Below are positions 1-64,000 of a stretch of DNA of 64,000 bases, piece after piece (position 1 is the first letter of the stretch; the number at the start of each line of letters is the position of its first letter). The notes below the pieces were generated by a model, which was not told the origin of the DNA, made no database searches, and was given only the letters and a program-made list of their open reading frames with translations. Source of the DNA: an uncultured Candidatus Saccharibacteria bacterium (GTDB taxonomy: Bacteria > Patescibacteriota > Saccharimonadia > Saccharimonadales > CAYLGV01). Location of the stretch: NCBI GenBank assembly GCA_964394925.1, contig CAYMZG010000001.1, forward strand, positions 67,656 through 131,655. Direction: 5' to 3'. Both the position numbers and the translations under genes were made by a program.

Positions 1-880
1 CCAGCCGACGGTACCGTACAAGTTCGCGGGCTGAGCGCAGTGCAGCCATTGGGCGAAGGTCGGGCAATGTCACAATATAGAGTGCGAATAACGATGATGC
101 CACCATATAAAACGATAAAATACAAAGGATAATACAGAGTAGGATCCACAGTGTCTTCTCGATAGAGGTAACCGCCAGCCCACCGCCAAGTACTGCATTC
201 CCCAAAAAATTAGCAATCAGCAGCGGGATAAACTGCAGCTCAATAACAATAATAACCAGCACAAATGGCACGAGTGGATAGAGACCTTTATAGAAGGCAT
301 CTCGGACCGAGGGTACATGCTTTTTCTCGGTCGTAGTTTGGCGTAGCGCCCAGATCAGAACCAAGCTGACAATGAGTAGCACAATAGTCTGATACGTGCT
401 GGTAGCTGAACTATCACTGCTGCCGACATTGCTTAACAAGGTCCCGAATAAGGTTAATGAAGTTTTAATGTTAGCCGCACTACCGCTAAAAGCGCTTTGT
501 AATGTCCCCTTCAGCTCGCTAATATTATTGCCCGTGCCAAGACTCTTCACCAAAACAATGTTAAGCACGATATAAATTAAGGTGATGCCACCAAACAATC
601 GCCAATTCTTAATGAGTTGCTTAAACGTACTTTTGAGTAATTTAAAGGCGCTGGGCAATGGCTTGCTCTGATGCTTAATGCGCCGACTCATCTTGAATGA
701 CTGATAACGTGACGGTTTCAACTTTCGGACCTTGAGTTCTTGCGACTCTGATACCTTTGCCGTCTTAGCGCTGCCCTTGGCGGGTGTTTTTTGGACTTTG
801 CCCTTGGCGGTGAGCCGAGTACCATCAACAGGCTTAGATGACTTTTTAACCGGTTTTTTTGACTTCTTGTTAGCTGCCAT
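1..880 (-). CDS. Multi-pass membrane protein with Lys-rich N-terminus, partial (C-terminus beyond window edge)
   Basis: ATG at 880-878 (MAANKKSKKPVKKSSKP...). My translation stays open to position 1 and shows several hydrophobic helices. The start overlaps the htpX stop by 11 nt. It is absent from the ORF track because it has no stop in the window. Confidence 0.55.
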   Translation of the reverse strand, partial: MAANKKSKKPVKKSSKPVDGTRLTAKGKVQKTPAKGSAKTAKVSESQELKVRKLKPSRYQSFKMSRRIKHQSKPLPSAFKLLKSTFKQLIKNWRLFGGITLIYIVLNIVLVKSLGTGNNISELKGTLQSAFSGSAANIKTSLTLFGTLLSNVGSSDSSATSTYQTIVLLIVSLVLIWALRQTTTEKKHVPSVRDAFYKGLYPLVPFVLVIIVIELQFIPLLIANFLGNAVLGGGLAVTSIEKTLWILLCIILCILSFYMVASSLFALYIVTLPDLRPMAALRSARELVRYRRL

Positions 881-1748
881 TGTTTTCCATAGCCCGTAGG
901 CGTTTAATGCGATCTTCGATTGGAGGATGGGTGCTGAAGAGATTACTCACTTTTCCTTTTTTAAGTGGATTTGAAAAGAATAAATGGGCAGTTGAGGAGT
1001 TTTGTTTTTTCATAACGCTCCCAGACTTCTCAATCTTTTGCAGTGCACTTGCCAAACCTTCTGGATATCGCGTAGTTAGGGCACCGGTGGCATCGGCCAG
1101 GTATTCACGTTTGCGCGATATCGACAGTTGAATGAGCCAAGCAATCAATGGGGCAAGCAGCGCAGCCACAATACCGACAATGAAAAATATACTGTTATCA
1201 CTGTCGTTGTCGTTATCGCGAAACCACGTGGCACGTAGCATAATGTCGGCCAGCACACTCACCACGGCGACTAGCGCAAACACAATCATTGAAACCCGAA
1301 TGTCATAATTCTTTACATGGCCCATTTCATGCGCAAAGACACCCTCCAGTTCGGTATCACTCATCATATTGAGCAAACCTGTTGTAGCACAAACTGCTGA
1401 GTGTTTTGGGTCGCGACCAGTTGCAAAAGCGTTTGGTGCAGGATCATCAATAATATACACCTTGGGCATGGGGAGGCCATCAGTAATGGCCAGGTTTTCA
1501 ACTGTGCGCCAGAGGCGCGGATTGTCACTTTTTTGGATTTCGCGGGCTCCATTTATCGCCAATGCCATTTTGGAGCCACTCACGTAGCTAATAAAAGCGT
1601 AAACAAGTGCACCCGCCAAAACAAATGGCGTTAATGATGGCTGATGAAAGAACTCAGCAAACACCCAGCCAAGGCCACCAACGAGGAGCACAAAGATAAC
1701 CATCATAAAGACAGTTTTGCGCTTGTTAGCAGCAATTTCTTTGTACAT
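870..1748 (-). CDS. htpX: Zinc metalloprotease HtpX (peptidase M48)
   Basis: HEMGH zinc-binding motif (FAHEMGHVKNYD), N-terminal TM helices, and typical length and architecture. Confidence 0.9.
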   Translation of the reverse strand: MYKEIAANKRKTVFMMVIFVLLVGGLGWVFAEFFHQPSLTPFVLAGALVYAFISYVSGSKMALAINGAREIQKSDNPRLWRTVENLAITDGLPMPKVYIIDDPAPNAFATGRDPKHSAVCATTGLLNMMSDTELEGVFAHEMGHVKNYDIRVSMIVFALVAVVSVLADIMLRATWFRDNDNDSDNSIFFIVGIVAALLAPLIAWLIQLSISRKREYLADATGALTTRYPEGLASALQKIEKSGSVMKKQNSSTAHLFFSNPLKKGKVSNLFSTHPPIEDRIKRLRAMENNGS

Positions 1749-1776
1749 TAGTGACCCCAGGCTGGCTGGTGGGAGC

Positions 1777-2343
1777 CTAGAATTTTACTTCGGTTGGCTT
1801 TTGGATAGCTTCGGCTTCAGCAGCGTCAACTTCGTAGAAGTCTCGCTTTGTAAAGTGCAACATGCCAGCAATAATGCTGCTTGGGAAGGTCTGAATTTTG
1901 ATGTTCAGATCACGGGCTGAACCGTTGTAAAAGCGGCGAGCAGCTTGGATCTTGTCTTCGGTGTCGGTAAGCTCAGCTTGCAACTGTGCAAAGTTCTGGC
2001 TAGCCTTCAGGTCTGGGTTGCTTTCAGCTACGGCGAACACGCTCTTAAGAGCGCCTGTGATGGCGTTGTCGGCAGCAGCGGTGTCTTGGACCGATGAATT
2101 GCCGGTAATAACACTTGAGCGTTCCTTAGCAACGTTCTCGAGCGTCTCTGCTTCGTGCTTGGCATAGCCCTTTACGGTACTAACCAAGTTTGGAATCAGG
2201 TCAAGACGGCGCTTAAGCTGCACGTTAATATCGCTCCAGGCCTCGTCTGTGCGAACCTTAAGCTTCACTAAACCGTTATATATGCCGATACCCGCAAATA
2301 CGAGAACCAGCAGAATGATACCGATAACAATAAGTACTGTCAT
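1777..2343 (-). CDS. lemA: LemA family membrane protein
   Basis: Single N-terminal TM helix followed by a LemA-like sequence (YNGLVKLKVRTDEAWSDINVQLKRRLDLIPNLV). Classic lemA-htpX pairing. Confidence 0.9.
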   Translation of the reverse strand: MTVLIVIGIILLVLVFAGIGIYNGLVKLKVRTDEAWSDINVQLKRRLDLIPNLVSTVKGYAKHEAETLENVAKERSSVITGNSSVQDTAAADNAITGALKSVFAVAESNPDLKASQNFAQLQAELTDTEDKIQAARRFYNGSARDLNIKIQTFPSSIIAGMLHFTKRDFYEVDAAEAEAIQKPTEVKF

Positions 2344-2455
2344 GAAACGTTTACCCCTGTTTATTCACTAGTAACAAGTATAGCACCATTAAGGGGTGCA
2401 AAACAGTGGAAATTTATAGATAGACTGATCGTGTTCAGCAAGCTTGCGTGCTCTT

Positions 2456-2875
2456 CTACAAAATGACATGCGCAATTATATAGCGATAGATCGGCTGACA
2501 ATACAGTGCCAAAACAAAGCAGAAACTCCCTATAATCACCCCGCTGAGCACAAGCTGTTTGCTGTATTTCTTGACGCGCGGGAAAGCTAACAACCCCAGA
2601 CTAAATACAATAGCGATCAGAGATAATACTGCTGCAAATGCTGTCAGCCGATCAAGTTGCAACGAAATATTTTGATTAACCTCTCCAATGTTTGCTTCTG
2701 GAGCAACTCGGCCAGCGCTTAATAACATAAGGCTTTGAGCGGTAGCAATAAGTGTGGCCCATAGAATAATTGTGCCCGCGGCGGCAGCCAAGAGTGCTAT
2801 CTTTTGTGCTACCAGTACCAAATAATACAATCCTTGCTGATCAGCTTGTACGGTCGATGCCTTTTGTTTTGCCAT
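2456..2875 (-). CDS. Hypothetical membrane protein
   Basis: 139-aa ORF with 4 predicted hydrophobic segments. No recognisable motif. Confidence 0.5.
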   Translation of the reverse strand: MAKQKASTVQADQQGLYYLVLVAQKIALLAAAAGTIILWATLIATAQSLMLLSAGRVAPEANIGEVNQNISLQLDRLTAFAAVLSLIAIVFSLGLLAFPRVKKYSKQLVLSGVIIGSFCFVLALYCQPIYRYIIAHVIL

Positions 2876-3033
2876 GGTTTTTTCCTAGGTTATGTATATG
2901 CCGTCATCGTAGCACAGGTGTGTCTGAAAAGGTATATGCTTACACTAGACAAGCACCAGGAAAGCCTGAAGCAAGCTGCAAGCAATCTATTTAGTGTATT
3001 GACTACACTAACTATTTGGTTTATGCTGTTGAT

Positions 3034-3873
3034 ATGACAGAATTGAGACCCCCAGTTGAACGTGTGTTTATTGAAGCCGATGAACACAACGAGCGTAGTG
3101 AGCTGGTCACAGACCGGTTAGTTGCCTGTTTGGGCGAAGTAGCGATCGAGGTTGTGAGTGACCTAGCCGAAGCTGATGCATTTATTGTGCTGGGCGGAGA
3201 CGGCACGTTTCAGAAGAAGTTACACAAACATGCCCTGCCCGACGTCCCTGTTGCGGGCGTAAATATTGGCACAGTTGGCTTTTTAATGGATACGCTCGCG
3301 AGTCGTGAACACTTAAGTGCACATGTACAGAAGCTGGCTGATGGTGAGTTTAGAGTACAGTCGGTGCCAACCATTGAAATGGAAGTACCTGAAACTAGCT
3401 TAATAACCAATGCCATTAATGAAGTAGTTATTGAACGGGCAGCAGCACAGGCACTCAACGCCCATTACCGAGTTGGCAATGCCATGTTTACATCATATGT
3501 GGGCGACGGCTTAATCTTTGCAACGGCGCTTGGTTCGACGGGCTATGCAGCATCGGCTGGTGGCGTATACCTCGACCCCGACGTGCAAGGCTACGTAATG
3601 GTACATTCCAATGAATACCGTTCAAATCTGACCGACAGTCTGCAAAAACCTGCAGTTATTAGTGCGCGCACCAAAGTAGAAGTCCAAATGGACGGAGTGG
3701 ACAAGCGACCCTACCGCTTAACACGTGATGGTTTTGATCTCACAGATTGGCCAACCAATGGTTCGCCCGTATTGATAGGACTGTCAGAGGACAAATTCAT
3801 TCACATTATCCGCTTTGATGACTACGACTGGGGCACCCACCTTCGTGAAGTGCTGCACCCTAAGAGCGACTAA
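3034..3873 (+). CDS. nadK: NAD kinase
   Basis: GGDGT motif (FIVLGGDGTFQ), NE motif (AINEVVIER) and a Gly-rich C-terminal motif (LGSTGYAASAGG). The ATG at 3034 is preferred over the TTG at 3016. Confidence 0.85.
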   Translation: MTELRPPVERVFIEADEHNERSELVTDRLVACLGEVAIEVVSDLAEADAFIVLGGDGTFQKKLHKHALPDVPVAGVNIGTVGFLMDTLASREHLSAHVQKLADGEFRVQSVPTIEMEVPETSLITNAINEVVIERAAAQALNAHYRVGNAMFTSYVGDGLIFATALGSTGYAASAGGVYLDPDVQGYVMVHSNEYRSNLTDSLQKPAVISARTKVEVQMDGVDKRPYRLTRDGFDLTDWPTNGSPVLIGLSEDKFIHIIRFDDYDWGTHLREVLHPKSD

Positions 3874-3919
3874 CAGACATGCTCTGACATAAAAGCCTAG
3901 GCTCCCCAAACGAGGGGTT

Positions 3920-4207
3920 CTAGTACTTACTATCTGGACGTTGGTAAGCAGGATTTACGCAAGTTGTCTCATTGGCAACTACTAATCGTCCCCTATCGAA
4001 GCAAGCGCCACAACTCTCCACAGGACATTCGAAAGGCGTTTTCGAGGTTTGCCCAAAATCACGAACCTCTTGCCTTAAACAACCTTGAGTGGCTTCAATC
4101 GAGTCTTTTTGCACCTCAACATTGGTTGTTGTTACCGACTCCCAATACTTCAAACTATCAAGTTCTTCGTACGCTACCCCGAGCTGTTCGGTAGTTATGT
4201 TCTTCAT
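3920..4207 (-). CDS. Hypothetical protein (95 aa)
   Basis: ORF only. It contains several Cys residues but no recognisable family. Confidence 0.35.
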   Translation of the reverse strand: MKNITTEQLGVAYEELDSLKYWESVTTTNVEVQKDSIEATQGCLRQEVRDFGQTSKTPFECPVESCGACFDRGRLVVANETTCVNPAYQRPDSKY

Positions 4208-4240
4208 ATTTGGTTATTATAAACTTATATATGACTAAAG

Positions 4241-4696
4241 TCAAAATTCTATAGATTGCCACAGAATACGATCGATCGGTCCGTCTTTTGATTTTGCCGT
4301 AATGTTATTAAAGGATGCTTTCAGAATTTGCTCAAGCACAGTAACGTCTATGTCTTGGAGCGATTTAATATACACACAGTATCCCGTGGTTGTATGCTTG
4401 CCGAGGCCATCTATTAGTTTTGCGTATCGGGCCGTGCCGTCCATTATGTAAATCGTTATTTTACCTTTCCGCGGGTAGAAGGCCAGGGTGTGTGCCTCAC
4501 CTTTGCGACCACTGGTATATTCATATCGATACACGCCAAAACCGATAGTACCGTAACCATACAGAATCGGCTCTTCGCCACTGATCCGTGCCATGATTGC
4601 AATGAGAGTCTTGGTGTCTTGCGTAAGTGTTCCGTCTGGCAATGAAGCAACGTATTGGTCTACGGTAATGTCGCGTCGTTCGTCGGCTTTACTCAT
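4241..4696 (-). CDS. DUF1801 (YdhG-like) domain protein
   Basis: Sequence resembles the YdhG/DUF1801 fold (ITVDQYVASLP...LYGYGTIGFG...AFYPRKGKITIY). The start is set at the internal ATG 4696 (MSKADERRD) to avoid overlap with the divergent gene. Confidence 0.6.
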   Translation of the reverse strand: MSKADERRDITVDQYVASLPDGTLTQDTKTLIAIMARISGEEPILYGYGTIGFGVYRYEYTSGRKGEAHTLAFYPRKGKITIYIMDGTARYAKLIDGLGKHTTTGYCVYIKSLQDIDVTVLEQILKASFNNITAKSKDGPIDRILWQSIEF

Positions 4697-4784
4697 GTCT
4701 TTATAGTAACAAATGGACCAATCCTGAACACAAAGGTTTGCAACAGTATGGGTGTTATACTTTTCAATAGGATTATCAGATATC

Positions 4785-5540
4785 ATGGGAAAGATAGTAG
4801 CTATTGGTGGCGGTGAAATGGGACGGCCAAAGGAAGATGGTAGTGGCTTTTATCCCGTAGAGACAACAGCCATTGATCAAGAAATCATTACGTTAACAAA
4901 TAAGAAGCACCCAGCATTGCTCTTTTTGCCGACGGCAAGTGGTGATTCTGCCGGCTATGCCGAAGTAGTTCAGAAACACTTTACAAACCTCGGGTGCACT
5001 ACTGTAGATGTGCTGAATCTATCCGATAAGGCCCTGGCACATGAGCAGATACGAAAGATAATCCTATCACACGACGCTATTTATGTTGGTGGCGGTAACA
5101 CGCTTCGTATGATGACAATCTGGAGGAGACTCGGCGTCGATAAAATGCTTAAGGAAGCCTATGAAAAAGGAATCGTTTTATCTGGTATCAGTGCAGGCTC
5201 AATCTGCTGGTTCACGTCTGGCAGTTCAGATTCTCGTAAGCTTAAAAGCAACAATTTTGTAAACGTTAAGGGCCTGGGATTAATAGATGCGCTCAACTGC
5301 CCACACTACGACAGCGAACCTACCAGACAAACCGATTTAAGAAGAATGACAAGAACTACTCGAAAAACGGCAATCGCCCTCGACAACTGTGCTGCGCTTG
5401 AGGTGGTTGATAACTCATACAAAATCATAACTAGTAAACCAACTGCAAAAGCCAGAAAAGTCTGCTGGAATCACGACCAGTATGTCGTCGAAGAGATTGC
5501 TGTGAGCGAGGGGTATCAACCATTAGATGATATCCTTTGA
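4785..5540 (+). CDS. Peptidase S51 (dipeptidase E-like) family protein
   Basis: MGKIVAIGGGE N-terminus, GGGNTLRMM, and the nucleophile-elbow-like motif SGISAGSICWF. Confidence 0.7.
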   Translation: MGKIVAIGGGEMGRPKEDGSGFYPVETTAIDQEIITLTNKKHPALLFLPTASGDSAGYAEVVQKHFTNLGCTTVDVLNLSDKALAHEQIRKIILSHDAIYVGGGNTLRMMTIWRRLGVDKMLKEAYEKGIVLSGISAGSICWFTSGSSDSRKLKSNNFVNVKGLGLIDALNCPHYDSEPTRQTDLRRMTRTTRKTAIALDNCAALEVVDNSYKIITSKPTAKARKVCWNHDQYVVEEIAVSEGYQPLDDIL

Positions 5541-5646
5541 AATGCTCTTGCACTGGTTGGAATATCAAAGAACCATTTACGTTAACAAACTTGGTACTTC
5601 TGCTCTCCATAATCACATACCTTGCCGAGCGTTGTATAATTAAGGT

Positions 5647-6216
5647 ATGAAAATAAAACAGCAAAGTCTTTGGTGGATAATCGCCGGCAGTTCGGCAGTT
5701 GGCCTCATATCATCCCTAATACAGACCATTGAACGCATCAATAATGCACTGCATCCTAACGTTGGTCTTACCTGCGATATAAATGCCGTTTTTAGCTGCT
5801 CGAACGTTTTTAATGCGTGGCAGTCACGCGTTTTCGGCTTTTCAAACTCGCTCATTTGTATGATGTTTTTTGCTACCACGCTTGGCGTCGCCTTGGCGGC
5901 AGCCACCGGAAGCATTTTGCACTCCCGCTTGCGATACGTTTTTCATTTTTTCTCGGTGTTCTTTCTTGGTTTTGGGGCCTGGTACCTGTGGCAAAGCACG
6001 TACCGCATTGGATACATCTGTATGTTTTGTCTGTTTTGCTACAGCGCCGTTATTCTAATGAACTGGGCTTGGTTTAGGCTCCATTACGCTGCTTTACCTC
6101 TTAAAAAGGTATCGGCAGTTAAGCTCAATGCATTTGTTACTAGTGGGGGTGACATATTTGTCGCCATACTTTGGGCACTCGCTTTCGCGGCAATGATCAT
6201 CTTTCGTTTTTGGTAG
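5647..6216 (+). CDS. Vitamin K epoxide reductase (VKOR) family protein
   Basis: 4-5 TM helices, a loop cysteine pair (LTCDINAVFSCSNV) and a membrane CxxC (CMFCLFC). Confidence 0.7.
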   Translation: MKIKQQSLWWIIAGSSAVGLISSLIQTIERINNALHPNVGLTCDINAVFSCSNVFNAWQSRVFGFSNSLICMMFFATTLGVALAAATGSILHSRLRYVFHFFSVFFLGFGAWYLWQSTYRIGYICMFCLFCYSAVILMNWAWFRLHYAALPLKKVSAVKLNAFVTSGGDIFVAILWALAFAAMIIFRFW

Positions 6217-6282
6217 TGTCGACTTTTTCGTTCGTGATTTAGCGTATATCGCAACGATTAAACTTGTAGTATAATATTATTT

Positions 6283-7122
6283 ATGAATAGTCAATTTGAG
6301 GCGCCTACTAGCCATGATGAGTCCGTGGTTGAGCAAACGAGCATTGTTGATTCTTATTGGGTCCGTATGTATCCAAAAATCAACGGTGCCGCTAGTGTAG
6401 TTGAAGCTGCCTCGGGTTTGCTGACCGGTAATATAAGTGTTGCGGTTGATGGTATGCATGGTACGGCCGAAATTGTTATTGCTAATTCCCAGATTACACA
6501 CGCCCATGAGCATGATCATATTAACGATAAAAAGCGCAAGCGAATCTATACTGCCCTATCGGGGTTAGCGCTTGGTGCAGCGGGCTTAGCTTTAGCAGAG
6601 GCAACCGGCGTAGCCGATTGGCAATCAGACAACCAAGTGATGGAGACGGTCAGTTGGCTTTCATCGGGTGTTGCAGCAACATCAGCATGGGCCGCCGGTA
6701 CTGCCCTCGTAAAGCGCATACGTTCAAAATACCACCGTTATTTTCACGCCCCCCTTACCGAAACTGAGCATGACGTAACGAGGCATGTATTGCTTCTGGA
6801 TGTAACTGCATCAACCCTGGCATTTACTAGTGCGAGTGCCCGTATTGCAACGCAGATCCTTCAAAGCAAGGGTTACTCGGGCCTCGATACCGAAATGCTC
6901 GAGCATAGCATTGGAGTTGCGAGTGGCCTGTACGGAGCGTACTTATTTAGACCAACGAAATCCAACCTCCAGCACCACAGCCACACCGAAAGCCAGGAAA
7001 CCTTACCTCCCGCTGTTGAAGAAATGGAGCAAATACAGCCACGACAGCGTGTTTTGGCTCGCATGTTTGGCAGAAAAGCTCTCAAAGAAAACATCGATAC
7101 AATGACAGACACAGAAAACTAA
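6283..7122 (+). CDS. Hypothetical membrane protein, His-rich loop
   Basis: 279-aa ORF with HAHEHDH and hydrophobic segments. No confident family assignment. Confidence 0.45.
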   Translation: MNSQFEAPTSHDESVVEQTSIVDSYWVRMYPKINGAASVVEAASGLLTGNISVAVDGMHGTAEIVIANSQITHAHEHDHINDKKRKRIYTALSGLALGAAGLALAEATGVADWQSDNQVMETVSWLSSGVAATSAWAAGTALVKRIRSKYHRYFHAPLTETEHDVTRHVLLLDVTASTLAFTSASARIATQILQSKGYSGLDTEMLEHSIGVASGLYGAYLFRPTKSNLQHHSHTESQETLPPAVEEMEQIQPRQRVLARMFGRKALKENIDTMTDTEN

Positions 7123-7243
7123 GAGGTAACTCGACTACTATGCATCCTACGTTAGATACGTTTTGATGTCTTGAGATAGATTACCTTAGAGGAAATACTT
7201 TGCATTATATACCTTTATATGTTGTGTTAAAATTAAAGTATCT

Positions 7244-8026
7244 ATGGCAGAACCAACTGATGCAAGAAATCAACTAGACACTTTCGTAGTGCCCTTCGAA
7301 GAACAAACTTTAAGCTACGAAGCTGCCGTTCAGGCAGGAGTTATCTTCAGAGAGGGCATGGAAAACCTGTTCCTTCAAAATATGGAGGTCAGCATTCAGG
7401 CTGATCACAAAGATGGTGGTCCGCTGCATGCTGATGTCCGTCTACTCATTGAGGGTAGGGACTCATCAAAACTCCGAATTATAGTAAGAAAAAATAACCC
7501 CGAACACACAGATGATGAGGTAGTAGGCAGGCCACTTTATAGGATTCATATAACTGAAGAAAGACCAGATCGTTCAGACGGCACAATAATTTTTTATAGC
7601 TTCCACGAAAGCAGCAGTCTGGTAACTAGAAGGGATGTTTCTGAAGATTGGGAACAAGAATTGAAGCTGCGAAGACAACTCGAACCAATGCCTGATTTTA
7701 CAGGAATGAGCCGAGCAGAAACTGCTGCTTATTTTGACAAGGCTGCTGCTCGCTCACAGGAGAGAGTCGCAAATCTAAATTTAGAAGTTGAAATGGGTAT
7801 TAATGACCAGCCAGTTGGAGTAGAAGAGGTTGAGGCGTTGCTTGAATTACTACAGAGTGCTATACCACTATCTGAAGCCGACTGGGAACTTATGCAAATA
7901 ACGAAATATGACGGTTTTGATGGAGAAAATTGGGATAGTTCTCAAGAAACTGATGATAATGCAAATCGAGTTAGCAGAATTCGAAAAGCTGCTAGCACCC
8001 TTTTGAATCTTATTCGAAAAAGATAA
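7244..8026 (+). CDS. Hypothetical acidic protein
   Basis: 260-aa ORF convergent with the RT gene. No recognisable motif. Confidence 0.45.
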   Translation: MAEPTDARNQLDTFVVPFEEQTLSYEAAVQAGVIFREGMENLFLQNMEVSIQADHKDGGPLHADVRLLIEGRDSSKLRIIVRKNNPEHTDDEVVGRPLYRIHITEERPDRSDGTIIFYSFHESSSLVTRRDVSEDWEQELKLRRQLEPMPDFTGMSRAETAAYFDKAAARSQERVANLNLEVEMGINDQPVGVEEVEALLELLQSAIPLSEADWELMQITKYDGFDGENWDSSQETDDNANRVSRIRKAASTLLNLIRKR

Positions 8027-8195
8027 CCGTTTGACACTATTTGAGAGACGAAACAAGCCCATTCAGGCTCTAATTCAGTAATTCAAACATTTGGTGCGCA
8101 TTTACAGAATTTGCTCAAACTCTTCAATTCGCTCATGGATGATAACATATTCCGAGCTCTTACAATACCCGAACCACGGGAGATGTTAGGAAAAG

Positions 8196-9536
8196 TTATT
8201 TATTAGCTTCGGGTTTGGTAAAAAGCTCCTTTAGGTGCTTCTTATCCTCGTTCGTATTTATATTGTCTTTAACACTTTGGAGCTTGGTCTCGAACTTACT
8301 GAGACCTAGTGCCTTCAACTTCTTCTGGAATGTTCGGTCAGGATGCTTAAAGCTCAGCCCAAAGCTATCTACCAATTCTTCAATGGCTCTTGTATACACA
8401 AGGTTGATATTGAAGTAACTCGACTTAACTACCTTATCAGCTGATGTAAACCAGTATGTATTTGCCCAGGAATTACATATGCGCTCCAATGTTTCCAGTT
8501 TGTAGCCCAAAGACTTATTCATGTACTTTTTGTTCTTTAATATGGTCCTAATCTTGGTTGATGTTTTCTTGAACGCCCCGGCTGACGGATAAAGCCTACT
8601 CGCCTTAAAATGAATACCCAAGAATTCAAAATCATCAGTATTACAGACATATGATTTGCTCTTGTGTTTCTTGGCTTTCAGAATAGTCCGGGCTTGCAGC
8701 GGGTACAATTCCAGTTGCAGCTTTGCCACTTCCTCTCTCGCTATTTTGTCAGCCTCAAGAGCATCCTCAAGACTTTTAGTTAGTACCACAAAGTCATCTG
8801 CATACCGTATGAGCTTGAAACCTTTGTCCAATAGCACACGGTCAAAATCTTTTAAGTAGATGTTGGAGAACAACGGCGACAATATACCACCCTGGGGAAT
8901 ACCATACTCTAGGTCGGGGAATAGCTCTGATATTTCCTTTGAACCATGCTTTTTGCGCAAGGCTTGAATGTTACCTATTTCCTGGGCGAGACTAGCGCTT
9001 ATTAAATCATTGAGTGTTGTGTCCTTGGATAGCGCCGGAAAGACCATCTGGTCCAAAAGTATGTCACGCTTAACCTCGCCAAAGTAGTTCTTAATATCTC
9101 CCTTGTAGCAGACCGTATAGCCCTCACTAATGAGCCGATTTATTTCGCTTATCGCTTTTAGTAACCCTCGGTCCTTAATGTATGCATAGCTTGCATCGTT
9201 ATGGACATTGAAAGCCTTCTCTAGCACTTCGTGTATTTCAATCTCAATAGCTTTCTGTACCACCCGGTCGGCTACGGTTGCAACACGGATAGGTCGCTTT
9301 TTGCCCGTAAACCCTTTTGGTATTGCCACGCCTCTAATCTTAGAAAACTTATAACCACCCTTAGACAAGAGCTTGTCTCGGATATTATCCAAGTTAGCGT
9401 CAAGGTCAGCCTTGAAGGCTTGGATGGTCGTATTGTCTATGCCGTAAGAAAGCTTATTGCGGCGTAAAGACCTCCAGGCATTATTCAGCTGGTCTTTCTC
9501 TGCTATTCGTTGTAGTCGTGTAGTTGCATTGGGCAT
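8196..9536 (-). CDS. Stand-alone reverse transcriptase, group-II-intron-like/UG-type (447 aa)
   Basis: RT motifs: IPKGFTGKKRPIRVATVADRVVQKAI, SYAYIKDRG, GDIKNYFGEV, GIPQGGILSPLFSNIYL, RYADDFVVL, FEFLGIHF, and a thumb/X-like ICNSWANTYWF. The N-terminus MPNATTRLQRIAEKDQLNNAWRSLRRNK aligns with typical RT0 regions, so the ATG at 9536 is preferred. An alternative upstream ATG lies at 9812. Confidence 0.85.
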   Translation of the reverse strand: MPNATTRLQRIAEKDQLNNAWRSLRRNKLSYGIDNTTIQAFKADLDANLDNIRDKLLSKGGYKFSKIRGVAIPKGFTGKKRPIRVATVADRVVQKAIEIEIHEVLEKAFNVHNDASYAYIKDRGLLKAISEINRLISEGYTVCYKGDIKNYFGEVKRDILLDQMVFPALSKDTTLNDLISASLAQEIGNIQALRKKHGSKEISELFPDLEYGIPQGGILSPLFSNIYLKDFDRVLLDKGFKLIRYADDFVVLTKSLEDALEADKIAREEVAKLQLELYPLQARTILKAKKHKSKSYVCNTDDFEFLGIHFKASRLYPSAGAFKKTSTKIRTILKNKKYMNKSLGYKLETLERICNSWANTYWFTSADKVVKSSYFNINLVYTRAIEELVDSFGLSFKHPDRTFQKKLKALGLSKFETKLQSVKDNINTNEDKKHLKELFTKPEANK

Positions 9537-9597
9537 ATTATTTAACACCCTAATGCGCTTTGAGCTGTTAGACAGGGCGGTTACATATAGGTCTCCT

Positions 9598-9744
9598 CCA
9601 ACAGTAGTTTCGCTCCTGGTCATCATATGTCCAACAAAGGACATACTTGGCAGACCAGCCAACGCCACTATGATGGCGAGATACCACCTGCTCAGCAGAT
9701 GCAACAGCGAACTGTTACTCCTACCGTTTTGTTCCGCAGGGCAG
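9598..9744. repeat. 147-bp direct repeat, RT-proximal copy
   Basis: Identical by eye to 9904-10050; offset is exactly 306 bp. Confidence 0.9.
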
Positions 9745-9903
9745 TGGTCGATTTTCACATCTGACCCCTGGGTAGAACACAAATTGCTGCTCGGTTGTTG
9801 TGCGATTTGCATCGAAACCCCCGTCTCCTTCACGCTATTAGTTTTGTAAGTGGTCGTCTCAAAGCTTTGGGTGTCACCGCCAGCGACCTTAATGCGTGTT
9901 ACA

Positions 9904-10050
9904 CCAACAGTAGTTTCGCTCCTGGTCATCATATGTCCAACAAAGGACATACTTGGCAGACCAGCCAACGCCACTATGATGGCGAGATACCACCTGCTCA
10001 GCAGATGCAACAGCGAACTGTTACTCCTACCGTTTTGTTCCGCAGGGCAG
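9904..10050. repeat. 147-bp direct repeat, promoter-proximal copy
   Basis: Identical by eye to 9598-9744. It begins about 7 nt downstream of the predicted -10 box. Confidence 0.9.
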
Positions 10051-10057
10051 CCCTTAC

Positions 10058-10066
10058 ATTATAGCA
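10058..10066 (-). promoter_or_regulatory. Extended -10 promoter (TGCTATAAT) for the RT leader
   Basis: The minus strand reads ggggTGcTATAATgtaaggg|ctgccc. The predicted TSS coincides with the first bases of the upstream repeat copy. Confidence 0.5.
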
Positions 10067-10129
10067 CCCCTGTTGGTGAGACTCCGTTGTATAAATAGCC
10101 AATTTTTGGGGCTGAATTTACCAAAGCTT

Positions 10130-11260
10130 TTAAAAGCTCAGCCACTCTTCATTCTGGACAGCACCACGGTTCTTGATGCGAATACCTGGTTCGTCTGTCA
10201 CTTGACCTATTGCTTGAGCCACGACACCTGCTTGTGCAGCTTCCGCTAACACCTTTTCAGGTTCTGGTGTAGCGATAACCATTCCAGAACCCATGTGCCA
10301 TTTACCGTAGGCTTTTTCGTCATCAAAACCTCGTAACCGCTGAACTTCAAGCATTATTTTTGGTGGTGTAATCGGACTATCTAACGTAACACCTAAGCCA
10401 GAAGGTTCAAGCATTCGTCCTAACTTGCTAGGCTGACCGCCGCCAGTTATATGTGCCACGCCAGTCACTTTTGCCTTTGGCTCTTTTTCAATGTCGTATC
10501 CACCAGTTAATTCACTGACAAAACCTGAGTAAATAACCGATGGCTTTTGCACCAATCTACCCAGGCTAAGTTCACCAAGTTCTGCAATAACTTCATGTTG
10601 CCATTCTGGTCCATAGTGTTCCAGCATCGCTTTACGAACATCGGTTATCCCGTTAGAACGGAAACCATGCTCAGCTAGACCAACAAGCGTGTCACCAGGC
10701 TGTATTTGATGTCCAGTCAACATACGCTCTTTATGTGCAAACCATAAGACTGCTGCACCCCAGTTATAGTTAAAGTCACCATAACCACCAACCCTATCAC
10801 CCAGTTCGGCAACCTCGCCGTTCACAACCACAACTCTTGCAGCTTTTGCCGCATCTACATAACCTTGTCCAAGCTGCCGTACAGCATCGCGAGTGTGTTC
10901 TGTGTCGTTAAGCTGCCTAACATCAAGAATTGAGCCAATGGCAATTGGTTCTGCGCCACGCACTACCGCATCGTCACAAACCATAGCGAATAAGTCATGC
11001 GCAACAACCGAGTGGTCATCAAGCCGTTCAGAAACTTCTACTTTAGTGCCTACGCCATCAAATGCTAGGTTCATATACATATTGCCGAGGTCTTTCAGCG
11101 CAGTTGCAGGGATAGCCCGTAGACCTGAGAATGACTCATGAAACTCTACCAATAACCCTGGTCGGTTATCGTGTGTCATTTTTGATGCTTCGTAGAGCAT
11201 CCTCGAAACATCATCTCCTAGTTCAATATTCACATCTTGGATAGGTCCGCGTTCAGCCAT
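10130..11260 (-). CDS. purM: PurM-like AIR synthase family protein (phosphoribosylformylglycinamidine cyclo-ligase-like)
   Basis: DGVGTK motif (AFDGVGTKVEV), DLFAMVCDD and AHITGGGQ. The ATG at 11260 is preceded by AAAGGAG and a TATAAT box; the ORF-track start at 11317 is probably too long. Confidence 0.7.
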   Translation of the reverse strand: MAERGPIQDVNIELGDDVSRMLYEASKMTHDNRPGLLVEFHESFSGLRAIPATALKDLGNMYMNLAFDGVGTKVEVSERLDDHSVVAHDLFAMVCDDAVVRGAEPIAIGSILDVRQLNDTEHTRDAVRQLGQGYVDAAKAARVVVVNGEVAELGDRVGGYGDFNYNWGAAVLWFAHKERMLTGHQIQPGDTLVGLAEHGFRSNGITDVRKAMLEHYGPEWQHEVIAELGELSLGRLVQKPSVIYSGFVSELTGGYDIEKEPKAKVTGVAHITGGGQPSKLGRMLEPSGLGVTLDSPITPPKIMLEVQRLRGFDDEKAYGKWHMGSGMVIATPEPEKVLAEAAQAGVVAQAIGQVTDEPGIRIKNRGAVQNEEWLSF

Positions 11261-11535
11261 AAAACTCCTTTTCATAAGATTATAGATACCTATCACCGCA
11301 AACCAAAGCAGTAGCACTTTTAATAAGCATAAAACGGGGGGCGGGTCGCCTTTGACCCCTGTTAAAGGTACTCCGCTGTATAAATAGCGAATTTATGGGG
11401 GTAGATTTTACCAAGCGTTTTTTGGACAGAAAAAAGCAATACCGAATTTTTGGGAACAACTTTCAAAATACGCTTTTTGCGCCAAGAAATGGGCGACTCG
11501 CGTAATAGTATTCGGCGTAAGCTGGTACTGGTTTA

Positions 11536-11560
11536 GACGACCTGCGGGTCGTCCTTTTTT
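11536..11560 (+). terminator. Orphan rho-independent terminator
   Basis: GACGACC-tgcg-GGTCGTC hairpin followed by cTTTTTT. No annotated plus-strand gene lies upstream of it. Confidence 0.55.
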
Positions 11561-11604
11561 ATGGAATGGACCTGCTAATAACAAAGTAATAGGAGGTTCA
11601 TATC

Positions 11605-12018
11605 GTGAAAGATAAAAAGCTTTTTAAGAAATGGTGGTTCTGGGTAATCGTTGTTGTTGTCCTTGGGGCAATAGGTTCACTTGGTCAAAGCGGCAAGGAC
11701 AGCACAACCAATACAAATACGCAGCAAACCGCCAATAGTACAAACAACACTGGAACATTGCCAAGGCTAAACACAGACGACTATAAGGGCAAGGAGGGTC
11801 TGGTAGTTTACAAGGAGCTAAAAGCTAAGGGCTACAAAGTCGATGCCACCTTTGAGAACCAAGCTCTTACTGACATTAACGGCAAAGCATCTGATTTGTT
11901 TGAGCCACTAGACCCCAACAAAGCTAATGACAAGCAATCTGTTGACTCATTTGTAGTTGGTAGCCTAACGCAAGAAGGAGATAGCATTAGTCTGCTTATT
12001 GCTAAGTCATCAAACTAA
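11605..12018 (+). CDS. Hypothetical membrane-anchored/secreted protein
   Basis: GTG start with AGGAGG 8 nt upstream. N-terminal TM helix (WWFWVIVVVVLGAIG) followed by a Thr/Asn-rich linker. Confidence 0.55.
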   Translation: MKDKKLFKKWWFWVIVVVVLGAIGSLGQSGKDSTTNTNTQQTANSTNNTGTLPRLNTDDYKGKEGLVVYKELKAKGYKVDATFENQALTDINGKASDLFEPLDPNKANDKQSVDSFVVGSLTQEGDSISLLIAKSSN

Positions 12019-12396
12019 GACTGCGCTATACTAGGAATACACATTAAAAATTTAACCGTATTCCATGTAGCAGCTAATCGCGGAGACGACCCGCTTAAAC
12101 TATCGGGGCTGCACACATACATGGAATGTAAGTAAAAACGAGACACGGACTCGGCATAAAACGGGCTTACACGCGGACTAATTAGGGCAATTGCCTTGAG
12201 GAGTCGTTGTGGAGTCCGTTTTTTCACAAATCAACCGGGATATAGGAGTGGTCGCACTCCTAAGTATCCTTGCTACTTACGCAAAGGTAGAAACACAAAC
12301 TAAGCCATTCTTGATTAAGGACGGCATAAAAATCATTTTGTAGACATAAGCCTAAGTGAGCTCTAACTATGTGAGCAAGGATTATATAATCTAGCT

Positions 12397-14049
12397 ATGG
12401 CTGAGCTAAACAATACTCAGAAATTATTAGAACTACTCCAAGCAGGTCAACCAAAGTCACCGGCTGATGTTGACACTGGTACTGTTCGCTATGCGTTGTA
12501 TGCTCGCAAGTCAACCACTAGCGAAGACAGACAGGCGTCTTCTATTGAGGACCAAATTAAAGAGTGTATGGAGAATGTCGTATCTCCTAATAACCTTAAT
12601 ATCGTAAAGGTCTATGACGAAAGCTTCTCAGCAAAAGTAGCTGATACGCGCGTGAAGTTTAATGCAATGATTAGCGAGATTGAGAACGGTCGTATTGACG
12701 GCGTTATTGCATGGCATCCTGATAGGCTCTCACGAAATATGAAAGAGGCTGGTGCAATCATTGACCTTGTAGATAGAGGTCTAATTAAGGACCTACGATT
12801 TAGTACATTTACTTTTGAGAATACCCCTGCTGGCAAAATGCTCCTGGGCATAACTTTCGTCATGGCAAAGCAATACTCAGAGCACCTCTCGGAGTCAGTG
12901 GACCGAGGCAATAAGCGAACGGTCGTGGAAAGAACTGAGTTTATTGGCAAATTCAAGCATGGTTATATTGTAGATATTGACCGCGCATTCCAACCCGACC
13001 CACACAACTTCACCAAGGTTAAAGAGATGTTTGCCATGGCGCTCGCCGGTAAATCACAGAAGGATATCCGACTATGGATAAATGAGCAGGGTTATACGGT
13101 CCAAAAACGCGCAGGTGGTGAATATGTGCAGCACATCTGGGATAAAGATGATGTGTCTAAGCTACTCAGAGACCCTCACTATGCCGGGGTACACAAATGG
13201 GGCAAAAACCTGACCGACCTAGTTGAGGCTTACGACTTTGAGCCGATGATAACCGTTAATGAATTCCTCAGGATAAATAAGATAGATAGCCTGAACTCAT
13301 CAAAGGTATTGGCAATTAGTAGACCAAGGAGCGGTGATATAGGCGCTGACCTGCTTCGTGGTATGGTCTACTGCTCTATGTGTAATAAGACCTTTACCTC
13401 AATGCTTATACCAAAACGAGACAAAGTTACTAAGGAAATCATCCATGCTCGCTACTACTATAAATGCGAGACAGAAGGCTGCTCTATGGTTAATAAATCT
13501 GCTCGCGGTGGGCTGGTCATAGAGGCTGCGCAACAGTTCTTTAGGCAATACCTATTCGTTACTAAGAGCAACTATGCCTATTACGCGAAGGAGGCTGAAA
13601 AAGAGGCTAACCGTAAGGCGACTGAGTTTACTAGCGCCATAGCAAGACTAAAGCTGCTCATTGCCAACAAAGAGAAATCATATGAGGAGGTAAAAGACCT
13701 CATCATAAAGAACCCCGAGCTAAAAGACCACTACGACCTGGCAAAATATGCTAAGGAAATTAAAAAGCTCAAGAAAGACTATAAGGAGGCAGCCGACTCA
13801 CGCGACAAAATTAAGAGCGCTATTCCAAGTTTCGAGGAATACCTCAAACTCCTGGAGTCGACTCCCGTTATTCTGAGTAAAATACGCGACATGAAGACCA
13901 TGGATGCTCTACTGCGTGTTTTCTTCTCTAATTTCACGATTACACCGGGCGAAAAAGACTTTCGTAAGGGGTCAACTGTTACCTATAAACTAAACGAACC
14001 CTGGCAAGGGTTCGTTGATGACGATGATTTCGTTTCTGGTGCCAGATAG
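12397..14049 (+). CDS. Large serine recombinase (rec1)
   Basis: N-terminal resolvase-type catalytic region (YALYARKSTTSEDRQ...DGVIAWHPDRLSRN), a recombinase domain, a zinc ribbon (CSMCNK...YYKCETEGC) and a coiled-coil tail. The last 4 codons and the stop lie in the shared att-like core/IR. Confidence 0.9.
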   Translation: MAELNNTQKLLELLQAGQPKSPADVDTGTVRYALYARKSTTSEDRQASSIEDQIKECMENVVSPNNLNIVKVYDESFSAKVADTRVKFNAMISEIENGRIDGVIAWHPDRLSRNMKEAGAIIDLVDRGLIKDLRFSTFTFENTPAGKMLLGITFVMAKQYSEHLSESVDRGNKRTVVERTEFIGKFKHGYIVDIDRAFQPDPHNFTKVKEMFAMALAGKSQKDIRLWINEQGYTVQKRAGGEYVQHIWDKDDVSKLLRDPHYAGVHKWGKNLTDLVEAYDFEPMITVNEFLRINKIDSLNSSKVLAISRPRSGDIGADLLRGMVYCSMCNKTFTSMLIPKRDKVTKEIIHARYYYKCETEGCSMVNKSARGGLVIEAAQQFFRQYLFVTKSNYAYYAKEAEKEANRKATEFTSAIARLKLLIANKEKSYEEVKDLIIKNPELKDHYDLAKYAKEIKKLKKDYKEAADSRDKIKSAIPSFEEYLKLLESTPVILSKIRDMKTMDALLRVFFSNFTITPGEKDFRKGSTVTYKLNEPWQGFVDDDDFVSGAR

Positions 14050-14260
14050 CCAGCATATTCCAAACAATAAATGCCACTAATGTAGACGTGTACAAGCTTG
14101 AAGCTCTGGCACAGCAATTTAACCTAGCGGGAGATTTGCTCCAAGCATAAAGCTGGAAGGTAAATCACAGCCTGTGCAGGTTCTGTTTAATGACAAGTGC
14201 TTGGTAGCGCTTTGCTGCTGCCAATGTTGCTAGGCAATAACAGTGAGGTATCAGTGAGAA
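14037..14260. repeat. IR-A left arm (224 bp), begins with core TGGTGC
   Basis: Perfect reverse complement of 24003-24226 when compared block by block. Confidence 0.9.
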
Positions 14261-14910
14261 CTTAATTCAGATAGTAGCACCTTGAAGTTAAGCTCACCTA
14301 TATTCTTGGGCGAGATAACAACATTCTGTGCGCTGCTTAGTGTCATATAACTGTGGCTGACTAATTCAGGTATAGCTTGGAGCCAAAGAGCCTTGCTCCT
14401 CATAATTACAATCGTTTTATTTTGCTTTATTGCTTCCTTAACAAGCTCAAAGGAGTAAAGCTGTGAAGGAGTAAAAGCGTTGATATGTTTGTAGTTAATT
14501 GAGTGATAGGGAAAGTATTCAATCATCATAATTTTATCTCTAAGTGCTTCTAGGGACACGCCAGCATTTAATAGTGGTTTAAGTTTTGCGCTCCACCATT
14601 TATAGCCACCCGTTTTTTCTAGCCCGCCGTTAAAGTAATAGAATGGTGATTCAAAGGGGTCATTTAGATTACCCCGACACCCTTCAATAAATGCAGTGAG
14701 TTTCATATTCACGCTTACATCTGAATCAGTAAAACCTGGATTAAGTGCCAAGAACACTACCTTTGCATTATTAAGACCACCTACAAGAGGTTCAGGTAGC
14801 GTATCAAGTCGCAAGCCAATGAAGTTTTTGTGATTCTCAATAACTGCTAAGTCATCATCAAGAATATAAGGTTCTCTAAATGGTAGTGACTTCCAAGGAT
14901 TACTTCGCAT
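14251..14910 (-). CDS. Hypothetical protein, possible uracil-DNA glycosylase superfamily member
   Basis: VVFLALNPGF resembles the MUG/UDG motif-1 (G-x-NPG) and EYFPYHS loosely resembles motif 2. The assignment is weak. The last 10 nt lie inside IR-A. Confidence 0.45.
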   Translation of the reverse strand: MRSNPWKSLPFREPYILDDDLAVIENHKNFIGLRLDTLPEPLVGGLNNAKVVFLALNPGFTDSDVSVNMKLTAFIEGCRGNLNDPFESPFYYFNGGLEKTGGYKWWSAKLKPLLNAGVSLEALRDKIMMIEYFPYHSINYKHINAFTPSQLYSFELVKEAIKQNKTIVIMRSKALWLQAIPELVSHSYMTLSSAQNVVISPKNIGELNFKVLLSELSSH

Positions 14911-14996
14911 ACATATATGTTATTACATTCGTTTAGAAGTAATAGCTTTTACTTTTATTAGTTCCCCTATACCACTACAAAGTCTATAATCAGCTT

Positions 14997-15848
14997 ATGG
15001 GATTATTATCTAAACTATTCAATTCGGACAATCAAAAGGAACCAAAAATTACTGTAACCGTAACTGGCGGAATAGAAGATGACGGTTATAAACCAGCGAA
15101 GCGTGAGTTTAGTGATAATGAAGCTGGTTTACTAGATACTATTAACACTAATGAAACAGTAGTTCCCACGCAAAAACTTCCGTTTTCTAATGTATGTCCA
15201 TACTGTGGAGTAGTCCAATCCAAGCCAGTAGGACGCAAGAAGAACTGTTCAGATTGTAAAAAGCCTATCTATGTAAGAACTACGCAAGACCTTTTTCCTT
15301 CTAGTGCATTAACGGAAGAACAAGTAGCTCACGTTGATTTTTATATGGGAATGAAGAACTACCTAATGGCTACGAAAGATGATTTCAAAAGGCACGAAAA
15401 GCTCTTACAGAAGAAATGGAATACACCAAAAGTTAATACCTACGACGTACTTTGGTCAATGTACAACGACACAGAGCTTTTAAAGCGAAATATAGATAAA
15501 TCCTACACTGGAAAGTGGGCTACTATACAGTTATTACGTAATCATCAGATTGCTACTTTTGAAGCAGCAGAGTATCAAGCAGCAAGAGGTAATGACCCAA
15601 CCCCTTACCTAAAAACAGCACAAGAGTATTCACTAAAAATGGCAAAGTTAAATGAATACGCAAAAGGTCTTACAGTTCAAAGTTATTCTTGTTGCGACGC
15701 CTGTACAAAGTTCCACGATAAGACGTTCACATTAGACTTTATTGAAAAAACACCAGTACTACCTATTAAGACCTGTACTCACCCTTTTAGGGACGGTTCT
15801 AAGTTTGTTCTGTGTACTTGCAGGTACAGTGAATACACCGAATACTAA
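14997..15848 (+). CDS. Hypothetical Cys-rich (zinc-ribbon) protein
   Basis: CPYCG...CSDCKK and CCDAC...CTHPF...CTCRY clusters. No known family recognised. Confidence 0.5.
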   Translation: MGLLSKLFNSDNQKEPKITVTVTGGIEDDGYKPAKREFSDNEAGLLDTINTNETVVPTQKLPFSNVCPYCGVVQSKPVGRKKNCSDCKKPIYVRTTQDLFPSSALTEEQVAHVDFYMGMKNYLMATKDDFKRHEKLLQKKWNTPKVNTYDVLWSMYNDTELLKRNIDKSYTGKWATIQLLRNHQIATFEAAEYQAARGNDPTPYLKTAQEYSLKMAKLNEYAKGLTVQSYSCCDACTKFHDKTFTLDFIEKTPVLPIKTCTHPFRDGSKFVLCTCRYSEYTEY

Positions 15849-15852
15849 CAAG

Positions 15853-17355
15853 TTATTCCTTGCACAGCTCCATTAAGTAATCGTAAATCTTTACCATTGC
15901 TAGCGTGTCTAAGCAACAATAGGTTTTTAGCGACTTGTAAATATGTTGAGCTTCTTCGTTGGTTAAAGCGCCTGTAACAGCTTCATACCAGCGAATAGAA
16001 GCTGATAGTCCATTTTGTATATCAAGCTCTTTATAGCTAAACTCTGGGACTAATACCGGCAATACATATTTTATTGAGCTACTACCCTTAAAATCGTGAT
16101 GTACATAATGCTGTTTACTAAACACGTCCATTAAATCAAATACACGATTATTCATATCTGTAAGATAGTCGGAGTATTCGGGATACGACTTAGCCATTTC
16201 TACATTACGTCCAGTTTCAAAAGATTTATTCCAGACTATTACACTCCCTGTATCGCCAAGGTTTTCCTTCAAACTTCGCAGCAACCCTTCCATTGGAGCT
16301 TTCTCGTTATCGGTCGCTAAGTATTCAAAATGCTCTAGTTCACTATTTTTATCTTTCTTTACGTGTAAAGAATACTGGAAAGGTAATTGCTGAAACGGAG
16401 AGCTACCACTAACAAGCGGTAAGGCAGTAGATACAGTTTCGTAATCCAAAAAGTAAAGTGGAAACTCTAATTCGCTGCATAGCTCTTTAATAGAATCTTT
16501 ATCAATTATAGGCTCTTTTGTTTTCGCTACTTGAACTTGATTCTTTTGTATAACGGAAAGCTTTAAGTCTGCTGGAACGTCTTTCACATCATAAATATCA
16601 CCGTCAATGAGTATTCCTAATTTCTTACCGTTAATACGAGAGATATTAAAAACAGAGTATTCGGGAATGTTTGGATTAAAATAATGAAAAGTCGGACAAT
16701 GACCAGACCTAGTTTTTAATTTACAGCTACAGGATTTAGGCTCGTCACTCCTATTAACAAGCTCCACAGCGTCATTTATCTGCTGTTTGATTGTAGGCAT
16801 AATTTTTTCTACTTTTTCAGTTACATCTATTGTTATTAAAAGTTCTTTAGGGTTGATTGCACCTCTACGAACGTACTCTTTATTCAAGTGAATTACTTGT
16901 ACATTGGAGATGAGATACCCTGATTCTTCAAAAGCTATACGTTGAAAAGTAACATCATATATATGCTCTGGCTTAATTGAGTTTGTAGACTTAACTTCGT
17001 ATAGCGTCCAAGTATCATCAGCATTTTTCTTGATTACGTCAGCCATTGCTAATAAGCCAGTTTCAGTAACTACTGTTGCTTGAAATAGAGTTTTAGCATT
17101 CTCTGCAACTAAGACATCAGTGTCTTCTTTTGCTTTTCTACCTCTTGTAGTAATTAGTGTAGCTTCTGGGAATAATTCACGGGCTTTTGCTTCAACCTCG
17201 TTACCTTGTTCTAGGCGACGGTTAATAGCTTCTTCTTCATCAGTAGGGACTAGTTCTGGTTTATGTTTCCAAAGCCAAAGGTAACTAGGGCAACACTGAT
17301 ATTTCAAGAAATCTGACTTTGATAAATATGTTTTTGTTTTTGTGGCGGTTGTCAT
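15853..17355 (-). CDS. DUF2779 domain protein (predicted PD-(D/E)xK/Cas4-like nuclease N-terminus)
   Basis: The N-terminus YLSKSDFLKYQCCPSYLWLW is characteristic of DUF2779, and there is a Cys cluster (CSCKLKTRSGHCP). The start overlaps the upstream stop (ATGA). Confidence 0.7.
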   Translation of the reverse strand: MTTATKTKTYLSKSDFLKYQCCPSYLWLWKHKPELVPTDEEEAINRRLEQGNEVEAKARELFPEATLITTRGRKAKEDTDVLVAENAKTLFQATVVTETGLLAMADVIKKNADDTWTLYEVKSTNSIKPEHIYDVTFQRIAFEESGYLISNVQVIHLNKEYVRRGAINPKELLITIDVTEKVEKIMPTIKQQINDAVELVNRSDEPKSCSCKLKTRSGHCPTFHYFNPNIPEYSVFNISRINGKKLGILIDGDIYDVKDVPADLKLSVIQKNQVQVAKTKEPIIDKDSIKELCSELEFPLYFLDYETVSTALPLVSGSSPFQQLPFQYSLHVKKDKNSELEHFEYLATDNEKAPMEGLLRSLKENLGDTGSVIVWNKSFETGRNVEMAKSYPEYSDYLTDMNNRVFDLMDVFSKQHYVHHDFKGSSSIKYVLPVLVPEFSYKELDIQNGLSASIRWYEAVTGALTNEEAQHIYKSLKTYCCLDTLAMVKIYDYLMELCKE

Positions 17356-17744
17356 AGTTCTACATTTCTTATTCGGTCAAGACGATATTTATAACTGTAA
17401 CCCTTCGTACCTGGTATATGCAAATAAGTGTTATCAAATGTGAAGCTATAAAATACCCTAAAAGTTTTATCATCTTTGTAATAGATTTTTGCAGGTTGGT
17501 TTGATACAGAGCGATATTTCAAATACTCCAAGATGTATTCCATAGATACTTCTTGTTCAAACTTTACTCGTTTAACTACAGGTTTAGTTGCAGACCTAAC
17601 AGTCTTCTGTGTATTCCATTCACCGCACGAAGTACATCTGCCTGACCAAGTTTCAGTCACAGCGTCGCAGTTGCTGCACTGATACCAATTTTTATTAGAA
17701 GTAGATTTTTCTTGCCGACCTATTTGCTGCCTAAACGAGTGCAA
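17352..17744 (-). CDS. Zinc-ribbon protein; the coding frame very likely extends upstream to 17882 or beyond (see slippery site)
   Basis: CSNC-x10-CTSC ribbon. The track start is a TTG, but the same frame stays open upstream to 17939 and encodes a second ribbon (ICSVC-x17-CYLC) with no ATG/GTG/TTG start. Confidence 0.6.
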   Translation of the reverse strand: MHSFRQQIGRQEKSTSNKNWYQCSNCDAVTETWSGRCTSCGEWNTQKTVRSATKPVVKRVKFEQEVSMEYILEYLKYRSVSNQPAKIYYKDDKTFRVFYSFTFDNTYLHIPGTKGYSYKYRLDRIRNVEL

Positions 17745-17878
17745 CGTTTTGCCAGTTACTTTTTCGTAACATAGATAGCACTCTGGTCGTCCTTTGAAAG
17801 GAAATAGCCACGACCATTTTACTTCCTCACAAACGCTACAAATCCGCTTATCGCCTTTTTGTACTGATTCAATAACGG

Positions 17879-20800
17879 CTAAGAAACCGTCAATAGCCCC
17901 TTGCGTATATTCTTTTTTTTTACGACGTTGGCTAATAAGCCGTCAAGTTGCTTTATGGGTTCTTTTCCAAGGTTAAACTTGTTCAGTCTTAGAAACTTAT
18001 AGCCATAGCCTTCAAGTACTTTTTGCCTATAAACATCATCTGCTTTTAGATAACTTTCGTAGTTACTTTCATTTACTTCATCTAGGTTTATGAAATGTTC
18101 ATTAAATCCGTCATATTCAATAACTATTTTTTGTTTACCGAATGTAAGCAAGAAGTCTACTTTATACATTGGGTGGCTGTAATTTTTATCTAGCGACTTC
18201 AAGTATTCGCCTAGCGGGAACTGTGGAACTAGTTCTAGTTGGTCTTTGTTCTTTTGGTAGAACTCGGTCTGATAGAAGTAGTTCTGTACTAGAGGTTCCA
18301 TCGCAGACTTCTCGTCAGTACCACCGATTTGATGAGTAGTGGTGTTAAGAGCATTTTCATAATAAAGTAGCGCAGTTTTAACTTCGCCCCAATACTCATT
18401 GACAGGCTTACTAAGTACAAAATGTATTGTTTCTTTTGCTCGGCTGAAACCAACATTTAGACGTTGCTCACGTGTCCCGAACTCCTTCCCAGTCTTAACT
18501 GATTCTTCCATTGAAATTGGGAAAATATATCGGTGTGTATTCTCATCACTTTTTTCAACCATACTGTACAAAAGATAATCTCGTTCTTCGCCTTGGCAGG
18601 TATCAAAGGTCATCACCTTTAGGGAGTGTTCGTGTAGCCAGTCAGAAATCCCCGAGTCATTTAGCAGGTTGTTAATAAACGTGGCTTGCTCTCTGTGTGG
18701 TGTAATAACGCCTAATGAGCCAGCATAATCCTTGTTTTTGAGTGCTGTAAATTGCTCTAGGATATAGTTAGCTTCCGCAGAGTTTGTCAGCCTGTATTGT
18801 TCGGTGACACCTTCTGTCTCAACTTGCGTAAACTTGATAACTTCACTAATAGGTAATGAACGAGCTTTCATACACTGTAAGTTATTGTCATAGAAATACT
18901 TGTTTGAATAACCAATGATTTCTGGGTAACAACGAAAATGCTTTTTCAGCATTGTTTGATAATTTGTAATGAATCTACAGAAGTCCAAAATTGAGCGTTT
19001 AACATTAAAGTTTTCATCTACCCTTGCAGAGTAAACTGAACTGTAGTCTTTAGCCTGTGCGTCAATTGAAGCCCTTAAAGTTTTCAGTAGGTTACTGCGA
19101 TACTTGCTGTTAGTAAGTACGCTAGCGTTTCCAGCCTTTACGTTACTAAACTGCTTCTCATCACCAAGTACCAAGATTTTTTTGCCACGAATCAAAGCTG
19201 GTAGAGCTTGGGCAATACTAACCTGGGAAGCTTCGTCAATTATTACTAAATCAAACAAGCCTTTTTCTAAAGGAATATACGTTGCGTAATCTCTAATGCC
19301 AGCTAGTATGCAGGGGAACGCTTGCTTTAAGTCGCTGAAAAGAACTTTAGGAAACTTCTGCTTAGATTTGAGCATAGATTTCAGCGTTCTAATATCAGCA
19401 GCGTGGTGGTCTACATAGTCAATAATACGAGTATCTAAAATGTTAGCCATTTTAGCTGCATTAAGTAGGTACAGGCTTTCGGAACTATCTGCAAAGTTAT
19501 CTGTAGCTATAACTTCAAACTTATCGGCAAGTTTCTGTGCTTCTTTCTTATCATTCAGGTAATCAGCTAGTTCGCTTTCACTCATATCTATGAATCGCTT
19601 ATCAACTGCGTCTACAGATTCAGTGCCTTCTGTAAGGTTTATGGCTTGTGCAACATCAGGGTAGCTGAAAATGAATTGCTCTACTGTGCTTCTATGATTT
19701 AGAGCAGTTTCTAGTTCTTCAAGCTCACCAGCAAGTGATTTTAGTTTTTTGATTTCTTCATCAGGGCTTGATAACAATACATTTACGCTGGATTTAATAA
19801 TTGTAAGCACCTGTTCGTTAGCGTGAGCGATTTCCTGCAAATTACGAGCATTGCTTAATGCGGTAATGGCACTGTTAATGTCTTTGAGTTGCGATAGCTT
19901 GTAGCTCTTAATGAAGTCATTTTCATTTGGTTTACTTAGTAGATTTAATACTTTTTTAATGTTTTCTACTTCATCGCCTGGCAGGAGCAATAGCTCTAGG
20001 ACAGGTTTCCACGAACTTTCATCTAGTCCTTGTTGCTGCAATTTACCCTTTAGAAAGTTCAGTGTGTCTACGAACCCTACCAGCTCTGTAACGTGTTTTT
20101 CGGGCGAAGATAGGTTTAGATACGGAAGTTGAGTTTTAAGCTCCCTTACAAGGGCTTCTATTGAAGATTTCTTGCCAGAATAGCCAAGAAGCCTAGACCG
20201 TAGAGATTGTAGCTTTGAAATAAAGTCATTTAGTGAAGTATGTAATTCGCTTAGGCTTACTTCACATTTCAAAGATTGCTCAATAATATCTTTTGAGTTG
20301 TAGATATTAGGGGCAAACATTCTGACCGCATTTACTGTGTCCCTAGAGCGATAGAAATTATCTTCTGCTGCAAATACGTCAGCTATAGTACTAGCTTTGC
20401 TTAATGACTTAGTTCCGCTATATGATGATTCCTTCAAATAAGCTATACATTCATCTAGGTTTTCATTTATATCATCTACTTGCTGTTTTAGCTGGTTTTG
20501 ATTCTCAACACTTTGTTTCTTGTACCCATTGATAAACGCAGCGAAGTCTTTACTCAATGAATGCCGTGATTTTGCGTATGCGTCAGTAGCTAGAATAATT
20601 TGCTCTAAGTTTGATAAAGCTGGTGAATTAGCGAATGGAATCAAATACAAAACTTTGCTTTGTTTCAAGGCTAATACTGATTTATGTACGTCCTTGAAAG
20701 ATTCAATTAGTTCATCATCAACGGCACTAACCCAATCAATGCCTGTGTACTTTTCTTCTGACTTAATAACTGATTTAACATCAGATAAACTAATCTTTTC

Positions 20801-22549
20801 GCCAACACCAATTACCGTTTCTAGTGATTCTGTGGCTTCGTCCTTTGCTTCTTTTTCAGCAGTTTTAAAATCATTAACTCTACTTCTATATGCTCTAAGA
20901 TGTTCACGCACTTTTTCTAGTGCTTGTCCTTCAATAACCTTAGCTAGACCTCGGCTAGATTTTCCTAATCGCAGAATAGGATTTTGGAAGTTTTTGTCGT
21001 GCCTAATAGTACTTAATGTGTCAGTAATCTTGTCTTGAACTACATCAAGAGCTTCTTCTTTGTCTGAAAGCACAAGGACAGATTGACCTTCCAGGAGTGC
21101 CTTACAAACAATCGCAGTAATTGTATGGCTTTTACCAGTTCCTGGTGGACCTTCAAGTATTGCAACTTTACAGTCGTCTTTTTGCAGGGCTAGTAAAACT
21201 TGTTTCTGCTCTTCATTTAAGGCTATAGGGCTATCAACAATCAGCTTTTCTAAGATTGTTTTTTCTTCCCATTCTTGTGCAACGTCTTCAATAAAGTTTT
21301 GTGGATTTTCAGTAACGAAGCTGTCAATCAGTTCTGCAAAGGCTTCCGTAAGTTCGCCTTGGTCTTCAATAATTTCTTCATAATCATTTATTAAGGATTC
21401 GTCAGACTTATCAAAGAGAAATAGCTGTAAACGATTAGATATGCGTGTAACCATATTATTAGCAATTTGACTTGACGTTTCTTTAATGTCTACGGGCTTA
21501 GTTAGTCCCAATACGTCCCGAACATCATCTACAATTTTTTGTAACTGTGGCAATAAATCTTTTTTATTTTCAAAATAGATAATTCGGTCAAACGTACCAC
21601 CAACACTTTCATTACTTGAAGTAGCGACATTGTTTTGCTGAACTACAAACTCAATGGCTTTGATATTCACAAATACTCGGCTATCAAAACTGATTGAGAG
21701 TTTAGAATCCTCTTGTTCCACAGAGATAGGTACATAGAATAATGGAAATGAGAAGTTATTAACGCCAATCTCGCCGAAATATACATATAACTCTGTTTTA
21801 TCAAGCATATCTTTATTTCGGTTGAGCTGTAGTATTTCAGCATATGCGTCTGACGCACTAAACTCTTTGAAAAACTCCTTTAGAGCAGCCTTTACTGCAA
21901 GTGAGTCAAAAATACCTGCCAAAGCTTTAGAAAGGGACTTAGAATCCTGTGTAGCAGCAAAGAACTCCTCTAGGACTGTAGCTATACTATCTTCTGCAAG
22001 TGCATAGACCTTTGCAGTAGCGTCCGTTTCAAGCTGGTATAAGCTACTTTCAGCACTCCATCCAGCAGCTTCTAGTGATTGTTCAATGTCATTCAGGAGC
22101 GGGGCGATAACCTTTGTATCAAACTTATTCTTTATAACTTCTAGAGAAGTTTCAAAATAGTTATCATAATCCTTTTGATTATCTAGCCTAAGTTGATTTA
22201 TTTCCTTCGTGATTTCTTTTAGGGTGTCAATAATTTCATCATCGGATAGCTGGTCAATTCGCTGTTCAAGTAAAGAAACTAATCTATCAGAAATCTTAGT
22301 GGTGTATTTACCAAGTTCTACATCAAAACTTTCTTTTGCAAAACCACTTATGAAGTTTTTATAAAGTTCTCTATAGAGGGTCGGGTACTTATCAAGATAA
22401 AGCCCTGTAGACAAACCTTTATTTACCCTAGTTGTAAGGTTACGCTTTGGCTGTGTGCGTTTTTTGAAATCTGTTTCCAAAAAAGCCATAAAGTACTTGG
22501 CTACTTCGGTAACAAAATCTTTACTAATTACAGGGGGCTTCGTGTCCAT
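17879..22549 (-). CDS. Giant SF1 (Upf1/DNA2-like, AAA_11/AAA_12-type) helicase with C-terminal DUF559/Vsr-like endonuclease domain
   Basis: Walker A ILEGPPGTGKSHTI, Walker B LVIIDEASQ, motifs TFDTCQGEERDY and NVGFSRAKE. The C-terminal YKVDFLLTFGKQKIVIEYDGFNEHF is typical of DUF559/REase folds. About 600 aa are inserted between Walker A and B. Confidence 0.8.
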   Translation of the reverse strand: MDTKPPVISKDFVTEVAKYFMAFLETDFKKRTQPKRNLTTRVNKGLSTGLYLDKYPTLYRELYKNFISGFAKESFDVELGKYTTKISDRLVSLLEQRIDQLSDDEIIDTLKEITKEINQLRLDNQKDYDNYFETSLEVIKNKFDTKVIAPLLNDIEQSLEAAGWSAESSLYQLETDATAKVYALAEDSIATVLEEFFAATQDSKSLSKALAGIFDSLAVKAALKEFFKEFSASDAYAEILQLNRNKDMLDKTELYVYFGEIGVNNFSFPLFYVPISVEQEDSKLSISFDSRVFVNIKAIEFVVQQNNVATSSNESVGGTFDRIIYFENKKDLLPQLQKIVDDVRDVLGLTKPVDIKETSSQIANNMVTRISNRLQLFLFDKSDESLINDYEEIIEDQGELTEAFAELIDSFVTENPQNFIEDVAQEWEEKTILEKLIVDSPIALNEEQKQVLLALQKDDCKVAILEGPPGTGKSHTITAIVCKALLEGQSVLVLSDKEEALDVVQDKITDTLSTIRHDKNFQNPILRLGKSSRGLAKVIEGQALEKVREHLRAYRSRVNDFKTAEKEAKDEATESLETVIGVGEKISLSDVKSVIKSEEKYTGIDWVSAVDDELIESFKDVHKSVLALKQSKVLYLIPFANSPALSNLEQIILATDAYAKSRHSLSKDFAAFINGYKKQSVENQNQLKQQVDDINENLDECIAYLKESSYSGTKSLSKASTIADVFAAEDNFYRSRDTVNAVRMFAPNIYNSKDIIEQSLKCEVSLSELHTSLNDFISKLQSLRSRLLGYSGKKSSIEALVRELKTQLPYLNLSSPEKHVTELVGFVDTLNFLKGKLQQQGLDESSWKPVLELLLLPGDEVENIKKVLNLLSKPNENDFIKSYKLSQLKDINSAITALSNARNLQEIAHANEQVLTIIKSSVNVLLSSPDEEIKKLKSLAGELEELETALNHRSTVEQFIFSYPDVAQAINLTEGTESVDAVDKRFIDMSESELADYLNDKKEAQKLADKFEVIATDNFADSSESLYLLNAAKMANILDTRIIDYVDHHAADIRTLKSMLKSKQKFPKVLFSDLKQAFPCILAGIRDYATYIPLEKGLFDLVIIDEASQVSIAQALPALIRGKKILVLGDEKQFSNVKAGNASVLTNSKYRSNLLKTLRASIDAQAKDYSSVYSARVDENFNVKRSILDFCRFITNYQTMLKKHFRCYPEIIGYSNKYFYDNNLQCMKARSLPISEVIKFTQVETEGVTEQYRLTNSAEANYILEQFTALKNKDYAGSLGVITPHREQATFINNLLNDSGISDWLHEHSLKVMTFDTCQGEERDYLLYSMVEKSDENTHRYIFPISMEESVKTGKEFGTREQRLNVGFSRAKETIHFVLSKPVNEYWGEVKTALLYYENALNTTTHQIGGTDEKSAMEPLVQNYFYQTEFYQKNKDQLELVPQFPLGEYLKSLDKNYSHPMYKVDFLLTFGKQKIVIEYDGFNEHFINLDEVNESNYESYLKADDVYRQKVLEGYGYKFLRLNKFNLGKEPIKQLDGLLANVVKKKNIRKGLLTVS
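17912..17921 (-). promoter_or_regulatory. Slippery run A9G containing the A_AAA_AAG heptamer in the zero frame
   Basis: The minus strand reads GTA AAA AAA AAG AAT. The -1 frame (or a +1A transcript) continues without a stop into the zinc-ribbon ORF. Confidence 0.5.
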
Positions 22550-23049
22550 ATTTTGTGAGCTTGCTTACGAATAACTATACAACATTTACTCCTGTAAATC
22601 CTGCTTAAGTTAAAAATGGCAGGAAATACTTATTTAAGCCCTCTACAGCCCTATATGAAATGTCCTAAACTATAGATGTGGAAGAACTGCGTAAAAAAAT
22701 TTGAGGAGCATTAAAGAATATGCCACCCATTGACTGGTCGGACACTAGACCGCCAACTGAACACGCAGTTCACGCTATGATTAGGAACTTACACGCTGCT
22801 GCTGGCACAGACGCAGACAACACTCTAAAACGCAAAGAACAGTGAGATAACAGTGAGCAAATAGTGCGATAGTGCCTGACGCTGGTTGAGCTTTAAGGCT
22901 ACAGATTTTTCTGACAATGCCGCAAAACCCATTTGTGTTATTTTATATATACCTTGTACTAGGTACATACCTTTTACTTATACAGACCTAGTACTATACA
23001 AATCTAGTACTATACATAACGTAATAGTGCCATTTCATTACGTGAACTG

Positions 23050-23391
23050 TCACGAATCCTCTTGCAGGGCGTAATGTTTATCATTATGGGTACGGTTAAT
23101 AATTACACCAGAGTAACTTTCAACCTCGTCAATGATACTGTCTAACAAGAACCCGTAGAAAGATGAATGCTTGCCATACTCAAACTTATCTTTCCAGCGT
23201 TCACTGGATTTTTCTTTATAGCTCCCAGGATACAGGCCGTATTCACCCTTATGTGCGTGGAATAGTACAAACTTGAAATCCAAGTATAGGTCAATTGGCA
23301 TTATATGTACCTTAACTCTGTATGTGCCTTCGTCTAAACTTGTAGGGGCACTATATACTTCTACTTGTTCAAGATAGAGTTCTACCTGCAT
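23050..23391 (-). CDS. Hypothetical protein (113 aa)
   Basis: ORF overlaps the upstream gene by 10 nt (operonic). No recognisable motif. Confidence 0.45.
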   Translation of the reverse strand: MQVELYLEQVEVYSAPTSLDEGTYRVKVHIMPIDLYLDFKFVLFHAHKGEYGLYPGSYKEKSSERWKDKFEYGKHSSFYGFLLDSIIDEVESYSGVIINRTHNDKHYALQEDS

Positions 23392-23798
23392 AGCTCAACT
23401 CCATTTACCTCGTGCCATACAGAATGAAGTATGCAAACCCAGTCTTCATCACCACGAGCTTGAGCGCACATCACTTTGTCTAGCTGCGCTTCCCGCAATA
23501 TGTCATTCAATAGTTTCTTGCGCCGTTGATTAAGCTTAAACTTCCTGCGCAACCAGCCTGGCTTTACTTGGCCGTATTGCATAAAAAGCCAGCGTATCCA
23601 TTTGAACTGCTCGGTGCTTAGCTTAATCTCTATTTTGTTTATGACTCTACGCTGTAAAGTCGGGTCTAAAACCGCCGTCTGGGTGTCAGGAGCATAATTT
23701 GTACGCTTCGCATATTTGTCTAGCTTTTTGCTGCGACTTTCTACCGTAATGTTTTTTTGCAGGTTTTTGTGTCGGGACTCATCATATTGAGTTTTCAT
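23382..23798 (-). CDS. Hypothetical basic protein (138 aa)
   Basis: ORF downstream of a strong promoter. Lys/Arg-rich; possibly DNA-binding or a recombination directionality factor, which is speculative. Confidence 0.45.
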   Translation of the reverse strand: MKTQYDESRHKNLQKNITVESRSKKLDKYAKRTNYAPDTQTAVLDPTLQRRVINKIEIKLSTEQFKWIRWLFMQYGQVKPGWLRRKFKLNQRRKKLLNDILREAQLDKVMCAQARGDEDWVCILHSVWHEVNGVELCR

Positions 23799-23923
23799 TT
23801 AACCCTACCTTTATATAGAGCGAACAGACCAGTCGGCATACTGGCTCGCTTTTATTTAGGAGTAACGAAGCACACCTACGCTCCGTTAAACGCTGTTTGT
23901 AAGAGTCACTTTCACTTACCTAC

Positions 23924-23952
23924 AGTATACGCTAATGCTTATGGAAAGTCAA
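23924..23952 (-). promoter_or_regulatory. Sigma70-like promoter (TTGACT-17-TATACT)
   Basis: The minus strand reads TTGACTttccataagcattagcgTATACT. It lies just inside the segment bounded by IR-A, upstream of the 138-aa gene. Confidence 0.55.
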
Positions 23953-24002
23953 GCCGATTTATGTTCTAATAAACCTTTATAATAAAAAGTCGGCTTACAG
24001 TT

Positions 24003-24226
24003 TTCTCACTGATACCTCACTGTTATTGCCTAGCAACATTGGCAGCAGCAAAGCGCTACCAAGCACTTGTCATTAAACAGAACCTGCACAGGCTGTGATT
24101 TACCTTCCAGCTTTATGCTTGGAGCAAATCTCCCGCTAGGTTAAATTGCTGTGCCAGAGCTTCAAGCTTGTACACGTCTACATTAGTGGCATTTATTGTT
24201 TGGAATATGCTGGCTATCTGGCACCA
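24003..24226. repeat. IR-A right arm (224 bp)
   Basis: Perfect reverse complement of 14037-14260. It contains the last 37 codons of rec2. Confidence 0.9.
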
Positions 24227-25744
24227 AACTGCATTTTTAGCGCCTTCGGGCGCTTTTCTGTTTAATTGGGTAAGCTCGTTATAGGGGTAATTTACGCTAA
24301 ATGTGAGCTTTTTGCCGTTAAGTTGCAAGTTAGAAAGTAGGAAGCCAAGAAGCTTAGATTTTTGGGCTTCATCAGCACACTTGAACAGTTCTTCGGCTCT
24401 ATTTGCTAGGTCTAACAGATACGAACAAGTTAGTAACAAGTCTTTATTGCCCCTAGTTAGAATATCTAGCTTGTCATTTAGGCGTTCTTGACGCTTCGTA
24501 AGAGTTTTGACGACCTCGTCATACTTATCTGGTTCAATGCGGTCATCTACCAAGCGTTCCCACCACATATTGAGCTTTTTATCTACTGTGTCATACTCTT
24601 GTCTTGCTTCGGCTACAGACACTGCGTAGTGCTTTTGCTGGCTTTTGTGATTAGCTCTTAATTCTTGCGCAACTTTTTTAACTATGTAGTCTGGAAGCGT
24701 AATCTCTTTGATAACAGCTTCAATAGACCCCATAACCAAGGATTCTGCTGTATTAGGATTCTTGCAAGTAGGGTTTGCACAATTTAGGTATACCCATTGC
24801 TTTGACCTGAATGGCGATACTGCTCGTCCGCATACTCCACAACTCACAACGTCTTTAAGAGTGAAGTCCATACTGTCCCATTTACGTTTCATAGACTTGC
24901 GCTCATCTCTAACCAACTGACACCTATTAAACAAAGACCTGTCTATCAAAGGCTTGTACTTGTGTTTGTACTCCTTGCCCTTATGAACCATAGTGCCGTA
25001 GTAGAACTTATTGCTGATAATCTTTTCTACGCCAGCCTTAGTAAGTTCGGCCTTACCTGTTTTACGGCTTGTATAGCCAGCTTTGAGGAGTTCTTTAGCG
25101 ATAACACTGTACGGCATACCCAGCGCACGTAACTCAAAGGCTTTTACAATGTAATGGGAGCGTTCTGTGTCCTCGTGAATGTCCTTTATTGGCTTAGATA
25201 ACACTTCTGTTTGTATTAGCACATTCTTATAACCTACAGGCGCACGATGAACCCAAACACCGTCAGCTAATAGCTGCTCAAACCTGCGCTTAACATTGTC
25301 CCTTATGGAGCTTGAGTAGTAGCCAGCAAGCGCAATACCTATATCTAAGCGGAACAAATCAGGTGCAGGGGAATCCTTATGAATGAATAAGTTATCGCTA
25401 GGAAAGTGCATTTCAATCTTGCCCTGCCTAAACAACTTTGTCAGTGCAGCTCGTTCATTGGAAGTTGATTCACGGCTGAATCTGTCAATTTTGTCAAACA
25501 CAACAAAAGTTTGTGCATTGGCACTTTGTAATGGCTCAATTACCAACTCATTAAAGGTCTTGCGGTTTTCTTTGTAGGCTGTTTCGTCAAACTCCACATA
25601 CCTAAAGTCTTGCTTTTCAACCCAACGGCAGCGTTTAGCGTACTCATATAGGCGTTTTTTCTGGGCGGGTAGTGCTTTACGTTGCTCTACGTCCGACACC
25701 CTTGCTACTAATAATGCTTTTGGTTCATTGTGTGCTGTTTTCAT
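24113..25744 (-). CDS. Large serine recombinase (rec2)
   Basis: Catalytic region ALLVARVSDVEQR...FDKIDRFSRE, a zinc ribbon (CGVCGR...YLNCANPTC) and a coiled coil. The gene reads through the TGGTGC core at 24226-24221. Confidence 0.9.
   Translation of the reverse strand: MKTAHNEPKALLVARVSDVEQRKALPAQKKRLYEYAKRCRWVEKQDFRYVEFDETAYKENRKTFNELVIEPLQSANAQTFVVFDKIDRFSRESTSNERAALTKLFRQGKIEMHFPSDNLFIHKDSPAPDLFRLDIGIALAGYYSSSIRDNVKRRFEQLLADGVWVHRAPVGYKNVLIQTEVLSKPIKDIHEDTERSHYIVKAFELRALGMPYSVIAKELLKAGYTSRKTGKAELTKAGVEKIISNKFYYGTMVHKGKEYKHKYKPLIDRSLFNRCQLVRDERKSMKRKWDSMDFTLKDVVSCGVCGRAVSPFRSKQWVYLNCANPTCKNPNTAESLVMGSIEAVIKEITLPDYIVKKVAQELRANHKSQQKHYAVSVAEARQEYDTVDKKLNMWWERLVDDRIEPDKYDEVVKTLTKRQERLNDKLDILTRGNKDLLLTCSYLLDLANRAEELFKCADEAQKSKLLGFLLSNLQLNGKKLTFSVNYPYNELTQLNRKAPEGAKNAVWCQIASIFQTINATNVDVYKLEALAQQFNLAGDLLQA
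24221..24378. repeat. IR-B left arm (158 bp) inside rec2
   Basis: Perfect reverse complement of 27985-28142. It overlaps IR-A only in the 6-bp core. Confidence 0.9.
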
Positions 25745-25826
25745 CTTATAGTCCTTTACAAACTAACTATATGATGACCTCCGATACTAAAGCGACCGGA
25801 TAATTTGCGTATTCTAAACTTAAGTT

Positions 25827-26288
25827 TTAGTCAAACAGGCTAAGCTCTGCCATATCGGGTGGCTCTAATTGGCTAGCAGATTGTTCAAGGCGTTCTCTTG
25901 TGAGTACTGCGTCTTTGTCATTTTCTTTCTTATTGCGAGCGTCCACTCTACGCCATAACTCCTCAAACGGCACGTCAAGGTAGCGCAACTCTATTCTTAG
26001 ACCTAAAGAGTGAGCTTCAAGACGTAACTTATCTCGCTCCTCACGTCCCCAGAATCCGTTTTCCAGTATTACATTGCTACCTGACCTTGCTTGGTCTAAT
26101 GCCTTTTGCCATTGTTCAGCTTCAATTTCCGCTCTAGCTTTCTCATCAAAAAAACTAATACCGCGTTCATACATTTCTTGGTCTGGACTCATCACAGTGG
26201 CTTGCAGTTCCACGGCCAATTTTTTGGCAAGTGTGCTTTTACCTGCACCTGGCAATCCACAAAGCAAAATAAGTGTTCCTTGTTTCAT
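25827..26288 (-). CDS. P-loop kinase/ATPase (AAA_33-like)
   Basis: Walker A GLPGAGKSTLAKKL. Small size typical of a phosphotransferase. The start overlaps the ABC-F stop (ATGA). Confidence 0.65.
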   Translation of the reverse strand: MKQGTLILLCGLPGAGKSTLAKKLAVELQATVMSPDQEMYERGISFFDEKARAEIEAEQWQKALDQARSGSNVILENGFWGREERDKLRLEAHSLGLRIELRYLDVPFEELWRRVDARNKKENDKDAVLTRERLEQSASQLEPPDMAELSLFD

Positions 26289-27760
26289 TTGATTTCCTTA
26301 TCTAGATTAATTGTACGATTTATGCCAACTTGACGTAAGAAGTATTTGTCGTGTGAAGCAATTAACATTGCGCCTTGATAGTCCTGCAATGCAGCTTCAA
26401 TCTTTTCTCTGGTAGGCAAGTCTAAGTGATTAGTTGGCTCATCAAGAATCAAAAGATTATTTTGCGATAGTAATAGTTTTGCAAAACTAAGCTTAGCTTG
26501 CTGCCCTCGTGACAGCTCACCTGGCTTCTTTCTAAGGTCTTTTTCGTCTAGCCCTAGACTTCTGGCTTCACGGTAAATAGCTGTGGAACTTGACCCTGTA
26601 GTATCAAGGTTTTCAAAATTACTCAGGCTATAATCCAGTCCATTTACATCTTGGGAAAAGTAGCCGTACTTTATATTTTGTCCTAGCTCAATGTTCCCGC
26701 TATCTGGTGCAAGCAATCCAGCAGCGATTTTTAGTAGCGTAGTTTTGCCACTGCCATTAGTGCCTTGAATATGCAGCCTTTCCGTACCTCGTATTTCAAA
26801 GTCAGTATATGTAAGGGTTCGTTTATAGTATGCTTTCCTGACATTTTCAGCCCTTACGATCAGCTTAGTTGGCGGAACACTCCCAGCAAGTGTAACTTTG
26901 TAGTTTTTGCTGGACTCTGGCTTTTCAACTTCCTCTAGTTGCTCAAGCCGACCTTGCAGCATTTTGGCATTTTGACCGAACTTAACAGTTAAACGATTTT
27001 TGAAATAGTCCCGTTGTGCCTTGTCATTATCGGGGCGTTTTATGTTCTTGTGGATATGCTGGCTCTTATCGCTCTGAGCTTTAATAGCTTTTTCTAACCG
27101 CTTACGTTCCTCAATGTTACCTTCGTATTTTTCAAGCTCGGTTTGATATTCAGTTTCCTTTTGCTGTTTGTAAAAATCGTAATCACCGCCGTATTGCTTG
27201 AGCTTGCCTTTATGCAGTTCGGCAATACTTGTGGCAACTTTGTTAATGAAGGTTCTGTCGTGGCTGACGAGTACAATACCGCCCTTAAAGTTCTTGACGA
27301 ATTGCTCTAACCACAACAGACCGTCAACATCCAGATTGTTGGTAGGCTCATCAAGCAGTAGCACAGTAGGTTCTGGGTCGCTCGCAAGTACTTTTGCAAG
27401 TGCCAGGCGTGTTTTCTGACCACCACTTAAACTAGAAATGGCTCTGGTTTTTGGGACGCTTTCAAGCCCGACTAGACTTAATGCGTAGTCTATTTTCCAG
27501 TCCTCATACTTATCAAAGCTATCTTGAATAGTACCCACTGCTTCGGCTTCCTGTGGGACATAACCAATGACTTCGTGATGTAAGGCAACACTGCCACTGT
27601 CTGGCTTTAGCTGACCAAGAATTATTTTAAGTAAGGTTGTCTTGCCAGCACCATTTTCGCCAATAAGAGCAATGACCTCGCCAGGGTTAACCGACAGGCT
27701 TACATCTTCAAGTACAGGCTTATCTCTGTACGATTTGTGTATGTGTTGCAGGGCAAACAT
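26285..27760 (-). CDS. ABC-F family ATPase (two ABC domains, no TMD); possible ribosome-protection/ARE type
   Basis: Two Walker A motifs (GENGAGKTT, GTNGSGKTT), two signature motifs (LSGGQKTRL, LSRGQQAKL) and a charged inter-domain linker. Confidence 0.85.
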   Translation of the reverse strand: MFALQHIHKSYRDKPVLEDVSLSVNPGEVIALIGENGAGKTTLLKIILGQLKPDSGSVALHHEVIGYVPQEAEAVGTIQDSFDKYEDWKIDYALSLVGLESVPKTRAISSLSGGQKTRLALAKVLASDPEPTVLLLDEPTNNLDVDGLLWLEQFVKNFKGGIVLVSHDRTFINKVATSIAELHKGKLKQYGGDYDFYKQQKETEYQTELEKYEGNIEERKRLEKAIKAQSDKSQHIHKNIKRPDNDKAQRDYFKNRLTVKFGQNAKMLQGRLEQLEEVEKPESSKNYKVTLAGSVPPTKLIVRAENVRKAYYKRTLTYTDFEIRGTERLHIQGTNGSGKTTLLKIAAGLLAPDSGNIELGQNIKYGYFSQDVNGLDYSLSNFENLDTTGSSSTAIYREARSLGLDEKDLRKKPGELSRGQQAKLSFAKLLLSQNNLLILDEPTNHLDLPTREKIEAALQDYQGAMLIASHDKYFLRQVGINRTINLDKEIK

Positions 27761-27772
27761 ATAAACTCCTAA

Positions 27773-27972
27773 CTAAAAAACCGAGCGTGTTTGACGTATA
27801 TCGCCACACAACTGCTCGGTTTCTCAAAAGGGTTTAACTGATAGAATTACAATCAAATAGCAAAGCTACACAAAGCTGTGTGAACGACTTTAGCGGTTGA
27901 TTGTTACTATCATAAGTATGTTTAACTCCTTTAGTACATATAAACATTAACACTATAATCTCAATGTGTCAA
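27773..27972 (-). promoter_or_regulatory. ABC-F leader: promoter, 7-codon leader ORF and terminator-type attenuator
   Basis: TTGACA-17-TAATGT (27972-27944). AAGGAG followed by ATG ATA GTA ACA ATC AAC CGC TAA (27913-27890). Hairpin AACCGAGC...GCTCGGTT plus T6 (27822-27773), then AGGAG and the ABC-F ATG. Confidence 0.55.
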
Positions 27973-27984
27973 ATACTTTTATAC

Positions 27985-28142
27985 GTGCTGATGAAGCCCA
28001 AAAATCTAAGCTTCTTGGCTTCCTACTTTCTAACTTGCAACTTAACGGCAAAAAGCTCACATTTAGCGTAAATTACCCCTATAACGAGCTTACCCAATTA
28101 AACAGAAAAGCGCCCGAAGGCGCTAAAAATGCAGTTTGGTGC
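27985..28142 (+). pseudogene. Duplicated rec2 3' fragment (IR-B right arm) fused to the tRNA-Gly 3' end
   Basis: Encodes ADEAQKSKLLGF...NAVWC, identical to rec2 residues, and ends in the core. The track ORF 27966-28148 is this fragment. Confidence 0.8.
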
Positions 28143-28212
28143 GGGTGACGAGACTCAAACTCGTGGCCTCTTCCTTGGCAAGGAAGCGCTCTATCAACTG
28201 AGCTACACCCGC
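28137..28212 (-). tRNA. tRNA-Gly(GCC), CCA encoded
   Basis: Cloverleaf read by eye: GCGGGTG/CACCCGC acceptor and anticodon loop TTGCCAA. The D-loop is AGTTGATA and the T-loop TTTGAGT (apparent A19:U56 covariation). Confidence 0.85.
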
Positions 28213-28347
28213 TTAACAGGTGAGGATTATAGCTATTTTGACCCGATGAATCAAGTTTACATTTGTCCAGTATTAGGAATAGTATGCGATTCAAAGAAGC
28301 AATAGGATAGCATCCTCTATTACGTTATAATAGTGGCGGCATAAAAT

Positions 28348-28422
28348 GGCGCGTTGGCCGAGGAGTTTAGGCACAGCTCTGCAAAAGCTGGGACACCGGT
28401 GCGAATCCGGTACGCGCCTCCA
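28348..28422 (+). tRNA. tRNA-Cys(GCA), CCA encoded
   Basis: Acceptor GGCGCGT/ACGCGCC, anticodon loop CTGCAAA, T arm ACCGG-TGCGAAT-CCGGT. Confidence 0.8.
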
Positions 28423-28423
28423 T

Positions 28424-28867
28424 TTATGACTTATACCAGCCGAACTGTTTAGCCGTATGACGCTTATGGCAATTTGCACACAATACACGGCACTTTGCTA
28501 ACTCTTCAAGAATTATTGCCCAACTATGGCCTAGTTTTACAGCTTGAGAAATACTAAAAAATTTTGAACTTGGGTCTATATGATCCATTTCAAGTACAAC
28601 TAAATCCGATTCACCGCAAATAGCACAAGCCTTGTCTTCCAAGTACTCAAGCATATTCACACGATACTCCCTCTTTGCCTTGGTGCGTCTTATCCTGGCG
28701 CGCGCTCGATAAGCATCACCATATTTCTCGTAGTGGTGTTTGTGGTATGTCTTTCGATGTTCTCTATAGCAAGCTTTGCACTGAGCATGAAACTTTCCTA
28801 GCCTCCTATCTTTGAAGAAGAAGTCGCTCTTGCTTTTAACTTTCGTGCACTTGGAGCATTTTTTCAT
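28424..28867 (-). CDS. HNH endonuclease
   Basis: N-terminal Cys clusters (CSKC...CKAC) and an HNH core CAICGESDLVVLEMDHIDP...LCANCHKRH. The stop is 2 nt from the tRNA-Cys 3' end. Confidence 0.8.
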   Translation of the reverse strand: MKKCSKCTKVKSKSDFFFKDRRLGKFHAQCKACYREHRKTYHKHHYEKYGDAYRARARIRRTKAKREYRVNMLEYLEDKACAICGESDLVVLEMDHIDPSSKFFSISQAVKLGHSWAIILEELAKCRVLCANCHKRHTAKQFGWYKS

Positions 28868-28976
28868 ATACTGATTATAATCTGAGTTATAGCTGTAAGA
28901 TATTGTATTTTTTAATCGTGTCTGTGGTATGGTAAAAATACCACTGTTAGCGAGCGAGGCATTAGGAAAGAATTAT

Positions 28977-29798
28977 ATGAACAAACCCACTATTGGTATT
29001 GAAATAGAGCTTCCTTGGCGCTATATGCTGGAGCGCGTCGACCCTGAGGCGGGCGAGATAATGGCTGGCGGCAATGGATTCTATACGCTTTCCGCCGAAG
29101 AACAAGCACGTGTACAGCAGGGCTTTGAAGCTGTCGACACAGAGTACAAAGAACGCATTAACGATGTGTTCGGAGAAGACATTGCCAAAGGGAACGATGG
29201 CTTTGCAGAATTTGCCCTGCGTCCAAAGGCAGAGTCCGAGGAGCTCGTACAAGTAACGGCCGGCCTGTTTGAAGAAGGCATTTTGCGTGATGATGAACTT
29301 TATTCCCTGCACATTACCCTCGGTAATGTAGCGTGTAACAGATCAGCATGGTTAGCGATTATGGCCACAGAACTTTCCGGCGGCACCACGCCAGACAGAA
29401 TAAAGCAGCGTGGCACCTGGGAACGAAAAGGTCATGCTGGCATTATGCGACGCTTTCCCCACGAGATGGCTCTTGGTGCCAGGCAAGGCTTTGAAATGCG
29501 CACACTTGCCTTGCATGGGTTACAGGGGCTCGAGCAAACGCTTCGAGTTGCGCAGGATACTGGTCACCTACTTGCTAAACGCGATGGCAACAACAAAGAA
29601 GCCCGCGATTCGCTGCGCGATCTCTACCGACACCTTATTGCCGGCACACAAGAAAAAGGCGTAGATGCGACGACCCGTTGGGCCAACCCCAGTAAAGACA
29701 TCACACCATGGTCACAAATAAGTGCTGCCCTTGAAGATCCTGTGTGGCAGAAAAGAATGGAAGCAGGTGTTCTAGACATACTTAGCGATGTAACTTGA
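28977..29798 (+). CDS. Hypothetical protein, possibly amidoligase/GCS2-like
   Basis: The N-terminal IGIEIELPW strand and FAEFALRP/HITLG motifs are reminiscent of glutamine-synthetase-fold amidoligases (weak). The ATG at 28977 is preferred. Confidence 0.4.
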   Translation: MNKPTIGIEIELPWRYMLERVDPEAGEIMAGGNGFYTLSAEEQARVQQGFEAVDTEYKERINDVFGEDIAKGNDGFAEFALRPKAESEELVQVTAGLFEEGILRDDELYSLHITLGNVACNRSAWLAIMATELSGGTTPDRIKQRGTWERKGHAGIMRRFPHEMALGARQGFEMRTLALHGLQGLEQTLRVAQDTGHLLAKRDGNNKEARDSLRDLYRHLIAGTQEKGVDATTRWANPSKDITPWSQISAALEDPVWQKRMEAGVLDILSDVT

Positions 29799-29928
29799 CC
29801 ATATCAATGGAGACAGATACGATAATCGCATAGAGAACTTACGGATTCTCTGCCCCAACTGTCATAGCTTGCAGCCAACCCACCGTGGTCGTAATAAAAA
29901 AGCAAGATTGATAAAGTTGACAAAATAG
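29794..29928 (+). pseudogene. HNH endonuclease C-terminal remnant
   Basis: A frame without a start codon encodes LDHINGDRYDNRIENLRILCPNCHSLQPTHRGRNKK. It is bounded by an upstream TAA and ends 2 nt before tRNA-Leu. Confidence 0.7.
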
Positions 29929-29929
29929 C

Positions 29930-30014
29930 GCGCAGGTGGTGGAATAGGCAGACACGCGAGACTTAAAATTTCGTGCCGAAAGGCGTGCGGGTTCGATTCC
30001 CGCCCTGCGCACCA
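29930..30014 (+). tRNA. tRNA-Leu(UAA), class II, CCA encoded
   Basis: Acceptor GCGCAGG/CCTGCGC, anticodon loop CTTAAAA, long variable arm GCC-GAAA-GGC, T arm GCGGG-TTCGATT-CCCGC. Confidence 0.85.
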
Positions 30015-30047
30015 ATCTCAGAATCATTGAACTCTTACTCGGCTATA

Positions 30048-30362
30048 CTACCGATACAGAATAATCATAACCACCACAATTAGCTCTATAACCGTATACA
30101 GCGCGTACATCAGCATGATTGGCTTGAGTTTGTAGTAGTAGCCGTACAGTAACCAGACCGAATTTGAAGCAATAAAGTACACCCAGGTGTATATGGATAC
30201 ATCTTTAGAGCTCTGGTGCTGATAGATGTGTGCTGCCTGCGTCAACTCGAACAAAGGTGTTGTGATAGCAAAAAAGTATATCCAAAAGTTAAACAGTCGT
30301 TTGGTGTGTAGTTTTTTGCTTACGCGTGCTTTTGCTTTTGTTTTTGTTTTTGTTTTCGCCAT
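30048..30362 (-). CDS. SemiSWEET/PQ-loop-like small transporter
   Basis: About 104 aa with 3 TM helices. The pattern ...LTQAAHIYQHQSSKDVSIYTW...LLYG resembles PQ-loop SemiSWEETs. The ATG (MAKTKTK) at 30362 is preferred. Confidence 0.5.
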   Translation of the reverse strand: MAKTKTKTKAKARVSKKLHTKRLFNFWIYFFAITTPLFELTQAAHIYQHQSSKDVSIYTWVYFIASNSVWLLYGYYYKLKPIMLMYALYTVIELIVVVMIILYR

Positions 30363-30439
30363 AGCCCTAGTTTCGTTGAACTGAGTATTCTTAGATACTA
30401 TCAGCTCATTGTATCCATAGTTAGGCAAAATGTATATGG

Positions 30440-31246
30440 TTAAGTAGCCACGAAATGCGTGCCGATCTCGCCCCCTAATGCGCGTTCAATGGCGTTTTCG
30501 GCGCGCCCATTAGCCACCCATGTGTCTATTCCAGCTGGCATAGCAATACGTGCTGCGCCAATTTTCGTGGTCATTCCACCAGTGCCATTCTCGTGCCTTG
30601 TGCCAAGCGCCAAATGCTCAATTTCATCAATGTTCTCAATGCGACGTATAACCGAGCCAGGGTCGTTAACATCTTCGTAAACACCATCAACATCGCTGAG
30701 GATCATGAGTCGAACATTGTCACCAAACAGTGCTGAGTAACCAATCTGGGCGGCGAACAATGCCGATAACGTATCATTATCGCCAAAGGCAATTTCCTGG
30801 TGGGCAATCACATCATTCTCGTTCGCGACTGGCGTATCGCCATGCCCACAGAGAGCGTGTGTAACCCGTAGCACTTCGTCTCGCTCAGAATCTAGTTCAA
30901 GCTCATGACGTGTTAGCAATAGCTCGCCAATGTGCGAGGGCTGCAATGCTTCACCCCAGCTATTTAGAACAAGCCGCCAGCCGATACTGGCCAAACGCTG
31001 CAATTCGGGCATTTCGGTGTCTTTGGAAGGCCTCGATTGCAGGCCGGTCTCCACCATTCCTGCGGTAATTGCCGCCGAGGACACAATCACCACGTGCCGT
31101 CCCTGCTCTTTTAGGGCCAGCACTTGCCTGCCAATACGCTCAAACGAATCAGTATCGAGCCGCTCTGAACCATCTGCCTGTTTTTCAATAAGTGTATTCG
31201 TGCCTACTTTTAGCACCAACACGTCATTAATTGCCTCAATCATCAT
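30440..31246 (-). CDS. proB: Glutamate 5-kinase (amino-acid kinase family, no PUA domain)
   Basis: VLKVGTNTL, VIVSSAAITAGM, NENDVIA..FGDNDTLSA and GTGGMTTK. Confidence 0.8.
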   Translation of the reverse strand: MMIEAINDVLVLKVGTNTLIEKQADGSERLDTDSFERIGRQVLALKEQGRHVVIVSSAAITAGMVETGLQSRPSKDTEMPELQRLASIGWRLVLNSWGEALQPSHIGELLLTRHELELDSERDEVLRVTHALCGHGDTPVANENDVIAHQEIAFGDNDTLSALFAAQIGYSALFGDNVRLMILSDVDGVYEDVNDPGSVIRRIENIDEIEHLALGTRHENGTGGMTTKIGAARIAMPAGIDTWVANGRAENAIERALGGEIGTHFVAT

Positions 31247-31512
31247 GTCTCCAATACGCCGCAGACGCTTTTGGGCATCAAAAAGCCCCTTTGTCGGGAC
31301 TGTCTGTGCGTTGTTGTTTAGTTATTGCTATCAGGCCCCGACTGTCATAGTGGTCGCGGCAGTGGTAGAACCGAAGCTGTAGTCTGATAACGATATTTCA
31401 TGAAAATGATTCTAAACTTATTATAGGATATGTCAATTCATGCCATCGCTGTGATGCTTTTATTTCACGTACATCATCCCTGCACAACCATATATTTGCT
31501 ATCATTGAATGA

Positions 31513-31950
31513 GTGAAAGTTACTTATGACACTACTGTGCTAGGATTGGGCAACCACGCCGCCATTGAGATCCCAGATGAACAGCTTGCAAAGCTTGGCG
31601 GCAATAAGCGTGCACCTCTTAAAGTCACTATCAACAACTATACGTACCAGAGCACTGCCACTGGCATGGACGGTACATGCCTAGTGGTGTTCCCTGCAAA
31701 AGACCGAGAAGCCTCGAACACTAAGGCTGGTGATCGATTAACTGTCACGCTCGAATTAGATGATAGCTACCGTGAAGTCAACATGCCCGCAGAACTTACT
31801 AAGGCACTCATTCAAGCAAGCCTAAGCGAAGTTTTTCACGATCTAACCTATTCCAAACGTAAAGAGTATGCCCGCCAGGTAAGTGATGCCAAGGCCGAAG
31901 ATACCAAGCAGCGACGCATCACAAAAATTATTGAGGAGCTAACAATATGA
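31513..31950 (+). CDS. DUF1905 / YdeI-like protein
   Basis: GTG start. A DUF1905-like beta domain, then LTYSKRKEYARQVSDAKAEDTKQRRI, typical of the YdeI C-terminus. Confidence 0.6.
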   Translation: MKVTYDTTVLGLGNHAAIEIPDEQLAKLGGNKRAPLKVTINNYTYQSTATGMDGTCLVVFPAKDREASNTKAGDRLTVTLELDDSYREVNMPAELTKALIQASLSEVFHDLTYSKRKEYARQVSDAKAEDTKQRRITKIIEELTI

Positions 31951-32357
31951 ACGATCAAAATCACTATCGCATCAGCGTAAAAGGTATCGTTATCGATAAA
32001 GCGGGTCGTTTTTTACTCGCCAAAGAAGAAGATGGTCAGTGGGAGCTGCTTGGTGGCGGGCTTCATCACAACGAAGAACCCATTGATGGCCTGAAACGTG
32101 AAGTGATGGAAGAAGCAGGCCTGGAAGTCACGTACGTCTCACCAACTCCAAAGTACTTTTATACCTTTCCAAAAGTTGGTCATGAAGGACACGCTGCAAA
32201 TGTGGTCTATGAAATGAATCTTAAAAATTTAGACTTTACGCCATCAGAAGAATGCATTGAGTTACGTTTCTTCACGGTGGAAGAGGCACATAGAACTAAT
32301 CCTTCAATAAGAACTGCGAAATTCTTAGACCTCTTCGACCCTTCGCTCCACAAATAA
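31947..32357 (+). CDS. NUDIX hydrolase
   Basis: Nudix box GGGLHHNEEPIDGLKREVMEEAGLEV. 4-nt overlap with the upstream gene. Confidence 0.85.
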   Translation: MNDQNHYRISVKGIVIDKAGRFLLAKEEDGQWELLGGGLHHNEEPIDGLKREVMEEAGLEVTYVSPTPKYFYTFPKVGHEGHAANVVYEMNLKNLDFTPSEECIELRFFTVEEAHRTNPSIRTAKFLDLFDPSLHK

Positions 32358-32397
32358 ATAGCACCGCCATACGACGGTGCTATTTGGAGGCACGGAA

Positions 32398-32589
32398 CTA
32401 CTTGCTCCAGCCAAAAGCCTGGCTCAATATCCACAGCGTTGCAGCAATAGATATGAAGAACAGGCCGAGACCTACGGGACTACCCCAGCTGAACCATGAA
32501 CCCCATGATCGCCAATGCTTCAGGTGTTCATCGTAGCTCCAGCCGTATTCCTTTTTGAGGTCTTCGGGGGTTTTGCCTTGATGTTTCAT
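32398..32589 (-). CDS. Small membrane protein (63 aa)
   Basis: ORF with a C-terminal TM helix; Trp-rich. Confidence 0.4.
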   Translation of the reverse strand: MKHQGKTPEDLKKEYGWSYDEHLKHWRSWGSWFSWGSPVGLGLFFISIAATLWILSQAFGWSK

Positions 32590-32821
32590 AAGCTTCCCTT
32601 GTTAATTAATGAGTGTTCGCACCTCGAGGCTTCGACTAGTGGCCTAACGAAACGCGAACCAACTCATTCATCAGTGATCCTATATGTCTGTTCATGTTGT
32701 TCGCCGAATGAGTGACGCATGAATTGTAACGACGATCACGCTTCTCATATTTAATCATAAAGTTCTAAAACATAGTAATCCCATAATTGCTATTATGTAT
32801 GATTAGTTGTATAATATATTC

Positions 32822-33283
32822 ATGCATGAAGCGTTGCCTGGGCAGCTCTATTTGCCCGATGATCAATTTGGTATGTTCAAACAGTTTGTGTTTAAACGCT
32901 ATGGTATGAGCGTACCTGAAATTACAAATGTTGAGACAGAGCCAGCCTTTGATATTGTGCGAAACGCCTTAATCGGAACGTATATTCACCGGAAACATTT
33001 ATCATTTGTTGCCTGGGATTATGATTCGGACGGCAACCTAACAACGGGGTTGATTGTTGATCGAAAGTCCGATGGCGAAGAGGCATTTTACCAACTAGCA
33101 CGACATAGCGCCGAACGTGTTGTTGATGGTTTACGATCTGATTATTATGACCAAGCAGCAAACATTACCATCGAAGTACCACGTATGCCAAGCCTGCTAA
33201 CAAAATTGCGCAGGCTGTCAGGCACGAACAAATCTATTACCGTTATCTCTCACCAGCCACATATGGCCGATGAAACCGTCTAA
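32822..33283 (+). CDS. Hypothetical protein
   Basis: The ATG at 32822 lies 6 nt after a TATAAT box (32810-32815), suggesting a leaderless mRNA. Confidence 0.5.
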   Translation: MHEALPGQLYLPDDQFGMFKQFVFKRYGMSVPEITNVETEPAFDIVRNALIGTYIHRKHLSFVAWDYDSDGNLTTGLIVDRKSDGEEAFYQLARHSAERVVDGLRSDYYDQAANITIEVPRMPSLLTKLRRLSGTNKSITVISHQPHMADETV

Positions 33284-33402
33284 CATCGCACAAGATAATA
33301 TGATTCCCAAATAACCCCGCTTATGTTATAGTATTAGCTAATAGTTAACGTTTGGGCGCTATTACATGAGAGCGCCTTTTTAATTTCAAACATCGAGAAC
33401 AT

Positions 33403-35232
33403 ATGAGCCAAGACCCTAGTAAGATTCGAAATATTGCCATTATTGCCCATGTTGACCACGGCAAAACCACCTTGGTTGATGGCCTGTTAAAACAAAGCCA
33501 CACCTTCCGCGACAACCAGGCCGAGATGAGCCAAGAACTTATCATGGACAGTGGCGATCAAGAACGCGAGCGCGGCATTACCATTACTGCTAAGGTGACC
33601 GCCGTACAGTACGACGACTACCGCATTAACATTATCGACACCCCGGGTCACGCCGACTTTAGCGGCGAGATTGAGCGTACCATTAACATGGCAGACGGCT
33701 GTATTCTGATTGTTGACGCCCAAGAAGGGCCCATGCCACAAACCAAGTTCGTGCTCGGCATTGCCCTTGCTCATGAGCTCAAGCCAATCGTAATTATTAA
33801 CAAGATCGACAAGCAAGGCGCCCGCATTGCTGAGGTTGAAGACGAATTAGCAAACTTGTTCTTGGAACTCGCCGTTCACGAAGATCAACTCCACTACCCT
33901 ATTTATTACGCGATTGGCCGCAGTGGCAAGGCATGGGAAACACCACCAAGTAACCCCGACGAAGCTGCCGACCTCTCTGCAATTTTCAATGCGATTCGTG
34001 ATCAAATTCCTGCGCCAAATGTTGAAGCCGACAAGCCGCTTCAAATGCTCGTATCTGCCCTATCTTACGACAGTTACAAGGGTAAATATGCCATTGGGCG
34101 CATTAACCGCGGCAGCATCAAGCCGGGCGAACAAGTAACTGTTTGTAAGATTGATGGTTCACAGGCCAAAGCCAAAGTCGACGCGGTTATGATTAGCCAA
34201 GGCACCGGCAAAACTGAGGTACCAGAAGGCGTTGCAGGTGACATTGTGCAACTAACCGGTATTGCCGACGCGAAGATTGGCGAAACGATTGCCGACAGCA
34301 CCAACCCCGAAGCATTGCCCGTCATGGAAGTCGAAGCCCCCACTCTTAAGGTGTATCTGGGACCTAACACCAGCCCATTCAAGGGTACTGAAGCCGAGTT
34401 TAGTACCAGCCGCCAGATTGGCGACCGCTTAAAGAAAGAGCTAGAAACGAATGTGGGACTGCGTGTAGAAGAAGATGGTATTGGCTTTGAAGTCGCTGGT
34501 CGCGGTGAGCTTCACTTATCTGTTCTGATCGAAACACTGCGCCGCGAGGGTTACGAATTTGAAGTTGGCCGCCCCTATGTAGTCACTCACGAAGAAAACG
34601 GCCAAACCATGGAACCGCTTGAAGAAGCCATCATTGAAGTACCCGCCGAATACGTTGGCGCTGTACAACAAGAGCTCGGCAGTCGCCGTGCTACCGTTAA
34701 AGAGCAATTCGCCAACAACAAAGGCATGACCAAACTTGTGGCCGAACTTCCGACTCGTGCCCTCCTTGGTATGCGAAATGCACTTATCACTGCTACCCGC
34801 GGCACCGTCATCATGAATAGCCTTATGATCGGCTACCAACCGCTCGGGGCACCACTCCAGAAACTACGTAACGGTGTGTTAATAGCCTGGGAAACGGGCA
34901 CCAGCATGGCCTACAGCCTCGAAACGGCCGAAACCCGCGGCACTATCTTTATTGAACCAAGTCAAAAGGTGTATGCCGGGCAAATCATTGGCCTCAACCG
35001 TCGCCACGACGACATGGAAATTAACGTTTGTAAGGCCAAGCACTTGACCAACATGCGCAGCAGTAGCAGCGACGGTACCGTGCAATTAACACCTCCAAAA
35101 ATTATGAGCCTTGAGGAATGCCTCGGCTTTATTGAAGACGATGAGCTGCTCGAAGTAACGCCCGAAGCCTTGCGCCTACGCAAGCGCGAGCTAGACCCAA
35201 ACAAGCGCAAGCGCGCTAACAAGAACGCTTAG
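33403..35232 (+). CDS. typA: Translational GTPase TypA/BipA
   Basis: G1 AHVDHGKTT, DTPGHADF and NKID, with overall EF-G-like domain order and a 609-aa length. Confidence 0.95.
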   Translation: MSQDPSKIRNIAIIAHVDHGKTTLVDGLLKQSHTFRDNQAEMSQELIMDSGDQERERGITITAKVTAVQYDDYRINIIDTPGHADFSGEIERTINMADGCILIVDAQEGPMPQTKFVLGIALAHELKPIVIINKIDKQGARIAEVEDELANLFLELAVHEDQLHYPIYYAIGRSGKAWETPPSNPDEAADLSAIFNAIRDQIPAPNVEADKPLQMLVSALSYDSYKGKYAIGRINRGSIKPGEQVTVCKIDGSQAKAKVDAVMISQGTGKTEVPEGVAGDIVQLTGIADAKIGETIADSTNPEALPVMEVEAPTLKVYLGPNTSPFKGTEAEFSTSRQIGDRLKKELETNVGLRVEEDGIGFEVAGRGELHLSVLIETLRREGYEFEVGRPYVVTHEENGQTMEPLEEAIIEVPAEYVGAVQQELGSRRATVKEQFANNKGMTKLVAELPTRALLGMRNALITATRGTVIMNSLMIGYQPLGAPLQKLRNGVLIAWETGTSMAYSLETAETRGTIFIEPSQKVYAGQIIGLNRRHDDMEINVCKAKHLTNMRSSSSDGTVQLTPPKIMSLEECLGFIEDDELLEVTPEALRLRKRELDPNKRKRANKNA

Positions 35233-35307
35233 TGGTATTCAATTTTTACTCGTTAATCTTATGCAACTAATTGCTTTTTCGTCCATAATGTAGCATTATG
35301 TATATGT

Positions 35308-36381
35308 ATGAACCATAAGCAGACTGGTGAGACCGTTAGTATACAGCAGATACACGAATCTCGGGGTATTCTTAAAGCCGCCCAGGAAGAAGACTTTTTA
35401 GATGAGCTTTGTGAAGCGGAGCATGAGCTGAAAGAAAAAGACTTAGATATTGAGGTGCTTGAGGTACTTCCACAGGCCGCAGTAACCAGAGCAAATGATG
35501 AAATCACAATTCACTTATTCGATGATATGCCCGAACAGACCAACTTGCAGCCTGTAATGATGAATGCTGGGCAGAACGGCGACCAACAGCAGGGTGCAAA
35601 CAACGCATCGAGCAATCCCTTCCCTAAACCGAGCGCAGAGAAAACCGCCAACACGACAACACCACAGTGGGGTGAAAAACAATCGGGAGATGAGCAGCCT
35701 GATGTCTGGTCAACCTCAGGAAAGATTCCCTTCAAAGAATACCGGCAAGGTTTTGACCACGAAGAGCACGAGGAACCTGAAGACGAAAACCAGGACAGCC
35801 AAGATGCTGATTTAAGTTCAGTGGACTATCTGAACGCCATGTTTGAAGCAGACGCTTATCAGGAGCCCGTTGGACCGACTGAACAGGCTCATGTGCCAGT
35901 CACTCCTGCGCGGAAACAGAAGCACAAAAAACCAGGAAAATTACGCCAGCTGCTATTTAAAAAACAGTTCGTATTCGAAGGTAGCCACCGTAGAGACTAT
36001 GGTAACAATGTACCGTATTCGGCTATATTACTTGGTCGTGCTAAGTATCTTCGAAAGATTGAACATCAGAACGAGCCAAAACGACGCGTCGGTCGTGTGA
36101 TTGGTGCTGTTGCGCTGGGTGCCGCGATATTTGCCGCCGGCATTGGTGTAGGCACTCAAATCAATCATGATACACCAGGCAAGCAGGAAGTCGCCTCAGC
36201 CACAACAGCCACATTACATACCGCTCCGTCTACAACTGAACAGCAGCAAGTGACCATGCCAGTTTTAACAGCCGAACAATATGTTGCTTTTAATTCGATG
36301 GTTCGCTGGATATATGAAAACCCCGACAAAGATTTCTCAACTGAGTTCCAAAAGGCTGCAGCCGCCGGCTATTTCGACTAA
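35308..36381 (+). CDS. Hypothetical acidic protein with one TM segment
   Basis: 357-aa ORF with low-complexity acidic/Gln-rich regions and a TM helix (VIGAVALGAAIFAAGIGVG). Confidence 0.5.
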   Translation: MNHKQTGETVSIQQIHESRGILKAAQEEDFLDELCEAEHELKEKDLDIEVLEVLPQAAVTRANDEITIHLFDDMPEQTNLQPVMMNAGQNGDQQQGANNASSNPFPKPSAEKTANTTTPQWGEKQSGDEQPDVWSTSGKIPFKEYRQGFDHEEHEEPEDENQDSQDADLSSVDYLNAMFEADAYQEPVGPTEQAHVPVTPARKQKHKKPGKLRQLLFKKQFVFEGSHRRDYGNNVPYSAILLGRAKYLRKIEHQNEPKRRVGRVIGAVALGAAIFAAGIGVGTQINHDTPGKQEVASATTATLHTAPSTTEQQQVTMPVLTAEQYVAFNSMVRWIYENPDKDFSTEFQKAAAAGYFD

Positions 36382-36453
36382 CAAGCACCGACCAGCGATG
36401 CCTTGAGTGCTTGATTATATCTGTTAACACGTGTAAAATGGCGGGGTTAGTGT

Positions 36454-36529
36454 GGCTCTTTAGCTCAGTTGGTAGAGCAGAGGCCTGAAGAGCCTTGTGT
36501 CCCCAGTTCGAGTCTGGGAGGAGCCACCA
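36454..36529 (+). tRNA. tRNA-Phe(GAA), CCA encoded
   Basis: GGCTCTT/AGGAGCC acceptor, D arm GCTC-AGTTGGTA-GAGC, anticodon loop CTGAAGA, T arm CCCAG-TTCGAGT-CTGGG. Confidence 0.9.
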
Positions 36530-36532
36530 ACA

Positions 36533-38074
36533 TTATTTTCGCCTGATAACAACGTCTTCACCGTAGTGTTTCTCGAGACGTTTCGTAATACTTCCCTCGT
36601 GGCGCCCAAGCTCGTTAGAGAGCTTTTCTAGCGTGGCGCCGTCATCGAATAATGTCTGTAGTGTATTGTCATCTTCCGCAGACCACCGTTGATAGGCATT
36701 CGGATACTTTTCACGCATTTTAGAAAGCTTGTCGGACCAGCTCGAATTTGCAGGTTTCTGCTTTTTTGGTTGCACGTCTCGTAGCTTCTCGTTGTCGTGC
36801 CATGCTTGAATAGTGTGCTGGTGGTGTTCTAGCGCTTGTGCGCTTCGGCGACGTAGATCGGTGTCGATCTCACGCGCCAGCGGACTTACGCGTAGCGCCA
36901 TGCCATTAAGCCCATCTAATATTAGGTGACGCATGCCGCGCACTCGCGAGAGGGCCACATAGCCCATGCCTTCCACAAAGGCTTTTCGAAGATCAATTCG
37001 TGCCGCGTCAAGTGTCATGCCCTGACTTTTATGAACCGTGATCGCCCATGCTAAACGAAGTGGCAGCTGTGTTAAGCTGGCACGAAGTTTTTCGCCATCA
37101 CGCAGCTCCCACGTGTCGGGTCGAACGGTAATGAGCCGGTCATTATTGAGACGTACCATGGGATAATCCGTCACTTCTTCAAAATCCTCTACAACACCCA
37201 GCGAACCATTAACATATTTCTTATCGGGACTGTTTTTGATACACATTACGCTCGCCCCTTTCTTAAGCTGCAATAGCTCGGGCGCCAGACATGACCGTTT
37301 GAGGGTTTCAATGAAGGCCTTGCCACCAGAGGTTTCCATGGCATATTCGTAGGTATCGCCTGGTAGCTTTTCTAAATGTTCCAAATTGATCGCGTCTACA
37401 TCTGAGTTGGTGGTGAGCAGCCGAGTGCGTGTGGTAAATGGGTCGTCGACCGCGTTAGCGCGGGCCTGTAAGCTGTCGAGTTGGCTGCGCGTGAGCACGC
37501 CGGCACGTATACCATTCAAAATGCTTTCGTATGTTTCATCCTCGGATTGTCGATATTGCTTTTCGAGGTAACACACGTCAAAACCACCGTTCTGCCACAC
37601 CTTCGAGGCCGTTATAAAGCTACCTTGCTTGTTCTCTTGGCGATTCACGGGTGGCAGCTGGAAAAAGTCACCACACAAAACTACCTGTATACCGCCAAAC
37701 GGCGCATCTACTTCGCGCACGTGTCGCAGCACTTCATCGACTAAATCAAGGCGGAAATCGTGCAGCATGCTGATTTCGTCAATTATAAGAATGTCGGTTT
37801 TAGTAATAATATCTCGGCGCTGCTTGCCCATTTTGAGTAGGTGTTTTTTTGGCAATTCATCGTGTACACCGATACCAGACCACGCATGAATAGTGGCACC
37901 ATTTAAATGTGTTGCAGCCAGGCCCGTGGTGGCTGTTACCGAAACGGCTTTGCCATCTTCACGAGCACGCTTAATAAACTTGCGCAGCAAGTAGGTCTTG
38001 CCCGTGCCAGCCGCTCCCGTTAACAGAGCCGACTGCCCAGACTCCAAAATTGCCAAGGCCTCATCTTGTGTCAT
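36533..38074 (-). CDS. Pif1/RecD-like SF1 DNA helicase
   Basis: Walker A GAAGTGKTYLL, Walker B LIIDEISM, and VHKSQGMT. Confidence 0.8.
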   Translation of the reverse strand: MTQDEALAILESGQSALLTGAAGTGKTYLLRKFIKRAREDGKAVSVTATTGLAATHLNGATIHAWSGIGVHDELPKKHLLKMGKQRRDIITKTDILIIDEISMLHDFRLDLVDEVLRHVREVDAPFGGIQVVLCGDFFQLPPVNRQENKQGSFITASKVWQNGGFDVCYLEKQYRQSEDETYESILNGIRAGVLTRSQLDSLQARANAVDDPFTTRTRLLTTNSDVDAINLEHLEKLPGDTYEYAMETSGGKAFIETLKRSCLAPELLQLKKGASVMCIKNSPDKKYVNGSLGVVEDFEEVTDYPMVRLNNDRLITVRPDTWELRDGEKLRASLTQLPLRLAWAITVHKSQGMTLDAARIDLRKAFVEGMGYVALSRVRGMRHLILDGLNGMALRVSPLAREIDTDLRRRSAQALEHHQHTIQAWHDNEKLRDVQPKKQKPANSSWSDKLSKMREKYPNAYQRWSAEDDNTLQTLFDDGATLEKLSNELGRHEGSITKRLEKHYGEDVVIRRK

Positions 38075-38131
38075 GTACGGTATATTGTAGCGGTTCTTGG
38101 CGATAATTGTGCAGGAGAAAGATGGAAACGA

Positions 38132-38893
38132 CTAGCTCTCTTTGGCCATGAATTCTTTAACGCTCGAGACCGTGTCCATGAACTGTGATGGGAAGATGAT
38201 GGTGCTATTCTTTTCTGCAGCAACTTCATTGAGCACCTGTAGGTTTCGAAGCTGCAAAGCAATTGGGTGGGCAGCAATTATATCGGCTGCTTCACCAAGC
38301 TTTGCTGCACTAAGTTGTTCACCCTCAGCGGCGATGATCTTGGCACGCTTTTCACGTTCTGCTTCAGCTTCTTTAGCCATGGCTCGTTGCATGCTTTCGG
38401 GTAGCGTAATATCTTTGAGCTCCACTGTGCTTATATACACGCCCCACTTTTCGGTGGCGTCGTCTAAGATACCCTTGATCGCTTCGTTAATCTTGGCCGT
38501 TTGACTCAATACTTCGTCGAGCGAGCTCTGGCCTACCACGTTACGTACGGTGGTTTGGGCAATTTGGTAGATAGCAGAGATCACGTTTTCGATCTCAACC
38601 ACCGACTTGATCGGATCGGTCACCTGATAATATGCTACTGCCGCAACATCGATTGAGACATTGTCTTTGGTAATAATCTTTTGTGAATCCACTGGTAGCG
38701 TCACAATGCGGAGTGCAACTTTACGCATTTGGTCAACAAATGGAATAATCACGCGTAAACCAGGGTCTTTTACGGCTGGGCGAACACGTCCCAAGCGGAA
38801 CACCACACCGCGCTCATACTGGTTGATTACCCGCAGGCCAGCTGCAATCACAACCCCTAAAATGATGATCAAAATAATAACTAGTGCCACCAT
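38132..38893 (-). CDS. SPFH/Band 7 (stomatin-like) protein
   Basis: N-terminal TM helix followed by a typical SPFH core ([11 protein letters not shown]...[24 protein letters not shown]) and a coiled-coil [11 protein letters not shown]. Confidence 0.9.
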
Positions 38894-39061
38894 GGAAATG
38901 CCTCTCTCTTAGATATAGCTGTATTGTAGAAGATTATGGCCGGCCGAAGCAAACTAATTACGTTTTTCTAGGTCATGAAGATGCTGAGTTTTTATAATTA
39001 GTGTTTGTAAGATTGGACACATATGGTAAGATAACCTCTGTTCTTTGACATTTTGGTGCAT

Positions 39062-39147
39062 GCGCGGGTGGCGGAATTGGTAGACGCGCTAGTTTCAGGT
39101 ACTAGTGAGCATTGCTCGTGGAGGTTCAAGTCCTCTCTCGCGCACCA
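39062..39147 (+). tRNA. tRNA-Leu(CAG), class II, CCA encoded
   Basis: Acceptor GCGCGGG/CTCGCGC, anticodon loop TTCAGGT, long variable arm. Confidence 0.85.
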
Positions 39148-39165
39148 GCCAAACGCACAATTTTC

Positions 39166-39242
39166 GGGTGATTAGCTCAGTTGGCTAGAGCATCTCGTTT
39201 ACACCGAGAGGGTCGGGGGTTCGAGTCCCTCATCACCCACCA
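39166..39242 (+). tRNA. tRNA-Val(UAC), CCA encoded
   Basis: Acceptor GGGTGAT/ATCACCC, anticodon loop TTTACAC, T arm GGGGG-TTCGAGT-CCCTC. Confidence 0.9.
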
Positions 39243-39247
39243 CATCT

Positions 39248-39276
39248 ATACACGCATGGACATGCGTGTATTTTCA
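39248..39276 (+). terminator. Rho-independent terminator after the tRNA pair
   Basis: TACACGCATG-ga-CATGCGTGTA palindrome followed by TTTTCATTT. Confidence 0.7.
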
Positions 39277-39391
39277 TTTCATGGCAAAAGAGTTTCTGGG
39301 GTTTTTGTCTCCCAACCTCTAGGTAGTGAGTCCTGGAGGAACCTAGAACCTTATGCTTGCCGGAAAGCGATCACCATGAGTTACTAGTAAT

Positions 39392-40144
39392 ATGGATGTT
39401 GAGATTCGGAAGGTTTATTGCCGTGTTGAAGTATTACCCATTCCCAATGGCACCTTGTTCGCTTCGAAAGAATTCGGCAACTCTCTTACGAGAGAGGCCG
39501 TACTTTACCTCAAGCAGAACGGTGTCAAGGCTGTGGCTGAGCCTTTCGGCCCCAAAGGAGGCGGGTACACCAAGCTGTTTGATATCATAAGACAACTGTG
39601 GTCAAATCGAGAAATCATACTAATGATCCTCGCAATTCTAGGAAGCGTCCGAGATGGTTTTCGCAGAGTCATGTCACATTTTCATAATCGAGGCAGACCA
39701 ACGATCAGCATTTCTCTGAAAGTTATAGTTGAAGGAAATTACGATGGGTGGGAATACGCATTCCCACCGCTAGCACAGACAATGACCGGCCTGAAGGTCG
39801 CTGCTGATGATCTTCGAGAACGTCTGCTCAAGAAATATCCACTGTTCAGATTTGACGAGTATCTGGGAGTGAGTATTAATCAACGTAGCTGGCGATCGAA
39901 CTTGTATATGAAGCATCGTCAGATAGGTCGACTGAATAATGCTCGTGCTATTCACCAGTGTGAAACACTTCGAGTCGGAACAGATATAGATCAACGTTTC
40001 AGTTTCACGATTCTTGGTCTGGTGGAAAGGAACGAATATCCCACCAAGTACAGTTCGGCTGGACACTGGTCTTCGTCGTCTAGAGCGAAGAGATATTTCA
40101 CGGCTATATCTACACAAATCTGGGAAGATCGGTCTCGCAAATAA
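39392..40144 (+). CDS. Hypothetical protein (250 aa)
   Basis: ORF only, with one central hydrophobic segment. Confidence 0.45.
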   Translation: MDVEIRKVYCRVEVLPIPNGTLFASKEFGNSLTREAVLYLKQNGVKAVAEPFGPKGGGYTKLFDIIRQLWSNREIILMILAILGSVRDGFRRVMSHFHNRGRPTISISLKVIVEGNYDGWEYAFPPLAQTMTGLKVAADDLRERLLKKYPLFRFDEYLGVSINQRSWRSNLYMKHRQIGRLNNARAIHQCETLRVGTDIDQRFSFTILGLVERNEYPTKYSSAGHWSSSSRAKRYFTAISTQIWEDRSRK

Positions 40145-40467
40145 CTCCTGCACAGATGTTGTGGTTTCAGCGCGTCCTCTTGGTGTGGGCGCCCTTTAGC
40201 GCGACAATGATCGCGACCATTGAAGGAGGGTCATGCCATCAAAGACAAGAAGCCAAGAGGTATCTATATAGCCGGGGCTGTTCGTAAAGATCCGCCTGAC
40301 ATCGACAAACTCGTTGATGCGCTGCTTGAACTGACCAAACAACTCTGCGAGGAGGATGGTTTGGGTGAGAACTGGAAGCGGAAGCCGAAGAAGTAGTGTC
40401 GCCCAATCTATGATGTAAGACGCTCATGCTTGCATAAGTTGTTCCCTGATAGGACAATACTATCATT

Positions 40468-41052
40468 ATGTTAGACGCTCGGCATGCTACCCAAACGCCA
40501 GAACAGTTTATACTTCGAGAAGAAGCTGCCGCATCGAACCCCGAGTTTGCCACATTTGAAGGCAGAGCCATGCAAGATGTTAGGGATACGCTTGCCTGCC
40601 TGGCTCTAGGCATGCGACCAAAGACGGTGCTTGGTGGACTGATAGTGAACCAATTTGGGCCCTATGATTCAACGCTTGTTGATTCTAACGGGAGACACGC
40701 TATAGAAGTTGGTGTTAGAGGAAGTGTTCAGCCCCACACACCAAATGAACGTGGAGACACAGTTCAAGATGTACTGGAGGGCTTGGTGCTGTTAGGTCTA
40801 GTTGAAAGAACATTCGACCCGAGATCAGTGGATGCTGAAATGGTGCCAGATGATGATCATAGAAAACAGATGGACGTGCCATTCTATCGGCTGTCTACGC
40901 AAGGTCTGCCGGCAGAAGTGCAGGAGACTATAGGCCGCATACGGTTGGAACAGGCGACGGATGATGTATATGAAGCTGAGCGCGAAGCGCGGCGAGAACA
41001 AAAAGCTGAGCGAAAAGCAAAAAGAACGGGTATCTTTAGGCGCATCAAATAG
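40468..41052 (+). CDS. Hypothetical protein (194 aa)
   Basis: ORF with a charged coiled C-terminus (EAEREARREQKAERKAKR). Confidence 0.45.
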   Translation: MLDARHATQTPEQFILREEAAASNPEFATFEGRAMQDVRDTLACLALGMRPKTVLGGLIVNQFGPYDSTLVDSNGRHAIEVGVRGSVQPHTPNERGDTVQDVLEGLVLLGLVERTFDPRSVDAEMVPDDDHRKQMDVPFYRLSTQGLPAEVQETIGRIRLEQATDDVYEAEREARREQKAERKAKRTGIFRRIK

Positions 41053-41069
41053 CTCTGGGTGCTGAGTAG

Positions 41070-41624
41070 CTACTTCTGCTCAATAGTCGTCGATGAATTC
41101 TTGAACTGGGCCGTAATACGCGTAAATATGCCTGCCTGGTTTTTGGCTTTATCTGTCGTACTCGAACTCAGGTGCTGCTGAGTCGGCTCCACAAATAACT
41201 GAACTTTTTGACCAGTGTCGTTGCGCTTCCCAACCTCAACAATGAGCTCTAGACCCTTCTGAGTATCAGCCAGTTGTGCGTCAATAAAGTAGCGAGGATC
41301 AAGCTGTTTATGTTCCTCAGCTAAAATTGTTCTGCCTTCAGAGTCTACGCGAACAGTCTTGATGCCACCCCGTTTTCTCTGCGCGGCGGCTATCTGTTCC
41401 TCTCCAAAACTCATATATTCTTTGGTGGTCTTAAAGTTATGGGGAATCTGGAAGATTTGTCCACATTGCTTACATTCAAAATAGTACTCATCTACAAAGA
41501 GTTTTGTACCGTGAATCATACAGGCTGGATATGTATGGTTTGGCCCGTAATACAGCCATTTAATGCCTTGGATTGGCTCATCGCTAAACTCGTAGTATTT
41601 ATACTCAGTAGTGCTCACAATCAC
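41070..41624 (-). CDS. Hypothetical protein with putative zinc ribbon
   Basis: CMIHGTKL...CKQCGQ. No family recognised. Confidence 0.45.
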   Translation of the reverse strand: MIVSTTEYKYYEFSDEPIQGIKWLYYGPNHTYPACMIHGTKLFVDEYYFECKQCGQIFQIPHNFKTTKEYMSFGEEQIAAAQRKRGGIKTVRVDSEGRTILAEEHKQLDPRYFIDAQLADTQKGLELIVEVGKRNDTGQKVQLFVEPTQQHLSSSTTDKAKNQAGIFTRITAQFKNSSTTIEQK

Positions 41625-41687
41625 CTTATTGTCTGACTATCTACACAATATGTCAATTAATATGGCAATGACCGACTATGCTTATGC

Positions 41688-42137
41688 TTGCATTACAAAT
41701 CAATAATGAGACAATCTTCTAATATGACTAATCCTGAACCAATGCCCCCAGAAACCCCGCCCACCGACTTTGATGTTGATGGCTTTGTGGGAGCACTCCA
41801 GTTTTTTGATGGTTATGACAGAGTTGTGGAGTATTTATATGGCCCTTTTGCTAGTGAACACCCCGAGGCTGTAATACCAACGTATACAAAGCTGGCTCGG
41901 CATGAAGATCCATCATTACGAGTCAAGGCTGCCGTTGGAATCACAGAAGTACTTCAAAGAGATCCGGAGCTTGCTGCTGAAATACTTTGTAAACTGTTAG
42001 AAGATGACGACACGCATGTGCGTACCCGTGCACGCGAAAGCCTACTAGGGCTCGCCGACGCGCATCCGCCCACTGACATTAATCTTCTTATACGCTTGAG
42101 CAAAGTCGCGCTGGCACACCAAGATACGAACGGATAA
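41688..42137 (+). CDS. HEAT-repeat protein
   Basis: Repeated DPSLRVKAA.../DDDTHVRTRARESL helices typical of HEAT/PBS lyase repeats. The start is uncertain. Confidence 0.5.
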   Translation: MHYKSIMRQSSNMTNPEPMPPETPPTDFDVDGFVGALQFFDGYDRVVEYLYGPFASEHPEAVIPTYTKLARHEDPSLRVKAAVGITEVLQRDPELAAEILCKLLEDDDTHVRTRARESLLGLADAHPPTDINLLIRLSKVALAHQDTNG

Positions 42138-42141
42138 GCTG

Positions 42142-43779
42142 CTAGCTGCGTGGCATGTGATCGTAAAAATGTGACATGTTATAGTCTTGGCCAATGAGTG
42201 GCTTGAGGTCTTCCATGCTCACGCCAATTTTCACGCCTGGATTCATGGTGCCATACGGATCAAAGATATGTTTTACTTGCCGAAACACCTGATACATTTC
42301 AGAGCCATAGAGCTTCTCTAGGTATGGCGCCCGTATACGGCCATCGCCGTGCTCTCCAGAGGTGCTACCGCCAAGGCGCATAACCAAGTCGTAATAATCA
42401 TCGAGGAGCTTGAAGACCTTCTGGCGGTCACCCACTTGTGAAAGATTCAACAGCGGTCGAGCATGCAAGTTTGCATTTCCAGCATGACCCCAGACGGCCA
42501 CCGGCAGGTGTTGCGACTCAAAAATCTGGTAAATTCCCTCAATGAAGTCAACTAAACGATCTTGCGGCACAATACCATCTTCAATAATTGGCAATGGCTT
42601 GGCACCAGCTTCGTTATGCGACAGAATGGCCGAGGCTGCTTCACGAATTTTCCAGAGCTCTTCTTTCTTGCTCGGATCGGTTTCCATGCGATACGATACT
42701 TGATGTTTTTGGAACAGCTTAGCGGCTTTTTTGGCCATGCGCTTTTGCACCCTATCCGACAAGTTGTCGAATTCAACAAATAGGGCCATTTTTTGGAATG
42801 GGGGCTCCAACACACCCTTGAGAAGTGTTGGGTTGTGAGCGTGTACAAAATCGAGTAAGTGCTTGTCGACCATCTCCATAATAGTTGGTAGCTCAGAGAA
42901 CTTGCGCAAATCAGCAATTACCTCTTGGGCAAGTTTAAGGTCATCGAAGAAGGCCACGAGCAGTGTGGTGTTGGGGTTGTGTTGTTCGGTTTCAAGGGTT
43001 GCCTCGGTCACAATGCCAAGCGTGCCTTGCGAACCAACAAACAGCGGCACCAAGTTGAACGATCCATCTTTGCGTTGGATTTCTCCAAGCATGTAACCGG
43101 CCGCATTCTTGGACACTTCTCGTTTAGACTTCTGAATTAGTACCTTGTTCTCTTCAAGCAAGCGGTCCATTTGGCGATAGATCTCGCCTTCCATACTGTT
43201 CAAGCCCAGCTTCTTATTGAGTTCGCGTCGGCTTAAACGACGAACTTCGATGACTTCTCCGTTAGCCAGTACTACGCGCAAACGTTTTACAAACGAACGC
43301 GTTGATCCATACTTAAAACTGCGCTCACCAGAAGCATTATTAGCGATCGCACCGCCAATGGTCGAGTACTCAAGCGATGCCGGATAGGGTGGTAAGAACC
43401 GATTGTGTGTTTGCAGGGTTTGTTGCAACTTACCGTATACAATACCTGGCTCAATCGTGACATCACCCGATTTTCCGTCGAATTCAAGAATACGGTGCAT
43501 GTGTGCCGGAAAAACCAGCATAATACCGCTGCCGAGAGCAGCTCCGCTGAGATCGGTGCCGAGGCCACGAGCTGTCATGGGTATCTGACGGCCACGTTCC
43601 GCTAACTGCCAAGTAAAGCGAGCCGTTTTACGAACGTCGTTCTCGTTACGTGGATACACAACTATTGCTGGCGGTATGGCAAAGATACTGCCATCGGTAG
43701 CAAAATAACGACGTGCATCGACGCTCGTCATAACCTCGCCAACTAAATGTTCTTGCAGATAGTGTGCAACCTTACTCAT
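42142..43779 (-). CDS. FAD-linked oxidase (GlcD/D-lactate dehydrogenase-like)
   Basis: FAD_binding_4-like N-terminal half (ARGLGTDLSGAALG...) and an FAD-oxidase C-terminal half (GGSTSGEHGDGRIR). Confidence 0.8.
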   Translation of the reverse strand: MSKVAHYLQEHLVGEVMTSVDARRYFATDGSIFAIPPAIVVYPRNENDVRKTARFTWQLAERGRQIPMTARGLGTDLSGAALGSGIMLVFPAHMHRILEFDGKSGDVTIEPGIVYGKLQQTLQTHNRFLPPYPASLEYSTIGGAIANNASGERSFKYGSTRSFVKRLRVVLANGEVIEVRRLSRRELNKKLGLNSMEGEIYRQMDRLLEENKVLIQKSKREVSKNAAGYMLGEIQRKDGSFNLVPLFVGSQGTLGIVTEATLETEQHNPNTTLLVAFFDDLKLAQEVIADLRKFSELPTIMEMVDKHLLDFVHAHNPTLLKGVLEPPFQKMALFVEFDNLSDRVQKRMAKKAAKLFQKHQVSYRMETDPSKKEELWKIREAASAILSHNEAGAKPLPIIEDGIVPQDRLVDFIEGIYQIFESQHLPVAVWGHAGNANLHARPLLNLSQVGDRQKVFKLLDDYYDLVMRLGGSTSGEHGDGRIRAPYLEKLYGSEMYQVFRQVKHIFDPYGTMNPGVKIGVSMEDLKPLIGQDYNMSHFYDHMPRS

Positions 43780-43890
43780 CAGTCCCTATTCCACCAGAGG
43801 TATTTAGCGTTAGCATTCTGCCACTCATGATAGCAGATAGCACGCAATCCGTGAACACGCATACTAATTTACAATGTATACTGGCTTAAG

Positions 43891-44571
43891 ATGAGGTATC
43901 GAAACAAGAGAATTTACACATGGTCACCAAGTATAGCCTATGCTACAGGCCTCATAGCGAGTGACGGCTGTCTTCTGTCTGACGGGAGACATATTGACCT
44001 AACCTCAAAAGATATTGATCAATTGGAAAACTTCTGCAAAGCAATTGGACGGGATATAAACATTACTACGAAGACGAGTGGAAAGCGTGATACATACTAT
44101 AGGGTTCAATTCAGTGATGTAGCATTCTACGATTTCTTGCTAGGCTGTGGCTTAACCCCAAATAAAAGTTTAAGCATTGGCGGGCTAGAAATGCCCGAGA
44201 GATATTACTCCCATTTCTTACGAGGTGTATTTGATGGCGATGGGACAACATATGGGTATTATGACTTGCGCTGGCGTTCAAGTTTTCTTTACTATGTTTC
44301 CTTTGCCGGTGCTAGTTTGGATTTCATCAAATATTTATGTGACATGAATGCTAAGGCGCTCAATACACTTGGAAGATCTATCACAAAAGGCAATCGAGTG
44401 TTTAGTTTGCAATATGCAAAACGTGATGCTTACCGGTTATATCGTGGTATGTATTTGGACGCAGGCGATTTGTTTCTTGCTCGCAAACGAACCAAGTTAG
44501 AAGATTTTATTAAACAAGATAAAAATGGTACAATTCTCCAGTCATTGAGCGCGAGTGGCGTAATCCGGTAG
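43891..44571 (+). CDS. LAGLIDADG homing endonuclease (double-motif)
   Basis: Two LAGLIDADG motifs (YATGLIASDGCL and FLRGVFDGDGTT). The last 23 nt overlap tRNA-Leu(GAG). Confidence 0.8.
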   Translation: MRYRNKRIYTWSPSIAYATGLIASDGCLLSDGRHIDLTSKDIDQLENFCKAIGRDINITTKTSGKRDTYYRVQFSDVAFYDFLLGCGLTPNKSLSIGGLEMPERYYSHFLRGVFDGDGTTYGYYDLRWRSSFLYYVSFAGASLDFIKYLCDMNAKALNTLGRSITKGNRVFSLQYAKRDAYRLYRGMYLDAGDLFLARKRTKLEDFIKQDKNGTILQSLSASGVIR

Positions 44572-44636
44572 CCGCGCTAGCATGAGGGGCTAGTGTCCGA
44601 AAGGACGTGGAGGTTCAAATCCTCTCTCGCGCACCA
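44549..44636 (+). tRNA. tRNA-Leu(GAG), class II, CCA encoded
   Basis: Acceptor GCGCGAG/CTCGCGC, anticodon stem CTAGC/GCTAG with loop ATGAGGG, variable arm GTCC-GAAA-GGAC, T arm GGAGG-TTCAAAT-CCTCT. Confidence 0.8.
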
Positions 44637-44700
44637 ATGTTTGCAAATCAGCTCCCAACACGGAGCTGTTTTTATTTTGTTACCTGTTACTAACTGAGGG

Positions 44701-46491
44701 CTAGTCTTTGAGCGATGGCTCTTGAACCACCATCCAGTTTTCAACGTTAGCGAACCGATCAGCTGCTGTATTTACTGTTTTGCTGTCGAGGCCGAAGACA
44801 TGCTCATGCGTGACATAGTAAAAACGTGGTTGATACAGGGCAAGTGCGGGCGCATCATTCTTCCAGGCCTGCAGGAAAGGTAGATACTTGGCCGTTCGTA
44901 TCTGTGTATCTATGCGCGTCCTGCCACCTTCCAGGGCCTTATCTGCCACGCCAGACTTGTAATTAGAGAAGTTTAGGCGGTTAACAGAGCGTATGTCGGC
45001 CTGTGAGCTATGCCAGTAGGCAAAGACATCTGGGTCCGAACCAATCGAAATTCCATACAGCAATGCATCATATTGACGGCCGGAAACAGTCGCCTGCAAA
45101 TCTTGATCAGCAGGCAGTACAACCTCTGTTTTGACCCCGACTTCTTGCCACGCCTTTTGTAGCTTCTGGGAAACAGCCGCGTAATCGGCATTGTTTGGCG
45201 CATACAGTCGAATCGTCAACTCTTCTTTGCCCTTTTTACGAGTTTGGCCAGCGCCCGGCTGGTTCCAGCCGGCTTCGTCGAGCAGCTTGGCGGCTTGCGC
45301 TTTGTCGTAGCCAAGTTGTTTTGCTGCTGGATTGTAGCCAAGTTGACCCTTCAAAATTGGCTCATCCGCCATAACGACCGGATAGCCGAGGCCACTCACG
45401 GCATCGGCGGTGCTCACTGATTGAATGAGTGCTTTGCGAACCTTGACATCTTTCAGTATCTCGCTGTCGGTCTTAAAAAAGACCATGGTTTCGGCAGTAA
45501 GAGGTATACTGTATTCCTGAATGTTCTTCGTTTTAGCCAACTGGTCTGGCAGACGCTCAATGCCAACCATAGCGTTAATTTCTTGCTCTTTAAAGCTATC
45601 GGCGAGCATGTTTTCATTCGGATATGTCTTAACCACAAATTGACTTATCTTTGGGGCACCAGCGTGATACCCGTTAAATGCTTCAAGACCGATCTGTTGC
45701 TGGTTGGCCTGGTTATTGCCGCTGGCAGTCAGCTCGATAGTATCCCATTTAAATGGGCCCGCCCCAATTGGCCGTGAAGTGTTAAACGAAGCTGAGCGGA
45801 GCTGTGCGGCAGGAATGCTTTTAAGGCTGTGTTTTGGCACAAGGCCGGTCGTGAGGCTCTGCGGGAAAGATGCCAGCACCCCAGGCAAGGTAAAGGTAAG
45901 CTGACGCGGACTATCAATTTTGATCTTCACACCTTGCAAGCCATGGAAGAGCGGCGACTTGGCGTCGGGATTCTGAATAGTCTGAAACGTAAAAGCTACG
46001 TCTTCACTGGTAAGTGGCTGGCCATCTTGCCAGGTTAGATCGGGCTTTAGCACAACAGTGTAGCTCTTGCCGTCAGCGCCTACTTTCCAGCTTTCTGCCA
46101 GATCGCCCACCAAGTGGTTGTGGCTGTCATATTTTAGTAAACCAGCGAAAATTAGACGAGAAACAGTGCTGTCTGTCATGCTTGTGGCGTACAGTGGGTT
46201 AGCGTTGGTGAATGTTCCCACGATGCCTTCGGTGTAAGTACCACCAGCAACGGGTTTGAGGTCAAGGTAATAATTCTCGAGGGCACGTAGTTGCATGCCC
46301 ACACCAACCATCAAGATGACCACCAATAAAAGCCAGGCAATCACAAATCGCTTCACACCCGCTAAGCGCGGTAAACGTCGAAAGAAATTGCGCTCCAGAT
46401 GGTCTTCGGCCTGTGAGCCGAGATCTTCAACCTGCCGCTTGCTGCGGCGCACATGGCGTCGAAACTTCAGCTTGGTTTTTCGATCAATCAT
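44701..46491 (-). CDS. ABC transporter substrate-binding protein, family 5 (peptide/nickel type)
   Basis: N-terminal TM anchor and length/sequence typical of SBP_bac_5 (LKYDSHNHLVGDLAESW...KPDLTWQDG). Confidence 0.75.
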   Translation of the reverse strand: MIDRKTKLKFRRHVRRSKRQVEDLGSQAEDHLERNFFRRLPRLAGVKRFVIAWLLLVVILMVGVGMQLRALENYYLDLKPVAGGTYTEGIVGTFTNANPLYATSMTDSTVSRLIFAGLLKYDSHNHLVGDLAESWKVGADGKSYTVVLKPDLTWQDGQPLTSEDVAFTFQTIQNPDAKSPLFHGLQGVKIKIDSPRQLTFTLPGVLASFPQSLTTGLVPKHSLKSIPAAQLRSASFNTSRPIGAGPFKWDTIELTASGNNQANQQQIGLEAFNGYHAGAPKISQFVVKTYPNENMLADSFKEQEINAMVGIERLPDQLAKTKNIQEYSIPLTAETMVFFKTDSEILKDVKVRKALIQSVSTADAVSGLGYPVVMADEPILKGQLGYNPAAKQLGYDKAQAAKLLDEAGWNQPGAGQTRKKGKEELTIRLYAPNNADYAAVSQKLQKAWQEVGVKTEVVLPADQDLQATVSGRQYDALLYGISIGSDPDVFAYWHSSQADIRSVNRLNFSNYKSGVADKALEGGRTRIDTQIRTAKYLPFLQAWKNDAPALALYQPRFYYVTHEHVFGLDSKTVNTAADRFANVENWMVVQEPSLKD

Positions 46492-46516
46492 GAAATGGCT
46501 TTAGACTCCTCTTGCC

Positions 46517-46729
46517 CTAGGCAACGATACCTAGTAGCAGAGAGGCGGCAAAAATGATCACAGCCACAATGGTGATCTGGTGCAGCGTACGGTCTGAACC
46601 GCGTCGCACCGTATTCACTTCGCCGCCACCACCCATGCCAGCCCCCAGGCTTGCACCGCGCGTCTGAATTAATACCAAAATGGTCACGAATACTGCCGAG
46701 ACAATAGTCAAATAGTTATAAATATTCAT
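46517..46729 (-). CDS. secG: Preprotein translocase subunit SecG
   Basis: 70 aa with two TM helices and a Gly-rich loop (RGASLGAGMGGGG). Confidence 0.8.
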   Translation of the reverse strand: MNIYNYLTIVSAVFVTILVLIQTRGASLGAGMGGGGEVNTVRRGSDRTLHQITIVAVIIFAASLLLGIVA

Positions 46730-47121
46730 CGATCCTCCAGAATTGCACTCACTAGATAGTTTACCAGGCCAATCACCATACCAGCAAGCATTGCGGCCCC
46801 AAAATTATTCACCTGGAGCGGCGGGTAAAGCCAACTCACCAGCAAAACCATCAGACCATTTATAACAATCATAAATAAGCCGAGGCTGAAAAGGATAGCC
46901 GGTAACGACAAAATAACCACTAACGGCTTAATGATGGTGTTAATAAGTGCTAGTAGGAAACCGGCAATCAATAGCACAGTAATGGTGCTGCCTTCATAGG
47001 TGACACGCTGGCCAAGAATGCCGGCAGCAATCCAAATTCCAAGGCCACAAACAAACCATCTCAATAGAAAGCGCGTTAACGGGCCTTGTTTCATTAGCGT
47101 TATTGTACCACCTCTCAACAA
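46726..47121 (-). CDS. Phage holin family 4 / DUF360 membrane protein
   Basis: Four TM helices and the INTIIKPLVVILSLPAILFSLGLF pattern typical of PF04020. Confidence 0.65.
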   Translation of the reverse strand: MLRGGTITLMKQGPLTRFLLRWFVCGLGIWIAAGILGQRVTYEGSTITVLLIAGFLLALINTIIKPLVVILSLPAILFSLGLFMIVINGLMVLLVSWLYPPLQVNNFGAAMLAGMVIGLVNYLVSAILEDR

Positions 47122-47124
47122 GTC

Positions 47125-47742
47125 TTATACAACTGGTTTTAGGTACAACCGCCAGAAACGCGCATAGAGTTTTACAAGTACAACCAAAATAGCTATGCCG
47201 CCAGCAAAGGCAATTACTGTGCCTATTAGAGACAGAATGTCTCGTAAGGCAAAGCTGCTGGTAACGGCACTGAGGAATAGCAATTTGCAGCTTGGAACAA
47301 TAACCGCCAAGAAAAAGAACACATAGCCCAATATCAGAATAGTGAGCGCTGCAAAAAATAGGTAGTGCGCTGCTACCGACTGAATAACATTGCCGCGCCG
47401 CTTAGTGTTCTGCTCGTGCTCAACAAGCTCTTCATCCTCTTTGATCTTGAGGAGCGAATTCTGCATCAACCAAATACCAGCATAAATAAGGCTTCCAATA
47501 GCACCCCAAAAAAACATCACGCTGGCCGTGCCAAGCAGTGATGATCTGCGCAAGGCGTCAATCTTGAGCCATAAAATGTTAGCGTTAGCACCGAACGTTA
47601 CAACATCAACCGTAATACCATCGCTCAGGTGTCCCCATATTTGACTAACATTCAGCAATGTCAGAATCAGCGCCGAAGCAATAACATAGGTTATAATCTC
47701 AACGCCGCCGGGGAGCAAGGAGTTATCTTCACGATTTGACAT
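47125..47742 (-). CDS. Hypothetical multi-pass membrane protein
   Basis: 205-aa ORF with 5 or more hydrophobic helices. Confidence 0.5.
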   Translation of the reverse strand: MSNREDNSLLPGGVEIITYVIASALILTLLNVSQIWGHLSDGITVDVVTFGANANILWLKIDALRRSSLLGTASVMFFWGAIGSLIYAGIWLMQNSLLKIKEDEELVEHEQNTKRRGNVIQSVAAHYLFFAALTILILGYVFFFLAVIVPSCKLLFLSAVTSSFALRDILSLIGTVIAFAGGIAILVVLVKLYARFWRLYLKPVV

Positions 47743-47766
47743 ATGTATATCGTAGCCTGATATTGT

Positions 47767-48975
47767 CTACACCCCAAGCACGTTGTGGCCGGTACTAGTG
47801 ATGAGCACATCGTCTTCAATTCGCACACCAATTCCCTCTTTAGGAATATAGATGCCTGGCTCAACTGTTAGAATTACACCTTCGCTGAGAGGCTCATCAT
47901 AGTCGCCCGTGTCGTGCACATCAATGCCTAAGAAATGAGATGTGGCATGCGGGAAATATTCACGAATGGCCTCGTGACTTGGCTCTTTAATGAGGCCAAG
48001 CTTTTGAAGTTCTTCGCCCATTCGTGCCTCGACTTGTTTTTCGTAATCACGCATCAGCACACCCGGCTTGAGAAGTGACATGGCGTATTCGGCAACAGCT
48101 TCAACGCTTTCATATACTTCCCAAAAGCGCTTATTTTCTTTTGGCGCCCAGCAGCGTGATATATCGGCCGTGTAGTGCTCATACTCGGCACCAATATCGA
48201 GTAACATGCTCGAGCTATTATCGACTGCTTGGTAATTTCCAAAGGGGTGAATGGTCGCAGCCTTGGAGCCGCCAGCAACAATCGGGTCAAAGCCGTGACC
48301 ATTGCCACCGTCTTGGTAAAAGGCACGGGTGAGTGCTAGCTCAATATCAAGTTCGGTCTTGAAAATCTTGCCTTCAAAACCGCGCCGCACTTCTTGTATG
48401 CCAGCCATGGTAATGTCGACCGCTCTTTGGATGGCGGCTTGCTCCAGTGGTTGCTTGACCATGCGCATTTTGCCAACAGTCGAGCGAATATCTATCAGCT
48501 CAAGCTCTTTATTGACGGATTGCATTTGCTCAACCAAACGCTTGCGCGCTGGGTTGGTATACATGCCAAACCACTCAATGTAGGCATCTGGCGGCCGTAA
48601 AATGCCGACACGCTTTGACTTTTTCAGTATTTTACTCAAGCGATCCCAACCTGCTTCCCACGCTAGCACCTCGTTAACACCACTTGCCGCCTGTAAGTCC
48701 TCGGCGCTTACCGTGCCATCAAACGCTTGCCGTGTGGCACTCAGTTCAGGTACAACTAGAAAACTCGTATCGCCATCTATAACAATTAGAACATTTGGTT
48801 CATCAACTCCCGTAAAATACCAAAAACTACCATCTTGCTTGAAGGGATACGTAGTATCTGTGCTTTTTTGGAGTAGGCCGCTAGCCGTCAGAATTATAGG
48901 GTAATCTGCGCCCACTAAGCTCACGAGTCGTGTGCGGTTTTGCTGAAAGAAATCATTTGTAAAGTGAGCATTCAT
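47767..48975 (-). CDS. Xaa-Pro aminopeptidase (M24B)
   Basis: Metal ligand context DIGAEYEHYTADISR, HFLGIDVHD, EPGIY and RIEDD. Confidence 0.85.
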   Translation of the reverse strand: MNAHFTNDFFQQNRTRLVSLVGADYPIILTASGLLQKSTDTTYPFKQDGSFWYFTGVDEPNVLIVIDGDTSFLVVPELSATRQAFDGTVSAEDLQAASGVNEVLAWEAGWDRLSKILKKSKRVGILRPPDAYIEWFGMYTNPARKRLVEQMQSVNKELELIDIRSTVGKMRMVKQPLEQAAIQRAVDITMAGIQEVRRGFEGKIFKTELDIELALTRAFYQDGGNGHGFDPIVAGGSKAATIHPFGNYQAVDNSSSMLLDIGAEYEHYTADISRCWAPKENKRFWEVYESVEAVAEYAMSLLKPGVLMRDYEKQVEARMGEELQKLGLIKEPSHEAIREYFPHATSHFLGIDVHDTGDYDEPLSEGVILTVEPGIYIPKEGIGVRIEDDVLITSTGHNVLGV

Positions 48976-48994
48976 AGTCCAAAGCAGTATAGCA

Positions 48995-50539
48995 TTACTT
49001 ATCTGGCTCGCTAATGGGTGGAGCTAGCTCAACTTTGGCTTCGCGTTTTAGGGGTCGTAGGTACTGCTTTAAAATGGCCGCTTTCTTTTCACCGACAACC
49101 TTTTCGAGCTCGGCATCGCGGGCTTGCATTACGCCCTTCAAGCTGCCAAACGTGCGTATTAGTTTTTTACGCGTCGCGGGACCAATGGTCGGGATATCAT
49201 CGAGCATACTGGCTGTTTGGCGCTTCTGTTTTAGCACCGAGTGATAACTAACTGCGAACCGATGAGATTCATCACGAATACGCTGCAACAGTTTCACGGC
49301 ATGGCTATTTTTTGGTAATAATATTAGGGTAAAGTCTTCCGATTCGGTGGTAATCGCGTTCAGTCGATGCAGCTCGCTCTTGTTGATTGTTGCGTTGGAT
49401 TTTTCCAGATGCACCACAATTTCCTCTTCGCGTTTGGCCAGGCCAATCATGGGTGTTTGTAGGCCAGCAGCATCACGCGCTTTGATGGCCGCACCAAGCT
49501 GCCCCTTACCTCCGTCTATCAGGAATAAGCTTGGCACACCCCAGGCTTTACGATTCTTTTCACTCAGCCGACGCGATATGGCCTCGTTCATATGAGCAAA
49601 ATCGTCATTGCCAGGAATACGCATCTTAAATTTGCGATACGCCGCCTTGTCGGGCAGGCCATTTACAAACACCACCATACTGGCTACGTTGTCCGTGCCT
49701 TGCATGTGGCTTATGTCGTAGCCTTCGATGCGCTTGGGCACCTCAGGCAGTCCCAGGATCTGTGCCAACTCCATAAGCCCCTTATCCTTACTGATGTCCA
49801 GGAACTCACGATCCGAAAATACAATTTGCCTGTCCAGCCCCTTCAGTGCCAGTAACTGGTTTCGGTATGCCGCCGCCTGCTCGAACTCCTTAGCTTTAGC
49901 CGCCTTATTCATACTCTTTTCAAGGTCTTTTATAAGTACTTTTCGCTCGCCACGTAAATATTGCATGAGATAGCGTAGGTTTTTACGATATTCTTTTACG
50001 TCGGTTTTGCCTGCCTCAATCCCCGGGCATAAGCCCAAGTGATACTGCAAACAAGCACGTTTGGGCACCTCGCGGTAATGCGTAGAATACGGAAAGGCTC
50101 GGCGCAGATATTTGAGGGCACGCTTCACGGCCAAAGCACTAAAATATGGACCGAGGTAGGTTGCACCATCGTCGAGCGGTCGACGGGTCAGCGTGACCGT
50201 TGGATGGGGATCATTATAGCTAATACGTACATAACTAAGGCTCTTGTCGTCACGCAGCAGAATGTTATACGGCGGCATATAGCGACGAATAAGCTCGGCT
50301 TCTAGGAATAAGGCGTCGAGCTCGGTCTCTACCTCCGTCCATTCCACATCGGCAATCTCAGCAACTAAAGCATCTGTTTTTGGGTCACGCGTGCGAGATT
50401 TCTGAAAGTACTGTCGTACACGGTTACGGAGCACCGCCGCTTTGCCAATGTAAATAATGTCGCCCTTGGCGTTCTTATGAAAATACACACCCGGCGTTTT
50501 GGGCAGTTCCTGTAGTTTTGTCTCCAGCTGCTTATTCAC
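48995..50539 (-). CDS. uvrC: Excinuclease ABC subunit C
   Basis: GIY-YIG (GVYFHKNAKGDIIYIGKA), a UVR domain, an endonuclease V-like domain and a C-terminal HhH (IPTIGPATRKKLIRTFGS). Confidence 0.9.
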   Translation of the reverse strand: MNKQLETKLQELPKTPGVYFHKNAKGDIIYIGKAAVLRNRVRQYFQKSRTRDPKTDALVAEIADVEWTEVETELDALFLEAELIRRYMPPYNILLRDDKSLSYVRISYNDPHPTVTLTRRPLDDGATYLGPYFSALAVKRALKYLRRAFPYSTHYREVPKRACLQYHLGLCPGIEAGKTDVKEYRKNLRYLMQYLRGERKVLIKDLEKSMNKAAKAKEFEQAAAYRNQLLALKGLDRQIVFSDREFLDISKDKGLMELAQILGLPEVPKRIEGYDISHMQGTDNVASMVVFVNGLPDKAAYRKFKMRIPGNDDFAHMNEAISRRLSEKNRKAWGVPSLFLIDGGKGQLGAAIKARDAAGLQTPMIGLAKREEEIVVHLEKSNATINKSELHRLNAITTESEDFTLILLPKNSHAVKLLQRIRDESHRFAVSYHSVLKQKRQTASMLDDIPTIGPATRKKLIRTFGSLKGVMQARDAELEKVVGEKKAAILKQYLRPLKREAKVELAPPISEPDK

Positions 50540-50569
50540 ACCTATAGTATAAGGTGTTTTCTCTTTTGC

Positions 50570-51457
50570 TCAACGGGCAGGCGCCAGTGCGCCAGCATGC
50601 TTTTCGCAGAACGATGCTCCATTATCGCATTTTGCGCACATAAGGACCAAGCGGTTACAGCTCACATCGGCACAGTTAACAAAGTTACTCGTCTTGGCAC
50701 CACAATGTACACACTCACCAATGTCTTTGGCGTTAGCACTAAAACGATGTGTCATGCGCCCGTCGAAGATGTATAGCGTACCTTCCCATAAACCGTCGTC
50801 ACCATACTTTTCGCCGTATTTTACAATGCCGCCGTCGATTTGATACACCTCTTTAAAGCCGCGATTCTTCATGAGCACACTCAAGATTTCACATCGAATT
50901 CCACCGGTGCAATAGGTAATAATAGGCCGATTCTTGATCTCGTCGTACTTTGGATCTTCTAGTTCTTTCAAAAAATCGGGCGTTGTTTTAACGTTTGGAA
51001 TAATGGCATTTTTGAACTTTCCAACTTGCGCCTCGTAAGCATTGCGCCCATCGAAAAAGACGACCTCATCGCCCCGTTCTTGAATGAGCTTGTGTACTTC
51101 TTCGGGCTTTAAGTGAACGCCGCCGTTCTCGACGCCTTTTTCACTCACCACCAGCTCGTCAGCTGCCTTGAAGGCCACTAGCTCGTCACGAACCTTAATA
51201 GACAATTTTGGAAAGTCATCGGCGGTTCCGTCGGACCATTTATAGGTGATACCTTTAAACGTAACTGAGCGGTTCATCTCCCGTTTATATTCCAAAACGT
51301 TCTCGAGTTTGCCGCCGAGTGTACCATTAATGCCGTGCGGCGAAAGAATAATGCGCCCCTTAAGGCCTAAACGGTTACACAACTCACGCTGCCAGCGCAT
51401 TGTCATGGCTGGATCAGCCAACGGCACAAACTTGTAATACAGTATGATTTTCTCCAT
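50570..51457 (-). CDS. trhO: Rhodanese-domain tRNA uridine(34) hydroxylase TrhO (UPF0176/YceA)
   Basis: N-terminal ILYYKFVPLADP, rhodanese loop YCTGGIRCE, and a C-terminal Cys cluster. Confidence 0.8.
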   Translation of the reverse strand: MEKIILYYKFVPLADPAMTMRWQRELCNRLGLKGRIILSPHGINGTLGGKLENVLEYKREMNRSVTFKGITYKWSDGTADDFPKLSIKVRDELVAFKAADELVVSEKGVENGGVHLKPEEVHKLIQERGDEVVFFDGRNAYEAQVGKFKNAIIPNVKTTPDFLKELEDPKYDEIKNRPIITYCTGGIRCEILSVLMKNRGFKEVYQIDGGIVKYGEKYGDDGLWEGTLYIFDGRMTHRFSANAKDIGECVHCGAKTSNFVNCADVSCNRLVLMCAKCDNGASFCEKHAGALAPAR

Positions 51458-51501
51458 GTCAGCTACCCATTATACCGTACACCAAGCTAATATGAGGTGA
51501 T

Positions 51502-53025
51502 TCAGAATACAACCAAGAATAAGATGACGAGCAGTACGCCAACTCCAACAGCCAGCAGTGTGATGGTTTGTTTTTTGTTGCCGCTTGACCGCAGTGTATC
51601 ACCAGCGTTATTTGGCTGCGGGCTAGAAGCACTGCTGTCTTGTGTCGTCGATCCATAGGCGTAAGGTTGAACGCCCTCCGCATGAATTGCGTGGCTATAC
51701 GAACTCGTAGTGGCGTTACTAGCAGCCGATTGGTTCGCTGTGCCAGCAGTCTTGTGATTAGCGTGGTCAGGATCTTGCTCGATCCCCTCTACTTTGTTTG
51801 ACCGCAACTCTTCATGGAGGATGTTTTCAAAGGCCTTGCCGCTTAAATAAGCCTTCAAGACGCGGCGCAAACCCTTCTCATCTAGACGACCCGTTTCGAA
51901 GAGGCGCTTGGCATTTCCACTCTCAACCTTCAGACGTTCAGCAACCACCAGTAGCTCAGTTATGTTCATGCTATCGACAGACTTTGTGTGTATCTCCTGT
52001 GATTTTCTGGTCGGTGCTTCTGGACGGAAAGCAATCTTGCCAATCTTTTCGCTGGTTGCTTGGCGAGGTGCACTCGACTCTGGCGACTTAGATATTTCGG
52101 TCTTTTGTGCATGTTTGCGTTCTGCCATCTCGGCCTGTAGGCTCGACTGTTTTTCGGCTTGTTTACGTGTTAGTTTGCGGATCTTTTCTTCGCGAAGAAC
52201 GATTTGGTTTTCTAGATCAACCACTTGTTTCTCGAGTTTCTTTTGAATTGGCCCTAAGCGACGCTCGGTTTTAATGCGACCACGACGACGACCAATCAAA
52301 TATCCAACCAGCCCACCAGCCAACAAATACGGTGCTGCCGATTGACGCTCTGGCGCGCCAGCCGGGGCAATGTTCGGTGTAGGTGGTGTGATGAGAATAT
52401 TTGGAGCCCCTCCTGGGCCACCGAGAGCGCCAGGTCCGGCTGGGCCCGTGGGGCCTGCAGGCGCACCGCCGCCACCTGGAGGTGGAGTGCCAGCCCCACC
52501 AGCTGGTGGTGTCGAGCCAGTTGTAGCATCATCGTCGACCCGCTCTTCAGCATCATCATCTGGCGTTTCAATAATTTCGGCGTCGTCTACCGCTGATTCG
52601 TCGGGTGCTTCGATGTCAATGTCATCGCCCAGGAGTTCGGTGGCTGTCGCTTCAGCATTTTCCATAGCCTCATCGAAAGACTGGCCCGCTTCAAGATTCT
52701 CTTGCAAGGCTTCATCAAATTCAACGACTGGTATCACTTCTGTTTGCTCAACCGAGCCATCGGTGGCATCAACAAGTTCTTGCTTGGCAGCCTCTGCACG
52801 TAATCGTGCCAGCTCCACGGCAATTGCCGATGTTTCATCACTAGTAAGCTTCTCTACCGAGACAGCTTCTTCCCGATCACGTTTTTCGGCTTTATCATCT
52901 GCGTGATGCTCCTTAGCGGCCTTGCGTTCAACCTTTTTTGTGGATTTTTTCTCCTTTGAATCATTCGAATCATCATCGTCATCAGACGAAGCTTCAGGTG
53001 TGTAGCCAGGAAAATATTCTGCCAT
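51502..53025 (-). CDS. Hypothetical acidic, Pro/Gly-rich protein with C-terminal TM anchor
   Basis: Long low-complexity ORF. The ATG at 53025 (MAEYFPGY) is preferred. The C-terminus is LLAVGVGVLLVILFLVVF. Confidence 0.5.
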   Translation of the reverse strand: MAEYFPGYTPEASSDDDDDSNDSKEKKSTKKVERKAAKEHHADDKAEKRDREEAVSVEKLTSDETSAIAVELARLRAEAAKQELVDATDGSVEQTEVIPVVEFDEALQENLEAGQSFDEAMENAEATATELLGDDIDIEAPDESAVDDAEIIETPDDDAEERVDDDATTGSTPPAGGAGTPPPGGGGAPAGPTGPAGPGALGGPGGAPNILITPPTPNIAPAGAPERQSAAPYLLAGGLVGYLIGRRRGRIKTERRLGPIQKKLEKQVVDLENQIVLREEKIRKLTRKQAEKQSSLQAEMAERKHAQKTEISKSPESSAPRQATSEKIGKIAFRPEAPTRKSQEIHTKSVDSMNITELLVVAERLKVESGNAKRLFETGRLDEKGLRRVLKAYLSGKAFENILHEELRSNKVEGIEQDPDHANHKTAGTANQSAASNATTSSYSHAIHAEGVQPYAYGSTTQDSSASSPQPNNAGDTLRSSGNKKQTITLLAVGVGVLLVILFLVVF

Positions 53026-53287
53026 TACCCCCGTATTGTACCCACCACGTACCACCTCTGTAAATAAGATAATTCTCGACAAGCGCTTGACAAAAGTGAT
53101 ACAATACCTAGTCTAATTATCAAATTAAGGGAAAGGCCGGCACTTTTTATGATTATGCAATCTACGTTTCAGCGTGGTTATGCCGGTCGAACGGCTTGCT
53201 AGCCACCCTTGTAGAATCTCTTACTAAACTAAATTACCTTTTAAAACTAAATAGCCCTAAACCAGCGCAAGCGGGAGGCTTGCCGCT

Positions 53288-55066
53288 ATGAAAACAACTA
53301 TCAAATCCAACAAAATCCTGAGTTACTACTGGCGAACCGCAAAGCATGATATGCGGCTGGTTGTTGGCCTGCTTATTAGCGTACCAATAACTATCTTGTT
53401 TGGTTCATTCTTGCCACCACTTGTGCTCGCAAACGTTCTGACACGCTTGAGCCAGCACCAGTATATGGGGCATGATATATGGCACAGCTTTGGTGTTGCC
53501 CTGCTACTATATGGCTTCATCTTGTTCGCCAACTTAATGTTGTGGCGTGTGGTCGACTACTGCATGTGGCGACTGGAGCTTTCTGTACAGCAACGTATGG
53601 CTGAAGAGGTGTTTGACCACCTCATGTATGAAAGTGCCGATTTCCATGCCAATCGTTTTAGCGGTTCACTGGTTTCACAGACGAACAAGCTGCTGGGTGG
53701 ATACATTCGAACGGCCGACACAATCATCTTTCAAGTATTGCCCATGATGTGGGGCATTGTTTTCGCCGCCGTTATATTGCTGCCTAAGGTACCCTGGTAC
53801 TCCGCCGTACTCGTTGTTACCTCAATGCTATTTATTGCATTTTCATCTTGGGCAACCAAGGATACGCGGCGCCATGGCACCATATCAGTAGCTGCCGAAA
53901 GCAAGCAAACAGGCTACTTGGCTGATGCCATAACAAACGTGATGGCAATCAAGAGCTTTGCCCGCGAGCGTTACGAGCAACAACGCTTCCACGGCGCAAC
54001 CACCAACACCCGACATAAACAACATCGCCTATCTACGGCTCACCAATGGCAAATGGTCAAACTTGGTGGTAGCACCCGCGTGATGTCATGGCTGGCCCTA
54101 TTTATGGCCATAGTAAGTGTGATGGTTTTTAACGCCAACGTTGCAATAGTCTTCTTGATATTTAGCTACACGTCAACGGTGGTCGATCAGCTTTTTACCT
54201 TTAGCAACAACAGCTTGCGCAACTTCAACCGAGCGTTTGGTGATGCCGCAGAAATGGTTGAGATACTCGGCCAAACAGCAGATGTGCTCGATCCCGCTGA
54301 GCCAGAACCACTGGCTATAGCTGATGGTACCTTGGATTTTAATAATGTGACATTTACACACAAAGGAAACGATGAAGCAATTTTCGACAAGCTCAACATT
54401 CACATTAAGCAAGGTGAAAAAGTCGGCTTGGTTGGTCACTCTGGATCTGGTAAAACAACCTTTACCAGATTGCTGCTTCGTTTTTCTGACATTGACAGCG
54501 GCTCAATCACCATTGACGGACAGAACATTGCCCACATTACACAGTCAGATCTGCACAAAATGATTGCCTACGTGCCACAGGAGCCATTGCTCTTCCACAG
54601 AACAATTGCCGAGAACATTTCGTATGGTAACCCGGATGCGTCTCCTGAAGCGATCGCTGAGGCGGCGCGGTCAGCCCATGCCGCCGAGTTCATTGACGGC
54701 CTGATGGAAGGCTATGAAACCCTTGTGGGAGAACGTGGGGTGAAACTGTCTGGTGGTCAACGCCAACGCATCGCCATTGCCCGTGCCATGCTAAAAGATG
54801 CCCCCTTGCTGGTTCTAGACGAAGCCACTAGTGCGCTTGACTCGGAGTCGGAAGGCTTGATTCAAGACGCCCTTTGGAAGCTCATGCAAAACCGCACAGC
54901 CATTGTGATTGCCCACCGATTAAGTACAATTCAAAGAATGGATCGTATTATTGTGCTCGAACATGGTCGCATTGTCGAGGAGGGCAGCCACCACGAACTG
55001 ATTAAACATGGTCGTGTCTACGCCGATCTATGGAACCGCCAAAGTGGAGGCTTCATAGATGACTAA
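53288..55066 (+). CDS. ABC exporter, fused permease/ATPase (MsbA-like), subunit 1
   Basis: 6-TM domain followed by GHSGSGKTT, LSGGQRQRIAIARA and LVLDEATSALD. Confidence 0.9.
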   Translation: MKTTIKSNKILSYYWRTAKHDMRLVVGLLISVPITILFGSFLPPLVLANVLTRLSQHQYMGHDIWHSFGVALLLYGFILFANLMLWRVVDYCMWRLELSVQQRMAEEVFDHLMYESADFHANRFSGSLVSQTNKLLGGYIRTADTIIFQVLPMMWGIVFAAVILLPKVPWYSAVLVVTSMLFIAFSSWATKDTRRHGTISVAAESKQTGYLADAITNVMAIKSFARERYEQQRFHGATTNTRHKQHRLSTAHQWQMVKLGGSTRVMSWLALFMAIVSVMVFNANVAIVFLIFSYTSTVVDQLFTFSNNSLRNFNRAFGDAAEMVEILGQTADVLDPAEPEPLAIADGTLDFNNVTFTHKGNDEAIFDKLNIHIKQGEKVGLVGHSGSGKTTFTRLLLRFSDIDSGSITIDGQNIAHITQSDLHKMIAYVPQEPLLFHRTIAENISYGNPDASPEAIAEAARSAHAAEFIDGLMEGYETLVGERGVKLSGGQRQRIAIARAMLKDAPLLVLDEATSALDSESEGLIQDALWKLMQNRTAIVIAHRLSTIQRMDRIIVLEHGRIVEEGSHHELIKHGRVYADLWNRQSGGFIDD

Positions 55067-56828
55067 GTCAGGTAATGGGCAATCGAACTATAAAGCTGTC
55101 CTGCGGCACTTCCTACAAGTAAGTTGGCGTCATAAATATTTGGCGCTGCTTGCTTTTCTGCAGCCCATTGGCGCTATCTTTACTAACGTTGGTGTGCCAT
55201 TCTTTGCTGGACGGGCCATTGCTAGCATAGCACTTCATAATGGTGGCTTTGCGACCAACATATGGCTCGTAGCAGCCTGTGCAGTACTTGGCATCGTAGC
55301 CAACCGTATTGGGTTCGTGAAACTCATGACACTACAAGCCGAGGCCTCGAGCGATCTGAGCGTTGAAGTATTTGATCGGCTTATGGACCGAAGTGTTGGC
55401 TTCCATACCAATCAGATAAGTGGCAAGCTGATATCTGATGCTATTGACTTTGTGGGTTCTTACTTGCAGCTCTCGAATGCCGCTTTTAACAACGGCTTCT
55501 CGTTTTTGATGATCCTTGTTTCAGGCATCATTGTCGTTTCAATTAGCAGCTGGCAACTCGGCCTTTTGCTATTCGTGATAGCAGCTGTTACGTTGGTCTG
55601 GGCGATTTTGGAAAGTAACCGACGCACTGAGTTACGGCATGTTCGCCTGAATGCCACTCGCAATGTAACCGCCCATTTATCTGACTCAATTGTTAATGCA
55701 CAAACAGTCAAGATGTTCTCGGCTGAGAAGCGCGAAAAAAGTATGAACCGCAAGCTTAACGCTACGCTTAAAGAGTTGCGCGTTCGTGACTGGCGACGTG
55801 CCGGCATTAGTGGCAATAACCGCATTGGTGCCTTGCTAGTGATGCTCATTGTGTTACTTTTGGTAATTAATTACCTGGCCAGCACCAACCCCGCCATCCT
55901 CGCCGCTGGTATCTTTGCCTACACCTACACACTCACTTTGATCTTACGATTATTCGAACTCAATGTTTTAACGCGTCAGATCGAAGAGGCCTTTCTTCAG
56001 GCATCACCTATGATGAATATTCTGCTGGAGCCAATTGAAATTGCTGACCTGCCCCACGCCACAGACATGGTAGTTGATGAGGGTAAAATTGAGCTGCGTG
56101 ATGTTTCGTTCCGCTACGCCGACAATAAGCAAAAACAAGCCGTCTTCGCAAACCTTAATATCACCATACAGCCAGGCGAGCGAGTTGGTCTGATTGGACC
56201 AAGTGGCGGCGGCAAATCAACGCTTACAAAGTTATTGCTTAGGCTCGAAGACGTCCAAGCCGGCCGAATTTTAGTCGACAATCAAAGTATTAGCGATGTC
56301 ACGCAAGCCAGCCTGCGGCGTGCAATTGCCTATGTACCGCAGGAGCCTCTGCTCTTCCACCGCACAATCAAAGAGAATATCGGCTACGGTAAAGAAAAAA
56401 CGACAATCGACGAGATTATGCAAGCCGCTAAGTTGGCTCATGCCGATGCCTTTATTGGCAAGCTTCCGAAAGGATACGATACGGTTGTTGGGGAGCGCGG
56501 CGTTAAGCTTTCGGGCGGTCAACGTCAGCGTATTGCCATTGCTCGTGCCATCTTAAAAAACGCCCCGATATTAATTCTGGATGAAGCAACCAGCGCTCTC
56601 GACAGCGAAAGTGAAAAAGCAATTCAACATGCACTCTGGCAACTCATGCAAGACAAAACTGCCCTCGTGATTGCCCACCGACTCAGCACCATTCAAAAAC
56701 TTGATCGCATATTAGTACTAGACGATGGCGAGGTCATTGAAGAGGGCACACACGAAACATTGCTCGCCAAGAACGGCCTATACGCCCGTTTGTGGAACCA
56801 CCAATCGGGTGGCTTTATACAAGATTAG
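55059..56828 (+). CDS. ABC exporter, fused permease/ATPase, subunit 2
   Basis: GPSGGGKST, LSGGQRQRIAIARA and ILDEATSALD. 8-nt overlap with subunit 1 (heterodimer). Confidence 0.9.
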   Translation: MTKSGNGQSNYKAVLRHFLQVSWRHKYLALLAFLQPIGAIFTNVGVPFFAGRAIASIALHNGGFATNIWLVAACAVLGIVANRIGFVKLMTLQAEASSDLSVEVFDRLMDRSVGFHTNQISGKLISDAIDFVGSYLQLSNAAFNNGFSFLMILVSGIIVVSISSWQLGLLLFVIAAVTLVWAILESNRRTELRHVRLNATRNVTAHLSDSIVNAQTVKMFSAEKREKSMNRKLNATLKELRVRDWRRAGISGNNRIGALLVMLIVLLLVINYLASTNPAILAAGIFAYTYTLTLILRLFELNVLTRQIEEAFLQASPMMNILLEPIEIADLPHATDMVVDEGKIELRDVSFRYADNKQKQAVFANLNITIQPGERVGLIGPSGGGKSTLTKLLLRLEDVQAGRILVDNQSISDVTQASLRRAIAYVPQEPLLFHRTIKENIGYGKEKTTIDEIMQAAKLAHADAFIGKLPKGYDTVVGERGVKLSGGQRQRIAIARAILKNAPILILDEATSALDSESEKAIQHALWQLMQDKTALVIAHRLSTIQKLDRILVLDDGEVIEEGTHETLLAKNGLYARLWNHQSGGFIQD

Positions 56829-56835
56829 CGGGAAA

Positions 56836-57498
56836 CTATTCTTCTTCTGGTGACTCGTCACTTTTAGCTTCGCCCGCTGCGTCACCAGCATCGGCGGCAA
56901 GCTCAGCTGCTGCTGCGTTAGCCTCGGCAATTTGATCGCGTGGCATTTCAACGGTAGCAATGTTGGTATCAGGCTCAGTGAGCACTGTAACGCCACCCGG
57001 AACAATCAGATCAGCCACTGATAGGGTGTCGCCCACTTCTTTCAAAGTGCTTGGATCAACAACCAGTTGGTCGGGCAAATCACGTGGCAAAGCTTTAACT
57101 TCAACGTGGTCAAGCTGCTTGAGTACGAGTAGGCTGGCTTTTTCGGCTGGGATTTCGGCATTTTCTTTGAAGACCACAGGGATCTCGGCTTCAACTTCTT
57201 CGTTTTGCTTAATAGCCTGGAATACAACATGGCGCAAACGGTGCTTGGCCGGCTCAAAGTCAACATCTTTAATAAGAGCTAAGTGTTGTTTGCCGCCAAC
57301 CGCAACTTCAACCGGGTGGTGTTTACCAGCTCGGCTATACACCTTAGTGAGCTTTAAGTACTCGCCCATCACCAGCAAAGATTCCTTGCCGTGATTATGA
57401 ATAACGGCTGGCACCATACCTTCGTCACGAAGTCCCTTAAGGCCTTTCCTGACAACCGTTCGTTCTTGTAATTCCACCGCAATCTTGTCTTCGGGCAT
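56836..57498 (-). CDS. rplY: 50S ribosomal protein L25/Ctc
   Basis: L25/TL5 N-domain (RKGLKGLRDEGMVPAVIHNHG) and an acidic tail. The ATG at 57498 is preceded by GGAGGGG. Confidence 0.8.
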   Translation of the reverse strand: MPEDKIAVELQERTVVRKGLKGLRDEGMVPAVIHNHGKESLLVMGEYLKLTKVYSRAGKHHPVEVAVGGKQHLALIKDVDFEPAKHRLRHVVFQAIKQNEEVEAEIPVVFKENAEIPAEKASLLVLKQLDHVEVKALPRDLPDQLVVDPSTLKEVGDTLSVADLIVPGGVTVLTEPDTNIATVEMPRDQIAEANAAAAELAADAGDAAGEAKSDESPEEE

Positions 57499-57572
57499 GT
57501 TCCCCTCCACGTTCACATAAATACTTGAAAAGACTTCCTTATTATAGCAAAAAACGGTAGGATTAGGGACAG

Positions 57573-58217
57573 ATGTTTGACGTTGAATCTATTATTCGTG
57601 CTGGTGGCATACTCATCGTTGCTGGTATTGTTTTTGCTGAATCAGGTCTGCTTATTGGTTTTTTCTTGCCTGGCGATACCTTACTCTTTGGCGCAGGCCT
57701 GCTAGCCTCACAAGGTGAAATGAACATATGGGTGTTGGTTGCAGCCGTTATTGTAGCCGCGGTTCTTGGTGATAATGTTGGCTATAGCATTGGCCAAAAG
57801 GCAGGGCCACGTATGTTTAGTAAAAAGGATGGGATTCTTTTTCGCCGTGAATACATTGAGAAGGCAGAAGCTTTCTACGAAAAGCATGGTGGTAAAACAA
57901 TCATTCTTGCCCGCTTCACACCAATTGTTCGGACGTTTGCACCAGTTGTTGCTGGCATTGGTAATATGTCTCGTCGTCGATTTTTTTTGTATAACATTAT
58001 TGGCGCAGTGCTGTGGGCGACCACAATTATCTTGCTTGGCTACTGGCTAGGTAGCAAAATTCCGCACTTAGATAAATTCATCGAATACGTACTGCTTGCG
58101 GTCGTCATTGCAAGCTTAGTTGTTGCCTTTGGTCATGTACTGAAAGATCCCAAAAACCGCCGTATCATGATTGCCAACATCAAGAAAAGTTGGGCGCAAC
58201 GCTTTTCAAAAAAATAG
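57573..58217 (+). CDS. DedA/VTT-domain membrane protein
   Basis: Typical FFLPGDTLLFGAG...ARFTPIVRTFAPVVAG sequence. Confidence 0.85.
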   Translation: MFDVESIIRAGGILIVAGIVFAESGLLIGFFLPGDTLLFGAGLLASQGEMNIWVLVAAVIVAAVLGDNVGYSIGQKAGPRMFSKKDGILFRREYIEKAEAFYEKHGGKTIILARFTPIVRTFAPVVAGIGNMSRRRFFLYNIIGAVLWATTIILLGYWLGSKIPHLDKFIEYVLLAVVIASLVVAFGHVLKDPKNRRIMIANIKKSWAQRFSKK

Positions 58218-58218
58218 G

Positions 58219-58509
58219 CTACCTGAATCGTTCTAGGTCACTTGGCTTAAGCTCGCTAAAAATCTTTCGTCGCACATTATTCGACGCTGCGAATGACATA
58301 CTACCCGGTGGTAGATGAAATTCTTGGGCATAATATGTAGTGATTTCCTCGGCCGTTGTTATTGGTCTATCTGATTGCATACAGGCACTGATGAACCAGC
58401 CTCGAAAGGCTTCAATCTTCTCTTCGTACGTTTCAGCCTGCTTGACACGCTCCGTCCATTCATGCAGCGCCGGGAAATCAGCGGGTAGGCCTTCTGCGCT
58501 GCTGTTCAT
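58219..58509 (-). CDS. Hypothetical protein (96 aa)
   Basis: ORF immediately downstream of uvrA (2-nt gap between the genes). Confidence 0.4.
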   Translation of the reverse strand: MNSSAEGLPADFPALHEWTERVKQAETYEEKIEAFRGWFISACMQSDRPITTAEEITTYYAQEFHLPPGSMSFAASNNVRRKIFSELKPSDLERFR

Positions 58510-58511
58510 GG

Positions 58512-61322
58512 CTAAATCATCCTTTTCAGGAACTGGCCGGTGTATGACTTGGTGTTTTTAGCGACCTGCTCTGGCGTGCCTTCAGCAATCACTTGACCAC
58601 CGTTGGCGCCACCTTCAGGACCCATATCAATCAGCCAGTCGGCATTCTTAATAACATCAAGGTTATGTTCAATAACCACCATACTATTTCCCGTATCTAC
58701 CAAAGCATGAAGCACGCCGAGTAACTTATGAACATCTTCCATGTGTAGGCCGGTGGTTGGCTCGTCGAGAATATACAACGTGCGACCAGTTGGGCGACGA
58801 CTCAGTTCGGTCGCCAGCTTAACGCGTTGCGCCTCGCCACCAGACAAGGTAGTAGCAGGCTGTCCGAGTGCAATGTAACCCAGACCAACGTCAACCATGG
58901 TCTGTAGTTTGCGTGCGATTGTTGGAATATTTTCAAAGAACTCCAGCGCCTGTTCACAGGTCATTTGCAGCACATCACTAATAGTTTTACCCTTGTAATG
59001 AATCTCGAGTGCTTCACGGTTGTAGCGCTGACCCTTACAGACCTCACAGGGTACGTACACATCGGGCAAGAAGTGCATTTCAATCTTAATAATGCCATCG
59101 CCGCTACAGTTTTCACAGCGGCCACCACGGACGTTAAAGCTAAACCGCCCCGGTCCATACCCCCTTAGCTTGGCCTCGGGGACACTGGCGAATAGTTCAC
59201 GGATTGGCGTGAACAGACCCGTGTACGTGGCCGGGTTAGATCGTGGCGTACGACCGATTGGCGACTGGTCAATAATAATGGCTTTGTCGAGTTCCTTAAT
59301 GCCTTCAATGTTGTCGTGTGCCCCGGGCACCGCATTAGCACGCATAAGTCTCGATGATAGCTCCTTGGCAAGGATGTCATTAATGAGTGATGACTTGCCC
59401 GAGCCAGACACGCCGCTCACCACCACAAGCTTGCCGAGCGGGATTTCAACGTCAACATTCTTAAGATTATTCTCTCGCGCACCACGAATCTTTAGAGCTT
59501 TGCCATTACCACTTCGGCGCTTCTTGGGCACGGGAATCGTTTTCTTGCCTTCCAAATACAGACCAGTAACACTCTTCGGATTCTTTGCCACTTCGCTCGG
59601 CGTACCAGCGGCAATAATCTCACCACCATGTATGCCGGCACCAGGACCAATGTCGAGTAGGTAATCGGCTGTTCGAATGGTGTCTTCATCATGCTCTACC
59701 ACCAGTACGGTATTACCGAGGTCGCGCAGATGCTTGAGAGTGGTAATGAGCCGCTCGTTATCACGTTGGTGCAAACCAATACTTGGCTCATCGAGCACAT
59801 ACAAAACACCTTGCAAACCTGAACCAATTTGAGTGGCCAAGCGAATACGCTGCGCTTCACCGCCAGACAACGTTACCGCACTACGCAACAGATTTAGGTA
59901 GTTAAGGCCAACGTCTTGCATAAAGGTGAGGCGCGCCGTTACTTCTTTAATGACCTGCTTGGCAATTTGTTTTTCTTTGTCGTTAAATTTAACACTTGCA
60001 AAAAAAGCAATGGCGTCATCAATGGATAGTTGGCAAATATCCATGATTGATTTGTCCGCTACGCTCACTGCAAGTACTTCAGGTTTGAGGCGTAGGCCCT
60101 TACAGACATGACACGGTTTTTCACGCATAAAGCGTTCAATGTCACGACGCATAAAGTCACTTTCGGTTTCTTTATGACGGCGCTCGAGGTTGGGGATCAC
60201 CCCTTCGTATGTTGTTTGGAAGGTACGGCCTGCCCCGAGTGAAACTTTATACGTTTCCGTGCCAGTGCCATACAAAATCTTATCGAGATCTTCTTTTTTT
60301 AGTTCCCCTGTCGGCGTATGCAAACTAAAGCCATACGTGTCAGCTACCGCCTGCATTTTCTTGGTGTACCAAGCATCGCTGTTAATGCGGTTAAATGGGC
60401 GGATGGCGCCTTCGGCAATCGTCAGGCGACCATTTGGAATGACAAGTTCTGGATCAACTTCAAGTCGAGAACCGAGACCCGTACAGGTTGGGCACGCCCC
60501 GTGTGGGCTATTAAAACTAAATGTACGCGGCTCAAGCTCAGGGATAGCAACATCGGGATGATCAAGACAGGCGTACATTAGGCTATAGTCATGTTCTTCA
60601 TTGGTGTCGGCATTAATCACCTTCATGCGCCCTTCAGCAAGATCAAGGGCCTGCTCAATGGACTGCGTGAGACGGCCGCGACTAGCTTCATCGTTAACTA
60701 CACGATCGGCTACAATTTCGACGTTATGCTTGTAGTTTTTATCGAGTTCAGGGAATTCGTCGAGCGAATATACCACGCCATCTACCCGAGCACGTGCAAA
60801 ACCAGCCCGCATGTACTGTTCTGGAATGTGTTCAAAGGCACCCTTTTTGTCGGTAACCACTGGTGCCAGTACCATTAATCGTGCACCAGCTGGTAAAGCA
60901 ACCACTTGGTCAACAATAGCATTTGAGGTTTGCCGCGTTACTGGTTTACCGCAAACAGGGCAGTGCGGTACACCGATACGGGCAAACATCAGGCGCAAAT
61001 AATCATAAATTTCTGTAACCGTAGCAACGGTGCTGCGCGGGTTACGGCTGGTAGACTTTTGGTCAATCGAAATCGCTGGGCTTAAGCCGTCGATCTGGTC
61101 AACGTCCGGCTTTTCCATGAGCCCCAAGAATTGGCGCGCATAGGCGCTGAGCGACTCGACGTAGCGACGCTGCCCCTCGGCATAAATAGTATCGAAAGCC
61201 AATGACGATTTACCCGAACCAGACAGGCCAGTAATAACCACCAGTTTGTTGCGTGGAATTTCAACGCTCACATTCTTTAGGTTGTGTTCTCTGGCACCCT
61301 GCACTCGAATAACATCGCTCAT
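58512..61322 (-). CDS. uvrA: Excinuclease ABC subunit A
   Basis: [14 protein letters not shown], zinc-finger Cys clusters, a second [10 protein letters not shown], and two LSGGEAQR signatures. The ATG at 61322 ([17 protein letters not shown]) is preceded by AAGGAG. Confidence 0.95.
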
Positions 61323-61428
61323 AGGCTCATCGTCTCCTTTTCGTCGCTCCAACATGCACACCACACCGTGGCCTTACATGACCATGTAGTCTAGCAGAAA
61401 ACAGAGAAAAATTCCAGCTACTACGGCT

Positions 61429-64000
61429 TTATGGCATTAGGTCGTAGCTTGCCATAGAGCGCAGTTGACTCAGCGTATACTCGCGTGTGAAGCCGGTTCT
61501 ATTGCGGTAAACGAAATACACTTCACGACCATCTTCTAACCTAACCGAGTCTTCATCGTTATCGAATACAAAACTTAGGTTTTGTACCTTAACGAGTGGT
61601 TTGCCGTGCCGATAGTCAACGTGACGTATGCGGCTACCGACCAATATCTCGGTAGGCGCCTTTTCGAGTATGTCAGCAACGATATCGTCGGGCACAAACA
61701 TACTGCGCGTTATTGCCGTCTCTGGGTCAAGACTCATTAATCGCAAGTTATCCTCAATCGTAGCTGGGTTGGTAATATCGTATGGGGCGGCCTCATGAAT
61801 CAACTGTTCAAGGCGCTGCTGCGTAAGTTGCGGTACGTGACGCTTAGTCAGATGGGAGAGCTCTTCGAGCTCTTTCTTTACCTGACGTATTTTGCGCTGT
61901 TCTGCCCCTGGCATTTGTAAGGCTTCCTCTATGATTTTCAAACGGAGTGCGTATGATGGCTCGGGTTCTACCTCACGTTCTTGTTTCAAATCAAAACCAT
62001 TGAATGCATACGCACGCTCAACTTGTACCACTTTATCGAGTAAGACACTGTTTGTTCCCGAGACACGATAATCTTCAACTCGCCAAACCGTATGTTTTGC
62101 CGCCAAACGCGCGACCTGTTCTTCTGTAATGGCAGTCACATTATGGATAAGGTGCAGGAAGCCACCACCTTGGAGCTCGACTCGCCATGGATCACCAACC
62201 ACAAAGTCTGGATTTGTATATTTACCCACCCGACTGCGGGTGGAAATCTCACGAAGTGTGGGGGAGTGTGAGTTCGATATATTTGCATATTTACCTTCAC
62301 CTTTATGGTGATAAATAGCTGGCATAAAGCCGATCAAACTACACTCAAGGATCATGTCACGCTCTTCTTCTGTAGGAGGTTTTAAAACCTCAGCATATGC
62401 CGATGCGGTTTTAGCAATCTTGGTGTACTGCTCGCGTGCACGATGCACATTACTCACATCAAAGCCATATGCCCGTAGTTCAGCATCGGTCATGTGTTGC
62501 GCAGCAATAAATAAGTCGAGTTGGACAAGCAGATCAGACTGCGTTTCTTCACTTAGCTCACGCCAAAGGTTACTCACATTTCGGCCATAAAACTGTAGAC
62601 CACCCAGTTCTTTTGAAGCTGTCATGGCGGCTAGATAACTACGCACTGGCCGAGGGTAGCCGGCGGACTCTACCATGATTCTTGCTGATGAGGTGCAAAG
62701 CGGATATTCATTCATTGATCGGCCAATCGGAGCAACGGCCCCGCTCTCGGGACCCACTGCATCCAGCAATACAAGATTTACGTCGGCAAGTTTTAAAATG
62801 TGCCCGGAGGTTTTATGTAACCAGTCAAAAATTCTTGCCTCGTAACCCGCTACTCTAAGGCGTAGACTGTTACGTTGCATGTCAGTACGTAGAATCTGTG
62901 CAACAGGATACATCTCCCGTTCGTGTAAAGGTGTATAGGCCCTATCTTGATTTATTCGAGTTGAGATGTACGTGCCTTTAGACGTACGACCGACTCGTCC
63001 CATTCGTTGCACGAAGTTAGCCGTGGTAGCCGTAACGGTTTGCAGGCCTTTAGTGCCTTCATCGTCTATGTCTTCTTGGCGGTTGAGCCCGGCGTCAACC
63101 ACGTATTTTAGGCCATCGACTGTTATGCTGGACTCTGCAATATTCGTGGCAAATATGAACTTAATATGGTTTGGGTATCGACGGATGGCAGCATCTTGTT
63201 CGCTCGGTGAAAGATTACGATGTAGGGCGAAAAGCTTCACTCTGCTATGCATGTCCTTTGGCAGGCGGCGCTTAACCTCATGCATCACTTCCTCAATCTC
63301 ACGTTTACCGGGCAGGAAAGCGAGGACATCACCGCGCGTCTTAGGGTTAAAGCCAGCTTCGTCCCTATCCTCGTTTGTCCCCTTCATTGACAGAGCCAAC
63401 TGTACCACTTCTGTGGCTACGGTACTCTCGGGTCTTTCTATAACTTCCACTTCGTGCATCTCACCAGGAAGCTCCATAATTGGTGGCCTGGCGACTGTAA
63501 CGTCTGCAAAATAATCGGCTAGTTCGTTGGTGTCCATTTTGGCACTCATAAGTACGACTCGGAAATTCGGGTCAGACCTAACCCGTTCTTTAGCCAAGGC
63601 AAGCAATATCTCTATGTTTGAATTAGCCTCGTGTGTTTCGTCAATAACGAGCACGTCACGACCGCTTGCACCCTTACCCATAAGTTCCAAAATTACCTGC
63701 AGGCCATCCGTCACAATCTTAATAGCCGCATTTTCAGGTCCTTCTTTTTGGGCAGCATGATGAAGGCTAATATAATCGATCGCACTAACCCCAAAGACGT
63801 TTGATAGCTCTTCTTTTATTCTTGAGAATACGTTATTAGCTGCCAGGCGCCGCGGTTGCGAAACAATAATTTGGTTATACTGCTCAGTCTCGAGTAGATA
63901 TTGAGGGATTTGTGTGCTTTTGCCAGTGCCTGTTTGAGCGGTAATAATCGTAACTGCATTATCAGCAATCGTCTCTGTAATCTCGCACTTATACGGATAT
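61429..64000 (-). CDS. DExH-box helicase, HrpA/HrpB-like, partial (N-terminus beyond window)
   Basis: DExH (VLVIDETHE), a helicase C domain (FLPGKREIEE...TNIAESSITVDG...QRMGRVGR). The upstream in-frame sequence at 63900-63960 encodes TAQTGTGKSTQIPQY, so the ORF continues past 64000. Confidence 0.8.
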   Translation of the reverse strand, partial: YPYKCEITETIADNAVTIITAQTGTGKSTQIPQYLLETEQYNQIIVSQPRRLAANNVFSRIKEELSNVFGVSAIDYISLHHAAQKEGPENAAIKIVTDGLQVILELMGKGASGRDVLVIDETHEANSNIEILLALAKERVRSDPNFRVVLMSAKMDTNELADYFADVTVARPPIMELPGEMHEVEVIERPESTVATEVVQLALSMKGTNEDRDEAGFNPKTRGDVLAFLPGKREIEEVMHEVKRRLPKDMHSRVKLFALHRNLSPSEQDAAIRRYPNHIKFIFATNIAESSITVDGLKYVVDAGLNRQEDIDDEGTKGLQTVTATTANFVQRMGRVGRTSKGTYISTRINQDRAYTPLHEREMYPVAQILRTDMQRNSLRLRVAGYEARIFDWLHKTSGHILKLADVNLVLLDAVGPESGAVAPIGRSMNEYPLCTSSARIMVESAGYPRPVRSYLAAMTASKELGGLQFYGRNVSNLWRELSEETQSDLLVQLDLFIAAQHMTDAELRAYGFDVSNVHRAREQYTKIAKTASAYAEVLKPPTEEERDMILECSLIGFMPAIYHHKGEGKYANISNSHSPTLREISTRSRVGKYTNPDFVVGDPWRVELQGGGFLHLIHNVTAITEEQVARLAAKHTVWRVEDYRVSGTNSVLLDKVVQVERAYAFNGFDLKQEREVEPEPSYALRLKIIEEALQMPGAEQRKIRQVKKELEELSHLTKRHVPQLTQQRLEQLIHEAAPYDITNPATIEDNLRLMSLDPETAITRSMFVPDDIVADILEKAPTEILVGSRIRHVDYRHGKPLVKVQNLSFVFDNDEDSVRLEDGREVYFVYRNRTGFTREYTLSQLRSMASYDLMP

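Follow-up and report, generated by a model that had tools for sequence, protein, structure and literature searches.

[quoted passage not shown] We give this description of the module, which is drawn from sequence comparisons, about an even chance of being correct. With confidence that is likewise evenly balanced, we propose that reverse transcription proceeds as far as the 5' end of the leader and then switches from the upstream copy (R1) of a long direct repeat to the downstream copy (R2), thereby putting together a membrane-protein gene in permuted or concatenated form. The initial annotation of this region had suggested that cDNA made on one repeat could re-anneal on the other. This idea gains independent support from an in-frame, stop-free unit that is present in most lineages and from the finding that R1 is the intact coding copy; the jump itself we infer. 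We found no published description of such a system.

Architecture of the module

On the minus strand of the window, the module is arranged in the order promoter, R1, S5', S3', R2, D and RT, where S5' and S3' are the two parts of the spacer (S) between the repeats (R) and D is the region between R2 and the RT start. A repeat search bore out the two annotated direct repeats, which are 147 nt each and 100% identical, as well as the period of 306 nt from start to start and the 159-nt spacer (9745–9903) that separates them. The extended −10 box that had been reported upstream was also read at its expected place, 7 nt from the first base of R1, and the ATGTCC/GGACAT hairpin is present in both repeat copies. 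The leader, previously put at about 520 nt, spans about 515 nt (~10051 to 9537). The two ends of R pair weakly in the minimum free energy (MFE) fold. The features of the locus are as follows.

10058–10066, minus strand: extended −10 box TGCTATAAT; consensus scan 6/6 with TG extension
9904–10050, minus strand: R1, upstream repeat, 147 nt; predicted structured RNA whose frame encodes the hydrophobic helix RWYLAIIVALAGLPSMSFVG
9745–9903, minus strand: spacer S, 159 nt; S5' extends the R1 frame and holds the 5' strands of the long-range helix, S3' holds an RBS and ATG
9845–9876, minus strand: helix 5' strands in S5'; P1 9870–9876 TGACACC, P2 9858–9865 GCTTTGAG, P4 9845–9849 TTACA
9810–9830, minus strand: RBS AAGGAG (9825–9830) and in-frame ATG (9810–9812); proposed start of the small protein (MQIAQQPSS...)
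9598–9744, minus strand: R2, downstream repeat, 147 nt; equals R1 in the window
9537–9597, minus strand: region D, 61 nt; carries the 3' strands of the long-range helix
9581–9585 (P4, TGTAA), 9557–9564 (P2, CTCAAAGC) and 9543–9549 (P1, GGTGTTA), minus strand: helix 3' strands in D
8196–9536, minus strand: RT, 446 aa, YADD; group II intron-like (G2L) lineage by its best matches
9745–10050, minus strand: proposed repeat unit, R1 plus spacer, 306 nt or 102 codons; stop-free in one sense frame
8055–8070, minus strand: terminator-like hairpin followed by a T-rich tail, past the RT stop codon; from a consensus scan only

A free-standing RT of the group II intron-like lineage

The protein carries the YADD active site noted initially (IRYADDFVVL), but it is 446 rather than 447 aa long because its start ATG is at 9536–9534 and position 9539 is an in-frame AAT. 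RVT_1 is its only Pfam match; neither a GIIM/maturase Pfam domain nor an endonuclease domain was detected. Inspection by eye shows a SWANTYW motif that is thumb-like, the group II-type motif QGGILSP is present, and the D248 and D249 columns are invariant over nine close homologues. The closest solved structure is that of the G2L4 RT (9d5x, E = 8.5e-29), and the match to TIGR04416, the model for group II RT/maturases, reaches 201.6 bits and is under its cut-off of 300. Matches to models for defence-associated RTs include NF041746 for Drt2 (59.3 bits, cut-off 390) and PADLOC Drt2 (E = 8e-16, far below the best match), along with RT_UG17, which is a secondary match only (E = 6.3e-37). The score of 46.3 bits for retron_St85_RT (cut-off 235) places the protein outside of the retron clade.

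Whether the RT gene lies inside a group II intron was examined with Rfam. No intron RNA was matched at E ≤ 1 in positions 7000–11500 of the window, and none was matched at the gathering threshold in 15 repeat-bearing loci, while group II RNA is present in five repeat-less, low-scoring relatives. A mobile group II intron is thus rejected on the basis of the missing ribozyme domains, the TIGR04416 score under the cut-off and the lack of GIIM. Judged by its best named matches and by the absence of intron RNA, the RT is a free-standing member of the G2L lineage.

Conservation of the repeat-flanked layout

Some 25 independent loci with homologous RTs show the same layout of promoter, R1, spacer, R2 and RT. 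These loci represent 10 RT lineages (clustered at <50% RT identity, with a minimum of 30%) and several phyla. Repeats are 100–158 nt long and units 273–480 nt, the spacers of the loci first aligned are 139–364 nt, and the layout is absent from the lower-scoring relatives that are true group II introns. An example from a cultured organism is provided by Chitinophaga agri (CP048113.1), whose complete, single-contig genome of 7.97 Mb includes repeats of 106 nt that are 100% identical and have a period of 357. The core of the window spacer is ~90% identical, by eye in an alignment, to those of loci L004 and L006, although the RTs are only 54% identical.

Given that the window copies are 100% identical and that the contigs of several homologues end within the leader, an assembly artefact or a recent duplication of no function had to be considered. 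The comparative data refute this explanation, to which we assign next to no probability. The layout is retained across the 10 lineages and several phyla, the two copies differ in many loci (identities range from 91 to 100% and are frequently short of complete), the complete C. agri genome has the same arrangement, and the flanks of the two copies covary.

No conserved neighbour gene was found around the RT loci that we compared, and therefore any effector must lie inside the module. The initial claim that the RT has no effector gene is probably wrong, given that a small hydrophobic protein seems to be encoded within the leader, as described below.

Concerted evolution and exchange between the repeats

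The two repeat copies of a locus evolve in concert, as judged from sequence identities of 94–100% within loci versus 58–77% between divergent loci, and from the 16–52 locus-specific sites that are common to both copies versus 0–2 that are specific to one copy. Concerted evolution would be expected of a diversity-generating retroelement (DGR)-like or homing element in which the distal repeat is overwritten by cDNA made from the RT-proximal one, so that the copies stay alike, and the RT-proximal copy is indeed the non-coding-like one in four loci. However, the 60 mismatches found over 23 loci exhibit no adenine bias (A occurs in R1 in 17/60 and in R2 in 16/60), and this spectrum largely refutes a DGR-like reading. 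In addition, the QGGILSP motif is of the group II type and no DGR model matches the RT, the spacers of 139–364 nt are too small for an Avd-sized gene, and R1 directly follows a promoter and does not form the 3' terminus of a target gene. We consider this explanation to be extremely improbable.

Six other loci have an intact RT gene and a single copy of R. Each corresponds exactly to the product of an R1 × R2 deletion (promoter, R, D and RT, with flanks as in the two-repeat relatives), which indicates that recombination between R1 and R2 happens in nature. These loci could be taken to mean that the repeats serve a RecA-dependent exchange at the level of DNA, which in a subpopulation of cells would yield tandem amplification (R-S-R-S-R) or excised circles and so complete the ORF by a kind of phase variation, with the RT acting elsewhere or only homogenising the copies. 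The concerted evolution described above also implies frequent gene conversion. Such a process, however, explains neither why the repeats are so strictly tied to an RT whose YADD is intact, nor the RNA covariation between S5' and D, nor the coincidence of R1 with the promoter, and the loci scanned for repeats include none in which R occurs three times. We judge DNA-level exchange to be a highly improbable purpose of the repeats.

Promoter position and RNA structure

A TGnTATAAT box is located 6–9 nt upstream of R1 in seven loci (the window, L004, L006, L018, L019, L020 and L024), a position that fits a transcript starting at R1, with a predicted start near 10051 in the window. The −10 box of L041 adjoins R1 with a gap of 0, such that the predicted start is placed a few nucleotides inside R1, and the best −10 match of L037 is 17 nt upstream of R1. 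A second −10 box is found at R2 in six loci.

Folding calculations indicate that R is structured. The MFE of the window repeat is −57.1 kcal/mol versus −44.1 for dinucleotide shuffles (z = −3.35), and R is more structured than its shuffles in 21 of 23 loci, with a mean z of −2.1. Pairs internal to R exhibit compensatory changes in the four-sequence alignment of the WIN subfamily. Moreover, RNAalifold analysis of WIN, L002, L004 and L006 predicts a long-range helix that pairs S5', after R1, with D, after R2. Two pairs of P2 are compensatory (CG/UA and AU/GC), and one pair of P1 is seen as AU, GU and GC. In the Bacteroidota-type subfamily, the S5'–D helix is 96% paired and 5 of its 11 pairs are compensatory, a result that is reached by 0 of 500 shuffles. 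Thus, by these alignments, the S5'–D helix covaries in two deep subfamilies, and it encloses the 3' part of the spacer together with R2.

A split reading frame in the leader

The initial annotation proposed the leader as a template RNA. We found that the leader is also coding-like, with frames that appear to be split and permuted around the repeats. At most loci, S3' has an RBS and an ATG or GTG in frame with R2, which encodes a hydrophobic helix downstream of these spacer signals. Past R2, the R frame ends within 0–15 codons, except in the window, L018 and L019; past R1, the same frame is open for at least 37 codons at every locus. Upstream of R1, an in-frame stop is located within 19 nt at 15 of 21 loci, and no RBS-linked start precedes the hydrophobic segment of R1 save for a weak TTG in the window; in seven loci, the first start lies inside or past this segment. 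Because the leader appears to encode a split protein, it is not simply a non-coding template.

If S3', R and S5' were joined in this order, they would commonly form one continuous frame. In 13 of 24 loci, R and spacer together make a multiple of 3 and contain one sense frame without stops, where 0.44 loci would be expected from shuffles; when any crossover point is allowed, 14 of 23 loci are stop-free. An antisense unit free of stops is present in only one locus. For the window unit alone, 24 of 1000 dinucleotide shuffles are likewise stop-free. Eight of the 10 RT lineages would have an assembled ORF without end, and the others one of 77–135 codons; by locus, nine give finite ORFs, and the period is not always a multiple of 3. 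A 19-residue segment with a Kyte–Doolittle value of at least 1.5 is present in 15 of 17 assembled proteins.

The repeat copies are not equivalent in this respect. In L004, L006, L008 and L018, R2 contains in-frame stops that are lacking in R1 of the same loci, and thus an endless frame requires that the body of R come from R1, as would be predicted if the RT runs off the template and then jumps. Restoring the frame in L037 and L041 requires that R2 supply the first ~5 nt of R. For L041 this is consistent with the −10 box that directly adjoins R1, but the L037 box, 17 nt away, gives no such support.

Several observations limit what can be concluded from these frames. The endless-frame statistic is ambiguous because it is logically equivalent to one ORF running across R1, S and R2 in a single frame, and taken alone it does not distinguish concatemers from a conventional protein with an internal duplication. 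The coding case for S5' rests on open frames, indels of 3 and 9 nt, and amino-acid similarity, all of which are confounded by RNA structure, and the variable S5' columns in the Bacteroidota-type subfamily are distributed 21/15/17 over the codon positions, which is not a synonymous-site signature. The window is itself atypical. Its R2 equals R1 and lacks a stop, and its leader ORF is fused in frame to that of the RT (open from 10058 to 8196, or 620 codons, from the TAA of the −10 box through R1, spacer and R2 into RT), whereas all relatives have a stop there.

In most loci, S3'-R2 alone encodes a complete small hydrophobic protein of 58–103 aa. Given that this protein is complete without the RT, a toxin could be expressed directly. 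The locus might therefore be a toxin and RT operon, wherein S3'-R2 is an ordinary membrane-toxin gene and R is a duplicated, RT-bound leader that confers shared mRNA control, with no assembly of a gene. Group II intron RTs bind the DIVa element of their introns, and R is structured here. The additional −10 box at R2 points to a pair of transcripts, both beginning with R; the six single-R loci retain an intact RT, and S5' lacks an excess of changes at third codon positions. In a variant of this explanation, a retron-like antisense cDNA of R2 silences the toxin mRNA, and the S5'–D helix does have a geometry that resembles that of retron a1/a2. However, an operon of this kind does not explain why S5' remains open in phase with R1 for 37–121 codons, why a period that is a multiple of 3 and a stop-free unit recur in eight lineages, or why R1 starts exactly at the promoter. 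Furthermore, the R2 stops in four loci would destroy the toxin gene while R1, which is untranslatable, stays intact. We regard a toxin operon, with the silencing variant sharing the same estimate, as unlikely but worthy of serious consideration.

A proposed route to gene assembly

With these caveats in mind, we return to the proposal that the RT assembles the split gene. We infer a transcript start, a priming site, a jump, second-strand synthesis, expression, toxicity and a role in defence as elements of the following scheme. S3' would supply the RBS, ATG and hydrophilic N-terminus, R the hydrophobic helix and S5' the C-terminal part of the protein. Chromosomal DNA would yield only a C-terminally truncated product (S3'-R2, then a stop), which in four loci would be truncated within R2. 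Transcription would begin at the first bases of R1, and the RT would bind the S5'–D helix and prime cDNA synthesis just 3' of R2, in a geometry like that of retrons or DRT2. After copying R2, the spacer and R1, the enzyme would run off the 5' end of the RNA, and the 3' end of the cDNA, complementary to R1, could then re-anneal on R2, much like R-mediated strand transfer in retroviruses. Template switching by group II intron RTs is reported to be efficient when the enzyme reaches an RNA 5' end (PMC8363836). Each further cycle would add one unit of R plus spacer, and second-strand synthesis would give head-to-tail DNA in which S3', R and S5' occur in order as a complete ORF. By analogy with Neo of DRT2, the membrane-inserting product may act as the effector and would probably be a toxin that brings about abortive infection or growth arrest. 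One complication for the jump is that transcripts starting at the second −10 box, at R2, would be dead-end acceptors.

The same assembled ORFs would arise if the template were instead a circular RNA of unit length, formed by cleavage at one and the same point of R1 and R2 and by ligation, which is translated as a circle and copied by the RT in rolling-circle fashion. Viroids and retrozymes have greater-than-unit-length precursors in which a structured element is duplicated at both ends, and the 1.5-unit layout observed here is similar. A circle is also consistent with an ORF that shares the sense of the RNA, which neo of DRT2 does not, and with the regular structure and WIN-subfamily compensatory changes of R. 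The repeats would then be processing sites, and an endless circular ORF would be translated over and over into a repetitive membrane protein. Such a protein-coding bacterial element would be akin to a retrozyme, would act as a replicon or in immunity, and might have in R a self-cleaving motif of a new type. However, no Rfam ribozyme was matched in the window (E ≤ 1) or in the 15 repeat-bearing loci (gathering threshold), and R is only 58–77% identical between subfamilies, unlike ribozyme cores. A circle also provides no cause for R1 to lie at the transcript start and leaves the S5'–D helix unexplained, because D would be outside of the circle. We consider a unit-length circular RNA improbable, and the retrozyme-like module slightly more so.

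Comparison with known RT systems

The assembly scheme recalls DRT2, in which an RT and an ncRNA generate concatemeric cDNA encoding the never-ending ORF neo (PMC11100668; PMC12039810). Further hallmarks of DRT2 are a second strand whose synthesis is triggered by phage and a toxic product. In both systems the RT stands alone and is encoded together with a structured RNA that lies directly 5' on the same strand and under one promoter; both also have a helix that closes the template region, and no separate effector gene. As proposed here, both would use the template repeatedly to make head-to-tail units that keep one frame open, and would complete in the product a gene that is incomplete in the chromosome. 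However, the present RT is group II intron-like rather than UG/Abi, and its units are 273–480 nt versus 120 nt. Its jump would be guided by 100–158 nt of terminal homology and 5' run-off, whereas DRT2 uses a stem and a 3-nt ACA match. The ORF here has the sense of its template RNA, whereas Neo is antisense, and its predicted product is hydrophobic and finite in about a third of the loci. A truncated version is, moreover, translatable directly from the chromosome.

The terminal repeats resemble the R regions of retroviruses, LTR elements and pararetroviruses in that one repeat copy coincides with the (predicted) start of the transcript and a second lies further downstream, and in that nascent cDNA would, by analogy with minus-strand strong-stop transfer, leave the 5' copy and pair by complementarity with the 3' one. 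In the module described here, the RT gene follows both copies, there is no PBS/tRNA primer, integrase, gag or LTR structure, and the outcome would be the assembly of a gene rather than the replication of a genome.

Among other bacterial RTs, the G2L4 RT has a YIDD motif, acts in double-strand-break repair and uses no dedicated RNA (PMC8632793; PMC12337344; PDB 9d5x). It is likewise free-standing and lacks an intron RNA, but the present clade has YADD and an obligatorily linked, repeat-flanked leader, and identity to G2L4 is low. The similarity to retrons consists of an S5'–D helix that encloses the presumed template and ends beside its 3' end, as does a2/a1, with the RT directly downstream; retrons have neither long direct repeats nor a template that codes for protein, and no msr/msd features or branching G were assigned in the leader. 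Finally, DRT10 (UG17) synthesizes 7-nt telomerase-like tandem repeats and has a separate SLATT membrane effector gene (PMC12632851). Tandem-repeat synthesis and a membrane effector would be shared if our proposals are correct, but the loci described here have no SLATT or other conserved neighbour.

Implications

To our knowledge, no system other than DRT2 has so far been described that lets a cell write a gene absent from its chromosome. If the scheme proposed above is correct, the module would represent a second, independent case of gene writing by reverse transcription in a different RT lineage. It would rely on a simpler trick than DRT2, namely a terminal redundancy of 100–158 nt that is comparable to retroviral R, and its product would be a hydrophobic membrane protein. 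Because the family is present in the cultured species C. agri, this prediction is directly testable, and the module would then offer a testable bacterial analogue of retroviral strand transfer. Given that the homology arms would define the unit, it would also be a naturally programmable maker of tandem-repeat DNA or permuted genes in vivo. For the uncharacterised G2L clades, which are largely of unknown role, it would provide a function, and 'hidden' genes assembled by RTs would be seen as a recurrent strategy that is invisible to ordinary gene calling.

Organization of the locus

The RT gene of the window lies on the minus strand behind a leader that carries two copies of a long direct repeat, R. 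We refer to the upstream and downstream copies as R1 and R2, to the 5' and 3' parts of the spacer between them as S5' and S3', to the stretch between R2 and the RT gene as D, and to one repeat copy plus the spacer as a unit. The locus consists of the following elements:

10066-10058, minus strand: extended -10 box, TGCTATAAT, 7 nt before R1
10050-9904, minus strand: R1, a 147-nt repeat copy
9903-9745, minus strand: spacer, 159 nt
9744-9598, minus strand: R2, a 147-nt repeat copy
9597-9537, minus strand: region D, 61 nt
ATG at 9536 to stop at 8196, minus strand: RT gene, 446 aa

The initial annotation described two perfect repeats with a 306-bp period behind an extended -10 box. A repeat search recovered both copies at 100% identity with a spacing of 306, and the box is read in the sequence where it had been placed. 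The YADD motif attributed to the RT was likewise found, but the reported length of 447 aa was not, because the ATG lies one codon downstream of the start chosen at 9539.

The RT frame of the window is open from a TAA within the -10 box across the entire leader, and accordingly the NCBI gene call for the protein is 577 aa. This in-frame fusion of leader ORF and RT (8196-10058, minus strand) occurs in the window alone. All six relatives checked have a stop in D, including an 83%-identical homologue, from which the window differs in D by 2 nt that remove the stop and let the leader ORF continue into the RT. A membrane-anchored RT is one possible outcome of the fusion; alternatively, the fusion may be tolerated because translation begins mainly at the RT ATG. 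The exact match of R2 to R1 is a further peculiarity of the window.

Identity of the reverse transcriptase

The sole Pfam match of the RT is RVT_1, and the nearest curated model is TIGR04416 (group II intron RT/maturase), with 201.6 bits against a cut-off of 300. The initial annotation had left the family to be settled by RT-family HMMs or a phylogeny. With the HMMs, the nearest group is the group II RT/maturases, below threshold, and the protein is far from Drt2, Drt3a, Drt4 and retron RTs. Identities as a group II intron, retron, DRT2, DRT3 or DRT4 were rejected, as all of the curated scores fall far under their cut-offs. The best PADLOC match is a generic RT model, with RT-Cas1 and RT_UG17 as secondary matches. 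The last of these raised DRT10/UG17 as a candidate, which was ruled out given that DRT10 has 7-nt repeats and a SLATT gene (PMC12632851; 10.64898/2026.04.29.721553). The closest solved structure is the G2L4 RT, followed by the GsI-IIC RT. From the curated models, PADLOC and the closest structures we therefore conclude that the window RT belongs to the group II intron-like (G2L) RTs, an uncharacterised lineage (PMC8632793). It is not G2L4 itself, whose active site is YIDD. No relatives of the RT were found among viral contigs.

Distribution of the two-repeat leader

A protein search returned a close set of RT homologues (83-52% identity) and a wider set (30-42%); P0004, a homologue with 68% identity, comes from a Saccharimonadales MAG. 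Close homologues have the same leader wherever upstream DNA suffices. Among these related loci (given L numbers), the repeats of L004/L005 are 143 nt long and 91% identical with a period of 354, and those of L006 are 144 nt and 94% identical with the same period. In L002, from a Saccharimonadales MAG, the period is 305 and the leader is truncated where the contig ends.

We scanned genome and metagenome collections and compared each locus with itself by BLAST; this revealed a pair of direct repeats, each 100-158 nt long, with 91-100% identity between the copies and periods of 273-480, that ends 26-88 nt before the RT start. Among loci with 600 nt or more of upstream sequence and an RT that reaches 166 bits or more against that of the window, nearly all have this pair. 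Examples include the complete genome of Chitinophaga agri (CP048113.1, locus at about 2,508,500-2,510,450; 106-nt copies, 100% identical, period 357) and a Flagellimonas scaffold (123-nt copies, 98% identical, period 380). The RTs with repeats separate into 10 clusters that are less than 50% identical to one another, the most distant pair sharing 30%. Lower-scoring relatives are without repeats and are true group II introns according to Rfam, which found no intron RNA or ribozyme in 15 repeat-bearing loci and no known RNA family in the window leader. Thus, the proposals that the terminal-repeat leader tracks the RT and that no group II ribozyme surrounds it are both borne out.

Given that the layout is a family trait that includes a complete genome, the duplication is real and an assembly artefact is excluded; we regard the probability of any artefact as negligible. 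The contigs of several homologues (L001, L003, L007, L021 and L022) stop within D or R2, at a point 35-165 nt before the RT start, as would follow from assembly breaking at repeats. In that case, many family members would be invisible in short-read assemblies.

Promoter and RNA structure of the leader

In the window and in L004, L006, L018, L019, L020 and L024, R1 is preceded at a distance of 6-9 nt by a perfect extended -10 box, and thus R1 begins at the predicted transcript start. Six loci (L019, L020, L024, L040, L041 and L052) have a second -10 box (TGnTACAAT or TGnTAAAAT) at the 5' end of R2, either within it or slightly ahead of it, from which R2, D and the RT gene may be transcribed separately. 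In L041 and L052, the R1 bases equivalent to this box are mutated. On the strand opposite the RT, each repeat copy of the window also contains one sigma-70-like match (plus strand, 9647-9674 and 9953-9980; TTGGCA, 16 nt, TATGAT; 10/12 positions).

R is more stable than dinucleotide shuffles in 21 of 23 loci, with a mean z of -2.1. In the window, where R contains the ATGTCC/GGACAT hairpin noted initially, z is -3.35. In the RNAalifold prediction for the window subfamily, S5' and D pair in a nested long-range helix with these strands:

9870-9876 with 9543-9549, minus strand: P1
9858-9865 with 9557-9564, minus strand: P2
9845-9849 with 9581-9585, minus strand: P4

The P2 strands are GCTTTGAG/CTCAAAGC in the window, GCTTCGAG/CTCGAAGC in L004 and GCTTCGGG/CCCGAAGC in L002. 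A Bacteroidota-type subfamily has an S5'-D helix in the equivalent place that is 96% paired, with 5 of 11 pairs compensatory; none of 500 shuffles equalled it, and slid controls reached 18-49% pairing. The covarying helix and the structured repeat therefore indicate that the leader is a structured RNA. The helix encloses S3' and R2 and ends ~12 nt from the 3' end of R2, a geometry like that which positions the template in retrons and DRT2.

Two other pairings were observed. In L026, L029, L023 and L043, GCTTTGAGCGC...GCGCTCAAAGC forms a local hairpin inside D; the window subfamily has the same GCTTTGAG/CTCAAAGC pair, but divided between S5' and D. Within GTCAGGATTGCCCAAGAAC, R has an invariant motif, GGATTGCC, for which pairing with GGCAATCC of the spacer is predicted (alignment A3, columns 93-100 with 318-325; L032, L033, L034, L048, L097, L025 and L096), and this pairing could form from either repeat copy.

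Evolution of the repeats

R1 and R2 are 94-100% identical within a locus, versus 58-77% between divergent loci, and each comparison has 16-52 locus-specific sites common to both copies versus 0-2 copy-specific sites. The two copies therefore evolve in concert. The exception to the low copy-specific count is the close pair L004/L006, which have in common a 9-site patch in R2 that carries stops; the patch is therefore maintained. The spectrum of R1/R2 mismatches rules out a DGR and contradicts DGR-like homing, which we consider very improbable.

Six collapsed loci (L023, L026, L028, L042, L045 and, in Pedobacter sp. Hv1, L099) have the order promoter-R-D-RT with a single R, an intact RT gene and the entire spacer gone. 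Their flanks are as in two-repeat relatives such as L029, L048 and L096, and they are exactly the product of an R1xR2 deletion. Recombination between the copies therefore happens; nonetheless, the two-copy state persists in all lineages. RecA-mediated amplification or excision would leave both the linkage to an RT and the RNA covariation unexplained, and we give it little credence.

The leader resembles a permuted gene

In related loci, S3' carries a conserved ribosome-binding site and an ATG or GTG. The counterparts in the window are:

9830-9825, minus strand: ribosome-binding site AAGGAG, in S3'
9812-9810, minus strand: start ATG, in S3', in frame with R2

Past R2 the frame stops within 0-15 codons (the exceptions are the window, L018 and L019), and past R1 it stays open for at least 37 codons into S5'. 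Conventional translation of R1 is unlikely: in 15 of 21 loci R1 has an in-frame stop no more than 19 nt ahead of it, seven loci have their first start codon within or after the hydrophobic segment of R1, and no start linked to a ribosome-binding site was found before that segment, except for a weak TTG in the window. Because R1 is without a usable start, a conventional two-helix protein across R1-S-R2 was also judged unlikely. Thus, the chromosome order is R1 and a C-terminal part, then a start, an N-terminal part, R2 and a stop. The two pieces share R, and when joined through it they are a complete ORF. Of 17 assembled proteins, 15 contain a stretch of 19 residues whose Kyte-Doolittle hydropathy is at least 1.5, and this stretch is usually encoded by R.

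In 13 of 24 loci the unit length is a multiple of three and one sense frame has no stop, versus 0.44 loci expected from dinucleotide shuffles. An antisense stop-free unit occurs in one of the 24, L052 (351-nt unit, 2466-2816), whose sense frame is stop-free too; the antisense frames of the window unit are not stop-free, two having one stop per unit. If any crossover point in R is allowed, the frame is endless in 14 of 23 loci, spanning 8 of the 10 clustered RT lineages, and elsewhere the assembled ORF is finite, at 77-135 codons versus 24-67 codons in the genome. L004, L006, L008 and L018 have in-frame stops in R2 but not R1, and their endless frame needs a crossover within the first ~56 nt of R. 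L037 and L041 need the first ~5 nt of R from R2. In L041 the -10 box abuts R1, which is consistent with transcription starting a few nt inside R1; the best -10 match of L037 lies 17 nt upstream and lends such a start no similar support. Whether a unit lacks stops and whether a single ORF crosses R1-S-R2 in one frame are one and the same question. Other features must therefore carry the case for assembly: the missing start at R1, where the ribosome-binding site and ATG lie, the stops in R2 and the loci of the finite class.

Variable columns of S5' are distributed 21/15/17 by codon position, with no third-position excess; its indels are 3 and 9 nt and its translations are similar (ISFDAxVYD...VSS). 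For the 173-aa leader translation, AlphaFold2 predicted only two hydrophobic helices and a following extended segment (mean pLDDT 50.2), and searches of Pfam and PADLOC gave no match.

An ordinary small-toxin gene beside an RT, with R serving either as an RT-binding leader that became duplicated or as a target of antisense cDNA, would account for the second promoter and the single-R loci. However, it leaves the open S5' frame, the in-frame unit and the R2 stops unexplained, and we consider it unlikely. We have stronger doubts about a unit-length circular RNA processed at both R copies: the sense-strand ORF and the structured R are compatible with it, but no known ribozyme was found and R is not conserved between subfamilies.

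Proposed mechanism

We judge the most likely mechanism, to which we give about an even chance, to be run-off at the RNA 5' end, a jump from R1 to R2 and assembly of a gene. The transcript would begin at R1, as its promoter suggests. The RT would bind the S5'-D helix region and, judging from its geometry, initiate just 3' of R2, copy R2, the spacer and R1, and then run off the RNA 5' end. The cDNA end complementary to R1 could then anneal to R2, adding one unit per cycle. Support for the jump comes from R1 being the intact copy, from the unit being a clean coding module and from the template switching at 5' ends described for group II-type RTs (PMC8363836). Second-strand synthesis and transcription from the -10 box, present in many units, would yield a complete hydrophobic protein that is predicted to be endless in most lineages.

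A DRT2-type rolling circle on a loop closed by the S5'-D helix was rejected as the main model because R1 would have no role in it and because the R2 stops of L004, L006, L008 and L018 would fall within its unit, which is 293 nt long in the window. DRT2 is nevertheless nearest in logic to the window locus. The two have different RT lineages, jump mechanisms, unit sizes, strands and products, and a test for DRT2 membership excluded the window RT.

Genomic context and possible function

The genes beside the RT vary from locus to locus (AIR-synthase-like, DpnII, KAP NTPase, DNA pol III tau, peptidase S9, methyltransferase, SduA/Mrr), and the conserved module is therefore the leader and RT only. 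In the window, an island-like stretch (12397-25744) adjoins the locus:

12397-14049, plus strand: large serine recombinase
15853-17355, minus strand: DUF2779/Cas4-like nuclease
17879-22549, minus strand: SF1 helicase, 1556 aa, matching PADLOC models PDC-S37 and MkoA/MkoC
24113-25744, minus strand: large serine recombinase

Several ORFs in this island have no family match. Seven tRNA genes lie at 28140-44633 of the window, and tRNA genes also occur near L040, L008, L020 and L024; L040 has two upstream of R1, the nearer one 148 nt away.

The weakest step of our proposal is a role in defence, for which the sole hints are neighbours: R-M, SduA/Mrr, KAP NTPase and recombinase genes, together with the serine recombinases, Cas4-like nuclease and PDC-S37/MkoA-like helicase of the window island. 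By analogy with the Neo protein of DRT2 (PMC11100668), the product may arrest growth, perhaps during phage infection.

The initial annotation knew of no RT system with this architecture, and neither full-text literature searches nor the DRT2, DRT10 and RT review papers turned up an RT whose leader carries long direct repeats. We propose that the window locus encodes an RT that would assemble a gene from its own leader RNA. A system of this kind is already known in DRT2, and the architecture of the repeat-flanked leader itself appears to be new.

Follow-up and report, generated by a model that had tools for sequence, protein, structure and literature searches.

The locus lies within a 64-kb window, the whole stretch of DNA that was analysed, and consists of a gene for a reverse transcriptase (RT) preceded by a long leader, with all features described below located on the minus strand. 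The RT gene (8196-9536; coding region 8199-9536, stop codon 8196-8198) encodes a protein with a YADD active site, as given in the original prediction, although its length is 446 rather than 447 amino acids. A terminator-like hairpin (8055-8070; consensus match only) is found 3′ of the stop codon. The leader contains two direct repeats, here called A (9904-10050) and A′ (9598-9744), which are 147 nt long, 100% identical, and spaced 306 nt apart, exactly as had been described. They are the only long direct repeat of such quality in the window, and perfect identity over 147 nt cannot have arisen by chance. Tandem Repeats Finder reported nothing for the leader because the repeat amounts to only 1.48 copies. 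The repeats are separated by a 159-nt segment B (9745-9903), as delimited by alignment with loci L004, L006, and L008, and a 61-nt tail (9537-9597), which is kept in 10 loci, extends from A′ to the RT start codon. The genome is a draft of 1.04 Mb in 23 contigs, and within it both the RT and the leader occur once.

The repeats are located between the RT gene and an extended −10-like box, TGCTATAAT (10058-10066), which can be read in the sequence 7 nt upstream of repeat A at the place originally predicted. Repeat A itself starts 80 nt past the end of an AIR-synthase-like gene, and the transcript is predicted to begin at its first base. The consensus promoter scan does not list this site because no −35 element was found for it. 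Equivalent boxes, with the sequence TGGTATAAT, are present 9 nt ahead of A in L006, L008, L179, and L184. Moreover, in the loci examined outside Bacteroidota, A starts 6-10 nt past a −10-like box, a recurrent placement that supports the predicted transcription start at the 5′ edge of A. A second −10-like box, TGTGAAAAT (9751-9759), is weak and recognized by eye only; it lies 6 nt ahead of A′, and the matching place in L184 holds TGGTACAAT.

Pfam recognizes RVT_1 alone in the RT, with no GIIM (PF08388) maturase domain, and an RNase H domain is absent. Among curated models, TIGR04416 for group II RT/maturases matches best, with 201.8 bits where the cut-off is 300, and the protein carries the PQG..SP motif of group II enzymes. 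The original prediction left the RT family open, and our tree places the enzyme in a group-II-like clade that is split from the GIIM/maturase-bearing RTs with support of 100/98. The nearest solved structure is that of G2L4 (9d5x, E = 8.5e-29). Models for defence-associated RTs perform less well: RT_UG17 scores 125 bits and ranks third, under the generic RT and RT-Cas1 models; the Drt2 model NF041746 reaches 59 bits versus a cut-off of 390; the PADLOC Drt2 match (E = 7e-16) falls far below the top matches; and the retron St85 model scores 46 bits versus a cut-off of 235. These results support the assignment of the protein as a free-standing group-II-like enzyme that is probably not the RT of a mobile intron, a diversity-generating retroelement (DGR), a retron, or a Cas-linked system. 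The original prediction had considered that the RT might belong among mobile group II introns with a ribozyme, but neither an intron RNA nor a GIIM domain was found.

The absence of adjacent Cas, maturase, and nitrilase genes was likewise noted correctly in that prediction. Among the neighbours of the RT in the window there is also no Avd-like gene and no SLATT or other known defence protein, and no other long repeats lie nearby as might accompany a CRISPR-associated RT. The flanking genes differ in every related locus, and no accessory gene is conserved across the family. The window itself offers a weak defence context.

The arrangement A-B-A′-tail-RT recurs in 14 distinct loci (the window, L004, L006, L008, L179, L184, L183, L199, L090, L091, L052, L011, L086, and L175), supporting the anticipated co-occurrence of a repeat-bearing leader with this RT in relatives. 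The RTs of these loci are 28-84% identical, whereas their repeats are 92-234 nt long and 94-100% identical within a locus, with periods of 282-474 nt. Because the layout recurs in 14 loci with RTs this divergent, the duplication is evidently real and not an accident of assembly. In addition, the L179 sequence was re-assembled in two further independent metagenomes (L180, identical; L181, with three differences in 670 nt), and L011 comes from an isolate genome. Every assembly has exactly 1.3-1.5 repeat units, and six short contigs all break at the A′/tail edge. A and A′ are alike within a locus even though A diverges between loci, and locus-specific changes are common to both copies; in the window, L184, L183, and L052 the two are 100% identical.

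No A-B-A′ repeat was seen at approximately 150 group-II-type RT loci from genomes and metagenomes that served as controls. One of 76 RT loci on viral contigs, L199, has the same layout as the window and is the sole match among the approximately 230 group-II-type control loci in all. Broad pattern scans of genomes and metagenomes were swamped by ordinary group II RTs, and they are useful mainly as negative controls. Two members of the RT clade, L173 and L174, exhibit no repeat. Searches for relatives yielded none in 400 genomes of the host's own phylum, one (L175) in 400 genomes of Bacteroidia, and no close ones on viral contigs, where L199 is a distant member. The RT clade as a whole was represented by about 150 proteins. 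A cultured strain, Mucilaginibacter galii CCM 8711, carries a member of the family, L011.

The 521-nt leader is predicted to fold with a free energy of −188.4 kcal/mol (z = −3.57 versus shuffled sequences). Its principal long-range feature is a helix, P1, found independently by RNAalifold and by single-sequence folding, that pairs the flank following A with the flank following A′. The 5′ strand of P1 (9845-9876), located in B, comprises the segments UGACACC, GCUUUGAG, GAC, and UUACA, and the 3′ strand (9543-9585), located in the tail, comprises UGUAA, CUCAAAGC, and GGGUGUUA and terminates 7 nt 5′ of the RT ATG. Across the alignment, 98% of P1 cells are paired, with five compensatory pairs, compared with 29-40% in slid controls. 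Because the whole-leader alignment of the six Bacteroidota loci is too poor for a consensus fold of this pairing, duplex energies were compared with those of shuffled sequences instead. The duplex between the 5′ part of B (B5′) and the tail is better than the shuffles (p<=0.02) in 8 of 14 loci. The originally noted ATGTCC/GGACAT hairpin in A (9950-9945 paired with 9938-9933; overall 9933-9950, with a second copy in A′ at 9627-9644) appears in the minimum-free-energy fold and belongs to a longer hairpin that exhibits compensatory changes. Rfam yields no match at E<=1 in positions 7000-11500 of the window and none at E<=0.1 for 10 related loci. The folding results support the view that the leader is a structured RNA, and in all 14 loci it forms one conserved module with the RT. 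None of the observations that the original prediction listed as grounds for its refutation was made.

The original prediction took the leader to be a candidate template RNA. The leader is not plainly non-coding, as the RT reading frame runs without interruption from 10057 through 620 codons to the end of the RT gene. Within this opening, in the middle of B (9810-9830) and alongside the 5′ strand of P1 and a highly conserved core, lie a Shine-Dalgarno sequence, AAGGAG (9830-9825), and an ATG start codon (9812-9810). Both are conserved in frame in the non-Bacteroidota loci: L006, L008, and L179 have AAGGAGG or AAAGAGG followed by ATG, L004 has GAGGAGG followed by GTG, and L184 has GGGAGG-N7-GTG. 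Repeat A carries a stretch that codes for a hydrophobic helix (WYLAIIVALAGLPSMSFVGHMM; 9927-9992, repeated in A′ at 9621-9686), and a homologous helix is retained in relatives. The mean Kyte-Doolittle value over 17 residues is 2.05 in this frame versus 0.76 and 0.25 in the other two. The peptide predicted to lead from the helix across the A/B edge into B5′ reads ...TTVG-VTRIKVAGGDTQ... in the window. In all 13 loci tested, a single frame of A continues into B for 39-114 codons before it closes, the remaining ones being shut within 21, and at 10 of the 13 this frame is also the most hydrophobic.

In several loci the frame wraps around the entire repeat unit. The unit is free of stop codons and a multiple of three in the window (306 nt), in L006, L008, and L179 (354 nt), and in L184 (282 nt); for the window, this has a shuffle p of 0.02. 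With 102 codons and no stop, the frame of the window unit would therefore be endless on a multimer. In L199, the ORF wraps around the unit to encode 121 amino acids and stops 13 nt short of its own ATG. An endless ORF had been considered as a rule for the whole family, but this was abandoned on account of five Bacteroidota loci in which the unit contains one to three stops and its length is not divisible by three. Endless ORFs hold in the window, the 354-nt lineage, L184, and perhaps L086, and the weaker rule that replaces the first one, namely that the helix frame of A continues into B, is universal. The five Bacteroidota loci require a −1 shift at a run of A nucleotides to join the start codon with the helix frame.

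The differences between A and A′ that break the frame are located in A′ and in no visible copy of A. They comprise a TAG in L006, L008, and L179, a frameshift in L004, and a TGA in L199; in L178, a TAA is present in A′ and the A copy is off the contig. In L179-type loci, the block that differs reads TGC TTC GCC in A and TAG TGT CGC in A′. In the window, the chromosomal mRNA segment running from the ATG in B through A′ and the tail to the RT constitutes a single frame of 538 amino acids, which is readable because A and A′ are identical here, and the gating seen in relatives is therefore absent. The signal from substitutions is modest, with dN/dS of approximately 0.5 and a deficit of changes at codon position 2 that is individually non-significant. 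The open frame lies on the sense strand, with the chromosomal promoter outside the unit and an internal promoter weakly suggested. Pfam searches with the leader peptides returned no match at the cut-off, and a 20-bit similarity of the L184 helix to DUF4231 was discounted since it is confined to the hydrophobic stretch. Given the conserved start codon and the hydrophobic-helix frame that wraps around the unit, the original view that the RT lacks an effector gene is probably wrong.

The layout suggests that the RT copies its leader and re-joins it into a gene for a small membrane protein that is scrambled in the chromosome. We give a probability of roughly one half to the reading that the locus is a self-contained module of RT and template RNA in which strand transfer of cDNA from A to A′ builds this permuted gene. 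A single transcript would start at the first base of A and span A, B, A′, the tail, and the RT gene. The RT would reverse-transcribe its own leader toward the 5′ end of the RNA, possibly with a processed tail strand of P1 as the primer. The cDNA end, a complement of A, could then re-anneal on the identical A′ of the same or a sister RNA, after which synthesis would proceed through B and A once more. The resulting DNA would have the order B-A-B, with 306-nt units joined head to tail; alternatively, closure of one A-B-A′ copy on its own repeats might give a 306-bp circle. Either way, the B-A-B order would complete the gene that the chromosome holds in circularly permuted form, which would begin at the Shine-Dalgarno sequence and ATG in the middle of B, continue across the remainder of that segment and the helix-coding part of A, and extend into the first half of the next B. 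Its product, a repeat or membrane protein, is likely to be the effector and plausibly acts in phage defence.

The original prediction named no described RT system with this architecture. Its logic does have precedents, in the A-B-A′ template of DRT10 (PMC12632851) and the repeat gene of DRT2 (PMC11100668), but the long A of 92-234 nt is unlike the 4 nt of DRT10. In our best reading, the module works like these two systems and is a member of neither. DRT10 consists of a UG17 RT, an ncRNA, and a SLATT protein, and its RT, which is a UG enzyme of class 2 and uses its own Ser/Tyr for priming, makes tandem-repeat cDNA from an A-B-A′ template with a 4-nt A and a unit of approximately 9 nt (PMC12632851). 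This A-B-A′ pattern is also present in the window leader, with an A of 147 nt. In both cases the template RNA (here the proposed one) is provided in cis upstream of the RT, and A-B cDNA re-anneals on a downstream identical A′, as we propose here, so that the unit is repeated. A membrane effector is involved in DRT10 and proposed for the window. However, units in the present family measure 282-474 nt and carry a reading frame, and there is no counterpart in the window to the adjacent SLATT gene.

In DRT2, a UG2 RT and its ncRNA build the neo gene by rolling-circle reverse transcription (PMC11100668, PMC12039810). As in the window, a single RT gene follows a structured ncRNA in one transcript (a predicted one in the window), a helix joins the template ends, and the repeat unit is a multiple of three with a stop-free frame; as in the window's family, the gene is unreadable from the linear chromosome. 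However, neo lies on the strand opposite to the ncRNA and gains its promoter at a newly formed junction, whereas the frame described here is sense and no new junction sequence would arise. In DRT2 the jump relies on ACA, a repeat of 3 nt, compared to a redundancy of approximately 150 nt here, and several relatives of the window have finite wrap-around ORFs in place of the endless one.

Free-standing group-II-like RTs, including G2L4, have been described previously (PMC12337344; Simon and Zimmerly 2008, PMC2602772), and G2L4 acts in double-strand-break repair, with no dedicated template RNA described (PMC12337344). Like the window RT, G2L4 is free-standing and lacks both a ribozyme and Cas genes. 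Its active site is YIDD, as in L199, rather than the YADD of the window RT, and the clade of the window, unlike G2L4, is defined by the A-B-A′ leader. A further parallel to the proposed transfer is retroviral minus-strand strong-stop transfer, which proceeds through the terminal R repeat. Like R, repeat A is a direct repeat with which the RNA is predicted to begin and which recurs downstream, and the 5′-end cDNA would move by homology. In contrast to R, which occupies the two ends of the RNA, both repeats precede the RT gene, and the element is single-copy, lacks LTRs, an integrase, and a target-site duplication, and encodes an RT with no RNase H domain. P1, as an inverted repeat that encloses the core of B and A′, resembles the a1/a2 inverted repeats around the msr-msd of retrons, which are further characterized by a priming guanosine.

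Several other explanations deserve consideration. The leader might encode a small membrane effector that is simply read from the chromosomal mRNA, with the RT otherwise employed, for example in synthesis that is untemplated or uses another template, and with the repeats serving RNA folding, RT binding, or translational control. We regard this two-part arrangement as unlikely, although the start codon and helix ORF are readable from the chromosome in L184 (67 aa), L199 (64 aa), L183 (111 aa), and, as a fusion, the window, the leader is strongly structured, and the end of P1 7 nt ahead of the RT ATG could control RT translation. It leaves unexplained, however, why a duplication of 92-234 nt is kept near-identical in every lineage; regulation by alternative pairing demands complementarity and not identity. 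It also does not account for a helix frame that is open from the 5′ copy into B5′ with no preceding start codon, or for the stop or frameshift in the chromosome-readable A′ of L006, L008, L179, and L004, due to which the readable ORF lacks the helix. Alternatively, RecA-type recombination between A and A′ could, in a fraction of the cells, expand the array to A-B-A-B-A′ or excise A-B as a circle and thereby turn on the wrap-around gene, with the RT being accessory or unrelated. Direct repeats of 100-230 bp are good substrates for recombination, expansion of the array yields the identical B-A-B order, and unequal exchange produces concerted evolution of the kind observed for A and A′. Nevertheless, such a switch seems to us improbable, as a mechanism at the DNA level does not need a repeat edge that matches the −10 box spacing and hence an RNA end, P1 pairs RNA flanks, the layout is restricted to this RT clade, and no assembly contains an expanded array, including those of L179 from three independent samples.

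Two readings that would make the locus an ordinary retroelement fare worse. DGRs are common in small-genome candidate-phyla bacteria, and two direct repeats of approximately 140 nt adjoining an RT are reminiscent of them, with A′ as the template repeat, A as the variable repeat, and cDNA that overwrites one copy and so holds the two alike. This reading of the locus as a diversity-generating or homing retroelement was rejected after alignment of the copies in L006, L008, and L179, which differ by a fixed 12-nt block common to all three and not at adenines; the copies are fully identical in the window, L184, L183, and L052. There is also no target gene ending in the upstream copy and no Avd-like gene, and both the PQG..SP motif of the RT and its best-matching model are of the group II type. 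We consider this reading largely refuted and highly improbable. Almost no weight is given to a functionless remnant of a mobile group II intron, or to a duplication created during assembly, even though the best curated RT match is a group II RT/maturase model and the window derives from a 23-contig draft. That match is below the model cut-off, no intron RNA is detected in the window or in 10 relatives, the GIIM domain is missing, the element is single-copy, and its clade stands apart from maturase-bearing RTs. For the family as a whole, both are refuted by recurrence of the architecture in independent assemblies and an isolate genome.

If the module of RT and template RNA operates by strand transfer as proposed, this would provide a function for these free-standing group-II-like RTs, a clade whose role we did not find described. 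A broader and more tentative proposal, to which we would give somewhat less than even odds, is that this clade combines long terminal redundancy, a retrovirus-like transfer, and extrachromosomal assembly of a permuted gene that the genome cannot be read to produce, that it originated independently of DRT2, and that it is present even in a 1-Mb genome of the candidate-phyla type. Should the model be true, RNA-templated gene assembly would not be peculiar to DRT2 and would have arisen at least twice, in this case among the nearest kin of group II intron RTs and through homology-driven strand transfer of a type otherwise known from retroviruses. Genes could then be hidden from linear annotation through circular permutation across a direct repeat, and the family would represent a natural writer of defined DNA repeats of 300-470 nt from a programmable RNA.

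The module lies on the minus strand, where a −10-like box (TGCTATAAT, 10066-10058) is followed after a 7-base spacer by repeat A (10050-9904, 147 nt), segment B (9903-9745, 159 nt), the identical RT-proximal repeat A′ (9744-9598, 147 nt), a 61-nt tail and the ATG of a reverse transcriptase (RT) gene (coding region 9536-8199). The original prediction of two identical 147-nt repeats with a 306-nt period and a 159-nt spacer, and of a −10 box ahead of the upstream copy, is borne out at these positions. The stand-alone YADD RT that it described is also present, with a length of 446 rather than 447 aa. A and A′ form the sole direct repeat of such quality in the 64-kb window. A 132-nt direct repeat with 70% identity is found at 54860-54991 and 56622-56753, 1762 nt apart. 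The leader has a predicted folding energy of −188.4 kcal/mol (z = −3.57 versus shuffled controls), and the host genome (1.04 Mb, 98% complete) carries one copy each of the RT and the leader.

The gene 5′ of the leader (10130-11317) encodes an AIR-synthase-related protein whose purM score of 142.5 is below the cut-off of 236, and therefore it may not be PurM itself. Large serine recombinase genes are located at 12397-14049 (+) and 24113-25744 (−), with their 3′ ends inside perfect 224-nt inverted repeats (14037-14260 and 24003-24226). A second perfect inverted pair of 158 nt is found at 24221-24378 and 27985-28142. Between the repeats of this region are genes for a DUF2779/Cas4-like protein, a 1556-aa SF1 helicase, a zeta-toxin-like kinase and an ABC-F ATPase. 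Lying 2.3 kb away from the RT leader, this region (12397-28142) has the appearance of mobile or defence DNA that is invertible or was integrated in tandem.

RVT_1 is the only Pfam domain in the RT. Its best curated model is group II RT/maturase (201.8 versus a cut-off of 300), its scores with the Drt2, Drt3a, Drt4 and retron models are far under their cut-offs, and its top PADLOC matches are a generic RT, an RT-Cas1 model and UG17 (125 bits). Among solved structures, the free-standing G2L4 RT is closest. Searches with Rfam, Pfam and curated models, together with a check of the neighbouring genes, revealed no intron RNA at the locus and no maturase domain, Cas gene or known defence gene. A maximum-likelihood tree places the RT in a 35-member, group-II-like clade that is separated, with support of 100/98, from RT-Cas1 and from group II RTs that carry a maturase domain. 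This clade is rare and patchy, being found in one of 400 Bacteroidia genomes and in none of 400 other genomes from the host's phylum.

The repeat-bearing leader accompanies the RT in relatives. Direct repeats occur at the same place 5′ of the RT in 14 distinct loci, including the window (100% repeat identity), whose RTs are 28-84% identical to the window RT. Among these related loci (L-numbers), L004 (at least 67 nt, 100% identity, period 305 nt) and L183 (at least 127 nt, 100%, 469 nt) are on contigs that begin within A. Three loci form a lineage with a 354-nt period, namely L006 (143 nt, 94%), L008 (144 nt, 97%) and L179 (144 nt, 95%). The others are L184 (100 nt, 100%, 282 nt), L199 (138 nt, 99%, 376 nt) and six Bacteroidota loci: L090 (139 nt, 95%, 388 nt), L091 (112 nt, 99%, 364 nt), L052 (112 nt, 100%, 363 nt), L011 (92 nt, 97%, 335 nt), L086 (234 nt, 99.6%, 473 or 474 nt) and L175 (117 nt, 97%, 348 nt). 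Control loci of ordinary group-II-type RTs, about 150 taken from genomes and metagenomes, all lacked such a repeat. L199 is the single exception out of 76 viral-contig RT loci, and it shows the same A-B-A′-tail-RT layout. Upstream direct repeats were not detected in two clade members, L173 (Pedobacter sp. Hv1) and L174 (a Chloroflexia MAG). L173, which may be decayed or a variant, retains one A′-like copy and a tail.

Other assemblies support the repeat as real: the L179 locus was recovered in three separate metagenomes in identical or nearly identical form (L180, L181), and L011 is from an isolate genome. In addition, six short contigs from close relatives all stop 35-113 nt 5′ of the RT ATG, at the A′/tail branch point, where a repeat would interrupt the assembly graph. 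In the long-read assembly of L086, two overlapping ORFs make up the RT (2875-4208), and an assembly error may similarly account for the 1-nt difference between its A and A′. Although the window repeats differ from those of the 354-nt lineage at 55-64 positions, A and A′ are nearly identical inside each locus, and changes specific to L008 or L179 are found in both copies. The three loci of this lineage share one fixed 12-nt block that distinguishes A from A′. Because adenines are not the sites at which A and A′ differ in this lineage, DGR-type mutagenesis is ruled out.

A −10-like box is found 6-10 nt before A in the window, the 354-nt lineage and L184, and in weaker form in L199. In an unguided RNAalifold analysis, base pairing is predicted between the first part of B (9876-9845) and the tail (9585-9543), and the single-sequence fold of the window leader recovers the same pairing. 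The resulting helix, P1, ends 7 nt 5′ of the RT start. Among four full sequences, 98% of its cells are paired and five pairs are changed on both sides (e.g. GCUUUGAG/CUCAAAGC, GCUUCGAG/CUCGAAGC and GCUUCGGG/CCCGAAGC), compared to 29-40% and 0-1 compensatory pairs for slid controls. By eye, the Bacteroidota loci and L199 maintain B/tail complementarity through quite different sequences. Duplex energies relative to shuffles give p ≤ 0.02 in eight of the 14 loci and 0.05-0.10 in four, and are not significant in L184 and L011. The 3′ flanks of the two repeats thus form the strands of P1. The ATGTCC/GGACAT hairpin noted previously was recovered as part of a longer A′ hairpin with compensatory changes.

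The RT frame is open across the entire window leader. The 306-nt unit (one A-B period) lacks stops in this sense frame, compared to 1-8 stops in each other frame, and a head-to-tail multimer would read endlessly; 2% of dinucleotide shuffles match this property. The endless frame also occurs in L006, L008, L179 and L184. L086 is stop-free at a period of 473 or 474 (p about 0.0007), and is not relied upon because of its uncertain period and broken RT. Not every locus has an endless frame. Each of the 13 loci tested has exactly one frame of A that remains open for 39-114 codons into B; the remaining two reach a stop within 21 codons. The long frame is the most hydrophobic in 10 of the 13 (17-residue Kyte-Doolittle mean 1.55-2.45). 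The encoded helix is conserved between lineages with position-2 T retained, and the fewest differences fall at codon position 2 ([40, 24, 40], window versus L006). Its dN/dS is about 0.5, compared to 0.6-1.1 for other frames, and the substitution-based coding signal is modest. A Shine-Dalgarno sequence and start codon in the helix frame are located in mid-B (AAGGAG 9830-9825, ATG 9812-9810), with similar elements in L006, L008, L179, L004 (GTG), L184 (GTG) and L199. The predicted gene would start in B, continue across its remaining part and the helix of A, and reach into the first half of B, an order that is circularly permuted relative to the chromosome.

Frame lesions occur only in A′, the copy that follows B on the chromosome, and no visible A copy carries one. 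The cleanest case of a wrap-around ORF is the distant member L199 (1885-2462; YIDD RT, IMG/VR contig), in which an ORF of 121 aa begins at a mid-B ATG, runs around the 376-nt unit and terminates 13 nt short of that ATG. Its A and A′ differ by a single base (TTA versus TGA), which places a stop only at the end of A′. In the 354-nt lineage, the fixed block places TAG in A′ directly before the helix, leaving a chromosome-readable ORF of 59 aa without it; substituting A for A′ makes the frame endless. In L004, A′ is frameshifted by 1 nt at the same position, and L178 has TAA in A′ with its A copy off the contig. The window lacks the A/A′ difference on which this argument is strongest. Because its copies are identical, ATG(B)-A′-tail-RT reads as one 538-aa frame, a fusion regarded as incidental because the closest relative, L003, closes this frame before the RT.

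Expression of the product would need a promoter within the unit, and three hints of one were found by eye. Weak second −10-like boxes precede A′ by 6-10 nt in the window (TGTGAAAAT, 9751-9759, minus strand, 6 nt before A′) and at the matching place in L184 (TGGTACAAT, about 2330-2340), mirroring the box ahead of A. This second box may start a shorter A′-tail-RT transcript, and would recur in every unit of a multimer. The third hint is a TTG-N19-TAnnTTTG-like box in B of the six Bacteroidota loci, followed after 7-19 nt by ATG and then by a conserved run of 6-7 A. There the helix frame is always −1 relative to the B ATG, and linking start to helix requires a −1 shift at the A-run, an arrangement that may reflect programmed −1 frameshifting or polymerase slippage.

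One mechanism fits a long direct repeat beginning at the predicted RNA 5′ end, its paired flanks, a frame that would make sense only across the B-to-A junction, the A′ lesions and the lack of an accessory gene in any locus examined. The RT would copy its own leader through to the 5′ end, and the cDNA end, complementary to A, would re-anneal on A′ for continued synthesis, yielding B-A-B DNA multimers. Alternatively, a single A-B-A′ copy could close on its repeats to form a circle. On pure inference, cleavage of the P1 duplex could leave the tail strand on the 5′ part of B as a primer facing A. We assign strand transfer a probability of roughly 0.5, and propose the full gene-assembly reading only tentatively. 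The original interpretation as an RT with a template RNA is thus partly supported, and is sharpened by a unit that would constitute a permuted gene. The A-B-A′ template logic is that of DRT10 (PMC12632851) and resembles retroviral R-region transfer, and the outcome, a gene unreadable from the chromosome, resembles that of DRT2 (PMC11100668). However, the candidate differs from these systems in RT lineage, redundancy length, the sense orientation of the frame and the absence of a new junction sequence. Full-text literature searches of incomplete coverage returned no account of the family, an absence that does not prove novelty.

Neighbours of the related loci include DpnII (L003), a KAP NTPase (L006), MutH with a methylase, a serine recombinase and a tRNA (L184), GmrSD (L011) and an integrase (L052), and other loci are flanked by housekeeping genes. 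A role for this family in defence is plausible and weakly supported.

Follow-up and report, generated by a model that had tools for sequence, protein, structure and literature searches.

A direct-repeat leader recurs ahead of free-standing group-II-intron-like reverse transcriptases and may guide template jumping

A reverse transcriptase (RT) gene in a 64-kb stretch of DNA from an uncultured Candidatus Saccharibacteria bacterium (the whole stretch is referred to below as the window) is preceded by a leader that contains two identical copies of a long direct repeat. The layout, which consists of a promoter, a first repeat copy (A1), a spacer (B), a second repeat copy (A2), a stem-loop region (C), and the RT gene, recurs in about 10 lineages among the matches listed from genome and metagenome scans with generic RT motifs, in which close relatives are under-sampled. 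These lineages include Saccharimonadales, Flavobacterium, human-gut Bacteroides, and Mucilaginibacter, and their RTs are 30 to 84% identical. Full-text searches, including the papers on G2L, DRT2, and DRT10 enzymes, yielded no description of an A-B-A-C repeat layout, and the leader design is apparently undescribed. Our best guess from the sequences, held tentatively and at less than even confidence, is that the repeat guides template jumping by the RT, which would yield (A+B)n cDNA.

The RT gene (8196..9536, minus strand) encodes a group-II-intron-like protein of 446 residues, followed by a stop codon, in which Pfam detects RVT_1 (8.6e-22) only; neither the maturase domain PF08388 nor an RNase H domain was found in it. 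The YADD active site is intact (IRYADDFVVL), and Y245, A246, D247, and D248 are invariant in 25 aligned sequences. The best-scoring PADLOC model is that of generic group-II-like RTs (1.7e-60), and the nearest PDB match is the G2L4 RT (PDB 9d5x; 8.5e-29, 104 bits). Judged by its sequence, the enzyme is a free-standing group-II-intron-like RT and not a DRT2 (UG2) protein, for which the scores were 59 bits with NF041746 Drt2 (cutoff 390) and 7e-16 with PADLOC Drt2 (compared with 1.7e-60 for the generic model). Other assignments were rejected on similar grounds. The UG17 model (DRT10, formerly G2L3) reached 125 bits, less than the 203 bits of the generic RT model, and the retron model NF038233 gave 46 bits (cutoff 235); a repeat scan for retron-like inverted repeats returned three short imperfect pairs, none confined to the leader. 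A mobile group II intron is disfavored by the lack of an Rfam ribozyme match (D5 and others) and by a TIGR04416 score of 202 bits against a cutoff of 300. Phage origin was dismissed after a scan of viral contigs gave just ordinary group II intron RTs with at most 31% identity.

An earlier sequence-only reading of the window had offered, as an alternative, that the RT is translated from the ATG at 9812, with a 92-residue N-terminal extension. This is contradicted by the alignment, in which all 24 homologues (398–457 residues) begin at the position of Met 9536. An N-terminal membrane anchor on the RT of this genome, made from ATG 9812 or farther upstream, is in our estimate very improbable: the frame is open in this genome and the NCBI gene model (P0001, 577 residues) starts at ATG 9929, which would suit such an anchor, but, besides the common start of the homologues, locus L161 has a TAA 9 nt before the ATG, and L162, L165, and L167 carry RT-frame stops between A2 and the ATG.

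The leader lies on the same (minus) strand as the RT gene. Reading of the sequence identified an extended −10 promoter element, TGCTATAAT (10058..10066), whose TATAAT hexamer (10063–10058) contains the TAA (10061–10059) that opens the long frame discussed below. A1 begins 7 nt downstream of the hexamer. The consensus promoter scan did not list the site at 10058..10066 because its −35 hexamer is poor. The leader transcript is predicted to start with A1 (9904..10050), whose open-frame translation, CPAEQNGRSNSSLLHLLSRWYLAIIVALAGLPSMSFVGHMMTRSETTVG, includes a hydrophobic segment. A repeat scan showed that A1 (10050–9904) and A2 (9598..9744; 9744–9598) are 147 nt each, 100% identical, and spaced 306 nt start to start; A2 is intact in this genome, and its relatives carry lineage-specific stops or a frameshift just 5' of the hydrophobic segment. 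No further copies of A, B, or C that could serve as targets were found in the 64-kb window. The 159-nt spacer B (9745..9903) has a core that is about 90% nucleotide-identical to that of relatives whose RT is merely 53% identical, and its start resembles region C.

Region C (9537..9597) separates A2 from the ATG of the RT gene and includes the motif GGAGGAG as well as an ATG-TAA mini-ORF at 9586–9581. An alignment of six Saccharimonadales leaders gave a conserved stem-loop as the consensus fold of C, with 19 mostly invariant pairs and one compensatory change, and the motif ATGTAA..CTGTC is also present in L003, L250, and L043; C is thus a candidate RT-binding or priming platform. The leader as a whole folds better than shuffled sequences (z = −4.0). 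Within Saccharimonadales, A itself gave only a weak consensus structure (−1.7 kcal/mol). As read from the sequences, the stem of a 5' hairpin in A co-varies between Bacteroides/Flavobacterium and L043. Rfam gave nothing at E ≤ 1 for positions 7000–11000 of the window or for L250, L081, L265, and L165. A terminator scan placed a terminator-like hairpin past the RT gene (8055..8070, minus strand) and none between leader and RT, and co-transcription of leader and RT is therefore likely. Each A copy of the window also contains a promoter-like site on the opposite strand, the −10 hexamer of which is, by our own reading, not conserved in relatives.

The sequence-only reading had drawn attention to the lack of stop codons in this leader, and its observations on this point were borne out by translation. 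Between 9534 and 10070, the minus strand has a single stop in the RT frame (the TAA at 10061–10059), followed by 174 sense codons up to the RT ATG (9536–9534), so that the stop-free frame (9537..10058, minus strand) runs through A1, B, A2, and C into the RT. The 306-nt (102-codon) period is likewise free of stops: read as a circle, the unit has 0, 7, and 7 stops in its sense frames and 1, 5, and 1 in its antisense frames. Spacer B contains AAGGAG (9830–9825) and an in-frame ATG (9812–9810), located 276 nt, or 92 codons, upstream of the RT start. The accompanying chance estimate of 2e-4 was too optimistic because the 49 codons of A2 are copied from A1 and not independent. When the unique 306-nt unit was used, 44 of 2000 dinucleotide shuffles matched the open-frame length in any of the three sense frames. 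The corresponding counts per 2000 shuffles were 2 for L081, 1 for L077, 2 for L250, 54 for L165, 27 for L167, 144 for L043, and 322 for L002. The true significance of the open frame lies, as far as these sequences can tell, in the cross-lineage comparison: each lineage examined has the equivalent frame open from the beginning of A1 onward, with a hydrophobic segment encoded in it. We refer to this sense frame, which runs from A1 into B, as ORF-1. Openness right up to the RT ATG is found in this genome only, since L161, L162, L165, and L167 each have a stop between A2 and the ATG, and we take the read-through into the RT as a lineage-specific side effect: A2 is fully homogenized with A1, and the spacing in C differs by 1 nt.

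The repeat varies in length and spacing between lineages. In L165 and L166, A is 143 nt long, A1 and A2 are 91% identical, and the spacing is 354 nt; the values for L167 are 144 nt, 94%, and 354 nt, and those for L265 are 171 nt, 95%, and 381 nt. In L162 (GCA_050730595.1, contig JBOHNO010000328.1), where A1 is cut by the contig end, at least 67 nt of A are present, with 100% identity and a spacing of 305 nt. Identity is 97% in L002 (A of 92 nt, spacing 335 nt) and 100% in L043 (112 nt, 363 nt), L081 (116 nt, 389 nt), L077 (219 nt, 474 nt), and the Bacteroides loci L249–L256 (117 nt, 379–380 nt). The Flavobacterium loci L257, L260, and L262 have copies of 113–121 nt that are 99–100% identical and spaced 389–390 nt apart. 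A1 starts 7–10 nt past a TATAAT box in the window, L165, L167, and L265; a TG-n-TATAAT element precedes A1 in L165 and L167, and L265 has the TATAAT hexamer at equal distance. The copies evolve in concert, in that substitutions between related genomes show up in both of them. One Bacteroides locus (L251) has the arrangement A-B-A-B-A, with 380-nt units that are 100% identical, beside the same RT protein. An identical Bacteroides RT protein occurs on at least 1000 contigs and is indexed in 4102 blocks of the collection. Carriers of the locus include Bacteroides CP119603.1 (around 1,507,918–1,521,192) and Flavobacterium ginsenosidimutans CP147988.1 (around 2,761,943–2,769,229), and copies A1 and A2 differ in the samples JGI 3300022918 and ENA ERZ27228460, ERZ27228458, and ERZ27258567. 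The leader is often absent from metagenomic contigs because many contigs in short-read assemblies break at the repeat.

A stop-free unit with a period divisible by three, which the sequence-only reading had proposed to look for in related leaders, was found in part of the family. The A1+B unit has no stops and is divisible by three in the window (306 nt), L165/L167 (354 nt), L265 (381 nt), and L077 (474 nt), and the other sense frames of the units of these five loci contain 3–10 stops; the 354 and 381 clades have TATAAT-type promoters, and the 474-nt locus belongs to Bacteroidota. The unit is not both stop-free and in frame in L043, L002, Flavobacterium, and Bacteroides, and L162, with its truncated A1, is ambiguous in this respect. 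Periods elsewhere are 305 nt (L162), 335 nt (L002), 389/390 nt (Flavobacterium), and 379/380 nt (Bacteroides), and Flavobacterium, Bacteroides, and Mucilaginibacter combine periods of 379–390 or 335 nt with in-frame stops; stops within B occur in L043, L260, L262, and L250. Periods divisible by three in five of nine lineages are not significant by our own calculation (binomial p about 0.15). The endless-gene property thus holds, on present sequences, only in some lineages, and because the units of Flavobacterium, Bacteroides, Mucilaginibacter, and L043 are not stop-free multiples of three, an endless ORF cannot be the purpose of the leader throughout the family.

In L165/L167 and L265, an in-frame stop is present in the RT-proximal copy, A2, only, just 5' of the hydrophobic segment. 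The A2-specific changes comprise RW* shared by L165 and L167, replacement of an ATC codon by TAA in L265, and a frameshift in L162. The corresponding A1-type patch is GCTTCGCCATCGT in the L165 type and TTAATCATT in L265, and in the genome the patch that comes after B is of the A2 type only. These stops fit a design in which just a re-joined unit is open, as far as can be read from the sequence. L165 and L167 keep the same A2-specific patch while its flanks co-vary, which favors selection over neutral homogenization.

All 8 lineages have an excess of T at the second codon position of ORF-1 (93/144/101 by codon position), and in A1 of the window the Kyte–Doolittle 19-residue maximum of 1.79 marks a segment that is hydrophobic in the ORF-1 frame only. 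Between L165 and L167, substitutions at the three codon positions number 12/7/12 in ORF-1 and 50/27/239 in the RT gene, and synonymous changes affect 9 of 101 identical-residue codons in ORF-1 compared with 202 of 379 in the RT. ORF-1 lacks the third-position excess of the RT and therefore evolves unlike an ordinary protein gene; in these alignments its substitutions show constraint at the nucleotide rather than the protein level, with nearly every nucleotide under selection. In Bacteroidota, ORF-1 is bounded (76–128 codons) and terminates in B, and in Bacteroides its ATG sits 8 nt outside the repeat. Pfam gave no match to the leader peptide at curated cutoffs, with weak sub-threshold matches only, no PADLOC family was found for the peptide or the leader ORFs, and a search of a 5.8-billion-protein collection with the 102-residue unit peptide returned zero matches.

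In the template-jumping model that we tentatively prefer, the leader would be a conserved dual-purpose RNA with a predicted transcription start almost exactly at the first base of A1. The RT would bind at C and copy A2, B, and A1 as far as the 5' end of the RNA. The new cDNA 3' end, complementary to A1, could then re-pair with A2, in the manner of a retroviral R repeat or of the template alignment region of telomerase and DRT10, here at a scale of 100–230 nt, and synthesis would pick up again into B to give head-to-tail (A1+B)n DNA. In the clade of the window, second-strand synthesis and transcription could turn this product into DNA encoding a repetitive membrane peptide, Neo-like in its logic, although an unrelated RT would make it and the ORF would lie on the sense strand. 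In Bacteroidota, every unit would carry a complete, bounded small ORF instead. Steps beyond co-transcription of RT and leader are inferred for every member of the family. We count in favor of jumping the persistence of the layout across RTs of 30–84% identity, the concerted A copies, the extra unit of L251, the intact YADD, the start of A1 near TATAAT, the position of stem-loop C directly 3' of A2, the A2-specific stops, the stop-free in-frame A1+B unit of five loci, and the open ORF-1 with its T bias in all lineages. Short direct repeats at the template ends are known to program repeated cDNA synthesis in DRT2 and DRT10 (PMC11100668; 10.64898/2026.04.29.721553).

Several observations count against jumping. 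Repeats of 92–230 nt far exceed what a template jump needs, and DRT2 uses 3 nt. Freeing such a long cDNA from its template would require strand displacement or an RNase H, a domain that this RT lacks. Internal concatemer units in Bacteroides would be without the ORF-1 ATG, given its position outside the repeat, and no conserved promoter at the B-to-A junction was evident in the comparison of lineages. Ordinary unequal recombination can also yield copy-number change and homogenization. The weak consensus structure within A, the non-significant share of periods divisible by three, and the lineages whose unit is not a stop-free multiple of three speak against the model as well.

The closest precedent for the coding logic is DRT2/Neo (Tang et al. 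2024, PMC11100668; Wilkinson et al. 2024, PMC12039810), to which the sequence-only reading had likened the leader. The likeness stands as regards a special RT-linked leader and an in-frame unit: a conserved same-strand RNA precedes the RT gene, a direct repeat bounds the template, the unit in the clade of the window is stop-free, a multiple of three, and equipped with its own SD-like site and ATG, and in L165, L167, and L265 the linear genomic copy is interrupted and the re-joined unit open. It fails as regards strand and enzyme. The neo frame of DRT2 runs on the strand opposite to that of the ncRNA (PMC11100668), whereas the open frame here is on the sense strand, a DRT2-style antisense ORF being rejected by the stops in all antisense frames of the 306-nt unit, and the RT belongs to another, group-II-intron-like lineage. 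The unit is 306–474 nt long here versus 120 nt in DRT2, the repeat 92–230 nt versus 3 nt, the B-to-A junction is already genomic here, and the stop-free unit is missing from most Bacteroidota members examined, L077 being the exception.

As in retroviral R strand transfer and the alignment regions of telomerase and DRT10 (PMC12632851; 10.64898/2026.04.29.721553), a direct repeat lies at the 5' end of the template and 3' of it. Retroviruses differ in having RNase H and repeats that flank the whole element including the RT, whereas the RT gene here is outside the repeats. The 7-nt repeats, protein priming, and SLATT effector of DRT10 are all absent here; the leader ORFs yielded neither SLATT nor any other family in Pfam or PADLOC, and the window neighbors that were scanned, without the defense libraries, likewise gave none. 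G2L4 (Simon and Zimmerly 2008, PMC2602772; Park et al. 2022, bioRxiv 10.1101/2022.03.14.484287; PDB 9d5x), the closest solved relative by sequence (8.5e-29), is likewise free-standing and without an intron ribozyme, but has YIDD, no known partner RNA, and a role in double-strand-break repair, whereas the family described here has YADD and an obligate, conserved, repeat-bearing leader; membership in G2L4 was rejected on these two features. Diversity-generating retroelements (DGRs, TR/VR) also pair an RT with two direct repeats of about 100–150 nt, the nearer of which is set off from the RT gene by a conserved spacer. Unlike in DGRs, A1 lies at the start of a transcript and not at the 3' terminus of a large target gene, this RT falls outside the DGR clade, and there is no Avd; a DGR was rejected as the copies are identical here and differ in L165, L167, and L265 by non-adenine (G/T, C/T) changes and small indels.

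In an alternative reading, ORF-1 would be an ordinary small membrane-protein gene (an accessory or effector of the RT) with a recombination-trapped partial duplication, A2, that the RT does not use: loss of A2 by homologous recombination would also delete B, and unequal crossing-over would keep the copies identical. We regard this as unlikely, though the bounded ORF-1 of Bacteroidota is what it would lead one to expect, L251 demonstrates that expansion or contraction occurs, and the stops in A2 could be taken to silence a duplicated ORF start. Against it, the layout persists across phyla, with repeats that vary from 92 to 230 nt and boundaries that track the transcription start; ORF-1 lacks the third-position excess of the RT; and the A2-specific patch is kept in L165 and L167 while its flanks co-vary. 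The leader could also be a purely non-coding scaffold in which A followed by a TGTAAC-type motif forms an RT-binding module present twice (A1 with the 5' part of B, and A2 with C), which might, for instance, serve an RT dimer, and in which the open frame is incidental. The nucleotide conservation of the leader, which far exceeds that of the RT gene, the similarity of the B start to C, the folding z-score of −4.0, and the co-variation in the 5' hairpin of A are all consistent with such a scaffold. We nevertheless consider it improbable, as all lineages share one open frame, whose length is matched by as few as 1–2 of 2000 shuffles, the codon-phase T bias and the hydrophobic segment are confined to that frame, a whole codon was swapped in frame for TAA in L265, the consensus structure of A is weak, and no Rfam family matches.

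A further reading would make the RT the source of an antisense-DNA antitoxin: priming at C and copying A2 only, it would produce single-stranded DNA complementary to the 5' portion of the ORF-1 mRNA (A1) and silence a small hydrophobic toxin by translation block or RNase H recruitment, so that loss of the cDNA during infection would free the toxin. ORF-1 does resemble the peptides of type I toxin–antitoxin systems (e.g. hok/sok), with which the locus shares a small hydrophobic ORF and an mRNA conserved beyond the need of the protein. The putative start codon and the hydrophobic segment both lie within A, A2 is directly 5' of the conserved stem-loop C, and A2 tolerates stops and frameshifts while most of it still matches A1. 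Only reverse transcription, moreover, can turn a direct repeat into an antisense sequence, and this would account for the linkage to the RT, a linkage that, like the direct repeat itself, has no counterpart in type I systems; no conserved antisense RNA gene of the kind found there was detected. Even so, we see little chance that this account is right, since it predicts neither that A1 begins at the transcription start, nor that A1+B is stop-free and in frame up to A2 in several clades, nor the extra full unit of L251, and a base-pairing cDNA antitoxin is without known precedent.

Taken at its fullest, the template-jumping model would mean that a second, independent RT lineage, derived from group II introns and not UG2, builds repetitive DNA from its own leader via a long R-like repeat jump, giving a never-ending membrane-peptide gene in Saccharibacteria-type clades and multicopy small-ORF DNA in gut Bacteroides and Flavobacterium; we think this possible but doubtful. 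If the repeat does guide template jumping, DRT2 would cease to be the only case in which repetitive genes are assembled on an RNA template: unrelated RTs would have arrived at the strategy twice, here by a different logic that relies on long terminal redundancy and an ORF on the sense strand. The leader element, which is absent from Rfam 15, marks a widespread family of free-standing RTs, and its presence in culturable, genetically tractable hosts such as Bacteroides and Flavobacterium makes the function of a "G2L" RT directly testable.

On the minus strand, the leader of the reverse transcriptase (RT) begins with a promoter element, TGCTATAAT (10066–10058), followed by a first repeat copy, A1 (147 nt, 10050–9904), a spacer, B (159 nt, 9903–9745), a second copy, A2 (147 nt, 9744–9598), which is 100% identical to A1, a stem-loop region, C (61 nt, 9597–9537), and the RT start codon, an ATG at 9536. 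The copies were delimited by a repeat scan and the other elements by reading the sequence. Upstream translation of the RT frame meets a single stop, the TAA at 10061–10059 inside the TATAAT box, and 174 sense codons lie between this stop and the RT ATG. When the 306-nt unit (A1+B, one repeat period) is made circular, one sense frame has no stops and the other two have seven each; the antisense frames have one, five, and one. Translation and the repeat scan confirmed the stop-free repeated leader, the AAGGAG at 9830–9825, and the in-frame ATG at 9812–9810 (minus strand) as placed by a sequence-only reading of this DNA. The chance estimate in that reading counted A2 although it repeats A1, and was therefore too low; when the unique 306-nt unit was shuffled with dinucleotides preserved, 44 of 2000 shuffles equaled it. 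On the plus strand, each A copy carries a promoter-like site (9647–9674 and 9953–9980; TTGGCA, 16 nt, TATGAT; 10/12 matches), which would drive antisense RNA over the 5′ half of A. Region-wide, the count of such sites is not above that in shuffles and, as read by eye, the −10 hexamer is poor in two related loci, L162 and L165.

The RT (8196–9536, minus strand; 446 residues) matches Pfam RVT_1 (8.6e-22). Its best-scoring RT model is that of group II intron RTs/maturases, TIGR04416 (202 bits, under the cutoff of 300), and among solved proteins the free-standing G2L4 RT comes closest (8.5e-29). PADLOC gave a generic RT model (1.7e-60), with UG17 as the best named defence type (6e-37), and the Drt2 model scored poorly (59 bits; cutoff 390). 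The protein has no RNase H domain, and Rfam found neither an intron ribozyme nor any other family around the gene. The public gene model, P0001 (8196–9929, minus strand), has 577 residues counted from an ATG within A1. In an alignment with 24 homologues of 398 to 457 residues, in which YADD is invariant, every homologue begins at the Met at 9536. Judged from this alignment, P0001 is over-extended: its annotated N terminus is leader sequence, and the RT proper is the 446 residues from 9536. The same starts contradict the alternative offered by the sequence-only reading, that the RT is made with an N-terminal extension, which we consider highly improbable. Locus L161 has a TAA 9 nt before the RT ATG, and L162, L165, and L167 have stops within C; openness into the RT itself is confined to the window genome.

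DNA fetched around homologues, taken from among the matches listed in the collection scans, showed the order A1-B-A2-C-RT in all lineages with sufficiently complete upstream DNA, with two exceptions. L162 (RT 68% identical) has a contig-cut A of 67+ nt (A1/A2 identity 100%, spacing 305 nt). A measures 143 nt in L165 and L166 (91%, 354 nt), 144 nt in L167 (94%, 354 nt), and 171 nt in L265 (RT 37% identical; 95%, 381 nt). The corresponding values are 92 nt, 97%, and 335 nt in Mucilaginibacter (L002); 112 nt, 100%, and 363 nt in Bacteroidia L043; 219 nt, 100%, and 474 nt in Bacteroidetes L077; 113 to 121 nt, 99 to 100%, and 389 to 390 nt in Flavobacterium (L081, L257, L260, and L262, syntenic between nrdA and pheA); and 117 nt, 100%, and 379 to 380 nt in Bacteroides (L249–L256). 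The exceptions, without a detectable repeat upstream of the RT, are L001 (Chloroflexia) and L003 (Pedobacter; RT 35% identical). L003 has one A-like element (GATTGCCCGAG..., with a hydrophobic ORF of 54 residues) and the C motif at 4780–4982, and possibly represents a single-copy state of the system. In L077, the RT is frame-shifted and split over two frames near its N terminus (4860–5110), and its copies of the extended repeat differ by a 1-nt indel; as this is a long-read assembly with indels, the irregularities may reflect sequencing errors and not decay.

Many short-read contigs, among them L161, L163, L164, L168, L258, L259, L261, L263, and L264, start within A2 or shortly after it, 35 to 190 nt upstream of the RT. 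Breakage of assemblies by the repeat would produce exactly this, and metagenomic contigs hence often lack the leader. The Bacteroides RT protein P0209 occurs on at least 1000 contigs. No relative turned up in the viral contigs scanned.

The window RT is flanked by an AIR-synthase-like gene (10130–11317) and an uncharacterised ORF (7244–8026). Upstream of the locus lie genes for a large serine recombinase (12397–14049), a DUF2779/Cas4-like protein (15853–17355), and an SF1 helicase of 1556 residues with AAA_11/AAA_12 domains (17879–22549), and 12397–22549 may be a mobile or defence island. Elsewhere, the RT adjoins a DpnII restriction gene (L161) or a KAP NTPase and a resolvase (L165), sits in an integrase/patatin island with IS66 insertions (Bacteroides), or lies in a stable housekeeping neighbourhood (Flavobacterium).

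Of the five leaders available from clades with a TATAAT promoter, those of the window, L165/L166, L167, and L265 are complete, and that of L162 lacks the 5′ part of A1. Because the TATAAT box ends 7 to 10 nt before A1 in the window, L165, L167, and L265, A1 is predicted to start at the transcript start or within about 3 nt of it; TGn precedes the box in the first three. In Bacteroidota, a TTTG-type element lies 10 to 21 nt upstream of A1, a less certain reading. At the other end, alignment and consensus folding of six Saccharimonadales sequences gave a stem-loop in C (ACCU..UGU..CG..CUGC-loop-GCAG..CG..GCA..AGGU), whose pairs are mostly invariant, with one compensatory change. Its motif ATGTAA..CTGTC is common to Pedobacter, Bacteroides, and L043. 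No terminator-like site was found between leader and RT in the window. C also holds GGAGGAG and, after it, a mini-ORF made up of a start and a stop codon, ATG-TAA (9581–9597, minus strand), some 45 nt ahead of the RT ATG. The ATGTAA is kept in L162, L164, L165, and L167 and not in L163; it may contribute to translation of the RT or belong to an RNA motif. C is similar to the start of B. A TGTAAC/GATGTRA-type motif recurs at the start of B (9903–9894), the end of B (9762–9749), and in C (9587–9575, all minus strand), and in Bacteroides (L250) and Flavobacterium (L081) C has the look of a diverged duplicate of about the first 35 nt of B. Originally, the duplication probably extended beyond the stretch now kept identical.

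The repeat copies evolve together. Substitutions in A occur in both copies of the same genome, both among Flavobacterium species and between L165 and L167. In the latter pair, A1 and A2 differ at a central 13-nt patch, the difference is the same in L165 as in L167, and the flanks co-vary; therefore, as these sequences indicate, the difference is maintained and homogenisation is not blind. Unit number also varies: L251 (Bacteroides, GCA_000297695.1) has A-B-A-B-A at 5047–5923, with two 100% identical 380-nt units and an RT protein identical to that of one-unit strains. L249 owes its 379-nt period to a difference of one A in an A7 run.

The endless frame proposed from the window holds in part of the family. 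A1+B is a stop-free multiple of three in the window (306 nt), L165 and L167 (354), L265 (381), and L077 (474), with 3 to 10 stops in the other sense frames of these units. B+A2 of L165, L167, and L265 contains a single, A2-specific stop just before the hydrophobic segment (RW*, MRMLILL*); in L265, one whole codon of A2 is swapped in frame for TAA, which also speaks for coding. L162 has a frameshift at this site, exactly where its contig-cut A1 begins; the full A1 may be intact, in which case A1+B would measure 306 nt. The remaining leaders depart from the pattern: periods of 305, 335, 379/380, and 389 nt are not divisible by three, the 390-nt unit of L257 still has in-frame stops, and B is interrupted by in-frame stops in L043, L260, L262 (79 codons), L257 (96), L250 (109), and L002. 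By our calculation, divisibility in five of nine lineages is not significant (binomial p about 0.15).

The leader shows signals of coding as well as of RNA. On the coding side, ORF-1, the homologous sense frame running from A1 into B, stays open in every lineage from where A1 begins. Dinucleotide shuffles matched it in 1 (L077), 2 (L081), 2 (L250), 27 (L167), 44 (window), 54 (L165), 144 (L043), and 322 (L002) of 2000 cases. Codon position 2 of A is enriched in T in 8/8 lineages (93/144/101), a 19-residue hydrophobic window (Kyte–Doolittle 1.4–2.15) occurs in the ORF-1 frame in seven of eight, and the hydrophobicity maximum is always higher in this frame than in the other two. Ordinary coding is disfavoured because substitutions between L165 and L167 are spread evenly over codon positions (12/7/12), unlike in the adjacent RT with its usual third-position excess (50/27/239). 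Synonymous changes at identical residues number 9/101 codons in ORF-1 and 202/379 in the RT, and the Flavobacterium comparison agrees. The leader peptide has no Pfam family above cutoff, no PADLOC family, and no match in the protein collection. The window leader folds better than shuffles (z = −4.0), and the consensus structure for A is weak. In our reading, selection acts on the leader at the nucleotide level, as on an RNA or a template, and the leader must in addition preserve a single open, hydrophobic frame. Two rivals of the mechanism proposed below are an ordinary small gene carrying a duplication trapped by recombination, which we hold to be fairly unlikely, and a purely non-coding, double RT-binding scaffold, which we hold to be unlikely.

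Our tentative proposal is that the RT builds (A1+B)n DNA by re-pairing of the cDNA from A1 to A2. It builds on the conserved layout, the co-evolving copies, the variation in unit number, the position of A1 at the predicted transcript start, the stem-loop beside A2, the intact polymerase site, and the open hydrophobic frame. The RT would bind at C and copy A2, B, and A1 up to the RNA 5′ end; the cDNA end, complementary to A1, would re-pair with A2, and synthesis would go on into B. After the first pass, A2's own sequence, stop included, would never be copied again. Weak points are that the length of the repeat greatly exceeds what a jump needs, that the RT lacks an RNase H domain, that the ORF-1 ATG of Bacteroides lies outside the repeat, and that no promoter was evident at the B-to-A junction in the leaders compared. 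That antisense DNA templated by A2 instead silences ORF-1 we regard as unlikely.

Repeat-guided re-alignment of this kind may be likened to that of DRT10, telomerase, and retroviral strand transfer. The system would work most like DRT2 with its stop-less ORF, neo, but the open frame lies on the sense strand, which differs from neo, and the RT is not Drt2. Membership tests place the window system outside DRT2, DRT10, retrons, DGRs, mobile group II introns, and G2L4. In reviews and primary papers, G2L RTs are described without mention of a repeat or RNA that goes with them (PMC2602772, PMC8632793), and no description of the A1-B-A2-C-RT layout was found in the literature searched. The most fitting class for the system is that of free-standing group-II-intron-like RTs, here with a partner RNA of a new kind; in the lineages with periods of 306, 354, 381, and 474 nt, (A1+B)n DNA would encode a repetitive membrane peptide.
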